Source: Nanobdellota archaeon
GTDB lineage: Archaea; Nanobdellota; Nanobdellia; Woesearchaeales; JACJVW01
DNA length: 48,942 bases
Assembly (NCBI GenBank): GCA_051819765.1
Contig: JBNJGT010000002.1
Span: forward strand, 1 to 48,942
Reading direction: 5' to 3'
Made by a program: the position numbers and the translations under genes
Notes under the pieces: model-generated
The model's input: the letters and a program-made list of their open reading frames with translations, nothing else
What the model was told of the DNA's origin: nothing
Databases searched by the model: none
Part shown: positions 1-48,942 of the stretch, piece by piece
Layout of the letters: every line of letters starts with the position of its first letter
How positions within the stretch are numbered: the stretch's first letter is position 1

Positions 1-21
1 GTGACCCACGTGCTCGTTAAA

Positions 22-29
22 TTTATAAA
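22..29 (+). promoter_or_regulatory. TATA box (TTTATAAA) of trpS
   Basis: AT octamer ends 24 nt before the ATG at 53. The same 22-25 nt spacing recurs at about 20 first genes in the window. Confidence 0.6.
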
Positions 30-52
30 CGCACGATTCCAACCCTCCTGGC

Positions 53-1153
53 ATGACCATTACGCCGTGGGAAGTATCAGGAAAGATTGATTACGACAAG
101 ATTATCAAGGAGTTTGGGGTATCTCCCATAAACGAGCTCCCCTCTGAGTTTGATGACCTTATGTTCCGGCGAAAGAAGATCTTTGCCCACCGTGATTTCG
201 ATCGCATAACGACCGCTCTCAGGGAGAACAGACCCTTCATCATGATGACCGGCCTCATGCCCTCCGGAAAATTCCACATCGGGCACATGATTCTTGCAAA
301 GCAGATGATCTTCTACCAGAACCTTGGTGCAAAAATCTACATAACAGTTGCAGACATCGAGGCATACAACGCCCGGGGCCAATCCCTGGAGGGCAGCCGG
401 GAGATCGCAATCAATGAATACATCCTCAATTACGCGGCCCTTGGTCTCGACCTTGACCGCTGCCACATTTACTTCCAGAGCAACCGCTCATCCGATCCCG
501 CCATCGCAAACGCCTACTACCGGCTCCAAAACATCCTGGCCCGTCACGTCACCTTCAACGAGTTTCGCGCGGTCTACGGAGAGGTGAGTCCTGGCAAGAT
601 GACCGCAGCCCTCCTCCAGGCCGCTGACATGCTCCATGTCCAGCTTCCCGAGCTTGAAGGGCCAATGCCTGTCGTTGTCCCGGTAGGGATCGACCAGGAC
701 CCACATATCCGCCTGGCTCGGGACATCACCCAGCGGGTCAAGTCATACAACTTTGTCCAGTTATCCTCCACCTATCACCTGTTCGTTCCCGGACTTTCCG
801 GAGACAAGATGTCATCATCAGATCCTACCTCATACATCGCCCTCACTGATGACGCAAAGACCGTGAAAAAGAAAGTGAATAAGTACGCCTTCTCCGGCGG
901 CCAGGAGACCGTGGAGAAGCATCGCGAGCTTGGTGGGGATCCTGACATCGATATCGCATTCCAGTGGCTCACCTTTTTGGAAGAGGATGATGAGGCCCTC
1001 AAGCAGACCTATGAAGACTACCGTTCAGGGAAATTATTGTCAGGCGAATTGAAGGCACAACTTATTGAGAAAGTGAACACGTTCTTAGAGGCCCACCAAA
1101 AGGCCCGTCAAAAGGCGCGTCCCACGGTCGAGGCTTTCGTGCAGGAGATGTGA
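53..1153 (+). CDS. trpS: Tryptophanyl-tRNA synthetase, archaeal/eukaryotic type
   Basis: 366 aa. Class I aaRS motifs GKFHIGHM (HIGH) and GDKMSSSDP (KMSKS). N-terminus PWEVSGKIDYDKIIKEFG is typical of archaeal TrpRS. Confidence 0.9.
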   Translation: MTITPWEVSGKIDYDKIIKEFGVSPINELPSEFDDLMFRRKKIFAHRDFDRITTALRENRPFIMMTGLMPSGKFHIGHMILAKQMIFYQNLGAKIYITVADIEAYNARGQSLEGSREIAINEYILNYAALGLDLDRCHIYFQSNRSSDPAIANAYYRLQNILARHVTFNEFRAVYGEVSPGKMTAALLQAADMLHVQLPELEGPMPVVVPVGIDQDPHIRLARDITQRVKSYNFVQLSSTYHLFVPGLSGDKMSSSDPTSYIALTDDAKTVKKKVNKYAFSGGQETVEKHRELGGDPDIDIAFQWLTFLEEDDEALKQTYEDYRSGKLLSGELKAQLIEKVNTFLEAHQKARQKARPTVEAFVQEM

Positions 1154-1164
1154 AATCCAAAGTT

Positions 1165-1172
1165 TTTTAAAC
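1165..1172 (+). promoter_or_regulatory. TATA box (TTTTAAAC) of topA
   Basis: About 24 nt upstream of the ATG at 1195. Confidence 0.55.
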
Positions 1173-1194
1173 AATTCCCTGTTTAGCACCGTGA

Positions 1195-3645
1195 ATGGCT
1201 GAACTCATCATTACAGAAAAGCCTAACGCAGCCCAGAAGGTTGCAACAGCCCTTGCTGATAATTCACCAAAGAAAGAGAACCATAACAAGGTTCCCTACT
1301 ACGTCCTGAAACACAACGGCAGGGATATAATCGTTGCCTGTGCTGTCGGTCATCTCTATACAGTGGGGGAGACACAAAAGACACCCTGGTCACGATACCC
1401 GGTCTTTGATGTAGCATGGGTCCCGACCGCAGACGTCGATAAGAGTGCTGACTATTCACGAAAGTATCTCAACACCTTGAAAAAGCTCTGCAAGCAGGCA
1501 GACTCATACACTGTTGCATGCGACTATGACATTGAAGGAGAAGTGATCGGCCTTAACGTGATCAAGGAGTGCTGCAAGGTAAAAGACGCCGCCCGGATGA
1601 AATTTTCGACCCTCACAAAACAGGACCTAGTCAAATCCTATGAGACCAAATCACCAACTCTTGACTGGGGGCTTGCGAACGCTGGAACCACCCGCCACAT
1701 CCTTGATTTCTATTACGGGATCAATGTCACCCGTGCCCTGACTCATGCGATCAATAAGGCAGCCGGGGGCTTCAAGGTCCTTTCAACCGGCCGTGTCCAG
1801 GGTCCGGCCTTGAAGATCATCGTTGACCGTGAAAAGGAGATCAAGGCATTCATTCCCGTACCCTTCTGGCAGATTGAGCTCACCGGTGACATCAAGGGAA
1901 ACGAGGTCAAGGGCCTGCATAAGGAAGACAAGTTCTGGGAGAAGGAGAAAGCAGACACTGTCATGCAGAATGTTGAAGGTCACAAGGAAGGCACCATCAG
2001 TGAGGTCACAAAAAAGCAGTTCAAGCAGAACCCACCATTCCCTTTCGATCTCACCAGCATGCAGCTGGAAGCCTATCGCTGTTTCAAGATACGACCAAAA
2101 GAGACCCTTGAGATCGCCCAACGCCTCTATACCGAAGGACTTATCTCATACCCCCGAACCTCTTCACAGAAACTTCCCCAACAGCTGGGGTTCAAGAACA
2201 TCCTCACCCATCTCAAGCGCCAGGAACACTACAAGGCTTTGGCTGAAAAGATACTCCAGACAAAACTTGTCCCAAACGAGGGTAAAAAGACCGATGATGC
2301 CCACCCTGCAATCTATCCCACAGGGCTTGCCCCTGACGAGACCAGTGAGCGCGATTACAAGATCTATGATCTCATTGTCAAGCGCTTCATGGCAGTCTTT
2401 GCAGAGCCTGCCACCCGTGAAACAAACACCCTGACAGTTGACGTGAACAAGGAGGAATTCATCACCAAGGGGACCGTCACCCTCGAGAAAGGCTGGCACG
2501 AGTTCTACGCGCCCTATGTCAAGATTGACGAGACAATCCTTCCCGTCGTCCAGAAGGGGGATGCAGTGAAAGTCGGTGATATCAGCTGCCTGGCAAAGGA
2601 GACAAAACCACCCAACAGGTACACCCAATCATCAATCATCCACGCCCTAGAAAAGAAGAACCTGGGAACCAAAGCCACACGGGCCCAGATCATCGAGACC
2701 CTTCTTCAGCGTGGATATGTCACCGGTGAATCCAACCTTGAAGCAACAGAGCTTGGCATAAAGACTGTCGAGACCCTGGAGAAATACTGCTCAGCGATCC
2801 TTGACGAGAAACTGACCCGCCAGTTTGAGGATGAGATGGACCTTATTCGGCAGAACAAGCACTCTCCTGAACAGGTGCTGGAAAAGGCGCAAAAACTGAT
2901 CACCAAGATAATCGAGGAATTCAAGAACCATGAGTCAAACCTCGGCGGTGAACTCTCAGAAGCAAACCATGAGGCAGTCCGCCAGGCAACAACCGTGGGA
3001 AAGTGTCCTAACTGTGAGGAAGGCGAGCTTGTCATCAGGAAAGGCAGATTCGGTCGCTTCATCGGATGCTCAAATTATCCCGACTGCAAGACAATCTATA
3101 ACCTCCCCAATGGCGGAACAGTCAAACCCACGGACAAGACCTGCGAATCATGCGGTATGCCGCTTGTCCAGATGCGCCAGCCTCGCCGGGGCCCCCAGGA
3201 GATCTGCATCAATCCTCACTGCCCGACAAAGGAAGAGAAAAAGCATTACCCCGAAGAAGGCATGCAATGCCCTGCCTGCAGTGAGGGGAAGATGATCCTT
3301 AGAAACGGCTTCTACGGCCAGTTCCTCGGATGTGACAATTACCCCAAGTGCAAGACCATGATGAAGATTGTGGAAGGAAAAGTGGACACCACACCCATAA
3401 CCGCAACCAACAAGGCCAAGAAATCAAAAAAGAAATCAACCAAGAATTCATCAACCAAATCCACAAAGAAAACCAAGAAATCAACCACCAAGAAAGCCGC
3501 ACCAAAGTCTGCAACAACAAAGACCACAAAGAAGGCAACCAAGAAGTCCACTGCAAAGTCCGCAACAACCAAAGCAAAGAAGAAGTCCACCAAGAAGGCA
3601 GCAACAAAGAAAACCAAGAAATCAACCCCAAAGAAAACACAGTGA
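1195..3645 (+). CDS. topA: DNA topoisomerase, type IA, with three C4 zinc ribbons and a Lys-rich tail
   Basis: Toprim N-terminus (ELIITEKPNAAQK, ACDYDIEGEVIG). Active-site Tyr motif LISYPRTSSQKL. Zn ribbons CPNC..CSNYPDC, CESC..CINPHC, CPAC..CDNYPKC. 78-aa K/T/S tail. Confidence 0.92.
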   Translation: MAELIITEKPNAAQKVATALADNSPKKENHNKVPYYVLKHNGRDIIVACAVGHLYTVGETQKTPWSRYPVFDVAWVPTADVDKSADYSRKYLNTLKKLCKQADSYTVACDYDIEGEVIGLNVIKECCKVKDAARMKFSTLTKQDLVKSYETKSPTLDWGLANAGTTRHILDFYYGINVTRALTHAINKAAGGFKVLSTGRVQGPALKIIVDREKEIKAFIPVPFWQIELTGDIKGNEVKGLHKEDKFWEKEKADTVMQNVEGHKEGTISEVTKKQFKQNPPFPFDLTSMQLEAYRCFKIRPKETLEIAQRLYTEGLISYPRTSSQKLPQQLGFKNILTHLKRQEHYKALAEKILQTKLVPNEGKKTDDAHPAIYPTGLAPDETSERDYKIYDLIVKRFMAVFAEPATRETNTLTVDVNKEEFITKGTVTLEKGWHEFYAPYVKIDETILPVVQKGDAVKVGDISCLAKETKPPNRYTQSSIIHALEKKNLGTKATRAQIIETLLQRGYVTGESNLEATELGIKTVETLEKYCSAILDEKLTRQFEDEMDLIRQNKHSPEQVLEKAQKLITKIIEEFKNHESNLGGELSEANHEAVRQATTVGKCPNCEEGELVIRKGRFGRFIGCSNYPDCKTIYNLPNGGTVKPTDKTCESCGMPLVQMRQPRRGPQEICINPHCPTKEEKKHYPEEGMQCPACSEGKMILRNGFYGQFLGCDNYPKCKTMMKIVEGKVDTTPITATNKAKKSKKKSTKNSSTKSTKKTKKSTTKKAAPKSATTKTTKKATKKSTAKSATTKAKKKSTKKAATKKTKKSTPKKTQ
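3409..3642 (+). repeat. Low-complexity coding repeat for the Lys/Thr/Ser-rich C-terminal tail of topA
   Basis: Tail runs NKAKKSKKKSTKNSSTKSTKK...KKSTPKKTQ. It contains an exact 24-nt direct repeat ACAAAGAAAACCAAGAAATCAACC at 3463-3486 and 3604-3627. Confidence 0.9.
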
Positions 3646-3710
3646 CACCTGAGATAAAATCTTTCTCCGTCAATCCCGCTTGCAAATCAGGGCCTGCGAG
3701 TTTTTCGCAT

Positions 3711-6272
3711 TCAATATCTCAACGGCAGTCGCACCTGTGTATCAGATGAATTACGCAATATCTGCTCCATATCTTTCGCACCAGCCCTTCCAGCCAGCAG
3801 TTTTTCAAGGGAGGCATCCCGGCGGGTAGCTTGCAAGGGAGGAAATATGAACCTCAGAAGTTCCCTGATTGTTCCCGTCCTTCCAAAGAATTTCTCCTGT
3901 AGTTCTTCATGGGTGTAGGTATAGGTGAAATGATCATCCTTTTGTACCCCGTGCTCACTCATCTTGCTGGTATACCGTTGGGTCGCATTGAGGGAATATT
4001 CATAGAAATGCCGCTTTGCTATCCGTGAAAATGAATATGCATCCGCCTTACTGGAATAGAATTCCTTGATCAGGTCATTGCAGTACTGCAGGAACGTCGA
4101 GACACTGGTATCACAGAGCACTCCGAATGCTTGCCTATAAAGGTCCTTTTCCAGCTCGCATCGCTCTCCCCGGTTTGAGGAGGGATCAGCGATCCCTTGC
4201 ATGATCAGTTCTGGGCCAATCTGCACACTGAACCTGCCTCTCTTTCCGGAGGCACACAACCCATCACCTAGATAGACCCCAAGCAGCTGGTCTTCCAGTC
4301 CCTCCAGCGTTTTGTCAAGTCCATCCTGTTTCGCAAGCACCAAAAATACCTTGTTGTGGTTAATGACTCGAGTATCAGACAATGCAGTTGCGATTCTTGA
4401 TATATTGTGCCAGACACGATTCTTATCATCCCGTGCCGCATTACCCTTGAAACCCCGCTCAAAGAATGCAGAGTAAGCGCGTTCATCACGGTCATCCTCG
4501 CAGCCGATAGCACGAAACAAGGGATATTCAAGCACTGATTCAAGGAACCGTGACATGCGGATCTTTTGCTTCTTATCATCTGTTGAAAGCAATAGGTCTA
4601 ATGTATCCTTCATGTAATATTCATGTAACGGCTGTTTGATTAAATCCTTGAAAGCACTCAGATAGGGCATTGGATGGAACAATGACACTGTATGGATCCC
4701 TCGTTTTGCTTTCATATCCAGGGATGTATGCTTCTTCAATACTGAAGTGAAAAAATCTCTTCCATCAAAATCATCGAATTTCACCTGTCTCATTCCCATA
4801 TCTTTCAGTTTTGATGTGACCCTGAGGCGCTCTTCTTTAAGAGGGTGTGGGTATGTCTTGACCCGCTTCATCCGCTGGTTCATCCAGTAATCAGAACAAA
4901 GGGTCTTATTGCCTGTAGAATCGATGCGTGCCGGAAGCGAGGAGTACAGATAGGAGAGTGCCAGGTGCTCGCGCTTGAGATCCTCGCCGATAAGATAGGA
5001 TTTCATGCTGTCCTCTGCCGCATATTCCAGAAGGATACGCGCCGACTCATGCTCTCCATCTTCCCCTTTCTGGGTCATCTCAGTGATCTGTGCATGGGTC
5101 AGAGTCTTTTCTTTGTATTTTCCAAAGAGATGCAAAAACACAGTATCAAGCTTGTTGTTGTAGTTCCACATTGCCTTGCGTGAGTACTGTGCAGGATCGA
5201 TGTCGATACGCCCTGGATTGATCCGCTGCTCGATGAACCCTCCCCCTATACCCGCCCGTCGCTCCGGCGCCCGCCCAGAGACACCGATGCCAAGGTTTCC
5301 CACCAGTTCCTGTGCTTTGCGGTAATCAAAGGTCATCTGATTATGCCCATACAAAAAAAGCGGGTTGAACTCAGCAATCAGCTCATTCATGACAGTGATC
5401 AACTCCTTCTGGTCACTAACCCTCACGATGGCCACATCATGGTATGAATCATCCAGTGGTGACTGCGCCCTGATACCCTCACAGCCCGCATCAAGGGTGG
5501 TGATGAGATAGTTGAATCCATGGTCAAGGGAGATCAGGCTTGCCGTGGTGATCCGCTCATCCCGGTGCTTGTTCTGAATCTCCTCCATCTTTCGGATGTA
5601 ATCCCCCCGGTCCATCCACTCTATATACTCAAGGCCCTCTTCATAGCGCTCTGCCATTGCAGCCATCTTCTGGTAAAGCTCCCCATCACTCAGATTCTCC
5701 AGTTCATCCTTCAGATAGAGACGCTCCCAGTTATGGGTCTCAAAATCGATCGCAAGACCCTTCTGGCAGGCAAGCTCTTCCAGGGAAACCCGCCCCCCGA
5801 CACCCTTTTTGGTGATGGTGAAGAAGGGGAATCCAAGGGCAAGCTCTGCCTGGCGCTGGTAGGAATTATGGGGTGAGTCCACCAGGAAATCCCTGGGAAT
5901 GAATGGTTTCTGAAGCTCCTTGTTCAGGAACGGTGCCACCAGGTGATACACCGAAGAATTCCGGGAGGGGAATGCCTCTTCAATTCGCACCTGGTTGTCC
6001 ATATCCGCCAAGAATCCAGTTATCAGCTCCTCCATCTCAGGATCAGCCCGTTGTAGCTTGTGCCGGTACTCGGCACGAAGGGCCTCCTTGTAGGGCTGTA
6101 AGGGGTCCGGCTTACTGGGAAGCCACGTGGTCGGGGTATGGTGGGGTCTGTACAGGGTACCCTCGTGATGCTCGCCTGTCTTGAGGTTCCATCCCATGAG
6201 TTCTATCTCAGACTGCAATCTACCCTTCTCCGTGGTAGCTGTCTTGAGGTAAGCCACAACGTAATCCACCAT
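3711..6272 (-). CDS. Family B DNA polymerase-like protein: exonuclease motifs intact, polymerase catalytic motifs apparently degenerate
   Basis: 853 aa. ExoI LAIDFETHNW, ExoII LYGHNQMTFDY and ExoIII LLEYAAEDSMKSY occur in PolB order. PolB-like linker SSLPARIDSTGNKTL..RMKRVKTYP. The expected motif A reads TVSLFHPMPYLSAF and the expected motif C reads GVYLGDGLCAS. Confidence 0.6.
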   Translation of the reverse strand: MVDYVVAYLKTATTEKGRLQSEIELMGWNLKTGEHHEGTLYRPHHTPTTWLPSKPDPLQPYKEALRAEYRHKLQRADPEMEELITGFLADMDNQVRIEEAFPSRNSSVYHLVAPFLNKELQKPFIPRDFLVDSPHNSYQRQAELALGFPFFTITKKGVGGRVSLEELACQKGLAIDFETHNWERLYLKDELENLSDGELYQKMAAMAERYEEGLEYIEWMDRGDYIRKMEEIQNKHRDERITTASLISLDHGFNYLITTLDAGCEGIRAQSPLDDSYHDVAIVRVSDQKELITVMNELIAEFNPLFLYGHNQMTFDYRKAQELVGNLGIGVSGRAPERRAGIGGGFIEQRINPGRIDIDPAQYSRKAMWNYNNKLDTVFLHLFGKYKEKTLTHAQITEMTQKGEDGEHESARILLEYAAEDSMKSYLIGEDLKREHLALSYLYSSLPARIDSTGNKTLCSDYWMNQRMKRVKTYPHPLKEERLRVTSKLKDMGMRQVKFDDFDGRDFFTSVLKKHTSLDMKAKRGIHTVSLFHPMPYLSAFKDLIKQPLHEYYMKDTLDLLLSTDDKKQKIRMSRFLESVLEYPLFRAIGCEDDRDERAYSAFFERGFKGNAARDDKNRVWHNISRIATALSDTRVINHNKVFLVLAKQDGLDKTLEGLEDQLLGVYLGDGLCASGKRGRFSVQIGPELIMQGIADPSSNRGERCELEKDLYRQAFGVLCDTSVSTFLQYCNDLIKEFYSSKADAYSFSRIAKRHFYEYSLNATQRYTSKMSEHGVQKDDHFTYTYTHEELQEKFFGRTGTIRELLRFIFPPLQATRRDASLEKLLAGRAGAKDMEQILRNSSDTQVRLPLRY

Positions 6273-6294
6273 TAAGTGGTGAATCTCGCCAAGA

Positions 6295-6302
6295 TTTATA
6301 AA
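6295..6302. promoter_or_regulatory. Palindromic TATA box (TTTATAAA) shared by divergent genes 3711-6272(-) and 6326-8443(+)
   Basis: Lies in a 53-bp spacer, 23 nt from the ATG at 6272 (minus strand) and 24 nt from the ATG at 6326 (plus strand). Confidence 0.6.
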
Positions 6303-6325
6303 TCTAGTGTGACTTTTCTCAGGCC

Positions 6326-8443
6326 ATGGAAGCTGACACCGCCTTCAGCGTCAGGCAGACTGGCGCGTTGCTCTACCTGTTCCAGCCCTACCTGGAATCC
6401 AGGGGTATCCATGCAGCCGATGACCTTCTCATGGCCATGAAGACAAATAATCATTTCTCACGACGCAAGCTGGCTCCCCACATCCAGGATGCCTTCGAGT
6501 CTTTGAACAAGTTCACCCGCTTCGAAAAGTTCAGGGAACGTGAAGAACTGATGCTCAAGGACGCCCACAAGATTGATCGAATCCCTATCCTGGTCAATGG
6601 CCTGTCCCTGGTGGATGATTACCGATTCAAGAAGGAAGGCATCGACCCCTATTCAGTCAATCATATATTCACTAACATACTTTTGGACCGCTTGCCAGAG
6701 CATGTCTCGGAAAACTGCCTGGATAACTTCGCTCTCCTTTACGTCCAGCCCATGACCTATGTACAGATACCCCTTCACGGCCGGCTTGAGGACATGCTCC
6801 TTCATACGGTGGATGACCGCTTCGGGTCGCACAGCAAATCAGGTGAACACTCACACCCTAATTCCTCCTATAACCCTCGCTTGCTGCGCACTGACCGCTA
6901 CCGTTCTGTTGAGGTGTATTGCAATCGCCAGCTCATGGCAATGAAGTATGCAATCCTCCTCGATGAAGCGCTTCCCCCAGTGATGCCGCGATTCCGGGAG
7001 CGTGGCATAAAAGAAGTCCCTCTCTACATGGAGAAAGGTGCTGACGCAACCGCAGTCATGCAGGCGGTCAACAACTACACCAAAAAGCCCATCCCCTTCT
7101 CTCACATAGGTCAAGGTATCATGACTGGCACCCAGAAATCCCCCTATGGCATCTGTGACCCTGCAGCTGTCGGTCGCCTCTTTGGGTTCATGATCAACGC
7201 CTGCAGGGAAGAGCGAAGCAGCATGCACAGCAGACCAAAACCGGGACCCCTTGAGTTCGAGCCGGGCAGGCACCGCTTTGATCTCATTGAAAAAGAGTGT
7301 GTGGGAAGGCACCCGAATCTTGAAGACCTCATCGACAGGCTCCGGGAGCAAGACGAGGAAGGCTATAGTGCAGCCAAAAACTTTGCCGATCTGTATGGCC
7401 TGGGATTCAAGCGCATAGAACCCCGCTTGGTCGAACTCTTCAGTTCACACACACCCGTCTACGATGATTTTCGTGCCCTTTCCAAGAAGACCTACCGGTG
7501 GCAGGACCTGCTCAAGAGTCGTCGTATACTTACACCTGACCAGGTTCCCGGCTTCTTTGAGATGCCAGTCATTTACCAGGGACAAGGCGATTTTCGCGGC
7601 TCCGAGTTCAGCCTCAGTTCAAACCCTCACTTTGACACCAGGTGGCTTACCGCCTACCACCAGGGTGAACTGGATGTGGGCTGCAGCATCGAGAAGGTGC
7701 TCTCCGCAATGCCAAGAGAACAGTTCCTCACCATATTGAAGGAAAACGCACCCGAGGATTCTCTGATCTGGGCTCACTACGACCCTGAGACCATGACACC
7801 CATCCCTGCCATACGGGGAAGCTTCATACATGCCATCTCATCTGATCCCTTGGAAGGCCTTGCCCACTACCAGACTTTGAAAGCGGCAGGCATCACCCCT
7901 ACCCCGTCTGACCATTACACCGAGACTCCCTTCTATCAGGAGCATGACGGGATTTCCCTCTCCTATCACCCTGACTGTTACCTCTTTCTTCAACGAAGTG
8001 ACAGCACATATGACCTCCTCATCCTTGATACCAAGACCAATCGCGTCACCCCCTATCCTGAACATAAGTACCTGCTCCAGACTTTTTTCTATGGCTGGGC
8101 AATCAAGCAGTCAGTTGAGACCCACCTTGACACCAGAGTGCATGATATCTATTCAGTCCTCAACAAGTGCGCCTTCTACCGGGGGTTCAACGGTGAAAAG
8201 CCCGATCATACCCTGAGCCATCGCCCCCAGAAGTACGCCCCCATCACGCGCTTTGACTCATCCCACTTCTTCCATCGTGCCATGCCTGATATGATCCGCA
8301 TCATCACAGAGGAAAAGGACCGGCTACGGACAGAGAAGGACTACTTCCAGCACTATAAGCGGCACTGCAGCTGCACCTGCTTCGAGAGTAACCGTATCGT
8401 ATGTGACTATCTTGCCACCTCAGATCCCCGTGCCCTTCTGTAA
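6326..8443 (+). CDS. Large uncharacterised protein with a C-terminal RecB/Cas4-like PD-(D/E)xK nuclease domain and Cys cluster
   Basis: 705 aa. C-terminal motifs HPDCYLFL (Asp), LLILDTKTN (D-x-K) and LLQTFFYGW (QxxxY), then HCSCTCFESNRIVC as possible Fe-S ligands. I recognise nothing in the first ~550 aa. Confidence 0.6.
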   Translation: MEADTAFSVRQTGALLYLFQPYLESRGIHAADDLLMAMKTNNHFSRRKLAPHIQDAFESLNKFTRFEKFREREELMLKDAHKIDRIPILVNGLSLVDDYRFKKEGIDPYSVNHIFTNILLDRLPEHVSENCLDNFALLYVQPMTYVQIPLHGRLEDMLLHTVDDRFGSHSKSGEHSHPNSSYNPRLLRTDRYRSVEVYCNRQLMAMKYAILLDEALPPVMPRFRERGIKEVPLYMEKGADATAVMQAVNNYTKKPIPFSHIGQGIMTGTQKSPYGICDPAAVGRLFGFMINACREERSSMHSRPKPGPLEFEPGRHRFDLIEKECVGRHPNLEDLIDRLREQDEEGYSAAKNFADLYGLGFKRIEPRLVELFSSHTPVYDDFRALSKKTYRWQDLLKSRRILTPDQVPGFFEMPVIYQGQGDFRGSEFSLSSNPHFDTRWLTAYHQGELDVGCSIEKVLSAMPREQFLTILKENAPEDSLIWAHYDPETMTPIPAIRGSFIHAISSDPLEGLAHYQTLKAAGITPTPSDHYTETPFYQEHDGISLSYHPDCYLFLQRSDSTYDLLILDTKTNRVTPYPEHKYLLQTFFYGWAIKQSVETHLDTRVHDIYSVLNKCAFYRGFNGEKPDHTLSHRPQKYAPITRFDSSHFFHRAMPDMIRIITEEKDRLRTEKDYFQHYKRHCSCTCFESNRIVCDYLATSDPRALL

Positions 8444-8521
8444 CCACCAATTTTATAAACTCTCAGGTATTTTAACACAAAATCAGGCACAGCCTGAATA
8501 TGAATTAGGTGGAAATAAGAA

Positions 8522-8875
8522 ATGAGACAAGACTTTGGAAACACGGATTTCCGGCCTGTTTTAGAAGGCCAGACTCTGAATGTGGAAATTGAAGCCGTCG
8601 GAGAGAAAGGCGACGGAATTTGTAAACGGAAGGGATTTGTAATCTTCGTCCCTGATACAGCAAAGGGAGACAAGGTTAAGGTCCGAGTGAACAAAGTGCT
8701 ACGAAAGATGGCTTTTGGGGAAAAGGTCGGTGAAGCAGACGGTCCCATCAAGTCAGATAAAGCGTACATTGAAGTATCAAAAGATGAACTTAATTCTCCT
8801 GCTGAAGAGGAGCCTCAGCATGAGGACTCAGAAGACTTCGGCGATGACGATCCAGACGCATACGGATCAAATTAA
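8522..8875 (+). CDS. TRAM-domain protein with acidic C-terminal tail
   Basis: GQTLNVEIEAVGEKGDGICKRKGFVIFVPDTAKGDKVKVRVNKV matches the TRAM beta-barrel pattern. SD AGGTGG (8507-8512) lies 9 nt upstream of the ATG. Confidence 0.8.
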   Translation: MRQDFGNTDFRPVLEGQTLNVEIEAVGEKGDGICKRKGFVIFVPDTAKGDKVKVRVNKVLRKMAFGEKVGEADGPIKSDKAYIEVSKDELNSPAEEEPQHEDSEDFGDDDPDAYGSN

Positions 8876-8884
8876 TTTTTTTTT
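8876..8884 (+). terminator. Oligo-T terminator after the TRAM gene
   Basis: Run of 9 T immediately after the TAA stop. Archaeal termination typically uses oligo-T tracts. Confidence 0.55.
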
Positions 8885-9071
8885 ATTATTAAGATCTATC
8901 CTACGATTTTGGCGCACGCATAAAATTATGATCATCAGTTTTTGAAAAGATAGTATGAAATAAGGATACCGCAGTATTCTGTAAGAAATCTTTGGAGTGT
9001 ATTGCCTATGCAGTATAGCCATTAAACATCAGTAATGTTGTGCAAAAAGCCTTCTGAGTTTTAATTGGTAC

Positions 9072-10277
9072 CTATTCTTCGCAACGCAGCGCATCCACCG
9101 GATTCTGCTTTGCCGCCTGCCTTGCTGGAAGCACCCCTGCAAGAGCCCCCACACCTGTTGCAAAAACAATGCAGCCGATGATCAATGCGTACGGAAAGAC
9201 AGGGCTCAAGAGTGCATAGCCCGCGTTTGCAGCGACAGCTCCTCCGATACGGGCGATGACATACCCCAGGCCGATTCCCACAATACCACCAACGAGGCCC
9301 AGAAACGCGGATTCGAACAAGAAGATTGAAAGGATTGAGCTGTTACGCGCACCGATCGCCTTCATGATGCCGATCTCATTCGTCCGTTCGATGACTGCCG
9401 TATACATGGTATTCATGATGTTCACGAATGCCACAATCATGGAGATGAATGCGATCAGGAACAGGATTGAGTTCAACACATTGATGATGGTATTGAAGGT
9501 TTCAAGGGCATCGCTGAAGGTCTGCACGAAAAATTCCTCCTCCCCTTCCTCAAGTCCCTTCTCGTCCCGAAGCTCCTCTTCAATGGTCTCCGCGATGGTA
9601 TCCATGTCAGTATTTCCCCGTACTTTACCAATCGCGTATGAATACTTGCCTTTGATATCTGGATATAGCTCCTCCATTGCATCATGGGTAAGATACACCA
9701 TCTCGTCATCCTGGGCGTTGCCTACTTCTGAATAGAATCCCACCACATCAAATACTTTCCCCTGGATCTCAAGCTTATCTCCGGTAAAAATCTGCTCATC
9801 AAACACTTTATTCTGATAGTTATATCCTAAGACTGCCTTGCTTTTTTGCCCGTCTCTAAGTCTTCTTCCTTTGTGGATGTCAATTGTGAATGTTGGCTCT
9901 ATCAGATCAAGCTGATCAGGATCAAGGCCTATGATAAATTTGTAGACCGTCTCATCATCAGATGATATCTCTGCCACTTTCATATAGAATGCAGCAACCT
10001 CCTCGACTTCGCTGATTTTTGAGACTATCTCCAGGTCTTGCTCTGATATCGAAAAGCTATCATCTGTCCCCGGCGCTCCCATGCCTCTTGCCTGGATGAA
10101 GAACTTGTCGGTCCCTGATTCTGCCGCAAGCTCGTCTATGTAGCTTTGCAGCCCCAGACCGAATGAAAGGATAGCAAAGATTGATGCGATACCGATGACA
10201 ATGGAAAGAGTCGTAAGCAGACTCCTGGTCTTTCGGTGACCTACATTCTGTAATGAGTATTTGAGCAGATCCATCAT
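9072..10277 (-). CDS. ABC transporter permease, FtsX/MacB family
   Basis: N-terminal TM, large extracytoplasmic loop and C-terminal TM bundle with ERTNEIGIMKAIGAR. 4-nt ATGA overlap with the upstream gene. An A5 run at 9044-9048 (T5 on the minus strand) lies downstream. Confidence 0.85.
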   Translation of the reverse strand: MMDLLKYSLQNVGHRKTRSLLTTLSIVIGIASIFAILSFGLGLQSYIDELAAESGTDKFFIQARGMGAPGTDDSFSISEQDLEIVSKISEVEEVAAFYMKVAEISSDDETVYKFIIGLDPDQLDLIEPTFTIDIHKGRRLRDGQKSKAVLGYNYQNKVFDEQIFTGDKLEIQGKVFDVVGFYSEVGNAQDDEMVYLTHDAMEELYPDIKGKYSYAIGKVRGNTDMDTIAETIEEELRDEKGLEEGEEEFFVQTFSDALETFNTIINVLNSILFLIAFISMIVAFVNIMNTMYTAVIERTNEIGIMKAIGARNSSILSIFLFESAFLGLVGGIVGIGLGYVIARIGGAVAANAGYALLSPVFPYALIIGCIVFATGVGALAGVLPARQAAKQNPVDALRCEE

Positions 10278-11494
10278 TTTGCAAACCTGAGTGCATCGAC
10301 CGGATGTTTCCTTGAAGCCTGATATGCCGGTAACACGCCTGACACTGTTCCGATGATAAAGGAAAACAGCAGTGCTGCGGTAATCAAGAAGGGTGATACC
10401 TGCGCCTGGATCAAGTCAACCCCCAGCGCCGCCCGCGCAATTGCTGCAAGACCATATGCCAGGCTCAGTCCAAGGAGGATGCCGATGATACCCCCAACCA
10501 TACCAAGCAGGCCAGACTCCATCAAGAAGATGGTGAACACTGTTGAGTTCCGGGCCCCCACAGATTTCAGGATGCCAATCTCCTTGGTCCGTTCGAGGAC
10601 CGATGTATACATGGTATTGGTGATACCTATCCCTCCCACAAGGATGGAGATCAGTGCGATGATTGTGACGAATAGCTGGACCGCAAACAGAGTGGAGTTA
10701 AGGGTATCAAGGGTATTTTCAGGTGTCTGCACCTCAAAGTTCTCATCTCCCTCGTCCACGTCTCGTTCTTTTTGAAGAACCCGTTCGATGTCCTCTTTTA
10801 CTTCGGGAATATCATCCACATCACGTACCTGTGCGATGATTACATCCACAGTATCTTCTATCTCAAAGAGGTCCTTCATCACATCTTCATTCATGAAAAT
10901 GATGGAATCTATCGTGAAGCTCCCCTTTTTCTCGACAAACCCTGCAATCTCAAATTCCTTATCTTTGATAGTGATTTTGTCTCCTACTCTGAGACCCTCT
11001 CTGTTCTCTGTTGTCTCAAAAAAATCATAGCCCAGCACGACCCGGTTGTCATCACCATCCTTTAGTAAGCGCCCTTTTTCGGGTTTAAGATTGAACATTC
11101 GTTCTACTACATCTCGATCCTCATCCAGGGGCATCGATCCTACAAATGCCATAAAATTGAAATCATCCACCTCTGCCTGTGCTGATGTGATATACCTGCC
11201 GAACACTGCCTTCAGCCCATCTACATCTTCAATCTTTTCTACCAGGTCCTGCTCGAGAGGAGTGGCAGCTCCTGTCCCTGGAGGGCCGGCAGTAACACCT
11301 TTAGCCTGTATTGTGAGCATGTCGGTCCCAAGGAATCCGAACTGGCTGGTTATTGCTGTCCGCAGCCCTTCGCCAAGTCCGATGAGGGATACGACTGCAG
11401 CAATACCGATAAAGATTCCGATCATGGTGAGATATGACCGGGTCCTTCGTCTGGCAAGGTTTCGCAGTGAGACCCTGAAGAGATCCAGTATCAT
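10274..11494 (-). CDS. ABC transporter permease, FtsX/MacB family (second copy)
   Basis: Same architecture, with ERTKEIGILKSVGAR. 4-nt overlaps at both ends. Confidence 0.85.
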   Translation of the reverse strand: MILDLFRVSLRNLARRRTRSYLTMIGIFIGIAAVVSLIGLGEGLRTAITSQFGFLGTDMLTIQAKGVTAGPPGTGAATPLEQDLVEKIEDVDGLKAVFGRYITSAQAEVDDFNFMAFVGSMPLDEDRDVVERMFNLKPEKGRLLKDGDDNRVVLGYDFFETTENREGLRVGDKITIKDKEFEIAGFVEKKGSFTIDSIIFMNEDVMKDLFEIEDTVDVIIAQVRDVDDIPEVKEDIERVLQKERDVDEGDENFEVQTPENTLDTLNSTLFAVQLFVTIIALISILVGGIGITNTMYTSVLERTKEIGILKSVGARNSTVFTIFLMESGLLGMVGGIIGILLGLSLAYGLAAIARAALGVDLIQAQVSPFLITAALLFSFIIGTVSGVLPAYQASRKHPVDALRFAK

Positions 11495-12711
11495 CGTCTC
11501 TTTTTCCAGTACCTATAGATGATGAAACCTACCACGACAATCGCGATCAAAATCAGGAATCCAACAGTATTATTTTTTTGGATCAGTCCTGCATCCATCG
11601 CCTCAGTCTGAGTGTATACCTTGTTTTGCACTGTGTAGGTTTCTGTATATTCCTGATTATTCTCATCAGCATATTCCACATCTATCACATAACTTGCAAA
11701 ATCATTGCACTTCTTGCATCGTAATTGATAATCGGCTGTCTCGTAATCATCTGAATCGATGTTTCCAACATATACCGCCGGTGTTGAGATTATTTCATAA
11801 TCCTCCTTCTCACGAAGTTTTGCAGTCAGAAACTTGATATCTTCTGATCCTTTATTAGTGAATCTCACTTCAAGTTCATTTGTTGCGCCGATGATGAATG
11901 GGTCATTGCTATCAAGCTGGACCATCAGTTCCGGTTCCTTTCCCACTTGAAGGCTGATTATTTGCTGACGCGTCTGTTTCTCTCCACTATCATCGATGAA
12001 TGTCAGGCTTGTTGGTATCTTGTAGACTCCTGAGTCGGCGTCAGCATTAGCCCTGAGCAAAAAATCTATGGATCTCTCTTCTTTGCTGCCAAGAATCTCA
12101 ATTATTTTTTCGTTGGAACTGCCCACTGGTGAGATCGGCAGCTCCTCCATATTAAGATTGACACTGATACGCTTGAAAAAAGTTTCAGCCATGTTCTTGA
12201 GTCCGATGCTAAGATTGACTGTATCTCCTGGGTTAACTCTGTAGGGGTCTGTTGAGACATCATTGATCGCAAGGATGGGATCTTCGGTTTTGACCCTGAT
12301 TTGGTACGGGTTCAGATACTTATATGTCTGCCCGCCATCAAAGGACATCCTCAGGTCAAGGTCATATATGCCGCTCGTTGCCTGTTCAGATACTGCCATT
12401 TTAAAGCGCACTACATAAGATTCAGCGCCTATCTGCCGCGCGTTGATAGTGCCAAGGACCTCCTGGCCGTCGCCTACCTTGGTGAACGGGAATGTAGGTG
12501 TTGCCTCGATGAGCGCTCCCTTTATGCTTTCGGTTCCCACATTGTTCACCTGGAACCGTACCTCGACAAGGCTGCCCGGCTCCACTGGATCAGGCTCCTG
12601 GTTCAAGAGGTCAACATTGATTTTGGCAGTATCAGGTATATTGACTTCAGTGCCGGGGATCTGTGCGAATGCTAATGGTAACAATAATAGTATCAGAACT
12701 AATCGTTTCAT
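11491..12711 (-). CDS. Secreted, C-terminally anchored protein with CARDB/S-layer-like beta-sandwich repeats
   Basis: Signal peptide MKRLVLILLLLPLAFAQ. Repeated segments VEVRFQVNNVG, VNLSIGLKNM and LEVRFTNKGSEDI. C-terminal TM followed by KKRR. Embedded in the ABC operon. Confidence 0.7.
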   Translation of the reverse strand: MKRLVLILLLLPLAFAQIPGTEVNIPDTAKINVDLLNQEPDPVEPGSLVEVRFQVNNVGTESIKGALIEATPTFPFTKVGDGQEVLGTINARQIGAESYVVRFKMAVSEQATSGIYDLDLRMSFDGGQTYKYLNPYQIRVKTEDPILAINDVSTDPYRVNPGDTVNLSIGLKNMAETFFKRISVNLNMEELPISPVGSSNEKIIEILGSKEERSIDFLLRANADADSGVYKIPTSLTFIDDSGEKQTRQQIISLQVGKEPELMVQLDSNDPFIIGATNELEVRFTNKGSEDIKFLTAKLREKEDYEIISTPAVYVGNIDSDDYETADYQLRCKKCNDFASYVIDVEYADENNQEYTETYTVQNKVYTQTEAMDAGLIQKNNTVGFLILIAIVVVGFIIYRYWKKRR

Positions 12712-13403
12712 TTTTTTTTCCTCCGTGTTTTGATAATCTGTCCGTCATGCAGGTATTCGACCCGGTTGGCGAACTTTGCCGTATCAGGGTCATGCGTAAC
12801 CATGATGATTGTGGTTTTCTTGTTCTTATGCAGGTCTTGCAGGAAGTCCATGACTATACCGCTGGTCTTTGAGTCAAGGTTGCCTGTTGGCTCATCCGCA
12901 AGCACCACCTCTGGTTCATTCACAAGGGATCGGGCTATTGCGACTCGTTGTTGTTGTCCACCGCTCATCTCATAGGGTTTATGATCGAGGCGCGAACCAA
13001 GTTCCACCATCTCCAGCAGTTCACGTGCCCGCTTCTCCCGCTTTTCCTTGGGCTCTCCCTGGAACATCATGGGTAATGCCACGTTCTCAAGGGCAGTCAT
13101 GGTCGGGATGAGGTTGAACTGCTGGAATATGAACCCTATCTTTTTTCCTCTGATCTGCGCAAGATCAGATTCATCCAGTTTTGAGATATCTTTTCCATCC
13201 AGATATATTATTCCTTTCGAGGGCAGATCAAGTGCTCCCACCATGTTCATGGCTGTTGACTTTCCGCTTCCGCTGGGTCCCTGGATCGATAAGAATTCTC
13301 CCTTCTTGATTGAAAGATTCAGTCCACGAAGGGCATGCACCTCTACATCACCCATTTGATAGGTCTTCCATACATCTTTTAGCACGATGATTTCGTCTTT
13401 CAT
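12708..13403 (-). CDS. ABC transporter ATP-binding protein (MacB/LolD-like)
   Basis: Walker A GPSGSGKST, signature LSGGQQQRVAIARS, Walker B VVLADEPTGNLD. Start set at ATG 13403, which gives an ATGA overlap with the regulator stop. Confidence 0.9.
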   Translation of the reverse strand: MKDEIIVLKDVWKTYQMGDVEVHALRGLNLSIKKGEFLSIQGPSGSGKSTAMNMVGALDLPSKGIIYLDGKDISKLDESDLAQIRGKKIGFIFQQFNLIPTMTALENVALPMMFQGEPKEKREKRARELLEMVELGSRLDHKPYEMSGGQQQRVAIARSLVNEPEVVLADEPTGNLDSKTSGIVMDFLQDLHKNKKTTIIMVTHDPDTAKFANRVEYLHDGQIIKTRRKKK

Positions 13404-13873
13404 AGTTGTTCCACACAATTCCTGATGGCCTTTTCGATATGCTTTATATCCGTGAGCATCTTCTCGATGGTCTGTAGCTTCTGCTTTTGTCGTTCATCCC
13501 CTGATTCGGTGATTGTTTTCTTGTGCCGCTTGATGATGTCCGGCAGTTGGGATTTGAGTGGCTTTATCTCCCGCTCCAGTGAAAGGTACAGCTTGTGCCG
13601 GGTCAGTGCGACCATATCTTTTTCCATATGATAATACACCTTCTTTGAGCCCGGCTTCTTGATGCGTTTTGCAAGACCTGTCTGTTCGAAGATGCGCATC
13701 TTCGTGCTCACACTTGAGAGGCTGTACTCGGTCTTTTTTGCAAGGGCATCCAGTGCCACCTCCGTTGGTGAGAGAAACAGGGTTACAAATATCTTGCCGC
13801 TCAGGCTATCCATACCAAAATCCTTCATGATGGATTCGACAAGCCAGTAGATCTCTTTTTCGAATGGTTTCAT
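13400..13873 (-). CDS. Winged-helix transcriptional regulator (MarR/GbsR-like), first gene of the ABC operon
   Basis: 157 aa. The wHTH-like segment is LDALAKKTEYSLSSVSTKMRIFEQTGLAKRIKKPGSKKVYY. Translationally coupled to the ATPase gene. Confidence 0.6.
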   Translation of the reverse strand: MKPFEKEIYWLVESIMKDFGMDSLSGKIFVTLFLSPTEVALDALAKKTEYSLSSVSTKMRIFEQTGLAKRIKKPGSKKVYYHMEKDMVALTRHKLYLSLEREIKPLKSQLPDIIKRHKKTITESGDERQKQKLQTIEKMLTDIKHIEKAIRNCVEQL

Positions 13874-13874
13874 C

Positions 13875-13892
13875 TTTCAGGATTCTCTGAAA
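13875..13892 (-). promoter_or_regulatory. Operator-like inverted repeat TTTCAG-N6-CTGAAA between TATA and ATG of the regulator gene
   Basis: Perfect 6-bp arms, 2-19 nt upstream of the ATG at 13873 and downstream of the TATA at 13903-13910. Confidence 0.45.
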
Positions 13893-13902
13893 ATTCTGAA
13901 GA

Positions 13903-13910
13903 TTTAAAAA
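13903..13910 (-). promoter_or_regulatory. TATA box (TTTTTAAA on minus strand) of the regulator/ABC operon
   Basis: 30 nt upstream of the ATG at 13873. Confidence 0.45.
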
Positions 13911-13919
13911 TATTATGTA

Positions 13920-14612
13920 TCATTCCTCATCATTGCAGCAGAATTCCTTGATCTCTTGCGAACTAAGGGGGACAAAAGTGCCCTGTTTCAGCCCTCCCAG
14001 GCTTATGCTCCCGATATGCGTGCGCCTGAGGCTCTTGACACTGTAGCCGCACCGTTTGAGGATACGTCTGATGATACGGTTTCGCCCTTCATGTATGGTG
14101 ATCGCATATTTCCTCTCACCAAGGATCTCAACCTGTGCAGGGCTTGTGTGTGAATCCTCAAGCTGGACGCCTCGTTCTATCTGCTGGATATCAGCACTTT
14201 GCAGCGGCTCATCAGTGATAACCTCATACCGCTTATTGATTTCATACCGGGGATGCATGATTCGGTTCGCAAAGTCACCATCATTAGTAAGAATAAGGAG
14301 TCCTGAAGTATTGTAGTCCAGTCGCCCCACCGGAAAGACCCGTTCGGGGATATCAATATAATCCATGATAGTTTTCTTGAAATCATCCCGCAAGGCTGTG
14401 ACGCATCCTATCGGCTTATGGAACTTTAGATAGACCTTTCTTTGTGATCCTACTGGCTGATTGTCAACTCGTATCTCGTCCTGGGAAGAGGCTTTATCGC
14501 CTAAACTGATAATAGTTCCATTGACAGATACACGGCCCGCATCAATGAGCTCCTCTGCCTTCCTGCGGGAGCAATACCCCCGTTCGGATAACAATTTTTG
14601 TACTCTGTGCAT
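13920..14612 (-). CDS. Pseudouridine synthase, RsuA/RluB family (bacterial type)
   Basis: S4 domain N-terminus RVQKLLSERGYCSRRKAEELI. Catalytic motif FPVGRLDYNTSGLLILTNDG. Confidence 0.85.
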   Translation of the reverse strand: MHRVQKLLSERGYCSRRKAEELIDAGRVSVNGTIISLGDKASSQDEIRVDNQPVGSQRKVYLKFHKPIGCVTALRDDFKKTIMDYIDIPERVFPVGRLDYNTSGLLILTNDGDFANRIMHPRYEINKRYEVITDEPLQSADIQQIERGVQLEDSHTSPAQVEILGERKYAITIHEGRNRIIRRILKRCGYSVKSLRRTHIGSISLGGLKQGTFVPLSSQEIKEFCCNDEE

Positions 14613-14741
14613 GGTTCCTCATAAACTGATTGCCCTTCTTAAATCTATGGGGTATTGTGACGAAAGATTCTGGACCCTTAATTTATAGGCCGAATCAGGC
14701 CCTATAAGGATTTATGGGGCGTGCTTCTTAAACGTCTCTGG

Positions 14742-14769
14742 TGCGGGGGACAATACATGCGGGGGACAA
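14742..14769 (+). promoter_or_regulatory. Tandem direct repeat TGCGGGGGACAA (x2, 16-nt period) upstream of the CheY-KaiC cluster promoter
   Basis: Exact 12-mers at 14742-14753 and 14758-14769, ending 11 nt upstream of the TATA at 14780. Confidence 0.5.
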
Positions 14770-14779
14770 GACCCAAAAA

Positions 14780-14787
14780 TATATAAA
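14780..14787 (+). promoter_or_regulatory. TATA box (TATATAAA) of the receiver gene
   Basis: 23 nt upstream of the ATG at 14810. Confidence 0.6.
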
Positions 14788-14809
14788 TAAAGTCTACTAG
14801 ACATTAGGC

Positions 14810-15196
14810 ATGGACAAGTACCACCTTCTGATAATAGATGACGAGGAAGATACCCTCTCTTTACTCAAGGACGTCTTCGAGACCGAAGGATATGAGGTAA
14901 AGGTCGCACGGGACGGCCCGGAGAGTCTTGAGATTCTAAATGACTTCACCCCTGACATCATTTTGCTGGACATAATGATGCCTAAGATGAATGGGTGGGT
15001 AGTCTTCATGAACCTGCAAAAGGATGAGCGGCTGCGAAAGATTCCAGTCATGGTCGTAAGCGCAAAACCCCTTTCCAAGGAAAGTAAGGATAAGGTACAG
15101 CTTCTGGGAGTCAAGGATTACGTGATAAAGCCATTCGACCTCTCATCCCTGTCAGAGAAGGTCAAGTCAATTATCGAGAAATCAGAAAACATTTAA
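14810..15196 (+). CDS. CheY-like response regulator receiver domain (stand-alone)
   Basis: 128 aa. LLIIDDEED, IILLDIMMPKMNG (phospho-acceptor Asp), VMVVSAKP and DYVIKPF. Confidence 0.88.
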   Translation: MDKYHLLIIDDEEDTLSLLKDVFETEGYEVKVARDGPESLEILNDFTPDIILLDIMMPKMNGWVVFMNLQKDERLRKIPVMVVSAKPLSKESKDKVQLLGVKDYVIKPFDLSSLSEKVKSIIEKSENI

Positions 15197-15199
15197 ATA
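15192..15199 (+). promoter_or_regulatory. TATA box (TTTAAATA) overlapping the receiver stop codon
   Basis: 23 nt upstream of the ATG at 15222. Confidence 0.5.
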
Positions 15200-15221
15200 C
15201 CACTCTTCGTATTCGTACACT

Positions 15222-15926
15222 ATGCCTGAAACTGATGGACAACTACAGACACGCATCCCTGGACTTGATGATTTCTTTCAGGGCGGGATTCCCCTAGGTT
15301 CATCCATACTCCTCATCGCGCCCCCTATCATTGAGGCACGCCTTTTTTGCCTTGATTTCCTCAATAAGGGGCTCGAAAATGGTGAGGCGGCGTTGATGCT
15401 CACTACCGATGATTCTCCTGAGAACCTACGCAGCAAGGCCGGTGAGGGTTTTTCCAAGGCAGAAGAGGAGAACCGTATGTTCTGGGTTGATGCCTATTCC
15501 ATCAACGCGAACAAGGATGTGCAGGACACCCAAAGCATCAAGCGGATCGGTGGCCCTGTTGCATTATCAGACATGGCAATCGCATTGTCCAATGTACAGA
15601 TAGCATTCAACAAGCAGAATTACTCTTCCTTCAGGTTTGTATTTGACTCTCTCTCAACCTTGCTCATGTACAGCAGTCCTGACACTGTATACTACTTTTT
15701 GCAGTCAGTGATTCCCAAATTGAGCCGTGCAGGGGGTGTCGGACTGTTTGTCCTTGCAAGCGGCATGCATGACCCTCGCGTTGAAATGACTGTCCGCCAT
15801 CTCATGGGTGGTGCACTCCAGCTTGACGATGACCTTAACCTCAAGATCCTCAATTTCCCCAAAGTTCTCACAAAAAAGGATGCTCACTTGACCTTTGCTG
15901 ATAACACGTTCAGCGTGGACCGATAA
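15222..15926 (+). CDS. KaiC/RecA-superfamily protein lacking a Walker A motif (probable pseudo-ATPase)
   Basis: IPGLDDFFQGGIPLGSSILLIAPPIIEARLFCLDFL aligns with the KaiC-like N-terminus of the next-but-one gene. GxxGxGK[ST] is replaced by APPIIEAR, while a Walker-B-like FRFVFDS is kept. Confidence 0.7.
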   Translation: MPETDGQLQTRIPGLDDFFQGGIPLGSSILLIAPPIIEARLFCLDFLNKGLENGEAALMLTTDDSPENLRSKAGEGFSKAEEENRMFWVDAYSINANKDVQDTQSIKRIGGPVALSDMAIALSNVQIAFNKQNYSSFRFVFDSLSTLLMYSSPDTVYYFLQSVIPKLSRAGGVGLFVLASGMHDPRVEMTVRHLMGGALQLDDDLNLKILNFPKVLTKKDAHLTFADNTFSVDR

Positions 15927-15934
15927 TTATAAAT
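15927..15934 (+). promoter_or_regulatory. TATA box (TTATAAAT)
   Basis: 25 nt upstream of the ATG at 15959, directly after the stop of the previous gene. Confidence 0.5.
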
Positions 15935-15958
15935 ATGGGCAAGAGGGTTTTATGATGT

Positions 15959-16438
15959 ATGGATAAAAAAGGGATGTCTCCGCTGCTTGCAACATTGCTT
16001 CTTATCGCCTTTGCCATCTCTCTGGGGATCCTTGTCATGAGTCTTGGCCAGCAGATGCGTCAAAATAGTGGCCATGGTAATGTGAACATGTCCAAGGTAT
16101 GCAGTCAGGTCTCCTTTGAGGTTGTCTCGGTTGGCGGGCTGAGTTCCTTATGCTATGACAAGGAGGCCAAACAACTATCCTTGATTGGTGTCAACAGGGG
16201 TGCTCCGATCCATTCAATGCAGGTCTGGGTCATCGGAAAGCGCCTCTACAAGGCAGAACTTCTTGATGATCCCCTGCCAAAGGGAATGACTGTTGAACGG
16301 CAGATTCCCTATGATGCGTCCCAGTACGGCACCATTGACAAAATCAAGCTTATCCCTCGCATCCAGGATCTGACTATGGATGATCCGGTGTTTTGCGTGG
16401 ATTATCCAATTGAAGTGAATCAAGTACCGACGTGTTAA
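15959..16438 (+). CDS. Archaeal type IV pilin-like protein (class III signal peptide)
   Basis: N-terminus MDKKGMSPLLATLLLIAFAISLGILVMSL has a basic stretch, Gly, then a hydrophobic helix, as in archaeal pilin/archaellin-type signal peptides. Confidence 0.65.
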   Translation: MDKKGMSPLLATLLLIAFAISLGILVMSLGQQMRQNSGHGNVNMSKVCSQVSFEVVSVGGLSSLCYDKEAKQLSLIGVNRGAPIHSMQVWVIGKRLYKAELLDDPLPKGMTVERQIPYDASQYGTIDKIKLIPRIQDLTMDDPVFCVDYPIEVNQVPTC

Positions 16439-16440
16439 CA

Positions 16441-17208
16441 ATGGGTTTTGGACCAGAAGGACAATCGACACAACCACCCACCGATCCCTCGAATAGTTAT
16501 ATCACCAGGGTCCCCTCCGGCATCCATGGGCTTGATAATCTCATTGAAGGAGGCATCCCCAAAAGCTCAGCCACCCTGGTGAGCGGTACTCCCGGCAGCG
16601 GGAAGAGCACATTCGGCCTGCAATTCCTTGCCAATGGTGCATTGAAATACGGTGAGCGCGGGATCTACATCACTCTTGAAGAGGATGTTGACAGCCTGAT
16701 CCTCCAGGCAAAACGCTACGGGTTTGATCTGCAAAAGCTGATTGATGAGGGCATGCTCCTCATGCTCAAGCTCGAGGTGGATTACACCCAGGGTGAAGAG
16801 GCTATCCTCAAGATAATTGACAAGGCTTTTTTAAACGAGATCAGGTCCTTCGGTGCACAGCGCATGTGTCTTGACTCTATCTCTCTTGTGTTGCATCTCT
16901 CCCACAGCAAGTATGGTGATCGGGGCGCGACCGCAGAACTCATCAAGCACATGAAACAACTCAAGCTTACAACCCTTCTCCTGCATGAACGTGAGCAGGG
17001 TCAGATGTCAGAGATCACGTACAGTTTTTATGACTTTGTCTGCGACGGGACAATCTACCTGCAGATGATACGAAGAAAGGATGCGGCAGAATTTTTCCGT
17101 GCCCTCACTGTCCTCAAGATGCGAAAGACCAACCACCAGAAAGGGGTGTATCCGGTTCACCTCGAACCCACTGGCTTTAAGGTCTACGAAAACCAGAAAG
17201 TCTTCTAG
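16441..17208 (+). CDS. KaiC-like RecA-superfamily ATPase (intact P-loop)
   Basis: [36 protein letters not shown], with Walker B in [11 protein letters not shown] at 16441 lies 3 nt after the pilin stop; a GTG at 16432 is an alternative start. Confidence 0.8.
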
Positions 17209-18614
17209 TACCTGTAATGTTCAGGTTTGAAAGGCCCTTCTTTCTTGATACCTATGTAGTCTGCCTGCTCATCACTTAGTCTTGTAAGGCTTGCGCCAAG
17301 CTGGTCCAGGTGAAGTCTTGCAACCTCTTCATCAAGCTCTTTTGAAAGGATTGTCACTCCTGTTTCCTTTTCATTTGTCCACAGATCAATTTGGGCAAGA
17401 ACCTGATTTGCAAAAGAATTGCTCATGACAAAACTTGGATGCCCTGTTGCACAGCCAAGGTTGACTAGTCTTCCTTCTGCAAGCAGATAAATTGAATGGC
17501 CGTCCTCGAATGTATATCTATGAACCGGGCATTCGCATCCCTTAATCTCTTCTTTTACAACCCCCGGCCAATTCTCAAGTTCTGCAACTTGTATCTCATT
17601 ATCAAAATGCCCTATGTTGCATACAATCGCCTGATCTTTCATCTTGCTCATGTGCTCTGCTGTAATCACATCTTTATTTCCTGTGGTCGTGACATATATG
17701 TCTGCTTCAGGAAGTGCATCCTCAATCCTGCATACTTTATAGCCTGCCATGCATGCTTGTAATGCGCAGATAGGATCAATTTCAGATACAAGGACACGGG
17801 CCTTCTCGTTACTCATTGATTCTGCACTACCCTTTCCTACATCACCATAGCCACAGATCATTGCGGTCTTACCGGATACAAGTACATCCATTGCACGCTT
17901 GATACCATCTGGAAGCGAATGCCTGCAACCATAGACATTATCAAACTTGCTTTTTGTCACAGAATCATTCACATTGATTGCAGGAAACAACAGTGTATTT
18001 GATTCCATCATCTGGTATAGTCTGTGCACACCGGTTGTGGTCTCTTCAGAAACCCCTTTGACTTCTTTTACAACCTTGCTCCATCTGGATGAATCCTCTC
18101 CGTGCAGCTTTTTGAGAAGTGCCATAAGTTCTCGGAAGTCTTCCCCCTCACCTGGGTAATCTTTCTCAAGAAGTGACGGGTCTTTTTCCACCTCAACACC
18201 TTTATGGATCATGAGGGTTGCGTCTCCTCCGTCATCTACAATCAATTGTGGTCCTTTGCCTTCTGGAAATGATAGTGCTTTTTCAGTACACCACCAGTAA
18301 TCCTGAAGTGTCTCTCCTTTCCATGCAAAGACCGGAATGCCTTGTTTTGCTATAGCAGCTGCAGCATGGTCCTGTGTTGAAAAAATATTGCATGAGCACC
18401 AGCGAACATCTGCACCAAGAGTAACAAGTGTCTCAATCAGAACTGCAGTTTGAATAGTCATATGAAGGCTGCCAGTTACCCTGGCGCCTTTCAAAGGTTT
18501 CTTTTCTGCATATTTTGCCCGGATCGCCATGAGGCCGGGCATCTCTTTTTCAGCTATATCTATCTCTTTACGGCCCCATTCAGCCAGATTTATATCTTTG
18601 ATTTTGTAATCCAT
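17205..18614 (-). CDS. ahcY: S-adenosyl-L-homocysteine hydrolase
   Basis: Starts [33 protein letters not shown] motif [13 protein letters not shown]. Its stop shares the palindrome CTAG with the stop of the convergent KaiC-like gene. Confidence 0.92.
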
Positions 18615-18636
18615 ATTAATGAGCTTTAGATGGATA

Positions 18637-19638
18637 TTAATATATCTTTCTCTTAGACATCTTTCTAAGGTCTCTTTCAAGAAATTCCCTTACCTTTCCT
18701 TTTAAATCCTCGTCACAATCGATCTCTTTTACCTTCTCTTCCCAGTTGATATCCGGTATCCTTGTCAATGATCCATTGAACTCCCTTCCTGCATCAGCAA
18801 CCAGCTTTTCTATCATTCTGGCCTGTTCAGTATTGAACTTATTGATTGCCGGAAATTTGGTTATTCCATTTGCACCTGCTCTGAGGATAAGGTTTGTGTA
18901 GTCCACCTTTTTTGGGGTAAGTCCCGCCATAATCTTCAGTTTCGGAAATCTTATCCTTGTATTGGCAATCCACCATGCATAATCATTTGGTTCCGGACTT
19001 CTTGTAAAAGGGGTGCCTTTTACAGGTTTTAGTGCATAGAATGTTATCCTTTCAAGATCATTTTTTTCGATAAGTTCTGCAAGCACCTCAAAATCCTCTC
19101 TTTTCTCCCCAAGCCCTATTACTATTGTCATTGCAGTCTTGAATCCCATGTCTTGTGCATAGCCAAGCATCTCTGTATAAGGCTCGATTGGCTTGTCAGG
19201 GCATATTTCATCATGCAGATTCTGTTCAGCAGTCTCTATGGATGCACAAACTCCCTCTACATAAGGCTTTAATTGCTCAAGTTCTTCAGGCTTAAGGGCC
19301 CCCAGGTTGATCCAGATCTTTTTACCGTATGCCTCAGAGACCCATTTCGTGAATTGCACAATCTTTTCAAAGTCAAATATTCCATAGCCTCCTGTCAGGA
19401 ATTCAATATCCCATCCCAGATTACTCCCGATTATTGCATCTGTTATGACTGAGGCATCACTTCTCCTTGCCTTTGATGCATGTCTTATCTGGTGGCTTGT
19501 TGTTGACCTGAAACAGAACTTGCAAGTCCCGAGCTCACAATACCAACTAAGAAAAATGCATCTGCCGAACCAGGCATCTCTTCCGAATTCTTCAAGATGG
19601 ATTCTGTTTGCCTTTTCAATAAGCTCCATTGTTCTCAT
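18637..19638 (-). CDS. Radical SAM protein (BioB/HydE-like size) with CX4CX2C cluster motif
   Basis: [18 protein letters not shown] was verified at nucleotide level (tgt gag ctc ggg act tgc aag ttc tgt). SD AAGGAGGG lies 9 nt upstream of the ATG. Sits 22 nt upstream of ahcY. Confidence 0.7.
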
Positions 19639-19694
19639 CGAATCAATCCCTCCTTTAAATTATTTTGTAAGGTTTTTATAAGTGTTCCAAAAAC

Positions 19695-19702
19695 TTATTT
19701 AA
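19695..19702 (+). promoter_or_regulatory. TATA box (TTATTTAA)
   Basis: 24 nt upstream of the ATG at 19726. Confidence 0.55.
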
Positions 19703-19725
19703 GCAGACCTTTCTTAGCTTTTGTG

Positions 19726-21528
19726 ATGGCAATAGAGTACATCCCCGTTCTCCGGGCCTTCAACGACCTGCCCTTCAATGTCGGAAAGAAGCTTCTCATC
19801 GACTATCTCCGGGGTGCTGAGAACAATCCTTCAATCAAGAAGAACCGGCTGGACAAGCGCAGGACCTTTGGCTATTTCGAGCTCTACCAGCCCCAAGAGA
19901 TCGAGGAGATAATCGATCTGCTTCTCAAGCACAGGCTCCTCGAAGTGACAACCATCGAAGGGACCCATTACCGCGTGCTCACTCGTTCCAAGAAGGGGGA
20001 TTACGAGCTGGTTGACCCAAAGATGGCAGAGACCCTCAATAAGAAACCCGAGCGTCTCCCCACCTACACCACGACCATCACTGATGCCGAGCGCCAGGCA
20101 TTCCAGGCACTCGGCCCCTATCTCTCCTATTACAATGATTCTCAAAAAAAAGCAATCATCTGCAACGCGAAAAATATCCTCTGCATCGCCGGTGCAGGGA
20201 CCGGGAAGACGACTGTCCTCACACGCCGCATCGACTTCCTCATGAAGTATCGCTCGGTTGAGCCCCGAAAGGTCCTTGCCATAACCTTCACTCGAAAAGC
20301 CCGTGAAGAGATGCAACAACGGGTTGGTTCTGATAAGATTGCTATCCACACCTTCAATTCCTTCTGCGAGAAATACCTTTCCACCTTCGAGGATGTGGTC
20401 TACAAGAAAAAGACTGCGGTCGCGACCTTCAAGGATAAGATCAAGCTCATGACTCGTGCCCTGCAAAAGCAAAACCTTACCATGGATCAGGCCTTGCACA
20501 AGTATTTCAGCAAGGCAAAGCTCAAGCAGGGAAAAGACAAGCTCTCCTTCATGTTCCTCAACGACTGCTTATCTGTCATCGACCTGTGCAAGCTTGAAGA
20601 CCTCAAGTTCGAGGATTTCCACCAGCAGGAGTATGCCTTCATGATGCCTCTATGCCGGGAGATGTACGAATCCATGCAAAAACGCGGCCTTCGCGATTAC
20701 ACTGATCAGCTCCTGGACTGTATCAACTTCTTCAAGCAATACCCCTCTTATATCCCGAGATTCGACCACATCCTGGTTGATGAGTTCCAGGACGTCAACT
20801 CCCAGCAGATCGAGTTGCTGGATCTCCTAAAATCCCAAAACCTTTTCTGTGTGGGCGATCCCCGGCAATCCATCTACGGCTGGCGCGGCTCAAAGATAAA
20901 GTATATCCTTGAGTTCCCCCAACGGTATCAGGGAGCGGAGGTCATCAGTCTCACTGACAACTACCGCTCGGCTGAAAAAATCGTGAACGCGATAAACGCC
21001 GCGATCAAGCCCATGGGGCTTCCTGATCTGAAGAGCACAAAACCGGGCGGGCTTACTACCATCAAAAAGTTTGATTCTCAGGAAGAGGAATTCGATTTTG
21101 CGATCAAGACACTCTTGCAGAAGGCCTGTCCCCGAAACCAGATCTTCATCCTGGCAAGAACAAACAAGCAACTAAAGGATTTATCCGATTACCTGAAACA
21201 GCGAAACATCAAGCATCTTCTCAAGTCGGAAGACGGAAACGAGGTGCCTTTGCCAGATCAGGTGGTCCTCTCTACTGTCCATGCAATCAAAGGGCTTGAA
21301 GCAGAGGTGGTCTTTGCGATCGGCTGCAGTTTTCTCAACTATCCCTGTAAGGCCTCAGACCATCCAGTACTGGACGCAATCAAGGTTGAGGATTATGACA
21401 AGGAAGAGGAAGAACGTCGCCTGCTGTACGTGGCTCTCAGCCGGGCCCATCGTGAGCTCTATGTCACCTACACCGGCCAGAAGGCCCGCTTTATAACAGC
21501 GAATGTCCAGAAACTACTTAAGGGATGA
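19726..21528 (+). CDS. UvrD/PcrA-like superfamily 1 helicase with N-terminal RQC-like winged-helix segment
   Basis: LCIAGAGTGKTTVL (Walker A), HILVDEFQDVN (motif II), CVGDPRQSIYGWRGS, STVHAIKGLEAEVVF and LLYVALSRAHRELYV. The N-terminus FNVGKKLLIDYLRGAENNPSIKKNRLDKRRTFGYF resembles the RecQ RQC region. Confidence 0.8.
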   Translation: MAIEYIPVLRAFNDLPFNVGKKLLIDYLRGAENNPSIKKNRLDKRRTFGYFELYQPQEIEEIIDLLLKHRLLEVTTIEGTHYRVLTRSKKGDYELVDPKMAETLNKKPERLPTYTTTITDAERQAFQALGPYLSYYNDSQKKAIICNAKNILCIAGAGTGKTTVLTRRIDFLMKYRSVEPRKVLAITFTRKAREEMQQRVGSDKIAIHTFNSFCEKYLSTFEDVVYKKKTAVATFKDKIKLMTRALQKQNLTMDQALHKYFSKAKLKQGKDKLSFMFLNDCLSVIDLCKLEDLKFEDFHQQEYAFMMPLCREMYESMQKRGLRDYTDQLLDCINFFKQYPSYIPRFDHILVDEFQDVNSQQIELLDLLKSQNLFCVGDPRQSIYGWRGSKIKYILEFPQRYQGAEVISLTDNYRSAEKIVNAINAAIKPMGLPDLKSTKPGGLTTIKKFDSQEEEFDFAIKTLLQKACPRNQIFILARTNKQLKDLSDYLKQRNIKHLLKSEDGNEVPLPDQVVLSTVHAIKGLEAEVVFAIGCSFLNYPCKASDHPVLDAIKVEDYDKEEEERRLLYVALSRAHRELYVTYTGQKARFITANVQKLLKG

Positions 21529-21921
21529 CAGGCAGATCACGCTCCTGCTTGATACAATAGGGTACCTGTTCTTCATCTCAGAAAGGAACGTGCTGAATTC
21601 TGCAAGATCTCTGACCTGCACCTTCATGAAAACATCAAAGTCTCCTGAGATGCTGAATGCTTCAGTGATGCGCGAATCCTCCAGGGCTTGTTTTGGGAGC
21701 GGTTTTTCCAGCCCTAGAAGCAAGAGCACTGTCTGCGGGCTGAACGCAGGGCTCAATGAGATCGAGAATTTTGTGATCACGCCTTCTTTGATCAATCGTT
21801 GCATGCGCTGGTGCACCGTTGACTGCTTGATGCCGGTCTGCTGAGAAATCCATTTAATCGGGGCTCTAGCGTCCTGCTGCAGAGCTTCGATTATCCGCAG
21901 GTCCTTATCATCCAGTTCCAT
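21514..21921 (-). CDS. Lrp/AsnC family transcriptional regulator
   Basis: MELDDKDLRIIEALQQDARAPIKWISQQTGIKQSTVHQRMQRLIKEGVI plus a C-terminal ligand-binding-like half. Start set at the internal ATG 21921. Confidence 0.85.
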   Translation of the reverse strand: MELDDKDLRIIEALQQDARAPIKWISQQTGIKQSTVHQRMQRLIKEGVITKFSISLSPAFSPQTVLLLLGLEKPLPKQALEDSRITEAFSISGDFDVFMKVQVRDLAEFSTFLSEMKNRYPIVSSRSVICLSSLK

Positions 21922-21970
21922 TGTGAGGTAGGAAATGGCCCCCTTAGAACGAATATCCGGGGGGGTAGCG

Positions 21971-22627
21971 TTAGGAGGCCATTCCCTGCGAGTGTAATAC
22001 CAGTACAAATTCTCCTTTCGGTGTTATGTCCAGTTCTGAGGCTGTGCCGATGATATATTCCTCATGTCGCTTTGTGAGTTCCCGGCACACGCAGACCTGC
22101 CAGTCCGGCAGCTGCGCTGCGATGACCTGGAGGGTCTTTTCGATGCGATGGGGTGATTCGTAGCAGGCGATGGTATCGTTGCGTCCCTGCATTTCCCTGA
22201 AAAACGCCTCACGTCTCCCCTGCTTCTTTGGCACAAAGCCGTAGAAGCTAATGGCGTGCGTAGGGAATCCAGAGCCTGCAAGCGCCGTCACGAATGCGCT
22301 TGGCCCTGGGAGCGAGGTCACTTCGATCCCTTCCCTGCGGCAGGCCCGCACCAATGACACTCCAGGGTCCGAGATGCCTGGCATCCCTGAGTCAGTCACC
22401 AGCGCGACCTCCTCTGTCTGGAGTTTCTCCAGCAGCTTTGGGATCCTCTGCCGCTCATTGTGTTCATGGAATGAGGTGAGTGTGTTCTTGATGCCGTGAT
22501 GTTTCAGGAGCATCCCTGTTCGCCGTGTGTCTTCACACGCGATAAGGTCCACCTCTCGCAGCACCCGCAACGCCCGGAGTGTGATATCCTCCCGGTTTCC
22601 GATAGGGGTGGGGACCAGGTGAAGCAT
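21971..22627 (-). CDS. rsmI: 16S rRNA C1402 2'-O-methyltransferase RsmI-like (tetrapyrrole-methylase fold, bacterial type)
   Basis: LHLVPTPIGNREDITLRALRVLREVDLIACEDTRRT. Start at ATG 22627 is supported by a TATA 22 nt upstream. Confidence 0.8.
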   Translation of the reverse strand: MLHLVPTPIGNREDITLRALRVLREVDLIACEDTRRTGMLLKHHGIKNTLTSFHEHNERQRIPKLLEKLQTEEVALVTDSGMPGISDPGVSLVRACRREGIEVTSLPGPSAFVTALAGSGFPTHAISFYGFVPKKQGRREAFFREMQGRNDTIACYESPHRIEKTLQVIAAQLPDWQVCVCRELTKRHEEYIIGTASELDITPKGEFVLVLHSQGMAS

Positions 22628-22648
22628 ATGAATAATTTTAGTTCTCGT

Positions 22649-22656
22649 ATATAAAA
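22649..22656 (-). promoter_or_regulatory. TATA box (TTTTATAT on minus strand) of rsmI
   Basis: 22 nt upstream of the ATG at 22627. Confidence 0.5.
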
Positions 22657-22817
22657 GCTTTTCGAGATTTTCTAATATTAACTTTAGAATATAGATAAAT
22701 TTTAGAAATGCATTCTTGAATGACATTTTTTATTAATCTACCTTAAAGAATAAAAAATATTCATTATATGCTCTTAAATATAAGAAATAATACTAATATA
22801 GTTGAAAATGTAAGAAA

Positions 22818-23327
22818 TCATCTGGTAAGGGGGCTAAACCTCTGTTCTGCGTATAAGGTAGTTGAAGACTCACAATCCTTTGAATTTGCAGCAACGTACA
22901 CTGTCAGTTTCCCTTCATACACATCTTTTTGTTCCGGTAAGACTGTTACCGGATACACCTTGCTCTCTCCATGAGGGATCCCCATGGTTTCAATTGTTTT
23001 GAACCAGCTCCAGTTCCCCTGTTTTGATCTTTGTGGGCACTCTGAATTACGTACGCAAGAGATTCATGCCCATTCTATCCTAAAGCATCTGTTCTCGCCT
23101 GCATTTCGGATTGCAAAATGTATCTTCTTTGGAACCCCCGCTTCTGCCTCAATCTTAGTATCTTTCAATATTAATGTTTCACCGGTGTTTTCAATGTGCT
23201 TTGACAACCTATCTCTCAACTCTGGTTGTGTATCATTTGGCCATGGGTCCGGCATATAATAGACAAAAAGCAGAAGCGATGCAAGCAGGATGAGCGTCAC
23301 ACCAATCCTTTGCAGTAGCTGATTCAT
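22818..23327 (-). pseudogene. Membrane-anchored CARDB-like domain protein interrupted by a single in-frame TGA (23064-23066); paralogue of 23733-24611
   Basis: The 87-aa track ORF ends ...CFRIEWA-TGA. The same frame continues for 81 more codons: ISCVRNSECPQRSKQGNWSWFKTIETMGIP...GKLTVYVAANSKDCESS. This aligns with the C-terminus of the 292-aa neighbour: RIKWNCMEARYRACP..WSRFQSYETMSLP..GNLTIYVNTSAEEC. SD GGAGAGGTG is retained upstream. Confidence 0.7.
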
Positions 23328-23732
23328 GAAAATGCAACACCTCTCCCTGAGGTATTGTCCCCAACTCTTTCTTTGGAGTGCTTCAGTGACATGGTGATTG
23401 AGGGAGCGATCGATGCCAGATTCTCATGTTTGATGGTCGGGTGGCCAAAAAAAAGGGTAAGGATTTTCCAGGGCAAAGAAATGATGCACCTCTGAATACA
23501 GATGGGATTTCACCAGTGATTGTGATGGAGGGTAATGGGAAACTGATGCGATTGGTAAGAGTGCTAAACCCTGTGAGCATGGCTACTGCTCAATAATGGA
23601 ACTTTATCAAACTTTGCCTCAAAATGCATCGTTGCTCTTGTGTTTAGCCTATCTCTGTATAGGATAGCTGACTCGGCCTCTAACCCAACAGTCCTCTAAC
23701 CTTGATAAAGCAAAAAAATCAGCCATACCCCA

Positions 23733-24611
23733 CTAATTGACCTCAAGAGAGAAGGGTTCCACTGCATATATTCTATGATAGGTTGCCTCGTTGCACTCTT
23801 CGGCGCTGGTGTTAACGTAGATCGTCAGATTCCCTCTATAGTGGTCTGTTTCTAGTGGCACAAAGTCTGCATAGTAAGCGGCACTCTGGTTTTCAGGGAG
23901 GCTCATGGTTTCATAGGACTGAAACCTACTCCAGCTCTCTGAGCCTGTGGGGCATGCTCTATATCGGGCCTCCATGCAGTTCCACTTAATCCTGAAGCAG
24001 GCGTCAGGGCCAATATTCTTGATTGCAAATGGCATCAGATGTGGGATACCTGCCTCTATTTCGGTCTCAGGAAAAGCCAGATGAATAAGGTGGGATTGAT
24101 TAAGGGGGGCTATGAGATCCTCTGCCATGGCACTGGATATTGTGTACTTTGATGGTGGACATGAATATCTTCCCTCTAACTCCACATGAAATGGCATCAA
24201 CAAAACCAGTATGAACAAGCTCCATAAACTCCACCGTACTTGAGGCTTGCTGGCTAGGCCATATATCCCTCCCAATATGAGCGACGCTGGTAGGATGCCC
24301 AGAACAACAGCGGACCATATAGGGTCATCAACCAGTACCCTAATCGTAATTGCTGAAAAATATATCACTCCCCATGCCAACGGTGATACAAGTATGGCAA
24401 CCCCAACAAGAATTCGCCTTTTGGAGAGTAATTGAGCTGTACTCCATAGCCATACAGCAAGGAGCAGGAACCCGGCCAATCCCTGCAGGCTTGATACAGC
24501 TGCCAACAGCATGGGCATGCACAGTTTGCCTGCGACCAACTGCAGGATTACTGATACAAGAGATGTAACGCCAAGTGCTATGACTGAGTTTTTGAGGAAG
24601 CCTTCTTCCAT
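23733..24611 (-). CDS. Polytopic membrane protein with C-terminal extracytoplasmic CARDB-like domain
   Basis: 292 aa. About 5-6 N-terminal TM helices, then ETEIEAGIPHLMPFAIKNIGPDACFRIKWNC... SD AGGAGA lies 7 nt upstream of the ATG. Confidence 0.7.
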   Translation of the reverse strand: MEEGFLKNSVIALGVTSLVSVILQLVAGKLCMPMLLAAVSSLQGLAGFLLLAVWLWSTAQLLSKRRILVGVAILVSPLAWGVIYFSAITIRVLVDDPIWSAVVLGILPASLILGGIYGLASKPQVRWSLWSLFILVLLMPFHVELEGRYSCPPSKYTISSAMAEDLIAPLNQSHLIHLAFPETEIEAGIPHLMPFAIKNIGPDACFRIKWNCMEARYRACPTGSESWSRFQSYETMSLPENQSAAYYADFVPLETDHYRGNLTIYVNTSAEECNEATYHRIYAVEPFSLEVN

Positions 24612-24725
24612 GCGACTTCTCCTGGGTTCAGACTATATTAATCTTTTCTTTAAAAAGCCTCTACCGTCTAGCATAGAAAATTATTTAAACACGATAAACC
24701 GGCAACATTCACCAGTGGTGGTTAT

Positions 24726-25358
24726 ATGATCAAAGCATTTAAGCGAATGATGAATAAATTCATGCTGAATCTCTTCAAGAAGAAGAAACATGTAAAGATG
24801 GGGCTCTATGGTCCGCCAAACGGGGGAAAAACCACCCTTGCCAACCAGATCTGCAAGGACTGGCTGGGTGAGGAGATGGGCTCAACCTCTAATGTGGCCC
24901 ACGAGACCCGTGAGATCCAGATCAAGGAACAGATCAGCATCAAATCCAAAGGACGGGAACTCAGTTTCAACCTGGTGGATACCCCCGGGATTGCAACCCG
25001 TATCGATTATGAAGAATTCGTGAAAAAAGGGATGGATGAGGACGAGTCAAAGTCCCGGGCAAAAGAAGCGACCAAGGGAATCATCGATGCCATCAAGTGG
25101 CTTGACAACATGGACATAGTCATCATCGTTCTTGACGCAACTGTCGATCCCATGAGCCAGGTGAACATCACCATCATCGGTAACCTTCAGGCCCGAAACA
25201 TCCCTGTCCTGATTGTCGCAAACAAGATTGATCTTAAGAAAGCCAAGATTGAACGGGTCAAGGATGCCTTTCCCCAGTATGAGGTGGTAGGTGTCTCAGC
25301 AAAGTATGGGAATCACATGGATGATTTCTATGAGACCCTATTCAAGGTTGCCAAATGA
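24726..25358 (+). CDS. Small GTP-binding protein
   Basis: G1 GLYGPPNGGKTT, G3 LVDTPG, G4 VANKID, G5 VSAK. Confidence 0.85.
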   Translation: MIKAFKRMMNKFMLNLFKKKKHVKMGLYGPPNGGKTTLANQICKDWLGEEMGSTSNVAHETREIQIKEQISIKSKGRELSFNLVDTPGIATRIDYEEFVKKGMDEDESKSRAKEATKGIIDAIKWLDNMDIVIIVLDATVDPMSQVNITIIGNLQARNIPVLIVANKIDLKKAKIERVKDAFPQYEVVGVSAKYGNHMDDFYETLFKVAK

Positions 25359-25367
25359 GGATACACC

Positions 25368-25733
25368 ATGATTACATTACAGATAGTGCCCTACAGTGAA
25401 ATCGAACACCTTAGTTCCGTAGGACGGATAAGAAAACTGCTGACTATCTCAAAAGAGGACAAGATAGTTCTGCTTCAGGGTAGGCTTCGCAAGGATGAGG
25501 AAAAAGAGCTTATCAAAGCCACCATGGAAGAGATCAATGCCGATTTCACTGGTATAGAGATTGCAACCATAGATCCAAACGATACCTCCAGTATGTTCAG
25601 GAAGATGCTCAGCAACCTTTTGCTGGGAGATCGGCAGGGAATGACAATAATCGGTCCTGCATCAGTCGTTAAGGAGATTAAGAAAGATCCCTCCAAGATT
25701 GAGCTTCTGACCCAGGAGAAAAAGAAGAAATAA
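25368..25733 (+). CDS. Conserved archaeal small protein (DUF2073-like)
   Basis: 121 aa. KIVLLQGRLRKDEEKELIKATMEEINADFTGIEI matches my recollection of the DUF2073 family. Lies 9 nt after the GTPase gene. Confidence 0.55.
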   Translation: MITLQIVPYSEIEHLSSVGRIRKLLTISKEDKIVLLQGRLRKDEEKELIKATMEEINADFTGIEIATIDPNDTSSMFRKMLSNLLLGDRQGMTIIGPASVVKEIKKDPSKIELLTQEKKKK

Positions 25734-25735
25734 AA

Positions 25736-26107
25736 ATGCCGCACCAATGTGTACGCTGCTCGCGAATGTACGATGATGGAGCAAAGGAGATACTCCAGGG
25801 CTGTAGCTGCGGCTGCAAGATGTTCTTCTTTGTGAAGAAAGAGAAGCTCGAGGAAGCAAAAAAGGTCGCAGACAGCATCAAGCTCAGTGCTACAGAGAAA
25901 AAGCAGATTGAGGAGGACATCTATGACCTCATCGGAAGCCAGATTGAAAGCGATGCACCCGTCATCCTGGACCTTGAAGCCATCCGCATCCTCAAACCCG
26001 GAAAATACGAGCTGGATCTCACCCACCTCTTCAAGCGCGAACCACTGGTCTTTCGCTTGGAGGACGGTAAATACTATGTTGATATCTCAAAGAGCTTCAA
26101 GTCTTAG
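25736..26107 (+). CDS. Zn-ribbon protein (DUF2072-like)
   Basis: MPHQCVRCSRMYDDGAKEILQGCSCGCKMFFF carries a CxxC...CxC(x)C ribbon. Starts 2 nt after the previous stop. Confidence 0.6.
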   Translation: MPHQCVRCSRMYDDGAKEILQGCSCGCKMFFFVKKEKLEEAKKVADSIKLSATEKKQIEEDIYDLIGSQIESDAPVILDLEAIRILKPGKYELDLTHLFKREPLVFRLEDGKYYVDISKSFKS

Positions 26108-27287
26108 ACATGATTTCTATGATATCCCGGTGATTGAGAGGCTGGTCCTTGCCGATAGGTTTCTTTGAGCGCACGTCAATCGCTTTGATGAAATTCTTGC
26201 CGAAATCAGTATGCAGCCGGTAGGCAAAATCTAAGGCTGTCGTTCCCGGCGGCATCAGGAAGCAGTCCGGCAACACGTTTCCGTCTGAATCCGTAAGCTT
26301 GTTCACCCCTCCGGGAAAAATGGCGATATACGACAATACAGTGAACACCGCAGAATCCAGGATTGCCTGCACTCCTGTCTCTCCGAACTCGTCGAGCACA
26401 CTGGTCTTGATGAAATCAAGTGCCTTCTGCTGCGCCTCACTGGGGGTACCCTTTGATTCAAATGATGATGCTCCGGGAATATACTCGATGAGCTCATGCT
26501 TTGCCGCCTCCTTGAGCGCAAGCTCTGACTCAGCAGAGCACCCGATGATAGTGTGTTCGGGGAAACGCTCCTTGAGGGTTGCAAGGTTCTTCTTGCCTGT
26601 TGGGGTATCCACCTTGTTTGCCGCAATCACCATAGGCTTTGTGGCTTTGCGGAATTCAGTCACCACAGCCTTCAGGTCGTCCTCGCTCCAGGCAGTAAGG
26701 TCTGATGGGAGTTTCAGTTTCGCAAAGGTCTCCTTAACAAGATCCTCTGTCACCCTCAGCCCGGAGAACTGCCTGGCGATTGCCTTGGTGGGGTCAGCCT
26801 GTTCCTGCCTGATAGTCCGTGAGAACTTATCCCACACCCGTCTGAAGATACCAAGGTACCACATGTCAAGCTCATGATCGAGGAATATGATGTCTTTACC
26901 CGGGTCATAACTACCTGCCTCAACAGGTTCGCCTTTATCATTGGTTCCCCCGCTCACATCGATCACATGGATCAGGCAGTCAGCCTGGCGCAGGTCATCC
27001 AGGAATTGGTTCCCCATGCCCTTGCCTTCATAAGCGCCCGGTACAAGGCCTGCCACATCGATGATGTCCACTGGCACAAAACGCGTGTCCTTGCTTCGGA
27101 AGCCCTCCCGCGGGTTGCACTCGCGTCCGAAGTCCTTGCACACGCACTCGACCCGCACGAATCCCACCCCTTGGTTGGGTTTGATGGTCGCGAAGGGATA
27201 ATTGGCGATCTCCACGTTCATGAGGGTACTCGCCTTGAAGAATGTCGATTTTCCGCAATTGGGTTTCCCCACGATTCCAATTAACAT
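26097..27287 (-). CDS. ychF: Obg-family YchF/OLA1-like GTPase/ATPase with C-terminal TGS domain
   Basis: IGIVGKPNCGKSTFF (P-loop). C-terminal TTALDFAYRLHTDFGKNFIKAIDV is TGS-like. ATG 27287 is preferred over the TTG at 27293. Confidence 0.85.
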   Translation of the reverse strand: MLIGIVGKPNCGKSTFFKASTLMNVEIANYPFATIKPNQGVGFVRVECVCKDFGRECNPREGFRSKDTRFVPVDIIDVAGLVPGAYEGKGMGNQFLDDLRQADCLIHVIDVSGGTNDKGEPVEAGSYDPGKDIIFLDHELDMWYLGIFRRVWDKFSRTIRQEQADPTKAIARQFSGLRVTEDLVKETFAKLKLPSDLTAWSEDDLKAVVTEFRKATKPMVIAANKVDTPTGKKNLATLKERFPEHTIIGCSAESELALKEAAKHELIEYIPGASSFESKGTPSEAQQKALDFIKTSVLDEFGETGVQAILDSAVFTVLSYIAIFPGGVNKLTDSDGNVLPDCFLMPPGTTALDFAYRLHTDFGKNFIKAIDVRSKKPIGKDQPLNHRDIIEIMSKT

Positions 27288-27308
27288 GAACAAGGAAAAA
27301 AAGGGGGC

Positions 27309-27316
27309 CTTTATAA
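27309..27316 (-). promoter_or_regulatory. TATA box (TTATAAAG on minus strand) of the ychF-like gene
   Basis: 22 nt upstream of the ATG at 27287. Confidence 0.5.
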
Positions 27317-27523
27317 GTTTTCGCTATGGTCCTTTTCCAGGACGCCCGTCACTTCCATGTAGCAAGCCTGCAATGATTCTGAGGGGTCCCTCTGGGACCA
27401 ATGCCTCGACAGTTTCTTTCGCTCTACTCCTCTTCAGGAGTGCTCTCTTTGCCCGGCACATACTGGCAAGTCCTTGGCGAAAGCGCAAGCGCTTATGCAC
27501 CTGCTCCGTTGCCTAAAAAAGGT

Positions 27524-27616
27524 TCAAAATTCCTGTAGTTTCAGATATCGATCCTTCTGCAACAGGAAGTCGATCTCCTGCTTGTTCAACCCCTTGAAAT
27601 GGCCTGGTACTCGCAT
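27524..27616 (-). CDS. Candidate 30-aa small protein MRVPGHFKGLNKQEIDFLLQKDRYLKLQEF
   Basis: Absent from the track (<60 aa). It has TTTATAAA (27649-27656) 33 nt upstream, SD GAGGTGA 5 nt before the ATG, and a T6 run right after the stop. Confidence 0.35.
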   Translation of the reverse strand: MRVPGHFKGLNKQEIDFLLQKDRYLKLQEF

Positions 27617-27697
27617 GTCTATCACCTCATGAGCAATAAGGTCCTTCTTTTATAAATACCCTGTGAAGGAATTCTCTAGGTCTGCCATTCACAAGTT

Positions 27698-27705
27698 TTT
27701 TAAAT
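27698..27705 (+). promoter_or_regulatory. TATA box (TTTTAAAT)
   Basis: 23 nt upstream of the ATG at 27728. Confidence 0.55.
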
Positions 27706-27727
27706 TTCCACCAAGTAGTAGGGATTC

Positions 27728-28441
27728 ATGGCGCACTTCGTCTTCAGCCCTGAGTGGTTCTTGGGAAAGGATATTCTGGTTGACTTCATAAGTCTCGCCG
27801 CCCTTTCACTGATCGCTTGGGTCACCTTCCAGTTCTATCGCGTCAACCATAAGAAAGAGCATAAGCTCATGGCGGTTTCATTCGGATTGTTAGCGGTCTC
27901 ATTCCTGGCAAAGATTCTGACCTACGCGGTTATCTACTATTACCAATACCTGCATCTCCGGGATATTGACGTGGTTGCAACCGTTGCTGACACCACCTTC
28001 CATGGCATCCGTTACTCCTACATCTTTTTTGCCCTGGGCTTCTCCTTTTTTCGGCTTGCTCATCTGGCTGGCCTCTACTTCCTTTATTCTGTCTATCAGG
28101 AAAAGAAATCCTTGTCAGACACATTGATAATCCTGTTCCTCTTTTTCATGATAACCTATTTTAGCCATAACAGCTACTTCGCGTTCCATCTGACCGGACT
28201 GGTACTCCTGCTGCTCATGACATGGCGCTATTACCAGATCTACTTACGCAATCAGCTTGTGACAACCCGCAATCTCATGCTCAGTTTCCTTATCATCGCC
28301 CTCAGCCAGGCGATATTCATCTTCCAGACAAACCCTGCCTATTATGTTGCCGCAGAACTCATCCAGTTCCTTGGCTACTTCACATTGCTTATCACGTTTT
28401 TCACGGTACTCTACAATGGCAAAAAAAAGAAGTCGCACTGA
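27728..28441 (+). CDS. Polytopic integral membrane protein, unknown function
   Basis: 237 aa, about 7 hydrophobic segments, ends KKKKSH. No catalytic motif recognised. Confidence 0.65.
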   Translation: MAHFVFSPEWFLGKDILVDFISLAALSLIAWVTFQFYRVNHKKEHKLMAVSFGLLAVSFLAKILTYAVIYYYQYLHLRDIDVVATVADTTFHGIRYSYIFFALGFSFFRLAHLAGLYFLYSVYQEKKSLSDTLIILFLFFMITYFSHNSYFAFHLTGLVLLLLMTWRYYQIYLRNQLVTTRNLMLSFLIIALSQAIFIFQTNPAYYVAAELIQFLGYFTLLITFFTVLYNGKKKKSH

Positions 28442-28688
28442 CATCATCTATGACATGTTGACTGCAATCCAGAGGAAAGGAGGATATATCAAACCCACGC
28501 ATCTCATGTACAAGGCCAACCTTTCCTATAAGCAGATGAATCTCTATCTTGATGACCTCCTAGAAAATGCCGTGGTTGAGCGTATCCAGGAGAACAAGAA
28601 CGACTACATCGCCATCACAGACAAGGGTTCCCATTTTCTGAATAAGATCCGTGAGATGCGCGAGTTTGACAGTGCTTTTGGTATCTAG
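28416..28688 (+). CDS. Small winged-helix DNA-binding protein (archaeal HTH_45/ArnR-like)
   Basis: MAKKRSRTDIIYDMLTAIQRKGGYIKPTHLMYKANLSYKQMNLYLDDLLENAVVE. Start set at the internal ATG 28416, which overlaps the end of the membrane protein gene. Confidence 0.6.
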   Translation: MAKKRSRTDIIYDMLTAIQRKGGYIKPTHLMYKANLSYKQMNLYLDDLLENAVVERIQENKNDYIAITDKGSHFLNKIREMREFDSAFGI

Positions 28689-29121
28689 GGTGTATGGGTC
28701 TTTGCCGTGCGACCTCCTCAAGCACCTGCTCGTATGCTGTCTCGTTTTGCATGAGCATGATGATGTGGTCTTTTGAAAGCAGCTCCTCGCTTGCGGATTC
28801 GATGAGTGCGCCTATATCGCGAAGGCCTGTCACCGCCATCGCAAACGCGTCAGCATGTGCCTCGCCCCCATCGGTGTGGCCAAGAAGCGCGTGACCATAC
28901 TCATGCGCCTTGAAATAGGCTTTGACCTGCTCATCCGCAAAGGTATGGTTGAAGATGACGTAGGGCTCACCTACCGCTGTGAACGGCGCGGTCACAAGCT
29001 CTGACTCAAAATAAACTATTCCCCGCTCACGGGAGGCACGCTCATAATCAAACCTGCCATACCGGGCAATAAGGTCTTCGATCTCCATGTATGTTACGAG
29101 GTGGTTGTTCTTAAAAAGCAT
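28615..29121 (-). CDS. ImmA/IrrE-like zinc metallopeptidase (HExxH)
   Basis: KAHEYGHALLGH motif. SD GAGGTG lies 5 nt upstream of the ATG at 29121. The 3' end overlaps the convergent wHTH gene by 74 nt. Confidence 0.6.
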   Translation of the reverse strand: MLFKNNHLVTYMEIEDLIARYGRFDYERASRERGIVYFESELVTAPFTAVGEPYVIFNHTFADEQVKAYFKAHEYGHALLGHTDGGEAHADAFAMAVTGLRDIGALIESASEELLSKDHIIMLMQNETAYEQVLEEVARQRPIHPRYQKHCQTRASHGSYSENGNPCL

Positions 29122-29154
29122 ATCTGCACCTCTCTTGAAAATCTTTCATAAACA

Positions 29155-29162
29155 TTTATTAA
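29155..29162. promoter_or_regulatory. Near-palindromic TATA box (TTTATTAA) in the spacer between the ImmA-like gene and ABCE1
   Basis: 24 nt upstream of the ABCE1 ATG (29186) and 34 nt from the minus-strand ATG at 29121, which has an SD. Confidence 0.5.
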
Positions 29163-29185
29163 CACCTGCCATTTCTTCTTTCTTG

Positions 29186-30940
29186 ATGACGAGGATAGCA
29201 ATTGTTGACAAGGAACGCTGTAATCCTGTAAAATGCGGAGACCTATGCATAAAGCTGTGCCCGGTCAACCGCACCGGTAAGGAATGCATCAGGAAAGACG
29301 AAGAAGGAAAGGCTGCGATAGAGGAAGATCTCTGCACCGGCTGCGGCATCTGTTCCAACCGCTGTCCCTTTGATGCGATCTCAATAATCAACCTGCCAGA
29401 GGAACTCAACAATACCCCTATCCATCAATACGGTATGAATGGATTCCACCTCTACAATCTGCCTGTCCCGATTTTTGGCAAAGTGGTAGGGATCCTGGGA
29501 AGAAATGGCATCGGTAAATCAACTGCCTTCAAGGTTCTCGCAGGTATCATGAAACCCAACCTGGGTGAGGATGGCAAGGAGGCGACCTCCAAAGAACTCA
29601 TTGGCTTCTTCAAGGGAACTGAAGCGCAGCTTTTTTTCGAGAAACTGTCTGCAGGAAAGATCACCATCTCATACAAGCCGCAACAGGTAGAGATGATCCC
29701 TCGTGTCCAGGAAGGTACCATCAGGGATCTTCTGGAAAAGGTTGATGAGAAGGACGGCTTTGACCGCATCATCGAGATCCTTGAGCTCCAGCACATACTG
29801 GACACAGACATCAAGGACGTCTCCGGTGGGGAGCTCCAGCGGGTAGCGATTGCCGCTGCTTCACTGAAGGATGCGAACGTCTATTTCTTCGATGAACCTA
29901 CCTCATATCTTGACATCAAGCAAAGGATCAAGGTTTCCCGCTTCATCCGCGAGATGGCAACCGATGAGGTTGCTGTCATGGTCGTTGAGCACGACTTGGT
30001 CATACTCGATCATATGACTGATAACATCCATATCATGTACGGGAAACCAGGCGCCTACGGGATTGTCTCCCAACCCAAGGCCACAAAGGCAGGCATCAAT
30101 ACCTATCTTTCCGGCTACCTGCGCGAAGAGAACATCCGCTTCCGTGATAAACCCTTGACCTTCGAGGAGAAGATCCCCACTAACACGATTGAGCGTCAGC
30201 CCATTGTCAGTTGGTCAGAGCTGAAAAAACAACTTGGTACCTTCAGCCTCACTGCCAATCCAGGGACACTCAAGAAGAACGAGGTGAGCGGTATCTTAGG
30301 CCCGAACGGGATCGGTAAGACAAGTTTCGTGAAACTCTTGGCAGGAGCATCCGAACCTGATGAAGGATCAATCGATGAATCCGTAAAGGTCAGTTATAAG
30401 CCCCAGTACCTTGTTTCATATTCAACAGAGCTGGTCCAGACTCTCCTCTCAGAAGCTGTTGAGAAATACGAGGCCGCAATCATCCGTCCTTTGGAGATAA
30501 AACCCTTGCTCTTGAAACAGGTCAATCAGCTCTCCGGTGGCGAGCTCCAGCGGGTCTCAATCGCGCTTGCCCTCTCAAAGGATGCAAACCTCTATCTTCT
30601 GGATGAGCCATCAGCCTACCTGGACGTGGAACAACGCCTCGTAGCATCCCGCATCATCCGTGATTTCATGGAACAGAAAGGGAAATCATGCCTCATCGTC
30701 GACCACGATCTCTTGTTCATCGACTATATCTCTGATTCCCTCATGGTCTTTGACGGGCAGCCTGCAAAGGCAGGGGTCTCAAGCGGCCCTTATACCATGG
30801 CAGAAGGCATGAACCGATTCCTGGACGGGCTGAACACCACCTTGCGCCGTGACCCTGAGAATCATCGGCCACGGGTCAATAAGCTCGGATCCCAGATGGA
30901 TCAGAAACAAAAAAGAGAAGGAAAATTGTATTATTCCTGA
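29186..30940 (+). CDS. abcE1: ABCE1 / RNase L inhibitor-type ribosome recycling ATPase
   Basis: N-terminal Fe-S motifs CNPVKCGDLCIKLCP and CTGCGICSNRCP. Two ABC cassettes (GRNGIGKST, GPNGIGKTS, and SGGELQRV twice). Confidence 0.93.
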   Translation: MTRIAIVDKERCNPVKCGDLCIKLCPVNRTGKECIRKDEEGKAAIEEDLCTGCGICSNRCPFDAISIINLPEELNNTPIHQYGMNGFHLYNLPVPIFGKVVGILGRNGIGKSTAFKVLAGIMKPNLGEDGKEATSKELIGFFKGTEAQLFFEKLSAGKITISYKPQQVEMIPRVQEGTIRDLLEKVDEKDGFDRIIEILELQHILDTDIKDVSGGELQRVAIAAASLKDANVYFFDEPTSYLDIKQRIKVSRFIREMATDEVAVMVVEHDLVILDHMTDNIHIMYGKPGAYGIVSQPKATKAGINTYLSGYLREENIRFRDKPLTFEEKIPTNTIERQPIVSWSELKKQLGTFSLTANPGTLKKNEVSGILGPNGIGKTSFVKLLAGASEPDEGSIDESVKVSYKPQYLVSYSTELVQTLLSEAVEKYEAAIIRPLEIKPLLLKQVNQLSGGELQRVSIALALSKDANLYLLDEPSAYLDVEQRLVASRIIRDFMEQKGKSCLIVDHDLLFIDYISDSLMVFDGQPAKAGVSSGPYTMAEGMNRFLDGLNTTLRRDPENHRPRVNKLGSQMDQKQKREGKLYYS

Positions 30941-31410
30941 TTCTCTTCGTCTGCTTCCTGGTTCTCACCAGCATCTTCGCCGGCGATATCAGTCACCTTG
31001 AGCTTGAAGTTCAGGTCCTTGCCAGCCAGCGGATGGTTCAGGTCAAGGGTTACAACTGAATCATTCACATCCACGACTGTTGCCGGAAGCTTCTTCCCGT
31101 CAGGGGTTTGTGCGACAAGCACCATGCCTGGCTGAAGTTCTTCTTCCATCTCCGGCATCTTGTCCTTTGGGACCTCCTGTTTGAGTTGTTCATTCGGTTC
31201 CCCGTACGCGTCTTCTGATTTGATATGCACGTCCTTTTCCTCATCGACCTGCATGCCTTCCACAGCGTCTTCGACGCCTTTGATGACTGCGCCTTCTCCT
31301 ACTTTGAATTCAAGAGGTTGACCATGTTTCTCACTGCTGTCAAAAACAGTACCATCATCAAGAGTGCCGGTATATTCAACTTTAATGGTATTTCCTTTCT
31401 CTACTTTCAT
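30931..31410 (-). CDS. FKBP-type peptidyl-prolyl isomerase (SlyD-like, with IF insert) and acidic tail
   Basis: IKVEYTGTLDDGTVFDSS and HPLAGKDLNFKLKV. SD GAGGTG upstream. 10-nt convergent overlap with ABCE1. Confidence 0.88.
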   Translation of the reverse strand: MKVEKGNTIKVEYTGTLDDGTVFDSSEKHGQPLEFKVGEGAVIKGVEDAVEGMQVDEEKDVHIKSEDAYGEPNEQLKQEVPKDKMPEMEEELQPGMVLVAQTPDGKKLPATVVDVNDSVVTLDLNHPLAGKDLNFKLKVTDIAGEDAGENQEADEENQE

Positions 31411-32600
31411 AATAACACCTCATGCCCTTGGGTTTTTTTGGTTTTTTTAAAAGTTTGCCTATGGAGCGCCTAGGGGTGTACTGTCAACATGCGCCAGAGC
31501 TGGAAAGAAAACGAGTGATACGAACTGAGGAAAATAGGAACCAGATCGCGCTTTAGTCGGAATCCTTGTACCACCTGAAGGAAATCCCACGTGCCCTCCT
31601 GTATAATGATTGAGGGCTAATCGAGCAACGCCACGCATCTCAGAAAATTATATGAACGTTGAATCCGTATAGAGGCAGAATATTATCAAGACTGATGCCC
31701 TATAGTGTTGTTGTTCCTTGGGTGAATCTCAGGGATCCCAATGCGGATTATTATGCTGCACCGGTAGAACGATATGATGGTTTCTCCGCTAGTTTTTGGG
31801 ATAAGAAAAGTCTGGATAGTTGGATAGGCTCCAAGATTTGAGTGATTCCTCGGTTCGATTTATGGATATGTTCAGAGGTGCCCCGCCTAAGATCACCAAA
31901 GTGGCCCAAATGGACCAAACAACATATGTTGCCTTGCCACATATCCCTGAGAAATATTCTCATCTTGAACACATCCCTGAATTTTTCAGAAAATATTTTC
32001 ATAGCTCAGGGTTTTAGCACCTCCTGTTTTTTACAAGTAGTTTACAAATAAATACTTTTCAGCTTCCTTTGGTTAGGATCTATCCTCCATAAATTTTACT
32101 CCCTGTGCGAACCATCTAGTCGGCCACTGTCACCGTTATCACTGTTGTTTGTCTTTTCAGGGTCTTCAGTTATGAGCGGATGATACTTTTTGAATGCTCT
32201 ACACGAGATTGAGTTCCTTCCAGCATATAGGTCTGCACCAAAAGAGATATACCTTTAAATGTAGTGATGATTCCAGGAAATTCAAGGGCTGGAAAGATGG
32301 CCTCTTAGTAATCTGACGTCTTCATCACTGATTTCATAAGGATTATGCAAATGTAGTAGCTTTAACATCCTCCTAAGGGCCTGAAAATGGAGTGTTCACA
32401 GTGCTAAAATCTTTCACGAACATTTCTGAGGATGAATTTCACAGCATAGTAACATGTTGCTGGTATATATAGCACAAAAAAACCCACATAGTCATATAGT
32501 ACCCCGAAGAGAAAAATACTTATGATGCTGAGAATCAAGAACGGACATCAGGCATTACGGTTCACGAGCCTGTAGAACATATAAAACTTACGCAAACAAA

Positions 32601-32608
32601 TATATATG
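32601..32608 (+). promoter_or_regulatory. TATA box (TATATATG)
   Basis: About 22 nt upstream of the ATG at 32629. Confidence 0.5.
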
Positions 32609-32628
32609 AAGAAGTCCTAGCAACAGCC

Positions 32629-33351
32629 ATGCGTCTCCTATCATGGAATGTGAACGGTATCCGTGCCGCTCTCAGGAACGGGTTCAACAAGGTCCTCGAA
32701 ACGGAACAACCAGACATCTTTCTCCTCCAGGAGACCAAGGTACAGGACTTCTCACTCGATTCATCCTATTACGAGTACTGGAACGATGCAGACAAGAAAG
32801 GTTACGCGGGAACAGCACTTCTCACAAAGACACAGCCCAAAGCCGTGACATTCGGTGAAGACACCGAGGGACGGGTCATAACCGCTGAGTTCGAGACATT
32901 CATCCTCATAAATGTCTACACCCCCAACTCCCAGCGGGAGCTCAAGCGCCTTGACTACCGGCAGGAATGGGACCGATGGTTCCTGGACTATCTTCTCTCC
33001 TTCAAGAAACCTGTGATAGTCGGTGGAGACCTCAATGTGGCCCACAAGGAGATTGACATCGCCCGTCCTCAGCAGAACCGCAGGAACGCAGGGTTCACCG
33101 ACGAGGAACGGCAAGGGTTCACCCGGTACATAGAGAACGGCTTCATAGATACATTCCGGGAATTCAACCAGGAACCAGGCAATTATACCTACTGGAGCTA
33201 TATGTTCAATGCCCGGCAAAAGAATATCGGGTGGCGCCTGGACTATTTCTGCGTCTCACAAAAAGCCAAGAAATGGTTGCAGGATGCATTCATCCGCTCA
33301 GACATCCACGGCTCAGACCATTGCCCTGTAGGGGTCATCCTCAAAACCTAA
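32629..33351 (+). CDS. xth: Exodeoxyribonuclease III / AP endonuclease
   Basis: RLLSWNVNGIRAA, FLLQETK and GSDHCPVG. Confidence 0.92.
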   Translation: MRLLSWNVNGIRAALRNGFNKVLETEQPDIFLLQETKVQDFSLDSSYYEYWNDADKKGYAGTALLTKTQPKAVTFGEDTEGRVITAEFETFILINVYTPNSQRELKRLDYRQEWDRWFLDYLLSFKKPVIVGGDLNVAHKEIDIARPQQNRRNAGFTDEERQGFTRYIENGFIDTFREFNQEPGNYTYWSYMFNARQKNIGWRLDYFCVSQKAKKWLQDAFIRSDIHGSDHCPVGVILKT

Positions 33352-33649
33352 GATACTGTTCTGCGAACTTGCCAATCAGGGGAAGTGGCGCTTTTTGCCG
33401 GTTCAACGCACTGATGATACCGATCAGCGCCATGATCAGGGTCACGAAATGGATCACCGGAATCAGGAAGACAGTCACCACCAGCAATGCTGCCATAAAT
33501 GACAGGCATAACGCGAAGACATACAGGTTTATCGCCTGCTTCACATGAAACTTTGCAAGGCTGCTCTTCCTCATCTTCTGGTCAGAAAAGAACCAGATGA
33601 TGCCAACCAGCACGTATGCCAGTGCTCCCGCGATATTATCATCCTTCAT
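33341..33649 (-). CDS. Small membrane protein (DUF4870-like)
   Basis: AGALAYVLVGIIWFFSDQKMRKSSLAKFHVKQAINLYVF. Start at ATG 33649, 1 nt after the upstream stop. Confidence 0.6.
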   Translation of the reverse strand: MKDDNIAGALAYVLVGIIWFFSDQKMRKSSLAKFHVKQAINLYVFALCLSFMAALLVVTVFLIPVIHFVTLIMALIGIISALNRQKAPLPLIGKFAEQYLRF

Positions 33650-33650
33650 G

Positions 33651-34631
33651 CTACCAACTCTCGATGAACGCTCCAATATATATGAAGACGATTGCGATAC
33701 CAAACAGCAATGCGCTGTCCGCAATGATTTTCAAGACATGCTTATCCCTGATGCTGTGCCTGATGAACACGACTGAAAGGATCCCGCCTGCAAGCGCAGC
33801 GATGAAAAAACCCGTCACCTCAAAGATGCCATGCAATAGCAATGGCGCAAGCGCCATCGGCAATGTCTTGAAATACACCGCAACCTTCCCAAAGGGGGAG
33901 GTGATAAGATGCATTGATCGGTTTATGATCTCTCCGATATAGACTCCGATGATTGACGCGTTCCACACCAGGACGAACAATGCCCCTGAGCCGAATATGA
34001 AAGAGGTCAGAAATACAAACAGCAATAGCTCGAAATTGTGCCCGAAGTAATGGTTTCGCATGAAACCTCGGCGCTCATGGAACTCCTCTGTCTCAGGCAC
34101 AAATATCAATGGCTCGCTTTGGTTCTCAATATATACCAGGTATTCCAATGAACCATCACCACCAAAATCCTTTACTTTGCAGTCACGGATGGGGTAAGTA
34201 TCTATATGCTGCGAGAGGATACTGCTGTCGCACTGGGGCTGCCAACCTCCTGCCATGGTCTCTCCCTCAAGGCTGATTATCTGCTCACTGAAAAGGTCTT
34301 GGGATTTCTCTGCTGGCAAGAACACATACCATAGTGAGAACCCGATGATAAACCCTGCGAACAAGAGCCCGTAGATCCTGAGGATACTGTAATTTTTCAG
34401 TCGGTACCATCGCTTTGCCTTCTCAAACCGCGATTCCTCGATCTCGATGAGTTTCACCATGATGGGGATCAACGGGATGATACTGAAAGTGATGATGAGC
34501 ACTGACGAACAGCGGGGAAATATGTTCAATGACAAAATGACTGCGATGCTTGCAATCAGGATTGCAAAAAGCATCATCACAAATGGCTTTCGCTGTGCCT
34601 TGAACGGCTGCAACAGCAGTTCAAAACTCAT
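33651..34631 (-). CDS. SpoIIM/DUF95-family membrane protein with a large extracytoplasmic insert
   Basis: LLLHGIFEVTGFFIAALAGG and LVWNASIIGVYIGE. Start at ATG 34631 forms an ATGA overlap with the trmI stop. Confidence 0.65.
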   Translation of the reverse strand: MSFELLLQPFKAQRKPFVMMLFAILIASIAVILSLNIFPRCSSVLIITFSIIPLIPIMVKLIEIEESRFEKAKRWYRLKNYSILRIYGLLFAGFIIGFSLWYVFLPAEKSQDLFSEQIISLEGETMAGGWQPQCDSSILSQHIDTYPIRDCKVKDFGGDGSLEYLVYIENQSEPLIFVPETEEFHERRGFMRNHYFGHNFELLLFVFLTSFIFGSGALFVLVWNASIIGVYIGEIINRSMHLITSPFGKVAVYFKTLPMALAPLLLHGIFEVTGFFIAALAGGILSVVFIRHSIRDKHVLKIIADSALLFGIAIVFIYIGAFIESW

Positions 34632-35398
34632 TGCAGGACCCTCCGACAAAAGCACAAGAATCCGCTATGATAGATAAGTGGGCGTTTTGGCCGTACTTTT
34701 CTGCCCCGTATCTCCCATTCGCGCTCATTGATCTCCACGATTGTTTCCACCTCAAGCCACTGCTCAAGACTGTTCACGAAATCCGTGATCTGCACGATGG
34801 ATGGGTTATACACCACAACAAACCCTCCCACCTTCAGGCTCTTCCTGATGGTTGCAAGCGCCTCCCAGGGTTCCGGCACATCAAGGGTCATCACATCAAG
34901 CTCTGTCTCCTCGATACCCTCATAGAGGTTGCCACGCTTGCAGGCAAGGCTGATGCCCAAGAGCTCTGCGTTGGCTCGTACCCGCTCCAGGTGGTCATCT
35001 CTGATATCATAGGTCGTGACCTCTCCCGCGAAATGGGCAAGCATGAGTGACAAAGCCCCTGATCCCGCGCCCGCATCAACGATCCGCGAGCCAGAAGAGA
35101 TTCCTGTCTTGGTGAGAATCGTGCCAATATCCTTTAAGGGTATCACCTGGGCAGACCGTGAGATCCGTTTGTAGTGATCGATGAACTGGGGAGTGAATGC
35201 CGTGAATTCCATGCCCTTATTTGAAGTGAAGAGGGAGCCGTCCGGTTGTGCAAGGTCCTCCTTTGAGATGATGCCTGAGTCAGAATGAAAATCCTGCTCC
35301 TCGTTTTTGACAAAATATTCCTTCTCTTTTCTCTTCACTGTACGATCAAGGTCAGGGATATACTCTTCCTTTCGTAGCCGCTTAACAATCCGTGCCAT
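34628..35398 (-). CDS. trmI: tRNA (adenine-N1)-methyltransferase, TrmI/Gcd14 family
   Basis: SAM motif RIVDAGAGSGALSLMLA. Family-typical N-terminal beta domain and length. Confidence 0.8.
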   Translation of the reverse strand: MARIVKRLRKEEYIPDLDRTVKRKEKEYFVKNEEQDFHSDSGIISKEDLAQPDGSLFTSNKGMEFTAFTPQFIDHYKRISRSAQVIPLKDIGTILTKTGISSGSRIVDAGAGSGALSLMLAHFAGEVTTYDIRDDHLERVRANAELLGISLACKRGNLYEGIEETELDVMTLDVPEPWEALATIRKSLKVGGFVVVYNPSIVQITDFVNSLEQWLEVETIVEINEREWEIRGRKVRPKRPLIYHSGFLCFCRRVLQ

Positions 35399-35430
35399 GG
35401 GTATCCAAAATAAGGTCAGCTTTAAATAAG

Positions 35431-35964
35431 TTACTCCAGGGTAACCTGGAAGTCCACCTGGGAATACAGGGTAAGATCCTTTTTCTCATTATAGAATTTT
35501 ACGGTCCGGCACTGGTTTTCCGTCGGTTCACCAGCCCATACATTGAATTCGCCCAGGTACGTGTCCTGGCTGCCAGTGGCCTTGAGCCTACCCTGGATGA
35601 TTGTTGTTTCACCAGGCTTCATGAAGACTGAATTTGGCAGATAGAACCAGTCCCAGTAATATCTTGTGTTATCACTCATGGTCTTTGCATCACAGTTGAG
35701 TCCGCCAAGAACAATCTGGCACGTTGGTTGCAGGTAAAAGCAGAGTGTCTTGTTCTGGACATTGTTCACTCCGACATAGAATGCGTCAGCCTTCCCTGCT
35801 TTCGCCGTTGTCTCTTCAGGGACATGTACCTTAGAGTCAATCCTCTCAGCGATAGTCTGGCGCATGTCGCTATCAGGTATAAACTCATCTGATAATGTCT
35901 GTTCCGGTGTTTCGCCCCCGCAGCCTGCGATGAACAGGACTCCAAGAATCACTATCTTAAGCAT
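35431..35964 (-). CDS. Lipoprotein with CARDB-like beta-sandwich; distant paralogue of 23733-24611
   Basis: Lipobox-like MLKIVILGVLFIAGCGG. Shares C-F-x-(I/L)-x3-C (LCFYLQPTC) with the other two family members. Confidence 0.6.
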   Translation of the reverse strand: MLKIVILGVLFIAGCGGETPEQTLSDEFIPDSDMRQTIAERIDSKVHVPEETTAKAGKADAFYVGVNNVQNKTLCFYLQPTCQIVLGGLNCDAKTMSDNTRYYWDWFYLPNSVFMKPGETTIIQGRLKATGSQDTYLGEFNVWAGEPTENQCRTVKFYNEKKDLTLYSQVDFQVTLE

Positions 35965-35988
35965 ATCGCCCTTCCTGCAAGTGAGCTT

Positions 35989-35996
35989 TTTATATA
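35989..35996 (-). promoter_or_regulatory. TATA box (TATATAAA on minus strand) of the lipoprotein gene
   Basis: 25 nt upstream of the ATG at 35964. Confidence 0.5.
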
Positions 35997-36008
35997 TTTC
36001 GAAAACGT

Positions 36009-36016
36009 ATTTATAT
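36009..36016 (+). promoter_or_regulatory. TATA box (ATTTATAT)
   Basis: 22 nt upstream of the ATG at 36038. Confidence 0.5.
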
Positions 36017-36037
36017 CAGCCCTCCTTTCAAGTATCC

Positions 36038-36832
36038 ATGCTCGAGATCGCAATCATCATCCTATTCCTCATTGCCCTCTACGTGGCAGTGGACCGTCGG
36101 TTCCTCATCCTGGCAACTCTCTTTGCCCTCATCTTTGAGAACCTGAACGTCATCCTCTTTGCCCAAAGTGAGGGGGGTTACACCTATCATGGCTTTGACA
36201 TATATATCTTCCATGTCCCGCTCCTTGTCATCCTGTCATGGGGTATCATTCTGCTCAGCTCCTATACCCTGGCAAGGAAACTATCCACCCGCCGCTGGGA
36301 CCGTGTCTTCATCGCAACCTTCCTCACAGTCATAATCGATATCGCAATCGAGTTCGTCTCTGTCAAGCAGGGCTTTTGGGTCTGGCATTCCTTCCAGGGA
36401 GAATACCTCGCATCAGTCTCTCCAAGCAATTTCATTGGGTGGTTTTTGGTGTCTTTTGCCTTTCTCAGCATCTATCAATACCGTCCCAGATTAAGTTTTC
36501 TGTTGGGGTATCCGCTTTTCATCCTCCTGTCAATCCCTCTTGTCACCATACACTGGTTGTTGGGCATAGAAGGCATGGCCGGGTACTACACGGTCATTTT
36601 TCTCATGGGGTTCTCAGGCCTCATAACCCTAAGGAACATGAAACAGTTTTCCATCGGGAAGGAGTTTTCAACCATTGCCTTGCGCTATCCCTTCTACATC
36701 TTTTCCCTCATGTTCATCGGTACAATCGATGACCCTGCCTGTCTCCTATTGATCAGCTCTGCCTATCTTGTCGAGCTGATTCTTCTCTCGTGCATGAAAT
36801 GGGATAGGCTTCAGATATGGCAGCCTAAGTGA
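36038..36832 (+). CDS. Integral membrane protein (possibly DUF422/carotenoid-biosynthesis-like family)
   Basis: 264 aa, multiple TM segments. DIAIEFVSVKQGFWVWH resembles the D..(D/E)..A...G.W.W signature I recall for DUF422. The family call is tentative. Confidence 0.4.
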   Translation: MLEIAIIILFLIALYVAVDRRFLILATLFALIFENLNVILFAQSEGGYTYHGFDIYIFHVPLLVILSWGIILLSSYTLARKLSTRRWDRVFIATFLTVIIDIAIEFVSVKQGFWVWHSFQGEYLASVSPSNFIGWFLVSFAFLSIYQYRPRLSFLLGYPLFILLSIPLVTIHWLLGIEGMAGYYTVIFLMGFSGLITLRNMKQFSIGKEFSTIALRYPFYIFSLMFIGTIDDPACLLLISSAYLVELILLSCMKWDRLQIWQPK

Positions 36833-36942
36833 CATCCCCGTAAGGGATTCAGACTTCGCGCTCCGAACAGTGTGCACACCCCTTTCACCGTATATGAGGG
36901 TCCGCATGCAAGTCACTTTTTCGAAAAACTCAATCCATTACC

Positions 36943-36950
36943 TTTAAATG
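36943..36950 (+). promoter_or_regulatory. TATA box (TTTAAATG)
   Basis: 24 nt upstream of the in-frame ATG at 36974. This supports that start over the GTG at 36872. Confidence 0.5.
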
Positions 36951-36973
36951 TAACCTCTTTTTTCTCTGAATCC

Positions 36974-38386
36974 ATGCCATTATATCTGGATGGTGAGGAT
37001 GAGCTGGTATCACCTTTTGAAGAGGAATGTGGTATTGCAGGAGTCTTCAATGTATCCCATGCTTCACAGTACTGTTTTGAGGCTCTTTCTTTGCTTGAGC
37101 ATCGTGGAGAGAAAAGCGTGGGGATAGTATCTGAGGATGAGGATCGCATGTATTACCGCAGACGGATGGGCAAGGTCCATGAACAGTTTGTGAATTTTGA
37201 TTTTGACCAGCTTCCGGGAAGGATTGCAAGTGGGCAGAACCGGTATGCAACCTCCGGCCCAAGCGGCCTCTTGGATATTGATGGTGGCTCATCTGACACG
37301 CAGCCGCTTATTGTGCACCGCAGCAAGTTTGGACCCTTCACATTATCGCACAATGGGACAATCATCAATAAGTCCCTTGAAAAGAAGCTTATCGACGAGG
37401 GAGCAACATTCCAGTCAGGCACGGATTCAGAACTGTTAATCAAACTGATCGGAAAGAAGAACGCAGGCACCCTTGAGGAGGCTCTTGTTCAGACAGCTGA
37501 AGAGATTCCAGCAGCTTACTCGCTTGTCCTGCAGGCTCCCGGAAAGCTTATCGCCCTGCGGGACCGATTCGGCATACGGCCGTTGAGCATGGGGCGCATT
37601 GGTGAGGGCTATATTGTTGCCTCTGAGAGTTATGCGCTTGAACAGTTCCCGGAATGCACTGATATCCATGATATCAAAGCAGGTGAACTATGTGTCTTTT
37701 CAGACGGCTTGCACAGAAGGCAATACATTGAACCTGACAATCATTTCTGCATTTTTGAAGGGATCTACTTTTCAAATCCCCGGAGCGTGCATAATGACTG
37801 CTACCACGAAGACTTCAGGAAGGACTTGGGAAACCAGCTTTTCCAGGAGCATCATCTCGAAGGAGACCTGATCGTCCCGATCCTTGACTCTGGAAAGTTC
37901 GCGGCCATAGGACTCTCAAATGCCTCTGGCATCCCCTATGAAGAAGCCTTTCTAAGGATCCAGAACCCTCCTCGGTCCAACAACAGGTCATTCACTGCCT
38001 CCTGGGATCAGAGGGAACGTGCCGTCAGGAAAAAACTGAACCTGAGAGAAGATAAGGTCTATGACAAGGACGTGCTCGTGGTGGATGACACGATAGTGCG
38101 ATCCAACACCATGAATATCATAAACAAAAGGTTAAGGGAAGCAGGTGTGAGGTCCATCACGACCCTGATAACCGCACCGCCTGTTGAGGATACCTGTCCG
38201 TACGGGATGGACATCCAGACAAAGGAAGAACTGATAGCAAGCGATAATTCCATTGAAGGCATCAGGCAAAAGATTGGGAGTGATCATCTCTTCTATCTCT
38301 CATTAGAGGGACTTAATAAGGTCTCAGCAAGGCACTATCGCATCGGCACCTGCACTGGCTGCTTTGGCGGAAAGTATGCCTTGTAG
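36974..38386 (+). CDS. purF: Amidophosphoribosyltransferase (PurF-type Ntn glutamine amidotransferase) with 19-aa propeptide
   Basis: Nucleophile Cys in ECGIAGVFN. PRPP loop VLVVDDTIVRSNTM. C-terminal Cys ligands CPYGMD and CTGCFGGKY. Confidence 0.85.
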   Translation: MPLYLDGEDELVSPFEEECGIAGVFNVSHASQYCFEALSLLEHRGEKSVGIVSEDEDRMYYRRRMGKVHEQFVNFDFDQLPGRIASGQNRYATSGPSGLLDIDGGSSDTQPLIVHRSKFGPFTLSHNGTIINKSLEKKLIDEGATFQSGTDSELLIKLIGKKNAGTLEEALVQTAEEIPAAYSLVLQAPGKLIALRDRFGIRPLSMGRIGEGYIVASESYALEQFPECTDIHDIKAGELCVFSDGLHRRQYIEPDNHFCIFEGIYFSNPRSVHNDCYHEDFRKDLGNQLFQEHHLEGDLIVPILDSGKFAAIGLSNASGIPYEEAFLRIQNPPRSNNRSFTASWDQRERAVRKKLNLREDKVYDKDVLVVDDTIVRSNTMNIINKRLREAGVRSITTLITAPPVEDTCPYGMDIQTKEELIASDNSIEGIRQKIGSDHLFYLSLEGLNKVSARHYRIGTCTGCFGGKYAL

Positions 38387-38467
38387 GCTGGACACCAACC
38401 ACTTAGGCATGATTGGCATTGATCTAAGCATAGTCTAGGGCCTCATGAATCCCAAAGACACCAAAAC

Positions 38468-38475
38468 TTTAAATA
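38468..38475 (+). promoter_or_regulatory. TATA box (TTTAAATA) of the cimA leader transcript
   Basis: 23 nt upstream of the ATG at 38498, the window-wide leaderless spacing. Confidence 0.5.
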
Positions 38476-38497
38476 AATCTCTATCATTCCCCGGCAG

Positions 38498-38548
38498 ATG
38501 GCACGAACACCAAACCTGAATCTGATCATTCGTGCTATTATCAATTAG
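38498..38548 (+). CDS. Candidate Ile-rich leader peptide MARTPNLNLIIRAIIN
   Basis: 16 codons plus TAG. 4 Ile and 2 Leu. Lies 56 nt upstream of the citramalate synthase ATG. Confidence 0.4.
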   Translation: MARTPNLNLIIRAIIN

Positions 38549-38595
38549 AACCAGGCACGTAGTGCTTGGTCATCAATTCTGAGCGCTAGTGCCTG
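38500..38595 (+). promoter_or_regulatory. Leader RNA with alternative stem-loops (segments 1-4)
   Basis: Segment 1 GGCACGAA (38500-07) pairs with segment 2 TTCGTGC (38529-35). Segment 3 CAGGCAC (38552-58) pairs with segment 4 GTGCCTG (38589-95). The segment 2 core CGTGC can also pair with GCACG (38555-59). Confidence 0.4.
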
Positions 38596-38604
38596 TGGGA
38601 AACA

Positions 38605-40140
38605 ATGGAGATATACGATACATTATTGCGGGATGGGGCTCAGGCCGAAGGCGTCAACTTCAACACATCAGAAAAGCTGCGCATCATCAAGCTGCTTGAC
38701 GATTTTGGCATTGACTACATTGAAGCCGGCTGGCCCGCAAGCAGTGATTCAGATGCCGAGACCTTCCGGAAAGCCCCACAGCTTAACCACGCGACGCTGG
38801 TTGCGTTCGGATCGACCCATAACAAGAACCTTCCTGCCCACGCTGACCCCAACCTGGAAGCCATCATCTCATCAGGAGTGAGTACTGCCTGTATCTTTGG
38901 CAAGACATGGACCACCCATGTAAAAAACCAGCTCAATTGCACCAATGAGCGAAACCTTGAACTCATCCATGACAGCATTACCCATCTCAGACAGCAAGGC
39001 CTGACGGTCTTCTATGACCTGGAGCATTTCTTCGATGGCTTCAAGGATGACCCAGACTATGCCCGGGCCTGCATGCGCACCGCCCGTGGCGCCGGCGCCT
39101 CCCGCCTTGTCATGTGCGACACCAATGGCGGCATGCTTCCAGATGAAGTCCATGGCATCGTGGCAGGCCTGGCACAAGAATTTCCCAAAGATCTTCTAGG
39201 CGTCCACATGCACAACGATGGTGACATGGCTGTCGCGAACAGCCTCATCGCCTGCGACTACATCACCCAGATCCAGGGGACCATAAACGGCCTTGGTGAG
39301 CGCTGCGGCAACGCCAACCTTACCTCCCTCATACCCACGCTCATGCTCAAGAAGGGGATTGAGCTTCCTGTCAAGTTGGAACAGAATACTGAAATTAGCA
39401 AAGCAGTCTACAATTATGCAAACATCAAACCACCAACCCATCAGCCCTACAGCGGCAAATCAGCCTTCGCTCACAAAGGGGGCGTCCATGTGGGAGGCAT
39501 GAAAAATGGTGCAAACTATGAGCACATCGATCCTGCCTTGGTAGGAAACCGCACCCGCTACCTGCATTCCAAACAATCCGGCAAGACGAACATCAGTACC
39601 ATGGCCCAGGAGGCAGGCTTTGACATCCCTTCCAATGACCCACGCATACCGGAAGCCCTTTCCGAGCTCAAGCGCATGGATGAGATTGGATATGAGCTTG
39701 AAGGCATGCCTGCAGAGCGCTACCTCCTCATGCGAAAGCATTTTTCCGATCAGCCCCGCGTCATGTACCTCACTGGGTGGAGGGGCATGACAGAAGACTT
39801 TGAGAATGAGTCAAATGAAGCGATCATTGAAGGCATTGTCAACGGCTATTATGGGCTGGTCGTTGCAAAGAACATGCAGGATGGTCCTGTTGCAGCTCTT
39901 TATGACGCAATGCAAAAACTCGTGCTCCCCCATTTTCCCAAGATCAAAAACATGCATCTCACAGATTATAAATCCCGGATTGCACTGGAGAACGAACAGA
40001 ATTCAAGCATGCGGGTCTACGTTGAGTTTAGTAACAATGGTGATACATGGGCTACAGCAGGCATCAGTCGTAATACCATCAAGGCCGCCAAGATTGCTGT
40101 TGAGAAAGGCTTTCAGTACTACCTGAACAAGTATTGCTAA
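38605..40140 (+). CDS. cimA: Citramalate synthase-type enzyme (LeuA/CimA family, LeuA_rel type)
   Basis: YDTLLRDGAQAEGVNF and LGVHMHNDGDMAVANSL (HxH metal site). 511 aa with a C-terminal LeuA-dimer-like domain. The N-terminus resembles the bacterial-type CimA subgroup. Confidence 0.75.
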   Translation: MEIYDTLLRDGAQAEGVNFNTSEKLRIIKLLDDFGIDYIEAGWPASSDSDAETFRKAPQLNHATLVAFGSTHNKNLPAHADPNLEAIISSGVSTACIFGKTWTTHVKNQLNCTNERNLELIHDSITHLRQQGLTVFYDLEHFFDGFKDDPDYARACMRTARGAGASRLVMCDTNGGMLPDEVHGIVAGLAQEFPKDLLGVHMHNDGDMAVANSLIACDYITQIQGTINGLGERCGNANLTSLIPTLMLKKGIELPVKLEQNTEISKAVYNYANIKPPTHQPYSGKSAFAHKGGVHVGGMKNGANYEHIDPALVGNRTRYLHSKQSGKTNISTMAQEAGFDIPSNDPRIPEALSELKRMDEIGYELEGMPAERYLLMRKHFSDQPRVMYLTGWRGMTEDFENESNEAIIEGIVNGYYGLVVAKNMQDGPVAALYDAMQKLVLPHFPKIKNMHLTDYKSRIALENEQNSSMRVYVEFSNNGDTWATAGISRNTIKAAKIAVEKGFQYYLNKYC

Positions 40141-40142
40141 GG

Positions 40143-40150
40143 TTTTAAAT
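40143..40150 (+). promoter_or_regulatory. TATA box (TTTTAAAT)
   Basis: 24 nt upstream of the ATG at 40174. Confidence 0.55.
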
Positions 40151-40173
40151 AGGACACGCCATTCATAGGAATC

Positions 40174-40578
40174 ATGGAATTCGAATACCTTGACCACACA
40201 GCTGACGCAAAGTTTCGCGCCTATGGGAATACCCTCGAGGAAGCATTCAAGAACGCCATGCGGGCAATGTTCGGTCTCATAGTCCCCATCCAGGATGTTG
40301 AGCCGATAAGCCAGAAGAAGGTATCCCTTACTGCAGACCGTACCGAAGCGCTCCTGTATGATTTTTTGGAAGAGGGATTATTCCTTTTTGAGACAGACCA
40401 TTTCATTCCCTGTGACGCTGATATCAAGATCGCGGGCAACCATCTGGAGGCAAGCCTCTATGGAGACCTTATCCTCAACTATGAGATTGAGGGTGACGTG
40501 AAATCCGTTACATACAGTGATATGGACATCGCTCATAAGAATGGCCAATGGGTCATCACAATCGTAGTTGATATATAG
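40174..40578 (+). CDS. Archease (RtcB activator)
   Basis: MEFEYLDHTADAKFRAYGNTLEEAF. 134 aa, directly upstream of rtcB. Confidence 0.9.
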   Translation: MEFEYLDHTADAKFRAYGNTLEEAFKNAMRAMFGLIVPIQDVEPISQKKVSLTADRTEALLYDFLEEGLFLFETDHFIPCDADIKIAGNHLEASLYGDLILNYEIEGDVKSVTYSDMDIAHKNGQWVITIVVDI

Positions 40579-40585
40579 GTGTAAA

Positions 40586-42013
40586 ATGAAAGAGAAAGTA
40601 ACAAGAATTGATGAGTTTCGGTACAGGTTGGAACCCTTTGATGATATGAAGGTGCCGGCGGAGTTCTTCCTCAATGACACATTGTTTGATTTGCTCGAAG
40701 ACAAGGCAGTTGAGCAGCTAAAGAACGTCGCGTCGCTGCCTGGGATCTACAAGAAAGCGATTGCCATGCCGGATTGCCATATTGGGTATGGCTTTCCCAT
40801 CGGCGGCGTTGCTGCAATCGATCGGGAAACCGGCTGCATCAGCCCGGGTGGCATTGGCTTTGACATCAATTGCGGGGTGCGCATGCTTGCCACCAACCTC
40901 ACAAAGCAGGATGTGGAGCCTCGTATCCAGGAGCTCCTTGAGACACTCTTCAGGAATGTCCCCTCGGGCGTGGGCTCAGAGTCAGCCATCCGTCTCACGG
41001 ACAAGGACTTGCACGACGTCCTCACCTTCGGTGCCCGCTGGGCATTTGATCAGGGCTATGGGGTTGAGGAGGACACAAAGCGCTGTGAGGAAGAAGGGCG
41101 CATGAAATCCGCGGATGCAAACAAGGTAACTCCCCGGGCGAAAGCCAGGGGAAGAAAGCAACTGGGGTCCCTTGGTGCCGGCAACCATTTCCTGGAGATC
41201 CAGTTCGTCGAGGAGATACATGACCCTGAAATCGCAGAAACCTTCGGCATCACAAAAAAGGGCCAGATCGTTGTCATGATCCATTCGGGAAGCAGGGGCC
41301 TGGGCCATCAGGTCTGCTCAGATTACCTGCGAAAGATGGAGGATGCCTATCCTGATATCATGGCAAAGCTTCCGGAAAAGGACCTCATCTACGCACCCGC
41401 AGACTCCAAGCTTGCCCATGAGTATTTTGCGGCGATGAGTGCTGCCGCAAATTTTGCCTGGGCCAATCGTCACATCATGGCCCACCAGGTCAGAAAGTCC
41501 TTCACCAGCCTCTTCCCTCAGGCAACACTCGCGACCATCTATGATGTTGCCCACAACATCGCAAAGGAGGAAGAACACGAGATTGATGGTGTCACCCGTA
41601 AGGTCTGGACCCATCGGAAAGGCGCGACCCGCGCCTTCGGACCAGGCAGTCCTGAAATCCCTGAAGTCTACCGCAGCGTAGGACAACCAATCATCCTCCC
41701 AGGCAGCATGGGAACCGGCTCCTACCTGTTGGTTGGCTCACGCACCGCAGAAGAGCAGACATTCGGGTCAACTGCTCACGGTGCAGGCAGGGTCATGTCT
41801 CGTATGCAGGCAAAGAAGCAGTTCAAGGCTGAAGACATCGCACTGGAGCTTGAACGAAAGCAGATCTACATCAAGGCAGCATCACGAAAAGGGGTTTGTG
41901 AGGAGGCACCCCTTGTCTATAAGGACATCGACCAGGTCGTGGCAGTGAGCCATGCCGCGGGCATCGGGAACCTCATCGTCAAGGTACGCCCCTTCGGGGT
42001 CATCAAGGGATAA
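40586..42013 (+). CDS. rtcB: RNA-splicing ligase RtcB
   Basis: AMPDCHIGYGFPIGGVA, GIGFDINCGVRM, LGAGNHFLEIQ, IHSGSRGLGHQ and GSTAHGAGRVMSR. SD AGGTG lies 6 nt upstream of the ATG at 40586. Confidence 0.93.
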   Translation: MKEKVTRIDEFRYRLEPFDDMKVPAEFFLNDTLFDLLEDKAVEQLKNVASLPGIYKKAIAMPDCHIGYGFPIGGVAAIDRETGCISPGGIGFDINCGVRMLATNLTKQDVEPRIQELLETLFRNVPSGVGSESAIRLTDKDLHDVLTFGARWAFDQGYGVEEDTKRCEEEGRMKSADANKVTPRAKARGRKQLGSLGAGNHFLEIQFVEEIHDPEIAETFGITKKGQIVVMIHSGSRGLGHQVCSDYLRKMEDAYPDIMAKLPEKDLIYAPADSKLAHEYFAAMSAAANFAWANRHIMAHQVRKSFTSLFPQATLATIYDVAHNIAKEEEHEIDGVTRKVWTHRKGATRAFGPGSPEIPEVYRSVGQPIILPGSMGTGSYLLVGSRTAEEQTFGSTAHGAGRVMSRMQAKKQFKAEDIALELERKQIYIKAASRKGVCEEAPLVYKDIDQVVAVSHAAGIGNLIVKVRPFGVIKG

Positions 42014-42014
42014 A

Positions 42015-42022
42015 AATATAAA
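42015..42022 (+). promoter_or_regulatory. TATA box (AATATAAA) of gatCAB
   Basis: 23 nt upstream of the ATG at 42045, immediately after the rtcB stop. Confidence 0.5.
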
Positions 42023-42044
42023 CGAGAGGCCAATTGCATCTACC

Positions 42045-42326
42045 ATGGACGTGACACAGGATCTTATCCGTAAGGTGGCAGCAGTTGCCCGCCTCAATCT
42101 CACTGATGAGGAAGTTGCCGAATTCACTCCTCAACTAAAGGAAGTGCTTGACAGCTTTTCTGCATTGGATGAGGTTGACACAGAAGGGCTTGATCCAAGC
42201 TACCAGCCGGTGGATCTGCGAAACGTGCTAAGGGATGATACACGAAAGGAAAGCCTCAGCCAGGAAGAGGCGACACGAAATGCACAATCCCGTGACGGAT
42301 ACATTCTCGGGCCAAAGGCAAAATGA
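42045..42326 (+). CDS. gatC: Asp/Glu-tRNA(Asn/Gln) amidotransferase subunit C
   Basis: KVAAVARLNLTDEEV. 93 aa. ATGA overlap with gatA. Confidence 0.85.
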   Translation: MDVTQDLIRKVAAVARLNLTDEEVAEFTPQLKEVLDSFSALDEVDTEGLDPSYQPVDLRNVLRDDTRKESLSQEEATRNAQSRDGYILGPKAK

Positions 42327-43642
42327 TCGAGAAAACCAAACAAGTGTTAGCTGAATGCCGGGAGCTTGACAAGAATTATAATATTTTCTCAGAGATAACA
42401 GAGGACCTTGCCCTCTCACAGGCAAAAGCCAATAAGGGAGGCAAACTCCAGGGTATATTTATCACAGTCAAGGACTGTATCTGCATAAAGGATGTCGGGA
42501 CCCATTCATCAAGCCGGATTCTCAATGGCTACAAGCCTCTCTTCAATGCGACCGTCATCGACCGTCTGGCGGCAGAGGGAGCCATCATCATCGGAAAGAC
42601 CCTCCAGGATGAGTTCGGCTTTGGAACCTTCGGCACAAATACCGGTCTTGACTTTCCACAACCAAAAAACCCTGTTGACCCAGAGCGGGCACCTGGCGGC
42701 TCATCCGCGGGCTCGGGCATCATAAGCAAGCTTGCGACCTTCCCTCATGTCAGTCTCGGGGAGAGCACCGGAGGCTCAATAGTCAATCCTGCTGCTCTTT
42801 GTGGAACGTATGGGTTTTGCCCAACCTATGGGCGGGTGTCACGCTATGGTCTTCTTGATTATGGGAACTCCCTTGACAAGATAGGTCCCATGGGAAACGA
42901 CCCAAGTGCAATAGCAAAGGTATTGGAGGTCATCTCAGGCTTTGACGAGAACGAGTCGACCACCTTGAAAGAACCACTCCCAAAGCTTGACGGGACTTTC
43001 AAAGGAAAGGTCGGCGTCATAAAAGAGGCCTTTGGGGAAGGCATCTCACCGGACGTAAAGGGTGCACTCAACACCTACATCAAACAGCTCCGCGAAAACG
43101 GAATCGAGGTTGAGGAGATATCCCTGCAGACCCCGTATGAGAAAGGCATCGCAACCTACTACATCCTTTCACAATCAGAGTCAAGCACCAATCTTGCAAA
43201 ATACTGTGGCATGCGCTATGGCATGCACGAGGAGATGAGCGGCAATTTCAATGAGTATTTCTCGGCAGTGCGATCGAAACACTTCGGCAAAGAGGTCAAG
43301 CGCCGAATCCTCATAGGCACTTTCGCCCGCATGGTGGGTTTCCGGGATGCTTATTATCTCAAGGCCATGAAGGTGCGAACCAGGATCATCAACGAGTACA
43401 ACAAGGCATTCGAGAAGTACGATGTGCTCCTCAGTCCCACTGTTCCCTACGTCGCTCCTAAGTTTACCGACATCGAGAAGATGTCATTGCTTGAGACCTA
43501 CATGGCAGACGTCCTCACCGTCGGTCCGAACCTGGCAGGACTTCCCCATATGAATATACCTCTGGAAAGCTCCATGCCGGTTGGCGCAATGTTCATCGCA
43601 CCCCACATGAGAGAGGATCTATTGATACAGCTTGCAAAATGA
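42323..43642 (+). CDS. gatA: Asp/Glu-tRNA(Asn/Gln) amidotransferase subunit A
   Basis: Amidase signature APGGSSAGSG. 439 aa. Coupled to gatC and gatB by 4-nt overlaps. Confidence 0.9.
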   Translation: MIEKTKQVLAECRELDKNYNIFSEITEDLALSQAKANKGGKLQGIFITVKDCICIKDVGTHSSSRILNGYKPLFNATVIDRLAAEGAIIIGKTLQDEFGFGTFGTNTGLDFPQPKNPVDPERAPGGSSAGSGIISKLATFPHVSLGESTGGSIVNPAALCGTYGFCPTYGRVSRYGLLDYGNSLDKIGPMGNDPSAIAKVLEVISGFDENESTTLKEPLPKLDGTFKGKVGVIKEAFGEGISPDVKGALNTYIKQLRENGIEVEEISLQTPYEKGIATYYILSQSESSTNLAKYCGMRYGMHEEMSGNFNEYFSAVRSKHFGKEVKRRILIGTFARMVGFRDAYYLKAMKVRTRIINEYNKAFEKYDVLLSPTVPYVAPKFTDIEKMSLLETYMADVLTVGPNLAGLPHMNIPLESSMPVGAMFIAPHMREDLLIQLAK

Positions 43643-45024
43643 GATCAGACATAGTTATCGGGTTGGAGATTCATGTTGAGCTCGCAACAGACACAAAGCT
43701 CTTTTGCGGCTGTGCCCGCACTGGATCAGATGAACCCAACACCCGCACCTGTCCGGTCTGCCTGGGCCATCCCGGGGCAAAACCTGTCCTGAACAGAAAG
43801 GTCCTTGACTACGCCCTGCGGCTCTGCCTTGCCCTGGACTGCGAGATCGCTCCAGACCTCATCTTCTCCCGCAAATCATACTTCTACCCTGATATGGCAA
43901 AGAACTATCAGATCACCCAGTACGAGGATCCTCTAGGCAAGAACGGAAAACTGACCGTTGCAGGAAAGGACATCGCAATCACCCGGGTCCACATCGAGGA
44001 GGACCCCGCAGCCCTTGTCCATGGCAATGGGATGGTGCTTGTGGATTACAACCGTAGTGGTGACCCCCTCTGTGAGATCGTGACCGGCCCTGACCTGGAA
44101 AGTCCCGAAGAGGCCCGTGAATTCATGCGCCGGCTCATCGAGGTGATCCGCTACCTTGACATCTTCGATATCGACAGCTGTCTCATCAAGGCTGACGTCA
44201 ACGTCTCAATCAAAGAATCCGGCTACAAGCGGGCAGAGATCAAGAATATCACTGGATTCAAGGAGATCGAACGCGCCCTCTACTACGAGGTCAGCCGCCA
44301 GAAGAAGGCGGTCGCGGATAACGAGGAGCTCGCGATCGAGACCCGTGGCTGGGATCCTGAACAAGGATTCACCTATTCCATGCGAAAGAAGGAAAGCGAA
44401 GAGGACTACGGCTACATCCTTGACCCTGACCTCACCATCACTGACGTGACCCATGACATGATAGAGGCAATCAAGGCTGACATGCCCGAGCTTGCCCAAA
44501 GCAAGGTCGCACGATATATCAAAGAACTCAAGTTAGACGAGATAGACGCCCAGGTCATCGCAAGCGACCGCCTTCTCGCTGAGTTGTTCGAGGAAGTATC
44601 ACAACAAGTTGACCCGGTCATTGCCGCCCGCTGGCTCCGCCGTGAGCTGTTGCGGGTCTTGAACTACAACAAGCTTGACATCCGCGATATCACCATAAAC
44701 GCAACCCATCTCTCTGAACTTCTCCAGCTCGTTGAGAAGAAAAAGATCACCGAGAACACTGCTAAGGATATCATCCAGGAACTGGTCATAACACCCTTTG
44801 ACGTGCACCAGTATATCAAGGATCACGGTTTGGAAGCAGTCTCTGATGAGGGAGAGCTTGAAGCCTTCTGCAAGGAAGCAATCGAAGAGAACCCTCAGGC
44901 AGTCGTAGAGCTGAAAGAAGGGAAATCAAAGGCGCTCAACTTCCTTGTCGGCCAGGTCATGAAAAAATCAAAAGGGAAGGCCTCTCCTGCCCGGGTCAAC
45001 GAGCTCATCCGAAGCCTCATATGA
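43639..45024 (+). CDS. gatB: Asp/Glu-tRNA(Asn/Gln) amidotransferase subunit B
   Basis: TCPVCLGHPGAKPVLN. C-terminal YqeY-like GKSKALNFLVGQVMK. Confidence 0.92.
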   Translation: MRSDIVIGLEIHVELATDTKLFCGCARTGSDEPNTRTCPVCLGHPGAKPVLNRKVLDYALRLCLALDCEIAPDLIFSRKSYFYPDMAKNYQITQYEDPLGKNGKLTVAGKDIAITRVHIEEDPAALVHGNGMVLVDYNRSGDPLCEIVTGPDLESPEEAREFMRRLIEVIRYLDIFDIDSCLIKADVNVSIKESGYKRAEIKNITGFKEIERALYYEVSRQKKAVADNEELAIETRGWDPEQGFTYSMRKKESEEDYGYILDPDLTITDVTHDMIEAIKADMPELAQSKVARYIKELKLDEIDAQVIASDRLLAELFEEVSQQVDPVIAARWLRRELLRVLNYNKLDIRDITINATHLSELLQLVEKKKITENTAKDIIQELVITPFDVHQYIKDHGLEAVSDEGELEAFCKEAIEENPQAVVELKEGKSKALNFLVGQVMKKSKGKASPARVNELIRSLI

Positions 45025-45025
45025 T

Positions 45026-46378
45026 TCATGCTATGGTGAACAATTCAACCTTATGCTTTGCCCCTTTGGGCTTGAATATACCCAGGTTTTTCATCTGCTT
45101 CTGTTTTGCTGGTGTCAAAAGATCATAGAACGACCGGCTTGCAAGAAGGTATGTCTTTGTGCTCTTGTTATAATCCTCAAGCCGCTGGGCGATTGACAAC
45201 CCTTCTGAGAAATGATCCATCTGACGGTATCCCTTCGGTCCTACATACGTCTCGATCACGTCATCCACGTGGATTCCGACCCGTGTTGGAAGCCTCTTGT
45301 ATCGGCTTATCTTCTTTGCAGCCTCAAATGCCTTGTTCGCGTCATCAGGATCAAAGAACGCGATGATGCTATCTCCCACGTACTTGTCAACCTCAGCGCC
45401 CTTCTCCACCAGTATGTTGACAATATGATTCACATAGTCATCGAGCAATTTGTTTATGTCCTCAGCCTCCATGTCAGAGGTCCTTCCTGAGTAATTCTCG
45501 ATATCGGATAAGAATATGATCTTTTTGTTTACCTTGGGTTGGAACACCCCCCACAGGAATTTCCTGATATTTTCCGGGAACTCATCAGCCTTGTTGAGCA
45601 CGATCCCCAGGTAACGCTCCAAAAAATCAACCTCATCAGTGCTTTCCCGGTCAGCTTGCGCCCCCACATCCCTGAAGAACCCGTGTTGCTTGCTCTCCTC
45701 TTCAACCCAATGCTGGATCCGGCGGAATCGCTCGCCGACCAGCTTGTTCAGGTAATAATCAATGATTCCCCCGATGACAATCATGACTACTATCATCTCA
45801 AGGTAAAAGAATATGTTGTGCTTGGCTTCCTCCATCTGGGTCAGTCCCTGCACTGCCCCTCCGAACCGGATGATGATGTAGCCCATGAGGACCATGACCA
45901 CTGACTGCATCTTTGCCCGGATTGTTGCCACATACCGGTTGGATTCATCCTGTGACCCTGCCTTGATTCCGATGAGCCTGTTCAATAATAAGGATGATTT
46001 CTGCACCTTACCAGTTTTCACCAATACCTTAGTGATGCGCCCAAAGCGGGATATGAGCTTCAGTGACCGCAAAACCCGCAGGTTGGCAAGGCCAGGTCCT
46101 GTATAGCTGCCATAGAGGAAACCGAACTCCAGTACTGCCGAGATGATGGCGCTGATATCGACCACGAAATCGATGGAAAACACGTATGTGCCTCTGTGCA
46201 GCCAGGTCTTGATGATGCTATCAAACACGAACAGGATGTTTGAGAGAAAGATAAGCCACAACAGCGCGCTGGTCGAGAACCCGTAGATGATCCCGATTGG
46301 TGGCCCAAAGATGGACACGATGATAGAGATAAGGATTCCCAGTTCCCATAACACACTCTTTTCCAGCCGCTCGAGCAT
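45026..46378 (-). CDS. Class III nucleotidyl (adenylyl/guanylyl) cyclase domain fused to a voltage-sensor-like six-helix membrane domain
   Basis: The fourth helix GLANLRVLRSLKLISRFGRITKVLVK has R/K at every third position. Cyclase motifs KIIFLSDIENYSG, VDKYVGDSIIAFF, TRVGIHVDDV and FSEGLSIAQRLED. Its stop lies 1 nt from the gatB stop. Confidence 0.7.
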   Translation of the reverse strand: MLERLEKSVLWELGILISIIVSIFGPPIGIIYGFSTSALLWLIFLSNILFVFDSIIKTWLHRGTYVFSIDFVVDISAIISAVLEFGFLYGSYTGPGLANLRVLRSLKLISRFGRITKVLVKTGKVQKSSLLLNRLIGIKAGSQDESNRYVATIRAKMQSVVMVLMGYIIIRFGGAVQGLTQMEEAKHNIFFYLEMIVVMIVIGGIIDYYLNKLVGERFRRIQHWVEEESKQHGFFRDVGAQADRESTDEVDFLERYLGIVLNKADEFPENIRKFLWGVFQPKVNKKIIFLSDIENYSGRTSDMEAEDINKLLDDYVNHIVNILVEKGAEVDKYVGDSIIAFFDPDDANKAFEAAKKISRYKRLPTRVGIHVDDVIETYVGPKGYRQMDHFSEGLSIAQRLEDYNKSTKTYLLASRSFYDLLTPAKQKQMKNLGIFKPKGAKHKVELFTIA

Positions 46379-46399
46379 ACCTTTTTTTCCAGCACAAAA

Positions 46400-47476
46400 T
46401 TATTTAAAGCTTTTCATGAGGTCATCGAGTTCCGACGTGATCTTCGCCTCGAAATCAGCGACCTTCATATCCCCTCGCTCCGCAGAGAGGGCCTGCATCA
46501 TGCTCTTTACAAGATCATAATTCTCTCCGATGAGCTCTCGCTCGATCTCAGGCACTGACGCCTCGGTGTGAGCCTCCTCCAGGCGCTCACTGAAAAGCTT
46601 TGAGGTATTTTTCATCACGAACAATGCGTTTCTGGAGTAGAAATGTGAATACATTCGCTTGTGGTTGATCTCAGAGGTCTTACCTTTCATGGCACCAAAA
46701 AGCCGCACCGTGACGACTGTGTTGGAGTAGTCTCCCTCCTGGCACATCTCTTTTTCGATCTCTTCAGCATCCAGGCCTTCACAATCGACCATGACGGGGT
46801 GAACCCTACACACCTGGACCGGCACGAAGGTCGTTGTTCCATCCTCATAGCGGTAGTATCCTCCTCCCTGAAGCAATTCAACCTCCCGGAAATTGTTCGG
46901 GAACAACGGTCCCGGGTAGACGATGTGCTTGTCACCAGTGAATTCCCCTGGTTGATGGATATGTCCTCCTCCATAATACATGAATCCCTTCGGAAGGTCT
47001 TCTACACTAAGCTCCGAGAAATCATGGTACTCTTTAAGGCCGGAATGGAAAAGAAAGATCTTTCGCTCTGCGTCAGCCTGAAATGACCAGAAAAGCTCCT
47101 TGTCAAGACCTCCGCGGAGCCCCTGGATTCCTGCAATCAAGGTATCATCATGCCACACAGGTGTCTGTGAAACATTATGCGCAAGCCCTGCAACATCCAA
47201 CAGGTCAAGCATGGTCTTGCCTGTGGGTGAGTAATCATGGCTTCCCGGGATGAGATACACTGGAATGCCTCTCTGTTTCAATTGTTGAAAAGAAGAAAAG
47301 ACGAACTTGAGCGTGTCAAGGGTCGGTACCGCGGTGTTGAACAGGTCACCGCTGATAATAAGAAAATCCACGTCGCAGTCCGCAATCACCTGGGAGAAGG
47401 CCTGGCGGTTCAGGTCCCGCATAGTGGGGTCCCGCCACGCCCCTAGGTGGCAGTCTGCGATATGGATGAATCTCAT
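46400..47476 (-). CDS. Mre11/SbcD-like calcineurin-fold metallophosphoesterase
   Basis: MRFIHIADCHLG, LIISGDLFN, YLIPGSHDYSP (GSHD instead of GNHD) and GGGHIHQPG. ATGA overlap with the dnaG stop. No Rad50 gene is adjacent. Confidence 0.7.
   Translation of the reverse strand: MRFIHIADCHLGAWRDPTMRDLNRQAFSQVIADCDVDFLIISGDLFNTAVPTLDTLKFVFSSFQQLKQRGIPVYLIPGSHDYSPTGKTMLDLLDVAGLAHNVSQTPVWHDDTLIAGIQGLRGGLDKELFWSFQADAERKIFLFHSGLKEYHDFSELSVEDLPKGFMYYGGGHIHQPGEFTGDKHIVYPGPLFPNNFREVELLQGGGYYRYEDGTTTFVPVQVCRVHPVMVDCEGLDAEEIEKEMCQEGDYSNTVVTVRLFGAMKGKTSEINHKRMYSHFYSRNALFVMKNTSKLFSERLEEAHTEASVPEIERELIGENYDLVKSMMQALSAERGDMKVADFEAKITSELDDLMKSFK
46401..46408 (-). promoter_or_regulatory. TATA box (TTTAAATA on minus strand) of the cyclase gene, overlapping the stop of the upstream gene
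   Basis: 23 nt upstream of the ATG at 46378. Confidence 0.5.
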
Positions 47477-48684
47477 AGCTGGTTGGTGCACAAGATAGTG
47501 GTCTTCTGGCCCTTTGCCTGGCTGTCCATTGCAACGATATACTTGATATTGGTCCGCTCAGCGGTATTGACAAGGTCCTTGTCAACAACACCATCAAGGA
47601 TGACTGCGTGGATGCCTGACTGAAGGCTTTTGATCGTGGTTCCAAGCTCTGAGATAGGTACCTTTCCGAGGATGGTCAGTTTGTCATCCAGGATATAGGC
47701 ACCCCTGGTCCCGATCAGGTCTTCCAGAAGTTCCTTGAACTTTGCCCGCTCATTGTTGTTGAGCCGCGGCTTGTTCTTGTTGTTGTTTTGTTGCTTGACT
47801 TTGTTGAATTTTTGCTTGTGCTGGTATTTCTTATGATCTTCTTCCTGTTCTCTGCCCAACTCAAGTTTGGCCTGCTCTGCTGCAATCTTGCCGCGAAGTG
47901 CCTTGTGGATCTCCTTCTTGGTGATCTCTTCCACTTCCTTGCCGTCAGGTGCATAGCACACGAAGTCCAGCTCAGCAACCGCGAGCAACTCACGAAGGAT
48001 AAGGTTTCCTCCACGATCTCCATCCAGGAATGCGATGATTGTCTTCTTCCGTGACAGTTCAACCACAGTTTTTGGAACAGAAGTACCGTTTAAGGCAACT
48101 GCATTCTTGATACCATGCTTGAGCAGGTTGACAACGTCAGCTCGTCCCTCGACCACCAGAATCTCTTCTGATTCATCGATTGCAGGGCCTGCCGGCAACC
48201 GTTCACCACCATATTCGGTGATCTCCATGACCCGCACCGAGTATGCCACCTCATCGGCGATGTCCTGGCTGTCCGGCATGGTGTCATCCATCATGGTCCG
48301 AAGCAGGTTCTTCGCACGGTCGATGACATAGTTCCGTTTGGAGACGCGCACATCCTCGATGTTTTGTACCTTGATCTTTGCGTTGCAGGGTCCGATGCGC
48401 TGGATGATCTCAAGCGCAGCTCCTATGATTGAGGTCTCAGCCTTGTCAAGGGATGACGGAATGATGATTTGTCCGTTTGATTTACCGGTCTTGGTATCGA
48501 CATTGACTTCGATTCTGCCGATGCGTCCGCTTCGTTGTAGTTCTCTCAGTTCTAGGTCTGCGCCAAGCAGCCCTTCTGTTTGTCCGAATATCGCGCCGAT
48601 TACGTCTGGTCGGTCTACTATGCCGTCAATTTCGATTGATGCATGGATGATATATTTTGAAGATACTGGGGCAATTTTTCCCAT
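47473..48684 (-). CDS. dnaG: Archaeal DnaG-type primase / exosome-associated Toprim protein
   Basis: MGKIAPVSSKYIIHASIEIDGIVDRPDVIGAIFGQTEGLLG. Toprim motifs VVEGRADVVNL and FLDGDRGG. SD GGAGGT lies 7 nt upstream of the ATG at 48684, preferred over the TTG at 48720. Confidence 0.9.
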   Translation of the reverse strand: MGKIAPVSSKYIIHASIEIDGIVDRPDVIGAIFGQTEGLLGADLELRELQRSGRIGRIEVNVDTKTGKSNGQIIIPSSLDKAETSIIGAALEIIQRIGPCNAKIKVQNIEDVRVSKRNYVIDRAKNLLRTMMDDTMPDSQDIADEVAYSVRVMEITEYGGERLPAGPAIDESEEILVVEGRADVVNLLKHGIKNAVALNGTSVPKTVVELSRKKTIIAFLDGDRGGNLILRELLAVAELDFVCYAPDGKEVEEITKKEIHKALRGKIAAEQAKLELGREQEEDHKKYQHKQKFNKVKQQNNNKNKPRLNNNERAKFKELLEDLIGTRGAYILDDKLTILGKVPISELGTTIKSLQSGIHAVILDGVVDKDLVNTAERTNIKYIVAMDSQAKGQKTTILCTNQL

Positions 48685-48942
48685 AGTATGACCTCCTTTC
48701 TGCTTTTGTTGGTCAGCCAAATAGAACTCTCTACCAATACTCTACAGTATGTGATGAAGTGAGTGGTAAATGGCTGGTAAGGGTTGGTGCCCGTCTTACT
48801 AACTCCCAAGCTCATAGCTTGACTTTGTCGTGAGCTTACTTGAGTACTCTCGTAACGGGCTGTAATCTGCAAGGGTGGCTCAAAATCAAGGCCAAAACAT
48901 CCGTTTCAGCTCATTTAAGGACCCATTTGCACATTTTACTAC

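What the first reader, a model, noticed from the sequence alone, without database searches (positions are those of the whole stretch)
3711..8443. Divergent two-gene module: PolB-like protein with intact exonuclease but degenerate polymerase motifs, plus a 705-aa protein ending in a Cas4/RecB-type nuclease
Seen in sequence:
- ORF 3711-6272(-) carries the three DEDD proofreading motifs in PolB order (ExoI LAIDFETHNW, ExoII LYGHNQMTFDY, ExoIII LLEYAAEDSMKSY) and a PolB-like linker (SSLPARIDSTGNKTL..RMKRVKTYP).
- Where motif A (DxxSLYPS) and motif C (YGDTDS) are expected, it reads TVSLFHPMPYLSAF and GVYLGDGLCAS. By my alignment most catalytic Asp are gone.
- The divergent 705-aa neighbour ends in a RecB/Cas4-order PD-(D/E)xK set (HPDCYLFL, LLILDTKTN, LLQTFFYGW) followed by a Cys cluster HCSCTCFESNRIVC, which resembles Cas4 Fe-S ligands. 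Its first ~550 aa match nothing I recognise.
- Both ATGs lie 23-24 nt from one palindromic TATA box (TTTATAAA, 6295-6302) in a 53-bp spacer. This suggests co-regulated leaderless transcripts.

Established knowledge: inactivated PolB paralogues occur in archaea, and Cas4-like nucleases travel with PolB in casposons and archaeal viruses. No Cas1, integrase or terminal repeat is visible here.

Inference: this is an exonuclease/nuclease pair for DNA end processing, repair or defence that does not match a named system.
Basis: partly seen in the sequence, partly recalled or inferred. Interest (0 to 1): 0.8.

Follow-up and report, generated by a model that had tools for sequence, protein, structure and literature searches.

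The report
Polymerase-dead PolB exonuclease with Cas4-like partner
A small group of tiny archaea (Woesearchaeota) always keeps two head-to-head genes together: a DNA polymerase relative that has lost its copying site but kept its proofreading nuclease, and a new protein ending in a Cas4-type iron-sulfur nuclease. Together they look like an undescribed two-part DNA-trimming machine.

Summary
ORF 3711-6272(-) adopts a full-length family-B polymerase fold (AF2 pLDDT 87; Foldseek E 1e-17 to Thermococcales PolB). All five DEDDy exonuclease residues are invariant in 15/15 homologues. The motif A, B and C polymerase residues are absent in the window protein and not conserved in the family. The conclusion that the catalytic aspartates are gone is still right.

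ORF 6326-8443(+) ends in a RecB/Cas4-type PD-(D/E)xK nuclease. H502/D550/D568/K570/Q585/Y589 are conserved in 42/42 sequences. Four Cys are all-or-none (37 with all four, 5 with none). Its first ~445 aa match nothing known.

The two genes are adjacent and divergent in 12 of 12 informative Woesearchaeota loci, at 26-63% identity, and no third gene is conserved. In 6-7 loci a single palindromic TATA box lies 21-27 nt from both start codons.

There is no sign of a virus, casposon or defence system, and the flanking genes are housekeeping genes. The best reading is a chromosomal, vertically inherited two-subunit nuclease acting on DNA 3' ends or junctions. The pathway is not established. I rate it a new variant of known kinds, with interest about 0.62.

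The parts
3711..6272 (-). PolB-like protein, 853 aa (P0001). Full family-B polymerase fold with a live exonuclease site and a dead polymerase site.
   Evidence: ORF. AF2 pLDDT 87, pTM 0.86. Foldseek matches Thermococcales PolB at E 1e-17 over ~880-950 aligned columns and E. coli Pol II at E 1.6e-15.
4953..5777 (-). 3'-5' exonuclease domain (aa 166-440). ExoI is at 5727-5753, ExoII at 5322-5351 and ExoIII at 4998-5030. A family-specific ~55-aa helical insert follows ExoI.
   Evidence: D176, E178, D316, Y417 and D421 are invariant in 15/15. PF03104 is hit by 9/15 members. This is the most conserved domain, with mean pairwise identity 0.46.
3843..4835 (-). Palm, fingers and thumb region (aa 480-810) without catalytic residues. 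Motif A equivalent is at 4650-4700, motif B equivalent at 4515-4559, motif C equivalent at 4332-4367 and KxY equivalent (GKRGRFSV) at 4224-4247.
   Evidence: hhalign and hmmsearch against KOD PolB. Column residues: the motif A Asp position is variable and non-acidic, and the motif C second-Asp position is V in the window and E/D in only 7/14. PF00136 is hit by 0/15. The region is still constrained, with identity 0.31-0.38 and pLDDT above 90.
3714..3842 (-). C-terminal tail ending in QVRLPLRY, a possible clamp-binding short motif.
   Evidence: LxLF-like motifs recur in the tails of most family members. The pLDDT is below 50 at aa 843-853. This is inference only.
6273..6325 (.). 53-bp divergent spacer with a single palindromic TATA box (TTTATAAA, 6295-6302) placed for leaderless transcripts in both directions.
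   Evidence: Sequence. The box lies 21-27 nt from both start codons in WIN, L004, L005, L007, L008 and L013. The octamer is enriched 4 against 0.44 expected, and a copy also lies 23 nt before the TrpRS ATG.
6326..7660 (+). Partner protein, N-terminal region (aa 1-445). It has no recognisable family. Conserved motifs are IPILVNG, GIDPYS, PLYMEK, HPN, RIEPRxVEL and FRGSEF.
   Evidence: No Pfam, NCBIfam, PDB-sequence or Foldseek match. No Walker A motif. It is conserved across 42 sequences.
7661..8443 (+). Partner protein, C-terminal Cas4/RecB-type PD-(D/E)xK nuclease (aa 446-705 plus stop). Features are C453, GxxxH502, D550, D568-x-K570, Q585xxxY589 and C681/C685/C693.
   Evidence: Foldseek matches Cas4-family ACE1 9iab (E 2.7e-3, prob 0.97), SSO0001 Cas4, type I-C Cas4, AddB/AdnAB and Exo5, and viral RecB/Cas4-like nucleases. 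PDDEXK_1 is hit weakly by 10/42 members and above the curated threshold by the stand-alone relatives P0089 and P0093. The catalytic set is present in 42/42 and the four Cys are all-or-none, 37/5.

Best explanation
The two genes encode the subunits of a chromosomal, vertically inherited DNA-processing nuclease. It is confined, as far as sampled, to one clade of Woesearchaeota (DPANN archaea).

Subunit 1 is a family-B DNA polymerase paralogue. It has lost nucleotide-addition chemistry: the motif A and C carboxylates and the motif B dNTP-binding residues are gone. It keeps the whole fold, a KxY-like primer-binding strand, the thumb, and a fully intact DEDDy 3'-5' exonuclease site. It therefore most likely binds primer-template or duplex-end DNA as a polymerase does in editing mode and only removes nucleotides from 3' ends.

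Subunit 2 carries a Cas4/RecB-type PD-(D/E)xK nuclease stapled by a four-Cys (probably 4Fe-4S) cluster. In characterised relatives this kind of nuclease cuts 5' single-stranded ends or flaps. It is fused to a ~445-aa domain of unknown fold, which I infer to be the docking or DNA-handling module.

Both genes are fired as leaderless transcripts from one shared palindromic TATA box, so they are made together.

Shown here: the fold, the state of the active sites, strict gene pairing, co-divergence, the shared promoter element, and the housekeeping context. Inferred: a physical complex, the enzymatic polarities, and the substrate (DNA ends, flaps or mispaired 3' termini during repair or replication).
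For: PolB fold. Exo residues invariant in 15/15, and the exo domain is the most conserved part. Polymerase motifs absent or unconserved, and PF00136 hit by 0/15. The polymerase-like region is still constrained. Partner nuclease. Catalytic HDDKQY in 42/42 and the four Cys all-or-none. Pairing in 12/12 loci, always divergent. No third conserved gene. Divergence of the two proteins correlated (Pearson 0.99, Spearman 0.91). Shared TATA box 21-27 nt from both ATGs in 6-7 loci. Housekeeping flanks (Topo IA, TrpRS, eIF2-gamma, S6e, L13/S9). No viral relatives, defence-model hits, TIRs or tRNA genes.
Against: No direct evidence that the two proteins bind each other; the co-fold was not run. No biochemical data. 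The partner model has only moderate confidence (pLDDT 69, pTM 0.49), and its Foldseek E-values are weak (about 1e-3). Seven of 14 family members keep an E/D at the position of the second motif C Asp, so residual or unusual catalysis in some members cannot be strictly excluded. The motif A mapping rests on sequence pattern plus predicted secondary structure, not on a superposition I could inspect. The window also encodes an Mre11/SbcD-like protein, so the pair is not an obvious replacement for a missing end-resection nuclease.
Confidence: 0.6

Rival explanations
1. It is simply the organism's fast-evolving but functional family-B DNA polymerase (replicative or repair). The neighbour is an accessory nuclease subunit, and catalysis uses non-canonical residues.
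For: The full PolB fold, including palm, fingers and thumb, is retained at high confidence. A KxY-like motif and thumb motifs are conserved. A clamp-binding-like tail motif is present. Half of the family keeps E/D at the second motif C Asp position. PolB2 and piPolB show that a reduced motif C can still be active (PMC7544198).
Against: The window protein has V at the motif C second-Asp position and no acidic residue at the motif A position. Neither position is conserved in the family. The motif B Lys, Asn and Tyr equivalents are E, E and L. The Pfam polymerase model hits 0/15 members. No invariant acidic residue exists anywhere in aa 480-810.
Confidence: 0.1
2. It is an anti-virus or anti-plasmid defence module: nucleases that degrade foreign DNA ends, analogous to RecBCD/AddAB-type or Cas4-associated functions.
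For: It is a two-nuclease pair of narrow phyletic distribution. Cas4-family nucleases occur in CRISPR adaptation and in Argonaute-associated ACE1, which is the top Foldseek hit. The pair sits in different genomic neighbourhoods in different lineages.
Against: No PADLOC hit. No cas genes, Argonaute, toxin or other defence gene is conserved nearby; one locus has an unrelated MazEF pair about 5 kb away. The flanks are core translation and replication genes. There is one copy per locus, and the co-divergence looks vertical. There is no compositional anomaly.
Confidence: 0.1
3. It is a domesticated remnant of a self-replicating mobile element, such as a casposon or an archaeal virus or plasmid that carried PolB plus a Cas4-like nuclease, and it now has little or no function.
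For: PolB plus Cas4-like nuclease is a gene combination seen in casposons and archaeal viruses (established knowledge; PMC4046053 listed). Minor archaeal PolB groups are thought to derive from mobile elements (PMC7544198).
Against: There is no Cas1, integrase, TIR or tRNA target. No relatives occur on 2.9 million viral contigs. Both proteins are under clear purifying selection, with invariant active sites down to 18-30% identity, which rules out a decaying remnant. An ancient mobile-element origin is not excluded, but it would not change the present function.
Confidence: 0.05
4. The PolB-like protein is mainly a non-catalytic scaffold, like the inactive C-terminal half of eukaryotic Pol epsilon. 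It would organise a replisome or repair complex, with the Cas4-like protein as the only working nuclease.
For: Inactivated PolB modules with structural roles are known (Pol epsilon C-terminal half; PMC2669801). The polymerase-like region is conserved without catalytic residues.
Against: All five exonuclease catalytic residues are invariant, and the exo domain is the most conserved part. In Pol epsilon C-terminal half and in PolB2 the exo site is degenerate (PMC7544198).
Confidence: 0.1

Closest known systems
Archaeal family-B DNA polymerases of the B1/B3 type (Thermococcales Pfu, KOD and Tgo PolB) and E. coli Pol II
   Same: The overall five-domain fold is the same (Foldseek E 1e-17 to 1e-15). 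The DEDDy ExoI-III motifs are the same. A KxY-like strand and the thumb segment are alignable.
   Different: The motif A and C carboxylates and the motif B K/N/Y are absent. The Pfam polymerase-domain model does not detect it. It has a ~55-aa helical insert after ExoI and an insert in the N-terminal domain. It has an obligate divergent partner gene.
Inactivated PolB paralogues: archaeal PolB2 (Dpo2) and the C-terminal half of eukaryotic Pol epsilon
   Same: They are PolB-fold proteins with degenerate polymerase motifs that are kept under selection.
   Different: The pattern of loss is the reverse. PolB2 has lost ExoI and ExoIII conservation but keeps one motif C Asp and is an active translesion extender. 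The Pol epsilon C-terminal half has lost both sites (PMC7544198; PMC8764526 abstract). Here the exonuclease is fully intact and the polymerase site is gone.
Cas4-family and RecB-family Fe-S nucleases (Cas4 SSO0001, type I-C Cas4, Argonaute-associated ACE1, AddB/AdnAB nuclease domains, Exo5, Dna2 nuclease domain)
   Same: The motifs have the same order, GxxxH ... D ... DxK ... QxxxY. One Cys precedes and three Cys follow the nuclease core.
   Different: The nuclease is fused to a ~445-aa N-terminal region with no detectable relatives. There is no helicase or ATPase motor. It is not linked to cas1/cas2, Argonaute or CRISPR. It does not reach the Pfam thresholds for PDDEXK_1 or Cas_Cas4.
Casposons and archaeal viruses or plasmids that encode PolB together with a Cas4-like nuclease
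   Same: They share the gene combination of PolB plus a Cas4-like nuclease.
   Different: There is no Cas1 casposase, no terminal inverted repeats and no protein-primed PolB features. There are no viral-contig relatives, and the context is chromosomal housekeeping genes.
Prespacer trimming in CRISPR adaptation: a DnaQ-like DEDD exonuclease plus Cas4
   Same: This is a functional analogy only. A DEDD 3'-5' exonuclease and a Cas4 nuclease act together on DNA ends (established knowledge, from memory).
   Different: The exonuclease there has the DnaQ fold (DEDDh), not a PolB. It needs Cas1-Cas2, which is absent here.

Membership tests
Family B DNA polymerase (as a fold/superfamily) | N-terminal, exonuclease, palm, fingers and thumb architecture | tested here: met
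   AF2 pLDDT 87. Foldseek full-length matches to more than 200 PolB chains at E <= 1e-3, best 9.4e-18.
Family B DNA polymerase (as a fold/superfamily) | ExoI (DxE), ExoII (Nx2-3FD) and ExoIII (Yx3D) proofreading motifs | tested here: met
   D176/E178, N311/F315/D316 and Y417/D421 align to the KOD/Pfu motifs. The catalytic residues are invariant in 15/15.
Family B DNA polymerase (as an active polymerase) | Motif A DxxSLYPS with the catalytic Asp | tested here: not met
   The equivalent segment is G525-F541. The Asp-equivalent column (533/534) is H/A/S/Y/D/E/V or P/V/F/L/C/I, so it is not conserved. The mapping uses sequence pattern and predicted secondary structure.
Family B DNA polymerase (as an active polymerase) | Motif C (Y)xDTD(S/G) with catalytic Asp residues | tested here: not met
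   KOD VIYSDTDGFF aligns to VINH-NKVFL. The second-Asp column reads V N N E E E E E N Q N D N D, and the first-Asp column has no acidic consensus.
Family B DNA polymerase (as an active polymerase) | Motif B KxxxNSxYG (dNTP binding) | tested here: not met
   It aligns to LESVLEYPLF. The K, N and Y equivalents are E578, E582 and L585.
Family B DNA polymerase (as an active polymerase) | Match to the Pfam DNA_pol_B model (PF00136) | tested here: not met
   0 of 15 members at E <= 0.1. PF03104 (exo) is hit by 9 of 15.
Archaeal PolB2 (inactivated/TLS group B2) | ExoI not conserved, ExoIII missing, one conserved motif C Asp and a group-specific D(K/R) motif (PMC7544198) | tested here: not met
   The Exo motifs are all intact here, and there is no conserved motif C Asp.
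Cas4 / RecB-family PD-(D/E)xK nuclease | GxxxH, D, (D/E)xK and QxxxY motifs in that order | tested here: met
   H502, D550, D568, K570, Q585 and Y589 are present in 42/42 sequences.
Cas4 / RecB-family PD-(D/E)xK nuclease | Four Cys (one N-terminal and three C-terminal to the core) that ligate an Fe-S cluster | tested here: met
   C453, C681, C685 and C693 are present together in 37/42 and lost together in 5/42. Actual Fe-S binding cannot be tested with these tools.
Cas4 / RecB-family PD-(D/E)xK nuclease | Structural or profile similarity above accepted thresholds | tested here: inconclusive
   Foldseek gives prob 0.97 but E 2.7e-3 on a model with pLDDT 69. PDDEXK_1 scores 13.4 bits against a cut-off of 22 for the window protein. 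Two stand-alone relatives pass the cut-off.
CRISPR-associated Cas4 (functional membership) | Genomic linkage to cas1/cas2 or a CRISPR array | tested here: not met
   No third conserved gene in 12 loci. No repeat array near the pair.
Casposon | Cas1-family casposase and terminal inverted repeats flanking a PolB | tested here: not met
   No conserved neighbour. No flanking inverted repeats. No relatives on viral or mobile-element contigs.
AddAB/AdnAB/RecBCD-type helicase-nuclease | SF1 helicase motor domains fused to, or partnered with, the nuclease | tested here: not met
   No helicase or ATPase Pfam domain at E <= 1. No Walker A motif in 7 partner or 2 PolB-like sequences. Foldseek alignments to AddA/AdnA chains have probability of only 0.06-0.33.
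Known anti-phage defence systems (PADLOC-DB 2.0) | Match to any defence-protein model | tested here: not met
   0 families for both proteins at E <= 1.

The most novel reading that the evidence does not exclude
The pair is a previously unrecognised, clamp-tethered heterodimeric DNA-end editing enzyme of DPANN archaea. A polymerase-dead PolB acts as a stand-alone 3'-5' proofreader or resection exonuclease. It is coupled through a new ~445-aa domain to an Fe-S Cas4-like 5' nuclease. Such an enzyme could process both strands of a DNA end or flap without any helicase motor. It would be a minimal alternative to Mre11-Rad50/HerA-NurA or to Dna2/Fen1-type processing in reduced genomes. It would also be the first case of a family-B polymerase evolved into a dedicated exonuclease subunit.
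Probability: 0.3. Interest if true: 0.75.

Novelty: new variant of a known kind. Interest (0 to 1): 0.62.

Why it matters
Inactivated family-B polymerases are central to ideas about how replication machines evolve, for example PolB2 and the C-terminal half of Pol epsilon. All described cases have lost the exonuclease, or both activities. This family shows the opposite path. Polymerase chemistry is discarded, while the proofreading site and the DNA-binding scaffold are kept, and the gene is locked to a Cas4-type Fe-S nuclease that carries a large domain of unknown fold.

If the two proteins act as a complex, the pair would define a new motor-less DNA-end or 3'-terminus processing enzyme in genome-reduced DPANN archaea. 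It would give a function to proteins that NCBI names only as hypothetical. It would also provide a natural exo-only PolB scaffold for studying editing-mode DNA binding. The conserved single-TATA bidirectional leaderless promoter is a compact example of co-regulation in archaea.

Tried and rejected
1. Sequence-profile identification of the partner's N-terminal ~445 aa gave nothing. I tried Pfam, NCBIfam, PDB phmmer, a 42-sequence profile against PDB sequences, and Foldseek against PDB and BFVD. Short proteins that match only this region also have no Pfam domain.
2. A second word-index homologue search with the family profile added no new members.
3. hhalign in default local mode aligned only the exonuclease region. 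A greedy alignment was needed for the palm, and that part is of low confidence.
4. I tried to learn from Kazlauskas et al. 2020 whether Woesearchaeota carry other PolB or PolD genes, and whether this family is one of their groups B4-B10. The text mentions B7 and one B9 member in Woesearchaeota. The stored supplement (cut when stored) contains neither RLE45733 nor any Woesearchaeota row. P0006 is RLE45733.1, not the B9 example RLE38063.
5. Mobile-element, casposon and virus origin was rejected.
6. A known defence system was rejected at the level of PADLOC models.
7. A helicase-nuclease of the AddAB type was rejected.
8. The idea that the pair replaces a missing Mre11 is weakened by an Mre11/SbcD-like gene in the same window.
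Full report
**1. What is there**

The window is a 48.9-kb contig. By its closest homologues it comes from a Woesearchaeota (DPANN) archaeon. The two ORFs are real and divergent: 3711-6272(-), 853 aa, and 6326-8443(+), 705 aa, separated by 53 bp. The flanking genes are housekeeping genes: TrpRS, topoisomerase IA with a lysine-rich tail, a TRAM-domain protein and ABC-transporter permeases. The rest of the contig encodes AdoHcy hydrolase, a UvrD/PcrA-like helicase, RLI/ABCE1, RtcB, GatA/GatB, DnaG primase, an Mre11/SbcD-like phosphoesterase and others. Base composition is unremarkable across the pair.

**2. The PolB-like protein**

Sequence searches see only the exonuclease part:
- Pfam DNA_pol_B_exo1 at E 0.012, below threshold.
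- NCBIfam Pol II models at E 2e-4.
- phmmer against PDB sequences at E 2.5e-5, to Thermococcales PolB.

With a 15-sequence family alignment the AF2 model is confident (pLDDT 87, pTM 0.86). Foldseek aligns it end to end with Thermococcales PolB (best E 9.4e-18, ~880-950 columns) and with E. coli Pol II (1.6e-15). It is therefore a complete family-B polymerase fold.

The family profile aligns two segments to KOD-type PolB in PDB sequences. One is the exonuclease region. The other is a thumb segment: KOD 619-679 against the family's FEK..FY...R.AKRD..DYS. That anchor, together with a greedy hhalign, gives this mapping:

| KOD PolB | Window protein |
|---|---|
| KxY motif KKKYAV | GKRGRFSV (aa 676-683) |
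| Motif C VIYSDTDGFF | VINH-NKVFL (aa 636-645) |
| Motif B KILANSYYGY | LESVLEYPLF |
| Motif A | G525-F541, a strand followed by a helix in the model |

It is verified where it overlaps the alignments. The palm part of the hhalign alignment is of low confidence.

Column counts across the family:
- D176, E178, D316, Y417 and D421 are invariant in 15/15.
- The motif A Asp position is variable and essentially non-acidic.
- The second motif C Asp position reads V N N E E E E E N Q N D N D. It is V in the window protein.
- The motif B K, N and Y equivalents are E, E and L.

No acidic residue is invariant anywhere in aa 480-810. Pfam's polymerase-domain model hits 0 of 15 members, and the exo model hits 9 of 15. 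The polymerase-like region is nevertheless maintained. Its mean pairwise identity is 0.31-0.38, against 0.46 for the exo domain and 0.30 for the N-terminal domain, and most of it has pLDDT above 90. The selected functions are therefore the exonuclease and, by inference, DNA binding by the palm and thumb. Synthesis is not selected.

**3. The partner**

The window protein gives only a sub-threshold PDDEXK_1 hit. An exhaustive HMMER search of 1.84 billion cluster representatives finds just 98 relatives, 51 of them below E 1e-30. In a 42-sequence alignment that reaches down to 18% identity, H502, D568, K570 and Q585 are invariant, and D550 and Y589 nearly so. Read per sequence, the six-residue set H-D-D-K-Q-Y is present in all 42. 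This is the RecB/Cas4 motif set GxxxH, D, DxK and QxxxY.

Four cysteines (C453, C681, C685, C693) are present together in 37 sequences and absent together in 5. This all-or-none pattern is what a single metal-cluster ligand set would give. The topology, one Cys before and three after the core, is that of the Cas4, AddB, Dna2 and Exo5 Fe-S nucleases.

The AF2 model is only moderate (pLDDT 69, pTM 0.49). Its sole structural matches are these:
- Cas4-family ACE1, SSO0001 Cas4, type I-C Cas4, AddB/AdnAB and Exo5 in the PDB.
- RecB/Cas4-like nucleases of viruses.

Two stand-alone relatives of the C-terminal domain pass Pfam's curated PDDEXK_1 cut-off.

The first ~445 residues have no detectable relatives by any method tried. 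They have no Walker A motif. They do carry strongly conserved motifs: GIDPYS, PLYMEK, HPN, RIEPRxVEL and FRGSEF.

**4. The pairing**

NCBI locus tags are consecutive in three MAGs. A scan of 185,579 GTDB species genomes returned 13 loci. By record title, nine are Woesearchaeota MAGs and four are TPA bins labelled 'uncultured Methanosarcinales'. In all 12 loci with enough flanking DNA the partner gene lies immediately upstream and divergent. PolB-like identity is 29-54% and partner identity is 26-63%. The thirteenth locus is a 1.9-kb contig. A 34%-identical homologue found by exact-protein look-up shows the same arrangement with a 53-bp spacer.

Divergence of the two proteins across loci is tightly correlated (Pearson 0.99, Spearman 0.91). 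No third gene is conserved. Neighbours differ between lineages and are housekeeping genes such as eIF2-gamma, S6e, L13/S9, Topo IA and TrpRS.

**5. The promoter**

TTTATAAA (6295-6302) lies 22 nt from the PolB-like ATG and 23 nt from the partner ATG. The octamer occurs 4 times in the window against 0.44 expected. One copy lies 23 nt upstream of the TrpRS ATG, so it behaves as this organism's TATA consensus with leaderless spacing.

A single (A)TTTATAAA(TC) box lies 21-27 nt from both start codons in the window and in L004, L005, L007 (TTTAAAAA), L008 and L013. In L009 the start codon is ambiguous. Protein identity among these loci is only ~30-60%. More distant loci (L011, L012) have 170-185-bp spacers. 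That archaeal TATA boxes are centred about 26 nt upstream of the transcription start is established knowledge. Co-expression from one bidirectional box is inference.

**6. What it is not**

- Not a virus, plasmid or casposon. There are no relatives among 2.9 million viral contigs, no Cas1, integrase or TIR, and no tRNA genes.
- Not a catalogued defence system.
- Not an AddAB-type helicase-nuclease.
- Not PolB2 and not Pol-epsilon-C-like. Those have degenerate exonuclease sites (PMC7544198).
- Not identifiable with the PolB groups named for Woesearchaeota in Kazlauskas et al. 2020, which are B7 (Pol II-like) and one B9 sequence. I could not examine their full tables.

**7. Mechanism proposed**

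The most economical reading is a two-subunit nuclease. The PolB-like subunit binds a primer-template junction or duplex end as a polymerase does in editing mode, and it degrades the 3' strand. The partner's Cas4-like domain cuts 5' single-stranded DNA or flaps. The unknown N-terminal domain mediates assembly or DNA handling. Short LxLF-type motifs in the disordered tails, including the C-terminal QVRLPLRY here, hint at recruitment by the sliding clamp. That hint is untested.

The pathway is not determined. Double-strand-break end resection, removal of mispaired or blocked 3' ends, and flap processing at the fork are all possible. The contig also encodes an Mre11/SbcD-like protein and a UvrD-like helicase, so the pair is not simply filling an obvious gap.

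**8. Verdict**

The finding is a new variant of known kinds, an exo-only PolB locked to a Cas4-type nuclease that carries a novel domain. Interest is about 0.62.

Noticed in passing
window 3415-3648 (3' end of the topoisomerase IA gene, 1195-3645 +): The Topo IA gene ends in a ~75-aa lysine/threonine/serine/alanine-rich tail (KKSTKK-like). It is encoded by degenerate direct repeats, 8 copies in register with 15-48 nt spacing. The tail looks like a histone-H1-like or other low-complexity DNA-binding extension.
   Followed up: no
window 22-29, 8452-8459 and 27649-27656: There are three further exact TTTATAAA boxes, 4 in the window against 0.44 expected. The one at 22-29 lies 23 nt before the TrpRS ATG, which suggests leaderless transcription is common in this organism. 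The one at 8452-8459 lies just after the partner's stop codon and 62 nt before the TRAM-domain gene.
   Followed up: partly
window 46400-47491(-) and 47473-48720(-): An Mre11/SbcD-like calcineurin-type phosphoesterase (NCBIfam Mre11 models at E 3e-25, far below their cut-offs) overlaps by 19 nt the end of a DnaG-type primase gene (E 1e-145). No Rad50-like gene is adjacent; the next gene is a 450-aa protein with only weak hits.
   Followed up: partly
window 19597-21528(+): A UvrD/PcrA-type SF1 helicase with an N-terminal RQC-like winged-helix domain, which is an unusual fusion. It lies 11 kb from the nuclease pair and is not conserved next to it in other loci.
   Followed up: no
PolB-like family tails: window 3714-3737 (QVRLPLRY), and P0004-P0008, P0011, P0013, P0015: A short (Q)xxL(P/S)LF-like motif recurs in disordered inserts or at the C-terminus. 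Examples are RQLSLFDD, DLPLFS, ELPLFE and NLPLLF. It resembles clamp-binding peptides: PIP-like, and the bacterial beta-clamp motif QL[SD]LF. No statistics or binding test were done.
   Followed up: partly
PolB-like aa 183-238 (window about 5559-5726) and aa 58-95: These are family-specific helical insertions. One of ~55 aa directly follows ExoI, and one is in the N-terminal domain. Both are absent from KOD/Pfu PolB and are candidate partner-docking surfaces.
   Followed up: no
PolB-like family alignment A1, column of window residue 642: The position equivalent to the second motif C Asp is E/D in 7 of 14 members. It is V/N/Q in the window clade and others. This suggests stepwise decay of the polymerase site within the family rather than a single ancestral loss.
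   Followed up: partly
loci L005, L010, L011 and L014: GTDB/TPA records titled 'uncultured Methanosarcinales archaeon' carry the Woesearchaeota-type pair, up to 63% identical to the window. These are probably mislabelled bins. L014 also has a run of N inside the spacer.
   Followed up: no
partner-family search results P0080, P0104, P0112, P0114, P0115 (~320 aa) and P0086, P0089, P0093, P0108 (~330-370 aa): There are proteins that match only the N-terminal part (profile positions ~44-345) or only the C-terminal nuclease of the partner. The two halves may therefore also exist as separate genes or as gene fragments. Their genomic context could not be retrieved with the tools allowed.
   Followed up: partly
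window 15222-15926(+) and 16432-17208(+): Two KaiC/RadA-like single-domain ATPases lie close together, with a 159-aa ORF between them.
   Followed up: no

Follow-up and report, generated by a model that had tools for sequence, protein, structure and literature searches.

Does the short, isoleucine-rich open reading frame that precedes the citramalate synthase gene of this nanobdellotan archaeon, a Woesearchaeota-like member of the DPANN, sense isoleucine on behalf of that gene, or is it an accident of an intergenic spacer? A preliminary description of the window, the whole 48,942-nt stretch of DNA analysed here, had likened the region to a bacterial amino-acid attenuator. On the comparative evidence, the mini-ORF is a genuine, conserved, isoleucine-specific leader ORF upstream of a bona fide citramalate synthase. 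We believe, with a probability of roughly 65%, that the leader acts in cis as an isoleucine-sensing leader peptide, read out by the ribosome, which regulates cimA. This reading starts from the following elements:

38460–38475, forward strand: BRE-like purine-rich stretch followed by the TATA box TTTAAATA (38468–38475), recognised by its TATA+30 spacing.
38498–38548, forward strand: leader ORF (uORF) encoding MARTPNLNLIIRAIIN and a stop codon, predicted to be leaderless, from the sequence and from isoleucine-rich ORFs at the same position in 11 further loci.
38525–38542, forward strand: putative sensor codons Ile10-Ile11 (38525–38530) and Ile14-Ile15 (38537–38542), with an Arg and an Ala codon between them, from the sequence.
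38596–38607, forward strand: cimA translation initiation region, with a weak Shine-Dalgarno-like UGGGA (38596–38600) and the ATG at 38605, from the sequence.
38605–40140, forward strand: cimA, citramalate synthase, 511 aa, the proposed regulated gene, assigned by the TIGR00977 equivalog.

CimA scores 470.3 bits against TIGR00977, above the cut-off of 450, while the LeuA and homocitrate synthase models all fall far under their own cut-offs for this protein; its Pfam domains are HMGL-like, HCS_D2 and LeuA_dimer. These scores bear out the earlier assignment of the gene to the citramalate synthase type. The distance given for it is also correct, the leader ORF stop codon lying 56 nt before the cimA ATG at 38605. 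The Shine-Dalgarno sequences ahead of cimA are clearer in relatives (GGAGG, AAGGUGA and AGGGGUG).

The TATA octamer begins 30 nt upstream of the ATG at 38498, and the coordinates that had been given for the octamer (38468–38475), the ATG, the ORF and its isoleucine codons (38525–38530 and 38537–38542) are correct when checked against the sequence. The statement that the same spacing marks about 20 other genes proved roughly right: a TATA-like octamer matching at least seven of eight positions lies 27–34 nt upstream of 14 of the 45 candidate starts in the window, and three more have one that matches at six of eight. The leader ATG is predicted to be a translation start placed as at 14–17 leaderless gene starts in the window and as in all the relatives. 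From the TATA spacing, transcription is predicted to start at or near A38498. Before the cimA ATG there is no TATA-like element at 27–34 nt, the best match being five of eight positions, and on this ground a promoter of its own for cimA was rejected. One relative, L089, may possess a separate cimA promoter.

The leader ORF reads ATG GCA CGA ACA CCA AAC CTG AAT CTG ATC ATT CGT GCT ATT ATC AAT TAG (38498–38548), and its pattern, II-R-(A)-II-x-stop, matches the IIIIRII-stop of relative L121. With four isoleucines in 16 residues, the window ORF by itself is only modestly enriched (binomial P = 0.02 against 7.6% isoleucine in the window proteins), and the significance of the enrichment derives from the relatives rather than from this ORF alone. 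Of 16 distinct cimA loci in the Woesearchaeota clade, at 44–73% CimA identity, 12 have an isoleucine-rich leader ORF (the window, L081, L083, L084, L085, L087, L088, L089, L101, L110, L121 and L124) and four lack it. Every one of the 12 has BRE/TATA elements 30–33 nt before the mini-ORF ATG, an ORF of 13–25 codons with 25–52% isoleucine, and a final isoleucine codon 0–2 codons before the stop. Counted over these leaders, the frame of the ATG holds 81 isoleucine codons, and the two alternative frames hold 14 and 13. The first 10 peptides taken together have 66 isoleucines among 182 residues (36%, where the window proteins have 7.6%), while leucine (6.6%) and valine (3.3%) show no enrichment and lie below proteome levels. 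A short ORF rich in isoleucine, leucine or valine upstream of related cimA genes had been proposed as a check on the attenuator reading; the ORF is there in 12 of the 16 clade loci, with the isoleucine bias and without that for leucine or valine. This isoleucine-only bias corroborates, from an independent side, the annotation of this LeuA-family enzyme as a citramalate synthase.

Apart from isoleucine, the peptides are unrelated across leader types (MARTPNLNLIIRAIIN, MKSNTLIGIIIILF, MRILNAQIIIIFQ, MNQAMQNKIASVIII, MRHSNDSIIIIRII, MANITKIKSSMILLAIIIIII and MSDSIKISSIISIIIGIIIIA). The longer ones (19–25 aa, poly-Ile) can also be read as tiny hydrophobic peptides. Among the matches listed from a scan of genome contigs with CimA, which supplied some 80 mostly bacterial negative-control loci, nearly all bacterial at 40–45% identity, essentially none has such an ORF; under looser criteria, again among the matches listed, four of the 80 gave weak, chance-like matches. 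In the same loci, no amino-acid bias is seen in other short ORFs close to a promoter. A metagenome scan with the DNA pattern CTACRN{10,18}YGTAGYCATTGTTTCT returned 28 matches, four of which adjoin cimA. Leader lengths among the loci are 107, 111, 119, 109 and 126 nt, the window leader being 107 nt long, and a programmed frameshift or fusion of the leader ORF into cimA was rejected because the frame relation differs among loci. A TrmB-family regulator gene adjoins in many relatives, and L083 and L084 have a 27-nt conserved block in common.

The leader RNA of the window is predicted to fold through these elements:

38498–38507, forward strand: segment A (segment 1 of the preliminary description), AUGGCACGAA, which includes the 5'-terminal start codon and pairs with 38529–38538 in the MFE and centroid structures.
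38529–38538, forward strand: segment B (formerly segment 2), UUCGUGCUAU, within the isoleucine-codon block, pairing with A or, through a weak alternative of 6 bp, with GGCACG in segment C.
38551–38597, forward strand: long hairpin (3:4) of 18 bp with a 9-nt loop (38570–38578), its 3' arm ending 8 nt before the cimA ATG, from folding.
38551–38569, forward strand: alternative small hairpin CCAGGCAC-GUA-GUGCUUGG, mutually exclusive with the long hairpin, from the RNAalifold consensus of the window and L081.
38570–38580, forward strand: pyrimidine-rich motif UCAUCAAUUCU, a degenerate copy of CAUUGUUUCU, UUGUUCUUUCU and UCAAUUUCU in relatives, from a module comparison of 12 leaders.

The MFE structure of 38498–38625 consists of exactly the A:B hairpin and the long hairpin (-36.6 kcal/mol, z -2.56). 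Both pairings first described for this leader, GGCACGAA (38500–38507) with TTCGTGC (38529–38535) and CAGGCAC (38552–38558) with GTGCCTG (38589–38595), are present, and both stems fold better than shuffled sequences: folded alone, hairpin 1:2 reaches -10.8 kcal/mol (z -2.67, equalled by 2 of 200 shuffles) and the long hairpin -25.7 kcal/mol (z -4.15, equalled by 0 of 200). The 2:3 pairing is weak, as had been said, with 6 bp of which one is G-U. It is equally true that no oligo-T follows segment 4; the longest T-run in the leader (38498–38604) is 2, and a terminator scan of it finds none. Ordinary terminators in the window are T5–T7 runs, and the motif at 38570–38580 is not one of these. The small hairpin, which the preliminary description had missed, forms in a transcript ending before 38583, and both of its arms are identical in the window and L081. 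In position, this hairpin, with the pyrimidine motif after it, is homologous to the post-stop hairpin module of the relatives. In the window no Rfam model matched at gathering score, none of relevance appeared at E up to 10 in 38380–38700, and there was none upstream of 19 other cimA loci; a T-box or another catalogued leader RNA was rejected for lack of such matches.

Between the window and L081, the relative at 73% identity, the nucleotides that are kept are those of the stem segments and not the codons. The A:B stem has one compensatory G-C to A-U change, and the base that distinguishes the two leaders changes jointly in A, B and C (G/C/G to A/U/A). The long hairpin has three compensatory pairs, read from the two MFE structures (two sequences, with no formal pair count), and every non-Watson-Crick pair in this comparison is G-U. 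The L085-type hairpin likewise has a compensatory G-C to A-U change, with two double changes in L089, whose hairpin is misaligned by MAFFT and whose pairs were taken from individual folds. A hairpin follows the leader ORF in 10 of the 12 leaders, its base 9–12 nt past the final isoleucine codon, and in most relatives it lies 25–90 nt from cimA and leaves the cimA start region open. Other leader types repeat the four-segment design in unrelated sequences, segment 1 resembling 3 and segment 2 resembling 4; segment A is always within nt 1–17, segment B is in or beside the isoleucine run, and the spacing between them varies from 27 to 48 nt. Given that the mismatches are all G-U on the forward strand and that the arm spacing varies over these 27–48 nt, we read the inverted repeats as RNA structure and rejected a DNA operator.

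The preliminary description had seen in this leader the 1:2 / 2:3 / 3:4 logic of bacterial attenuators. The 1:2 and 3:4 pairings are real; the strict trp-type logic misfits the window, because its isoleucine codons (transcript nt 28–45) overlap segment 2 (nt 32–41), so that in mask simulations a stalled ribosome buries segment 2 rather than freeing it. Codons placed so as to cover segment 1 and free segment 2 occur only in relatives with early isoleucine (codon 5 or 7), and the 6-bp 2:3 pairing is thermodynamically no match for the 3:4 hairpin at -25.7 kcal/mol. The earlier preference for translational control in the window is reasonable, there being no terminator T-run.

In free window RNA, opening the cimA start region (-15 to +4) costs 11.7–11.9 kcal/mol, against just 1.5–8 kcal/mol in relatives. 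With a ribosome footprint assumed to span -15 to +12 around the A site, this cost drops to 6.4–9.2 kcal/mol only when the ribosome stands on codon 16 or the stop; from Ile10 to Ile15 it is 9.7–14.5 kcal/mol, which is no relief, although these values depend on the assumed footprint. Mask simulations in relatives gave no consistent pattern, and release of the cimA start region by a stalled ribosome was rejected because the simulations show no consistent effect. By masking segment B, a ribosome on codons 12–16 makes the 5' end cheaper to open, at 1.5 instead of 5.0 kcal/mol. Free leaders, however, are not closed more tightly than shuffled sequences (window 5.0 against 5.4 +/- 2.1 kcal/mol), which leaves gating of the 5' AUG, tried as a candidate, without special thermodynamic support. 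The leader ORF is no more directly complementary to the cimA start region than shuffled sequences are, and pairing of the sensor tract with that region, as in mycobacteria, was rejected for this reason.

A specific mechanism of translational gating and coupling can be modelled from these elements, which we put forward tentatively and regard as somewhat unlikely in its particulars. Transcription from the BRE/TATA element at 38460–38475 would start at or beside A38498, the mRNA would open with the AUG of the 16-codon ORF, and cimA would carry a 107-nt leader in a genome most of whose genes appear to be leaderless. Ribosome transit through the four late isoleucine codons would be set by charged tRNA-Ile. 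The A:B hairpin would pair the 5'-terminal AUG region with the isoleucine-codon block, the 18-bp hairpin, beginning 3 nt past the stop, would hide the sequence to 8 nt before the cimA AUG, and the position of the ribosome would decide which structures exist and hence the amount of CimA. Our guess at the output in the window is translational, in that the long hairpin would keep the cimA start closed (about 12 kcal/mol) and would be opened only by ribosomes that translate the leader ORF to its end. A ribosome delayed at the isoleucine codons would keep segment B occupied, leaving the 5' AUG unpaired for further ribosomes to load; low isoleucine would then sustain leader translation, open the hairpin repeatedly and yield more CimA. 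We infer where transcription starts, that the ORF is translated, that ribosomes stall on it and every part of the output step. This translational output cannot be general, because the post-stop hairpin of most relatives leaves the cimA start unoccluded.

Classical transcription attenuation would assign the same elements differently. The small hairpin (38551–38569) and the pyrimidine tract (38570–38580) would end transcription prematurely or make it pause, perhaps with help from aCPSF1/FttA; B:C would be the antiterminator and A:B the anti-antiterminator, and an early stall would mask A, free B and block termination. Of all the RNA features, the post-stop hairpin with CAUUGUUUCU, UUGUUCUUUCU or UCAAUUUCU is conserved most widely, being clear in 10 of the 12 leaders, and L089 keeps the module even though cimA is 75 nt more distant, which implies that the module acts autonomously. 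In three unrelated families (GGCAC/GUGCY, AUUCC/GGAAU and CGAA/UUCG) segment A resembles C and B resembles D, and in simulated truncated transcripts of the long-ORF relatives masking at the early isoleucine codon (5 or 7) leads to B:C pairing. A similar TTTTTTGTTTCTGA also follows an ordinary gene of the window. We nevertheless consider this explanation, and with it this division of roles, unlikely. The window tract UCAUCAAUUCU has no U run longer than 2, where ordinary terminators have T5–T7 and the terminator scan is empty, the tract of the relatives is U-rich but interrupted, and hairpins are not known to be needed for archaeal termination (PMC7515710). Furthermore, no isoleucine codon of the window precedes codon 10, so that an isoleucine stall would mask B and not A, the best-conserved isoleucine codons are the last ones, which would favour termination and thus give the wrong sign, and B:C has only 6 bp.

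That the mini-ORF encodes a small hydrophobic peptide working in trans, such as a membrane micropeptide, with its isoleucine richness a matter of hydrophobicity and AT-rich genomes, is very improbable. There is no sequence conservation between leader types, the hydrophobic residues are almost all isoleucine (36%) with leucine and valine below proteome levels, the ORF was found only beside cimA, and stem segments rather than codons are kept between the window and L081; while the 19–25-aa products of several relatives do resemble a single hydrophobic helix (MTDSIYLIIISIVGILIIA and MSDSIKISSIISIIIGIIIIA) and have a conserved M-x-D-S-I N-terminus, five leaders of 13–16 aa are too short for a membrane span. 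If instead the hairpins formed an RNA element that binds a protein or a ligand, or served to stabilise the transcript, the ORF would be incidental to regulation. The ATG at TATA+30, the frame-specific isoleucine run (81 against 14 and 13) and the stop 0–2 codons past the final isoleucine, all of them kept while the hairpin sequences are replaced, would then go unexplained. We hold this to be quite improbable, there being also no Rfam match, even though the hairpins are strong and covary, L083 and L084 share their 27-nt block, a TrmB-family gene is a frequent neighbour and the simulations gave no ribosome-dependent switch. The weak enrichment in the window ORF alone (P = 0.02) would suit a chance ORF beside chance hairpins in an intergenic spacer, an explanation that is effectively refuted by the comparative data: the arrangement recurs in 12 loci over 44–73% CimA identity, and the frame counts, the negative controls, the z-scores against shuffles and the compensatory changes all speak against it.

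Leader-peptide attenuation is a bacterial mechanism that relies on coupled transcription and translation. Our literature search for archaeal leader-peptide attenuation found bacterial cases only and no archaeal one, and a 2021 review on archaeal transcription-translation coupling does not use the words attenuation, attenuator or leader peptide (PMC8116511). We give slightly better than even odds to the broader claim that the isoleucine-sensing leader is the first amino-acid-sensing, ribosome-mediated leader-peptide control in Archaea, clade-wide in DPANN (Woesearchaeota), based on leaderless translation and with a geometry unlike that of the bacterial trp type, implying a different mechanism. 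In the modelled geometry, the sensor codons are predicted to stand at the end of the ORF, paired with the 5'-terminal AUG of the mRNA and abutting the post-stop hairpin; the mechanism could be ribosome loading that is maintained by stalling and joined to translational coupling, or regulated termination of an archaeal kind. If this is true, a second domain of life uses ribosomes to sense metabolism, and the locus offers a concrete, testable case of regulation through coupling or leaderless translation in archaea. It would also mean that these archaea, with their reduced genomes, exert active control over an enzyme of the isoleucine pathway, a point relevant to how far they depend on a host.

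The enterobacterial leaders trpL, hisL, pheL, ilvL (ilvGMEDA) and ivbL (ilvBN) resemble the window leader in having a peptide rich in the cognate amino acid and alternative 1:2, 2:3 and 3:4 pairings. In hisL and pheL, the regulatory codons run nearly to the stop and the next stem starts just after it; the window codons also end near the stop and are followed by a stem. The enterobacterial leaders have a Shine-Dalgarno-dependent ORF, a G+C-rich terminator hairpin with a U-run, and codons on segment 1, none of which is found in the window. The ilv leaders are, moreover, multivalent (Ile, Leu, Val), and the archaeal leaders isoleucine-only. In ermC and cat, as proposed here, the position of an arrested ribosome in a short leader ORF governs a hairpin hiding the downstream start. 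In contrast, their signal is an antibiotic plus the nascent peptide and not tRNA charging, and their arrested ribosome sits on the partner of the 5' arm of the sequestering hairpin, whereas a ribosome on the window isoleucine codons would just abut the hairpin. Of the features of a translational attenuator, the window has the sequestered start region (11.9 kcal/mol), while disruption by a stall at the sensor codons is absent in simulation.

As far as the published accounts compared here describe it, the Corynebacterium glutamicum ilvBNC leader has a peptide reported without a ribosome-binding site and competing hairpins (PMC10272879, PMC11857589; Morbach et al. 2000). By that description, it shares with the window a branched-chain pathway, a leaderless short peptide and several competing hairpins, and it differs in being bacterial, multivalent (Ile, Leu, Val) and described as transcription termination at a terminator. 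The leaderless poly-Cys short ORFs of mycobacteria are translational attenuators (Canestrari et al., bioRxiv 10.1101/834739). In the Ms5788A type, the downstream ribosome-binding site is sequestered by a duplex to which the Cys tract contributes, and a stalled ribosome blocks this duplex, whereas in the window the isoleucine tract is predicted to pair with the 5' end of its own mRNA and a separate hairpin follows the stop codon; furthermore, the mycobacterial case is bacterial and shown by experiment, and ours is archaeal and predicted. In both, the mRNA opens directly with a short ORF that lacks a leader and a Shine-Dalgarno sequence (here predicted). This ORF has consecutive codons for the amino acid of the downstream pathway gene, and it is proposed to sense charged tRNA by ribosome pausing and to work through translation, not through an intrinsic terminator. 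Both have evolved repeatedly with unrelated peptide sequences, and the archaeal leaders, if they work as we propose, would back leaderless short ORFs as an easy evolutionary route to sensors, as has been proposed for mycobacteria.

Upstream of the cimA gene of the window lies a putative leaderless short ORF whose isoleucine codons stand beside a gene for an enzyme of the isoleucine pathway, and, on the sequence evidence, we consider this sensor part of the leader, which is conserved in relatives, to be well supported, unlike the output step. The TATA box, ATG, Ile codons and spacer are all located where the preliminary description placed them:

38468-38475 (+): TATA box, TTTAAATA
38498-38548 (+): leader ORF, MARTPNLNLIIRAIIN-TAG, with its ATG at 38498
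38525-38530 and 38537-38542 (+): Ile codons of the leader ORF
56 nt (+): spacer between the leader-ORF stop and the cimA ATG at 38605

Of the 45 candidate starts in the window, 14 are preceded at 27-34 nt by a TATA-like octamer that agrees in 7 or 8 of 8 positions, and 3 more by one that agrees in 6. The TATA-to-ATG spacing at 38468/38498 thus appears to be the genome's norm for leaderless genes, as had been proposed, on a somewhat lower count than the 'about 20' genes first given. No TATA-like element was found 27-34 nt before cimA's own ATG; for this reason, cimA is presumably transcribed from the promoter at 38468, with an unusual 107-nt leader. As listed, the purF ORF upstream (36872-38386, +) begins with a GTG, but residue 53 is the first that the amidophosphoribosyltransferase model covers, and translation probably begins at a later codon.

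The 511-aa protein encoded from 38605 scores 470 bits against TIGR00977, the curated NCBIfam equivalog for citramalate synthase (cut-off 450), falls far below every isopropylmalate or homocitrate synthase model, and contains the LeuA_dimer regulatory domain; its early assignment as a citramalate synthase was therefore correct. The nearest CimA proteins, with 73%, 56% and then 44-49% identity, are annotated as Candidatus Woesearchaeota or Nanoarchaeota, and the genes near cimA are archaeal housekeeping genes (archease, RtcB, GatCAB, ABCE1, DnaG-type primase and topoisomerase), from which we conclude that the window belongs to a DPANN archaeon (G+C ~49%). Other branched-chain amino-acid genes are absent within the window. 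The order cimA-archease-RtcB(-GatC-GatA-GatB) is common to the window (38605-45024), the 73% relative L081 (235-4770 in its own locus numbering, as for all relatives) and the 44% relative L121 (1001-3548); other clade members have the order TrmB-cimA-TBP-MCM instead. Within cimA, several archaeal C/D-box sRNA models match 38638-38691 (-) below their gathering thresholds of 36-45 (12-13 bits, E 0.5-9), most likely by chance.

Our clade sample, a selection rather than an unbiased census, was drawn from DNA around CimA homologues and four loci from one metagenome pattern scan, and comprised 16 distinct cimA loci. At 12 of these, a purine-rich BRE and a TATA box precede by 30-33 nt the ATG of a short Ile-rich ORF that ends shortly before cimA.

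Leader peptides encoded upstream of cimA
Window: MARTPNLNLIIRAIIN
L081 (73% CimA identity; cimA-archease-RtcB-GatCAB synteny as in the window): MAQDICIGFLNRFFNICAIQIIQ
L083: MKSNTLIGIIIILF
L084: MRILNAQIIIIFQ
L088: MNQAMQNKIASVIII
L121: MRHSNDSIIIIRII
L124: MANITKIKSSMILLAIIIIII
L085: MKYSYAIKRFSKVFLIIGIVIIA
L087: MTDSIYLIIISIVGILIIA
L110: MKDSIIKNIMSRVFLIIGIIIIA
L101: MSDSIKISSIISIIIGIIIIA
L089: MNDSIKNKKLNFFLVIAIIIGIIIG

The other four loci (L001, L091, L122 and L123) have no leader ORF, and their TATA box lies ~30 nt before cimA itself. The preliminary description had proposed a comparison with relatives for ORFs rich in Ile, Leu or Val; in the first ten leader peptides pooled, Ile accounts for 36% of residues, compared with 7.6% in the window's proteins, and neither Leu (6.6%) nor Val (3.3%) is enriched. 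Across the 12 leaders there are 81 Ile codons in the ATG-defined frame versus 14 and 13 in the other two, so the run is read as Ile and is not merely A+U-rich, and in all 12 the last Ile codon lies 0-2 codons before the stop. Between leader types the peptide sequences are unrelated, as is typical of leader peptides. Two controls support specificity: under relaxed criteria, the upstream regions of 80 cimA loci, mostly bacterial, among the matches listed gave only four weak, chance-like matches, and all other promoter-proximal short ORFs of the same archaeal loci showed no amino-acid bias.

In many relatives a TrmB-family regulator gene lies upstream of cimA and divergent from it:

L085 448-1233, L087 455-1240 and L089 1-412 (-): TrmB-family gene
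L091 601-1386, L122 111-893 and L123 126-905 (-): TrmB-family gene

These include three of the four loci without an Ile leader, and the intergenic sequence of the fourth, L001, is similar. The window has purF upstream of cimA and no TrmB-family gene. In these loci cimA may be regulated by the TrmB-family protein, either instead or in addition.

The pairings proposed earlier, GGCACGAA with TTCGTGC (segments A and B) and CAGGCAC with GTGCCTG (C and D), are present, and the minimum-free-energy (MFE) fold of 38498-38625 contains these two hairpins and nothing else (-36.6 kcal/mol, z -2.56). Folded alone, the 5' hairpin A:B, which joins the 5'-terminal AUGGCACGAA to UUCGUGCUAU inside the Ile block, gives -10.8 kcal/mol (z -2.67), and the long hairpin, an 18-bp stem at 38551-38597, gives -25.7 kcal/mol (z -4.15; 0 of 200 shuffles as good). 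Nucleotides conserved between the window and L081 make up the stem segments rather than the codons: A:B is kept through a G-C to A-U double change, and 17-18 bp of the long hairpin, read by eye from two MFE structures, are kept despite three double changes and an indel, so that the anticipated covariation is seen in two sequences, the window and a single close relative. The post-stop hairpin of the L085-type leaders (L085, L087, L101 and L110, plus L089) likewise carries a G-C to A-U and further double changes. Because of these double changes, because the non-canonical pairs of the stems are all G-U on the + strand, and because the A:B arm-to-arm distance varies from 27 to 48 nt, we favour RNA structure over a DNA operator as the reading of the inverted repeats.

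Several features recur across leader types with unrelated sequences. Near the 5' end, within nt 1-17, there is a segment, in many cases with the AUG in it, that pairs with bases in or beside the Ile run; counted from the first base of the last Ile codon, a hairpin starts after 9-12 nt; and behind this hairpin comes a pyrimidine motif (CAUUGUUUCU, UUGUUCUUUCU or UCAAUUUCU; degenerate in the window, UCAUCAAUUCU). In the window the counterpart in position of the relatives' hairpin is a small one at 38551-38569, which appears in the RNAalifold consensus with L081 and cannot form together with the long hairpin. Segment A resembles C and B resembles D (GGCAC twice and GUGCY three times in the window; AUUCC/GGAAU in the L085 type; CGAA/UUCG in L121), which has the appearance of a signature of alternative pairing. 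Rfam gave no match to the window leader, nor any catalogued RNA element upstream of 19 other cimA loci.

Some loci show further peculiarities. L083 (~1262-1293) and L084 (~1462-1490), whose CimA proteins are only 54% identical, have in common a ~27-nt block, ATCAAGACG[CT]CC[AT]GAGATA[AG]CGCTAT, between leader ORF and cimA; in addition, the stretch ATCGGGAT of L083, which codes for Ile-Gly-Ile, forms a perfect complement to ATCCCGAT immediately ahead of the SD. The cimA start context of the window, GAAACAATGG (38598-38607), agrees exactly with the reverse complement of CCATTGTTTC, a motif that is conserved behind the hairpin in L085, L087, L101 and L110 and is missing from the window itself; this may be coincidence, or may date back to an ancestral pairing in which the start codon was sequestered. 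In L089, L090 and L097 a ~75-nt insertion between the hairpin motif and cimA (~1425-1500 in L089) holds what is left of the usual cimA start, AAAAATGATAA, a strong SD, GGAGGA, and, 31 nt before the real cimA ATG, TTAATAAA, a candidate second promoter.

The 1:2/2:3/3:4 attenuator logic read into this leader survives in part. Hairpins A:B and C:D stand, and strict trp-type logic does not, as segment B (nt 32-41) falls in the stretch of the Ile codons (nt 28-45 of the transcript) and a stalled ribosome would therefore bury B, not free it. The alternative B:C pairing is weak, as had been said, with 6 bp rather than 5 against a competitor of -25.7 kcal/mol. For the window we tentatively prefer a translational output, with a probability of roughly 0.3. 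In ribosome-footprint simulations, which assume a bacterial-like footprint, the cimA start region is strongly closed (~12 kcal/mol): a ribosome has to stand on codon 16 or the stop to open it, and one on the Ile codons does not; a ribosome holding B lowers the opening cost of the 5' AUG from 5.0 to 1.5 kcal/mol. Ribosomes lingering on the Ile codons would keep the 5' AUG available, so that leader translation would continue, and each passage to the stop codon would transiently open the long hairpin, letting cimA initiate. In relatives the same simulation gave no consistent effect of ribosome position on the cimA start region. Free leaders were no more closed at the 5' AUG than shuffled controls, and direct pairing of the sensor tract with the cimA start region, as in mycobacteria, was not detectable.

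The main rival to a translational output is that transcription terminates or pauses, in a regulated way, at the conserved hairpin-pyrimidine module. This seems unlikely in the window, where the leader, as first noted, has no T-run, unlike the T5-T7 of ordinary terminators there. It is more probable for the relatives. Those with longer ORFs have an early Ile, at codon 5 or 7, that agrees with trp-type logic; masking it in the simulation leads to B:C pairing in truncated transcripts, and their hairpin with its U-rich tract could then be a weak terminator or pause site. Another possibility is that a stalled ribosome stabilises the mRNA. Ordinary gene ends in the window carry T5-T7 runs without obvious hairpins (30860-30931 (-), downstream of the FKBP gene, and after the genes ending at 1153, 9072, 23733, 33351 and 45026), that is, archaeal-style termination; one such terminator, TTTTTTGTTTCTGA, resembles the relatives' leader motif CATTGTTTCTGA.

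Enterobacterial his and pheA leaders have regulatory codons right up to the stop, as does the Ile leader. Its closest functional precedent is found in the leaderless poly-Cys short ORFs of mycobacteria, translational attenuators that sense tRNA-Cys (bioRxiv 10.1101/834739), and also close is the leader peptide of Corynebacterium ilvBNC, for which the absence of a ribosome-binding site has been reported (PMC10272879, PMC11857589). Our literature search for archaeal leader-peptide or ribosome-mediated attenuation found bacterial cases only, its coverage being incomplete and absence not proof; a review of transcription-translation coupling in Archaea (PMC8116511) never mentions attenuation, and one tool paper, in a general statement on gene regulation by uORFs 'in bacteria, archaea, eukaryotes', gives no archaeal example. 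The classical transcription attenuator is defined in part by a terminator U-run and by sensor codons that lie on segment 1; the window has neither, and it also lacks one feature of the ermC/Cys type, a stall at the sensor codons that opens the duplex. We therefore class the window leader as working like a leader-peptide attenuator while belonging to neither subtype, and, judged from sequence, we rate it as a known principle in a new domain, the DPANN archaea, with a non-classical geometry.
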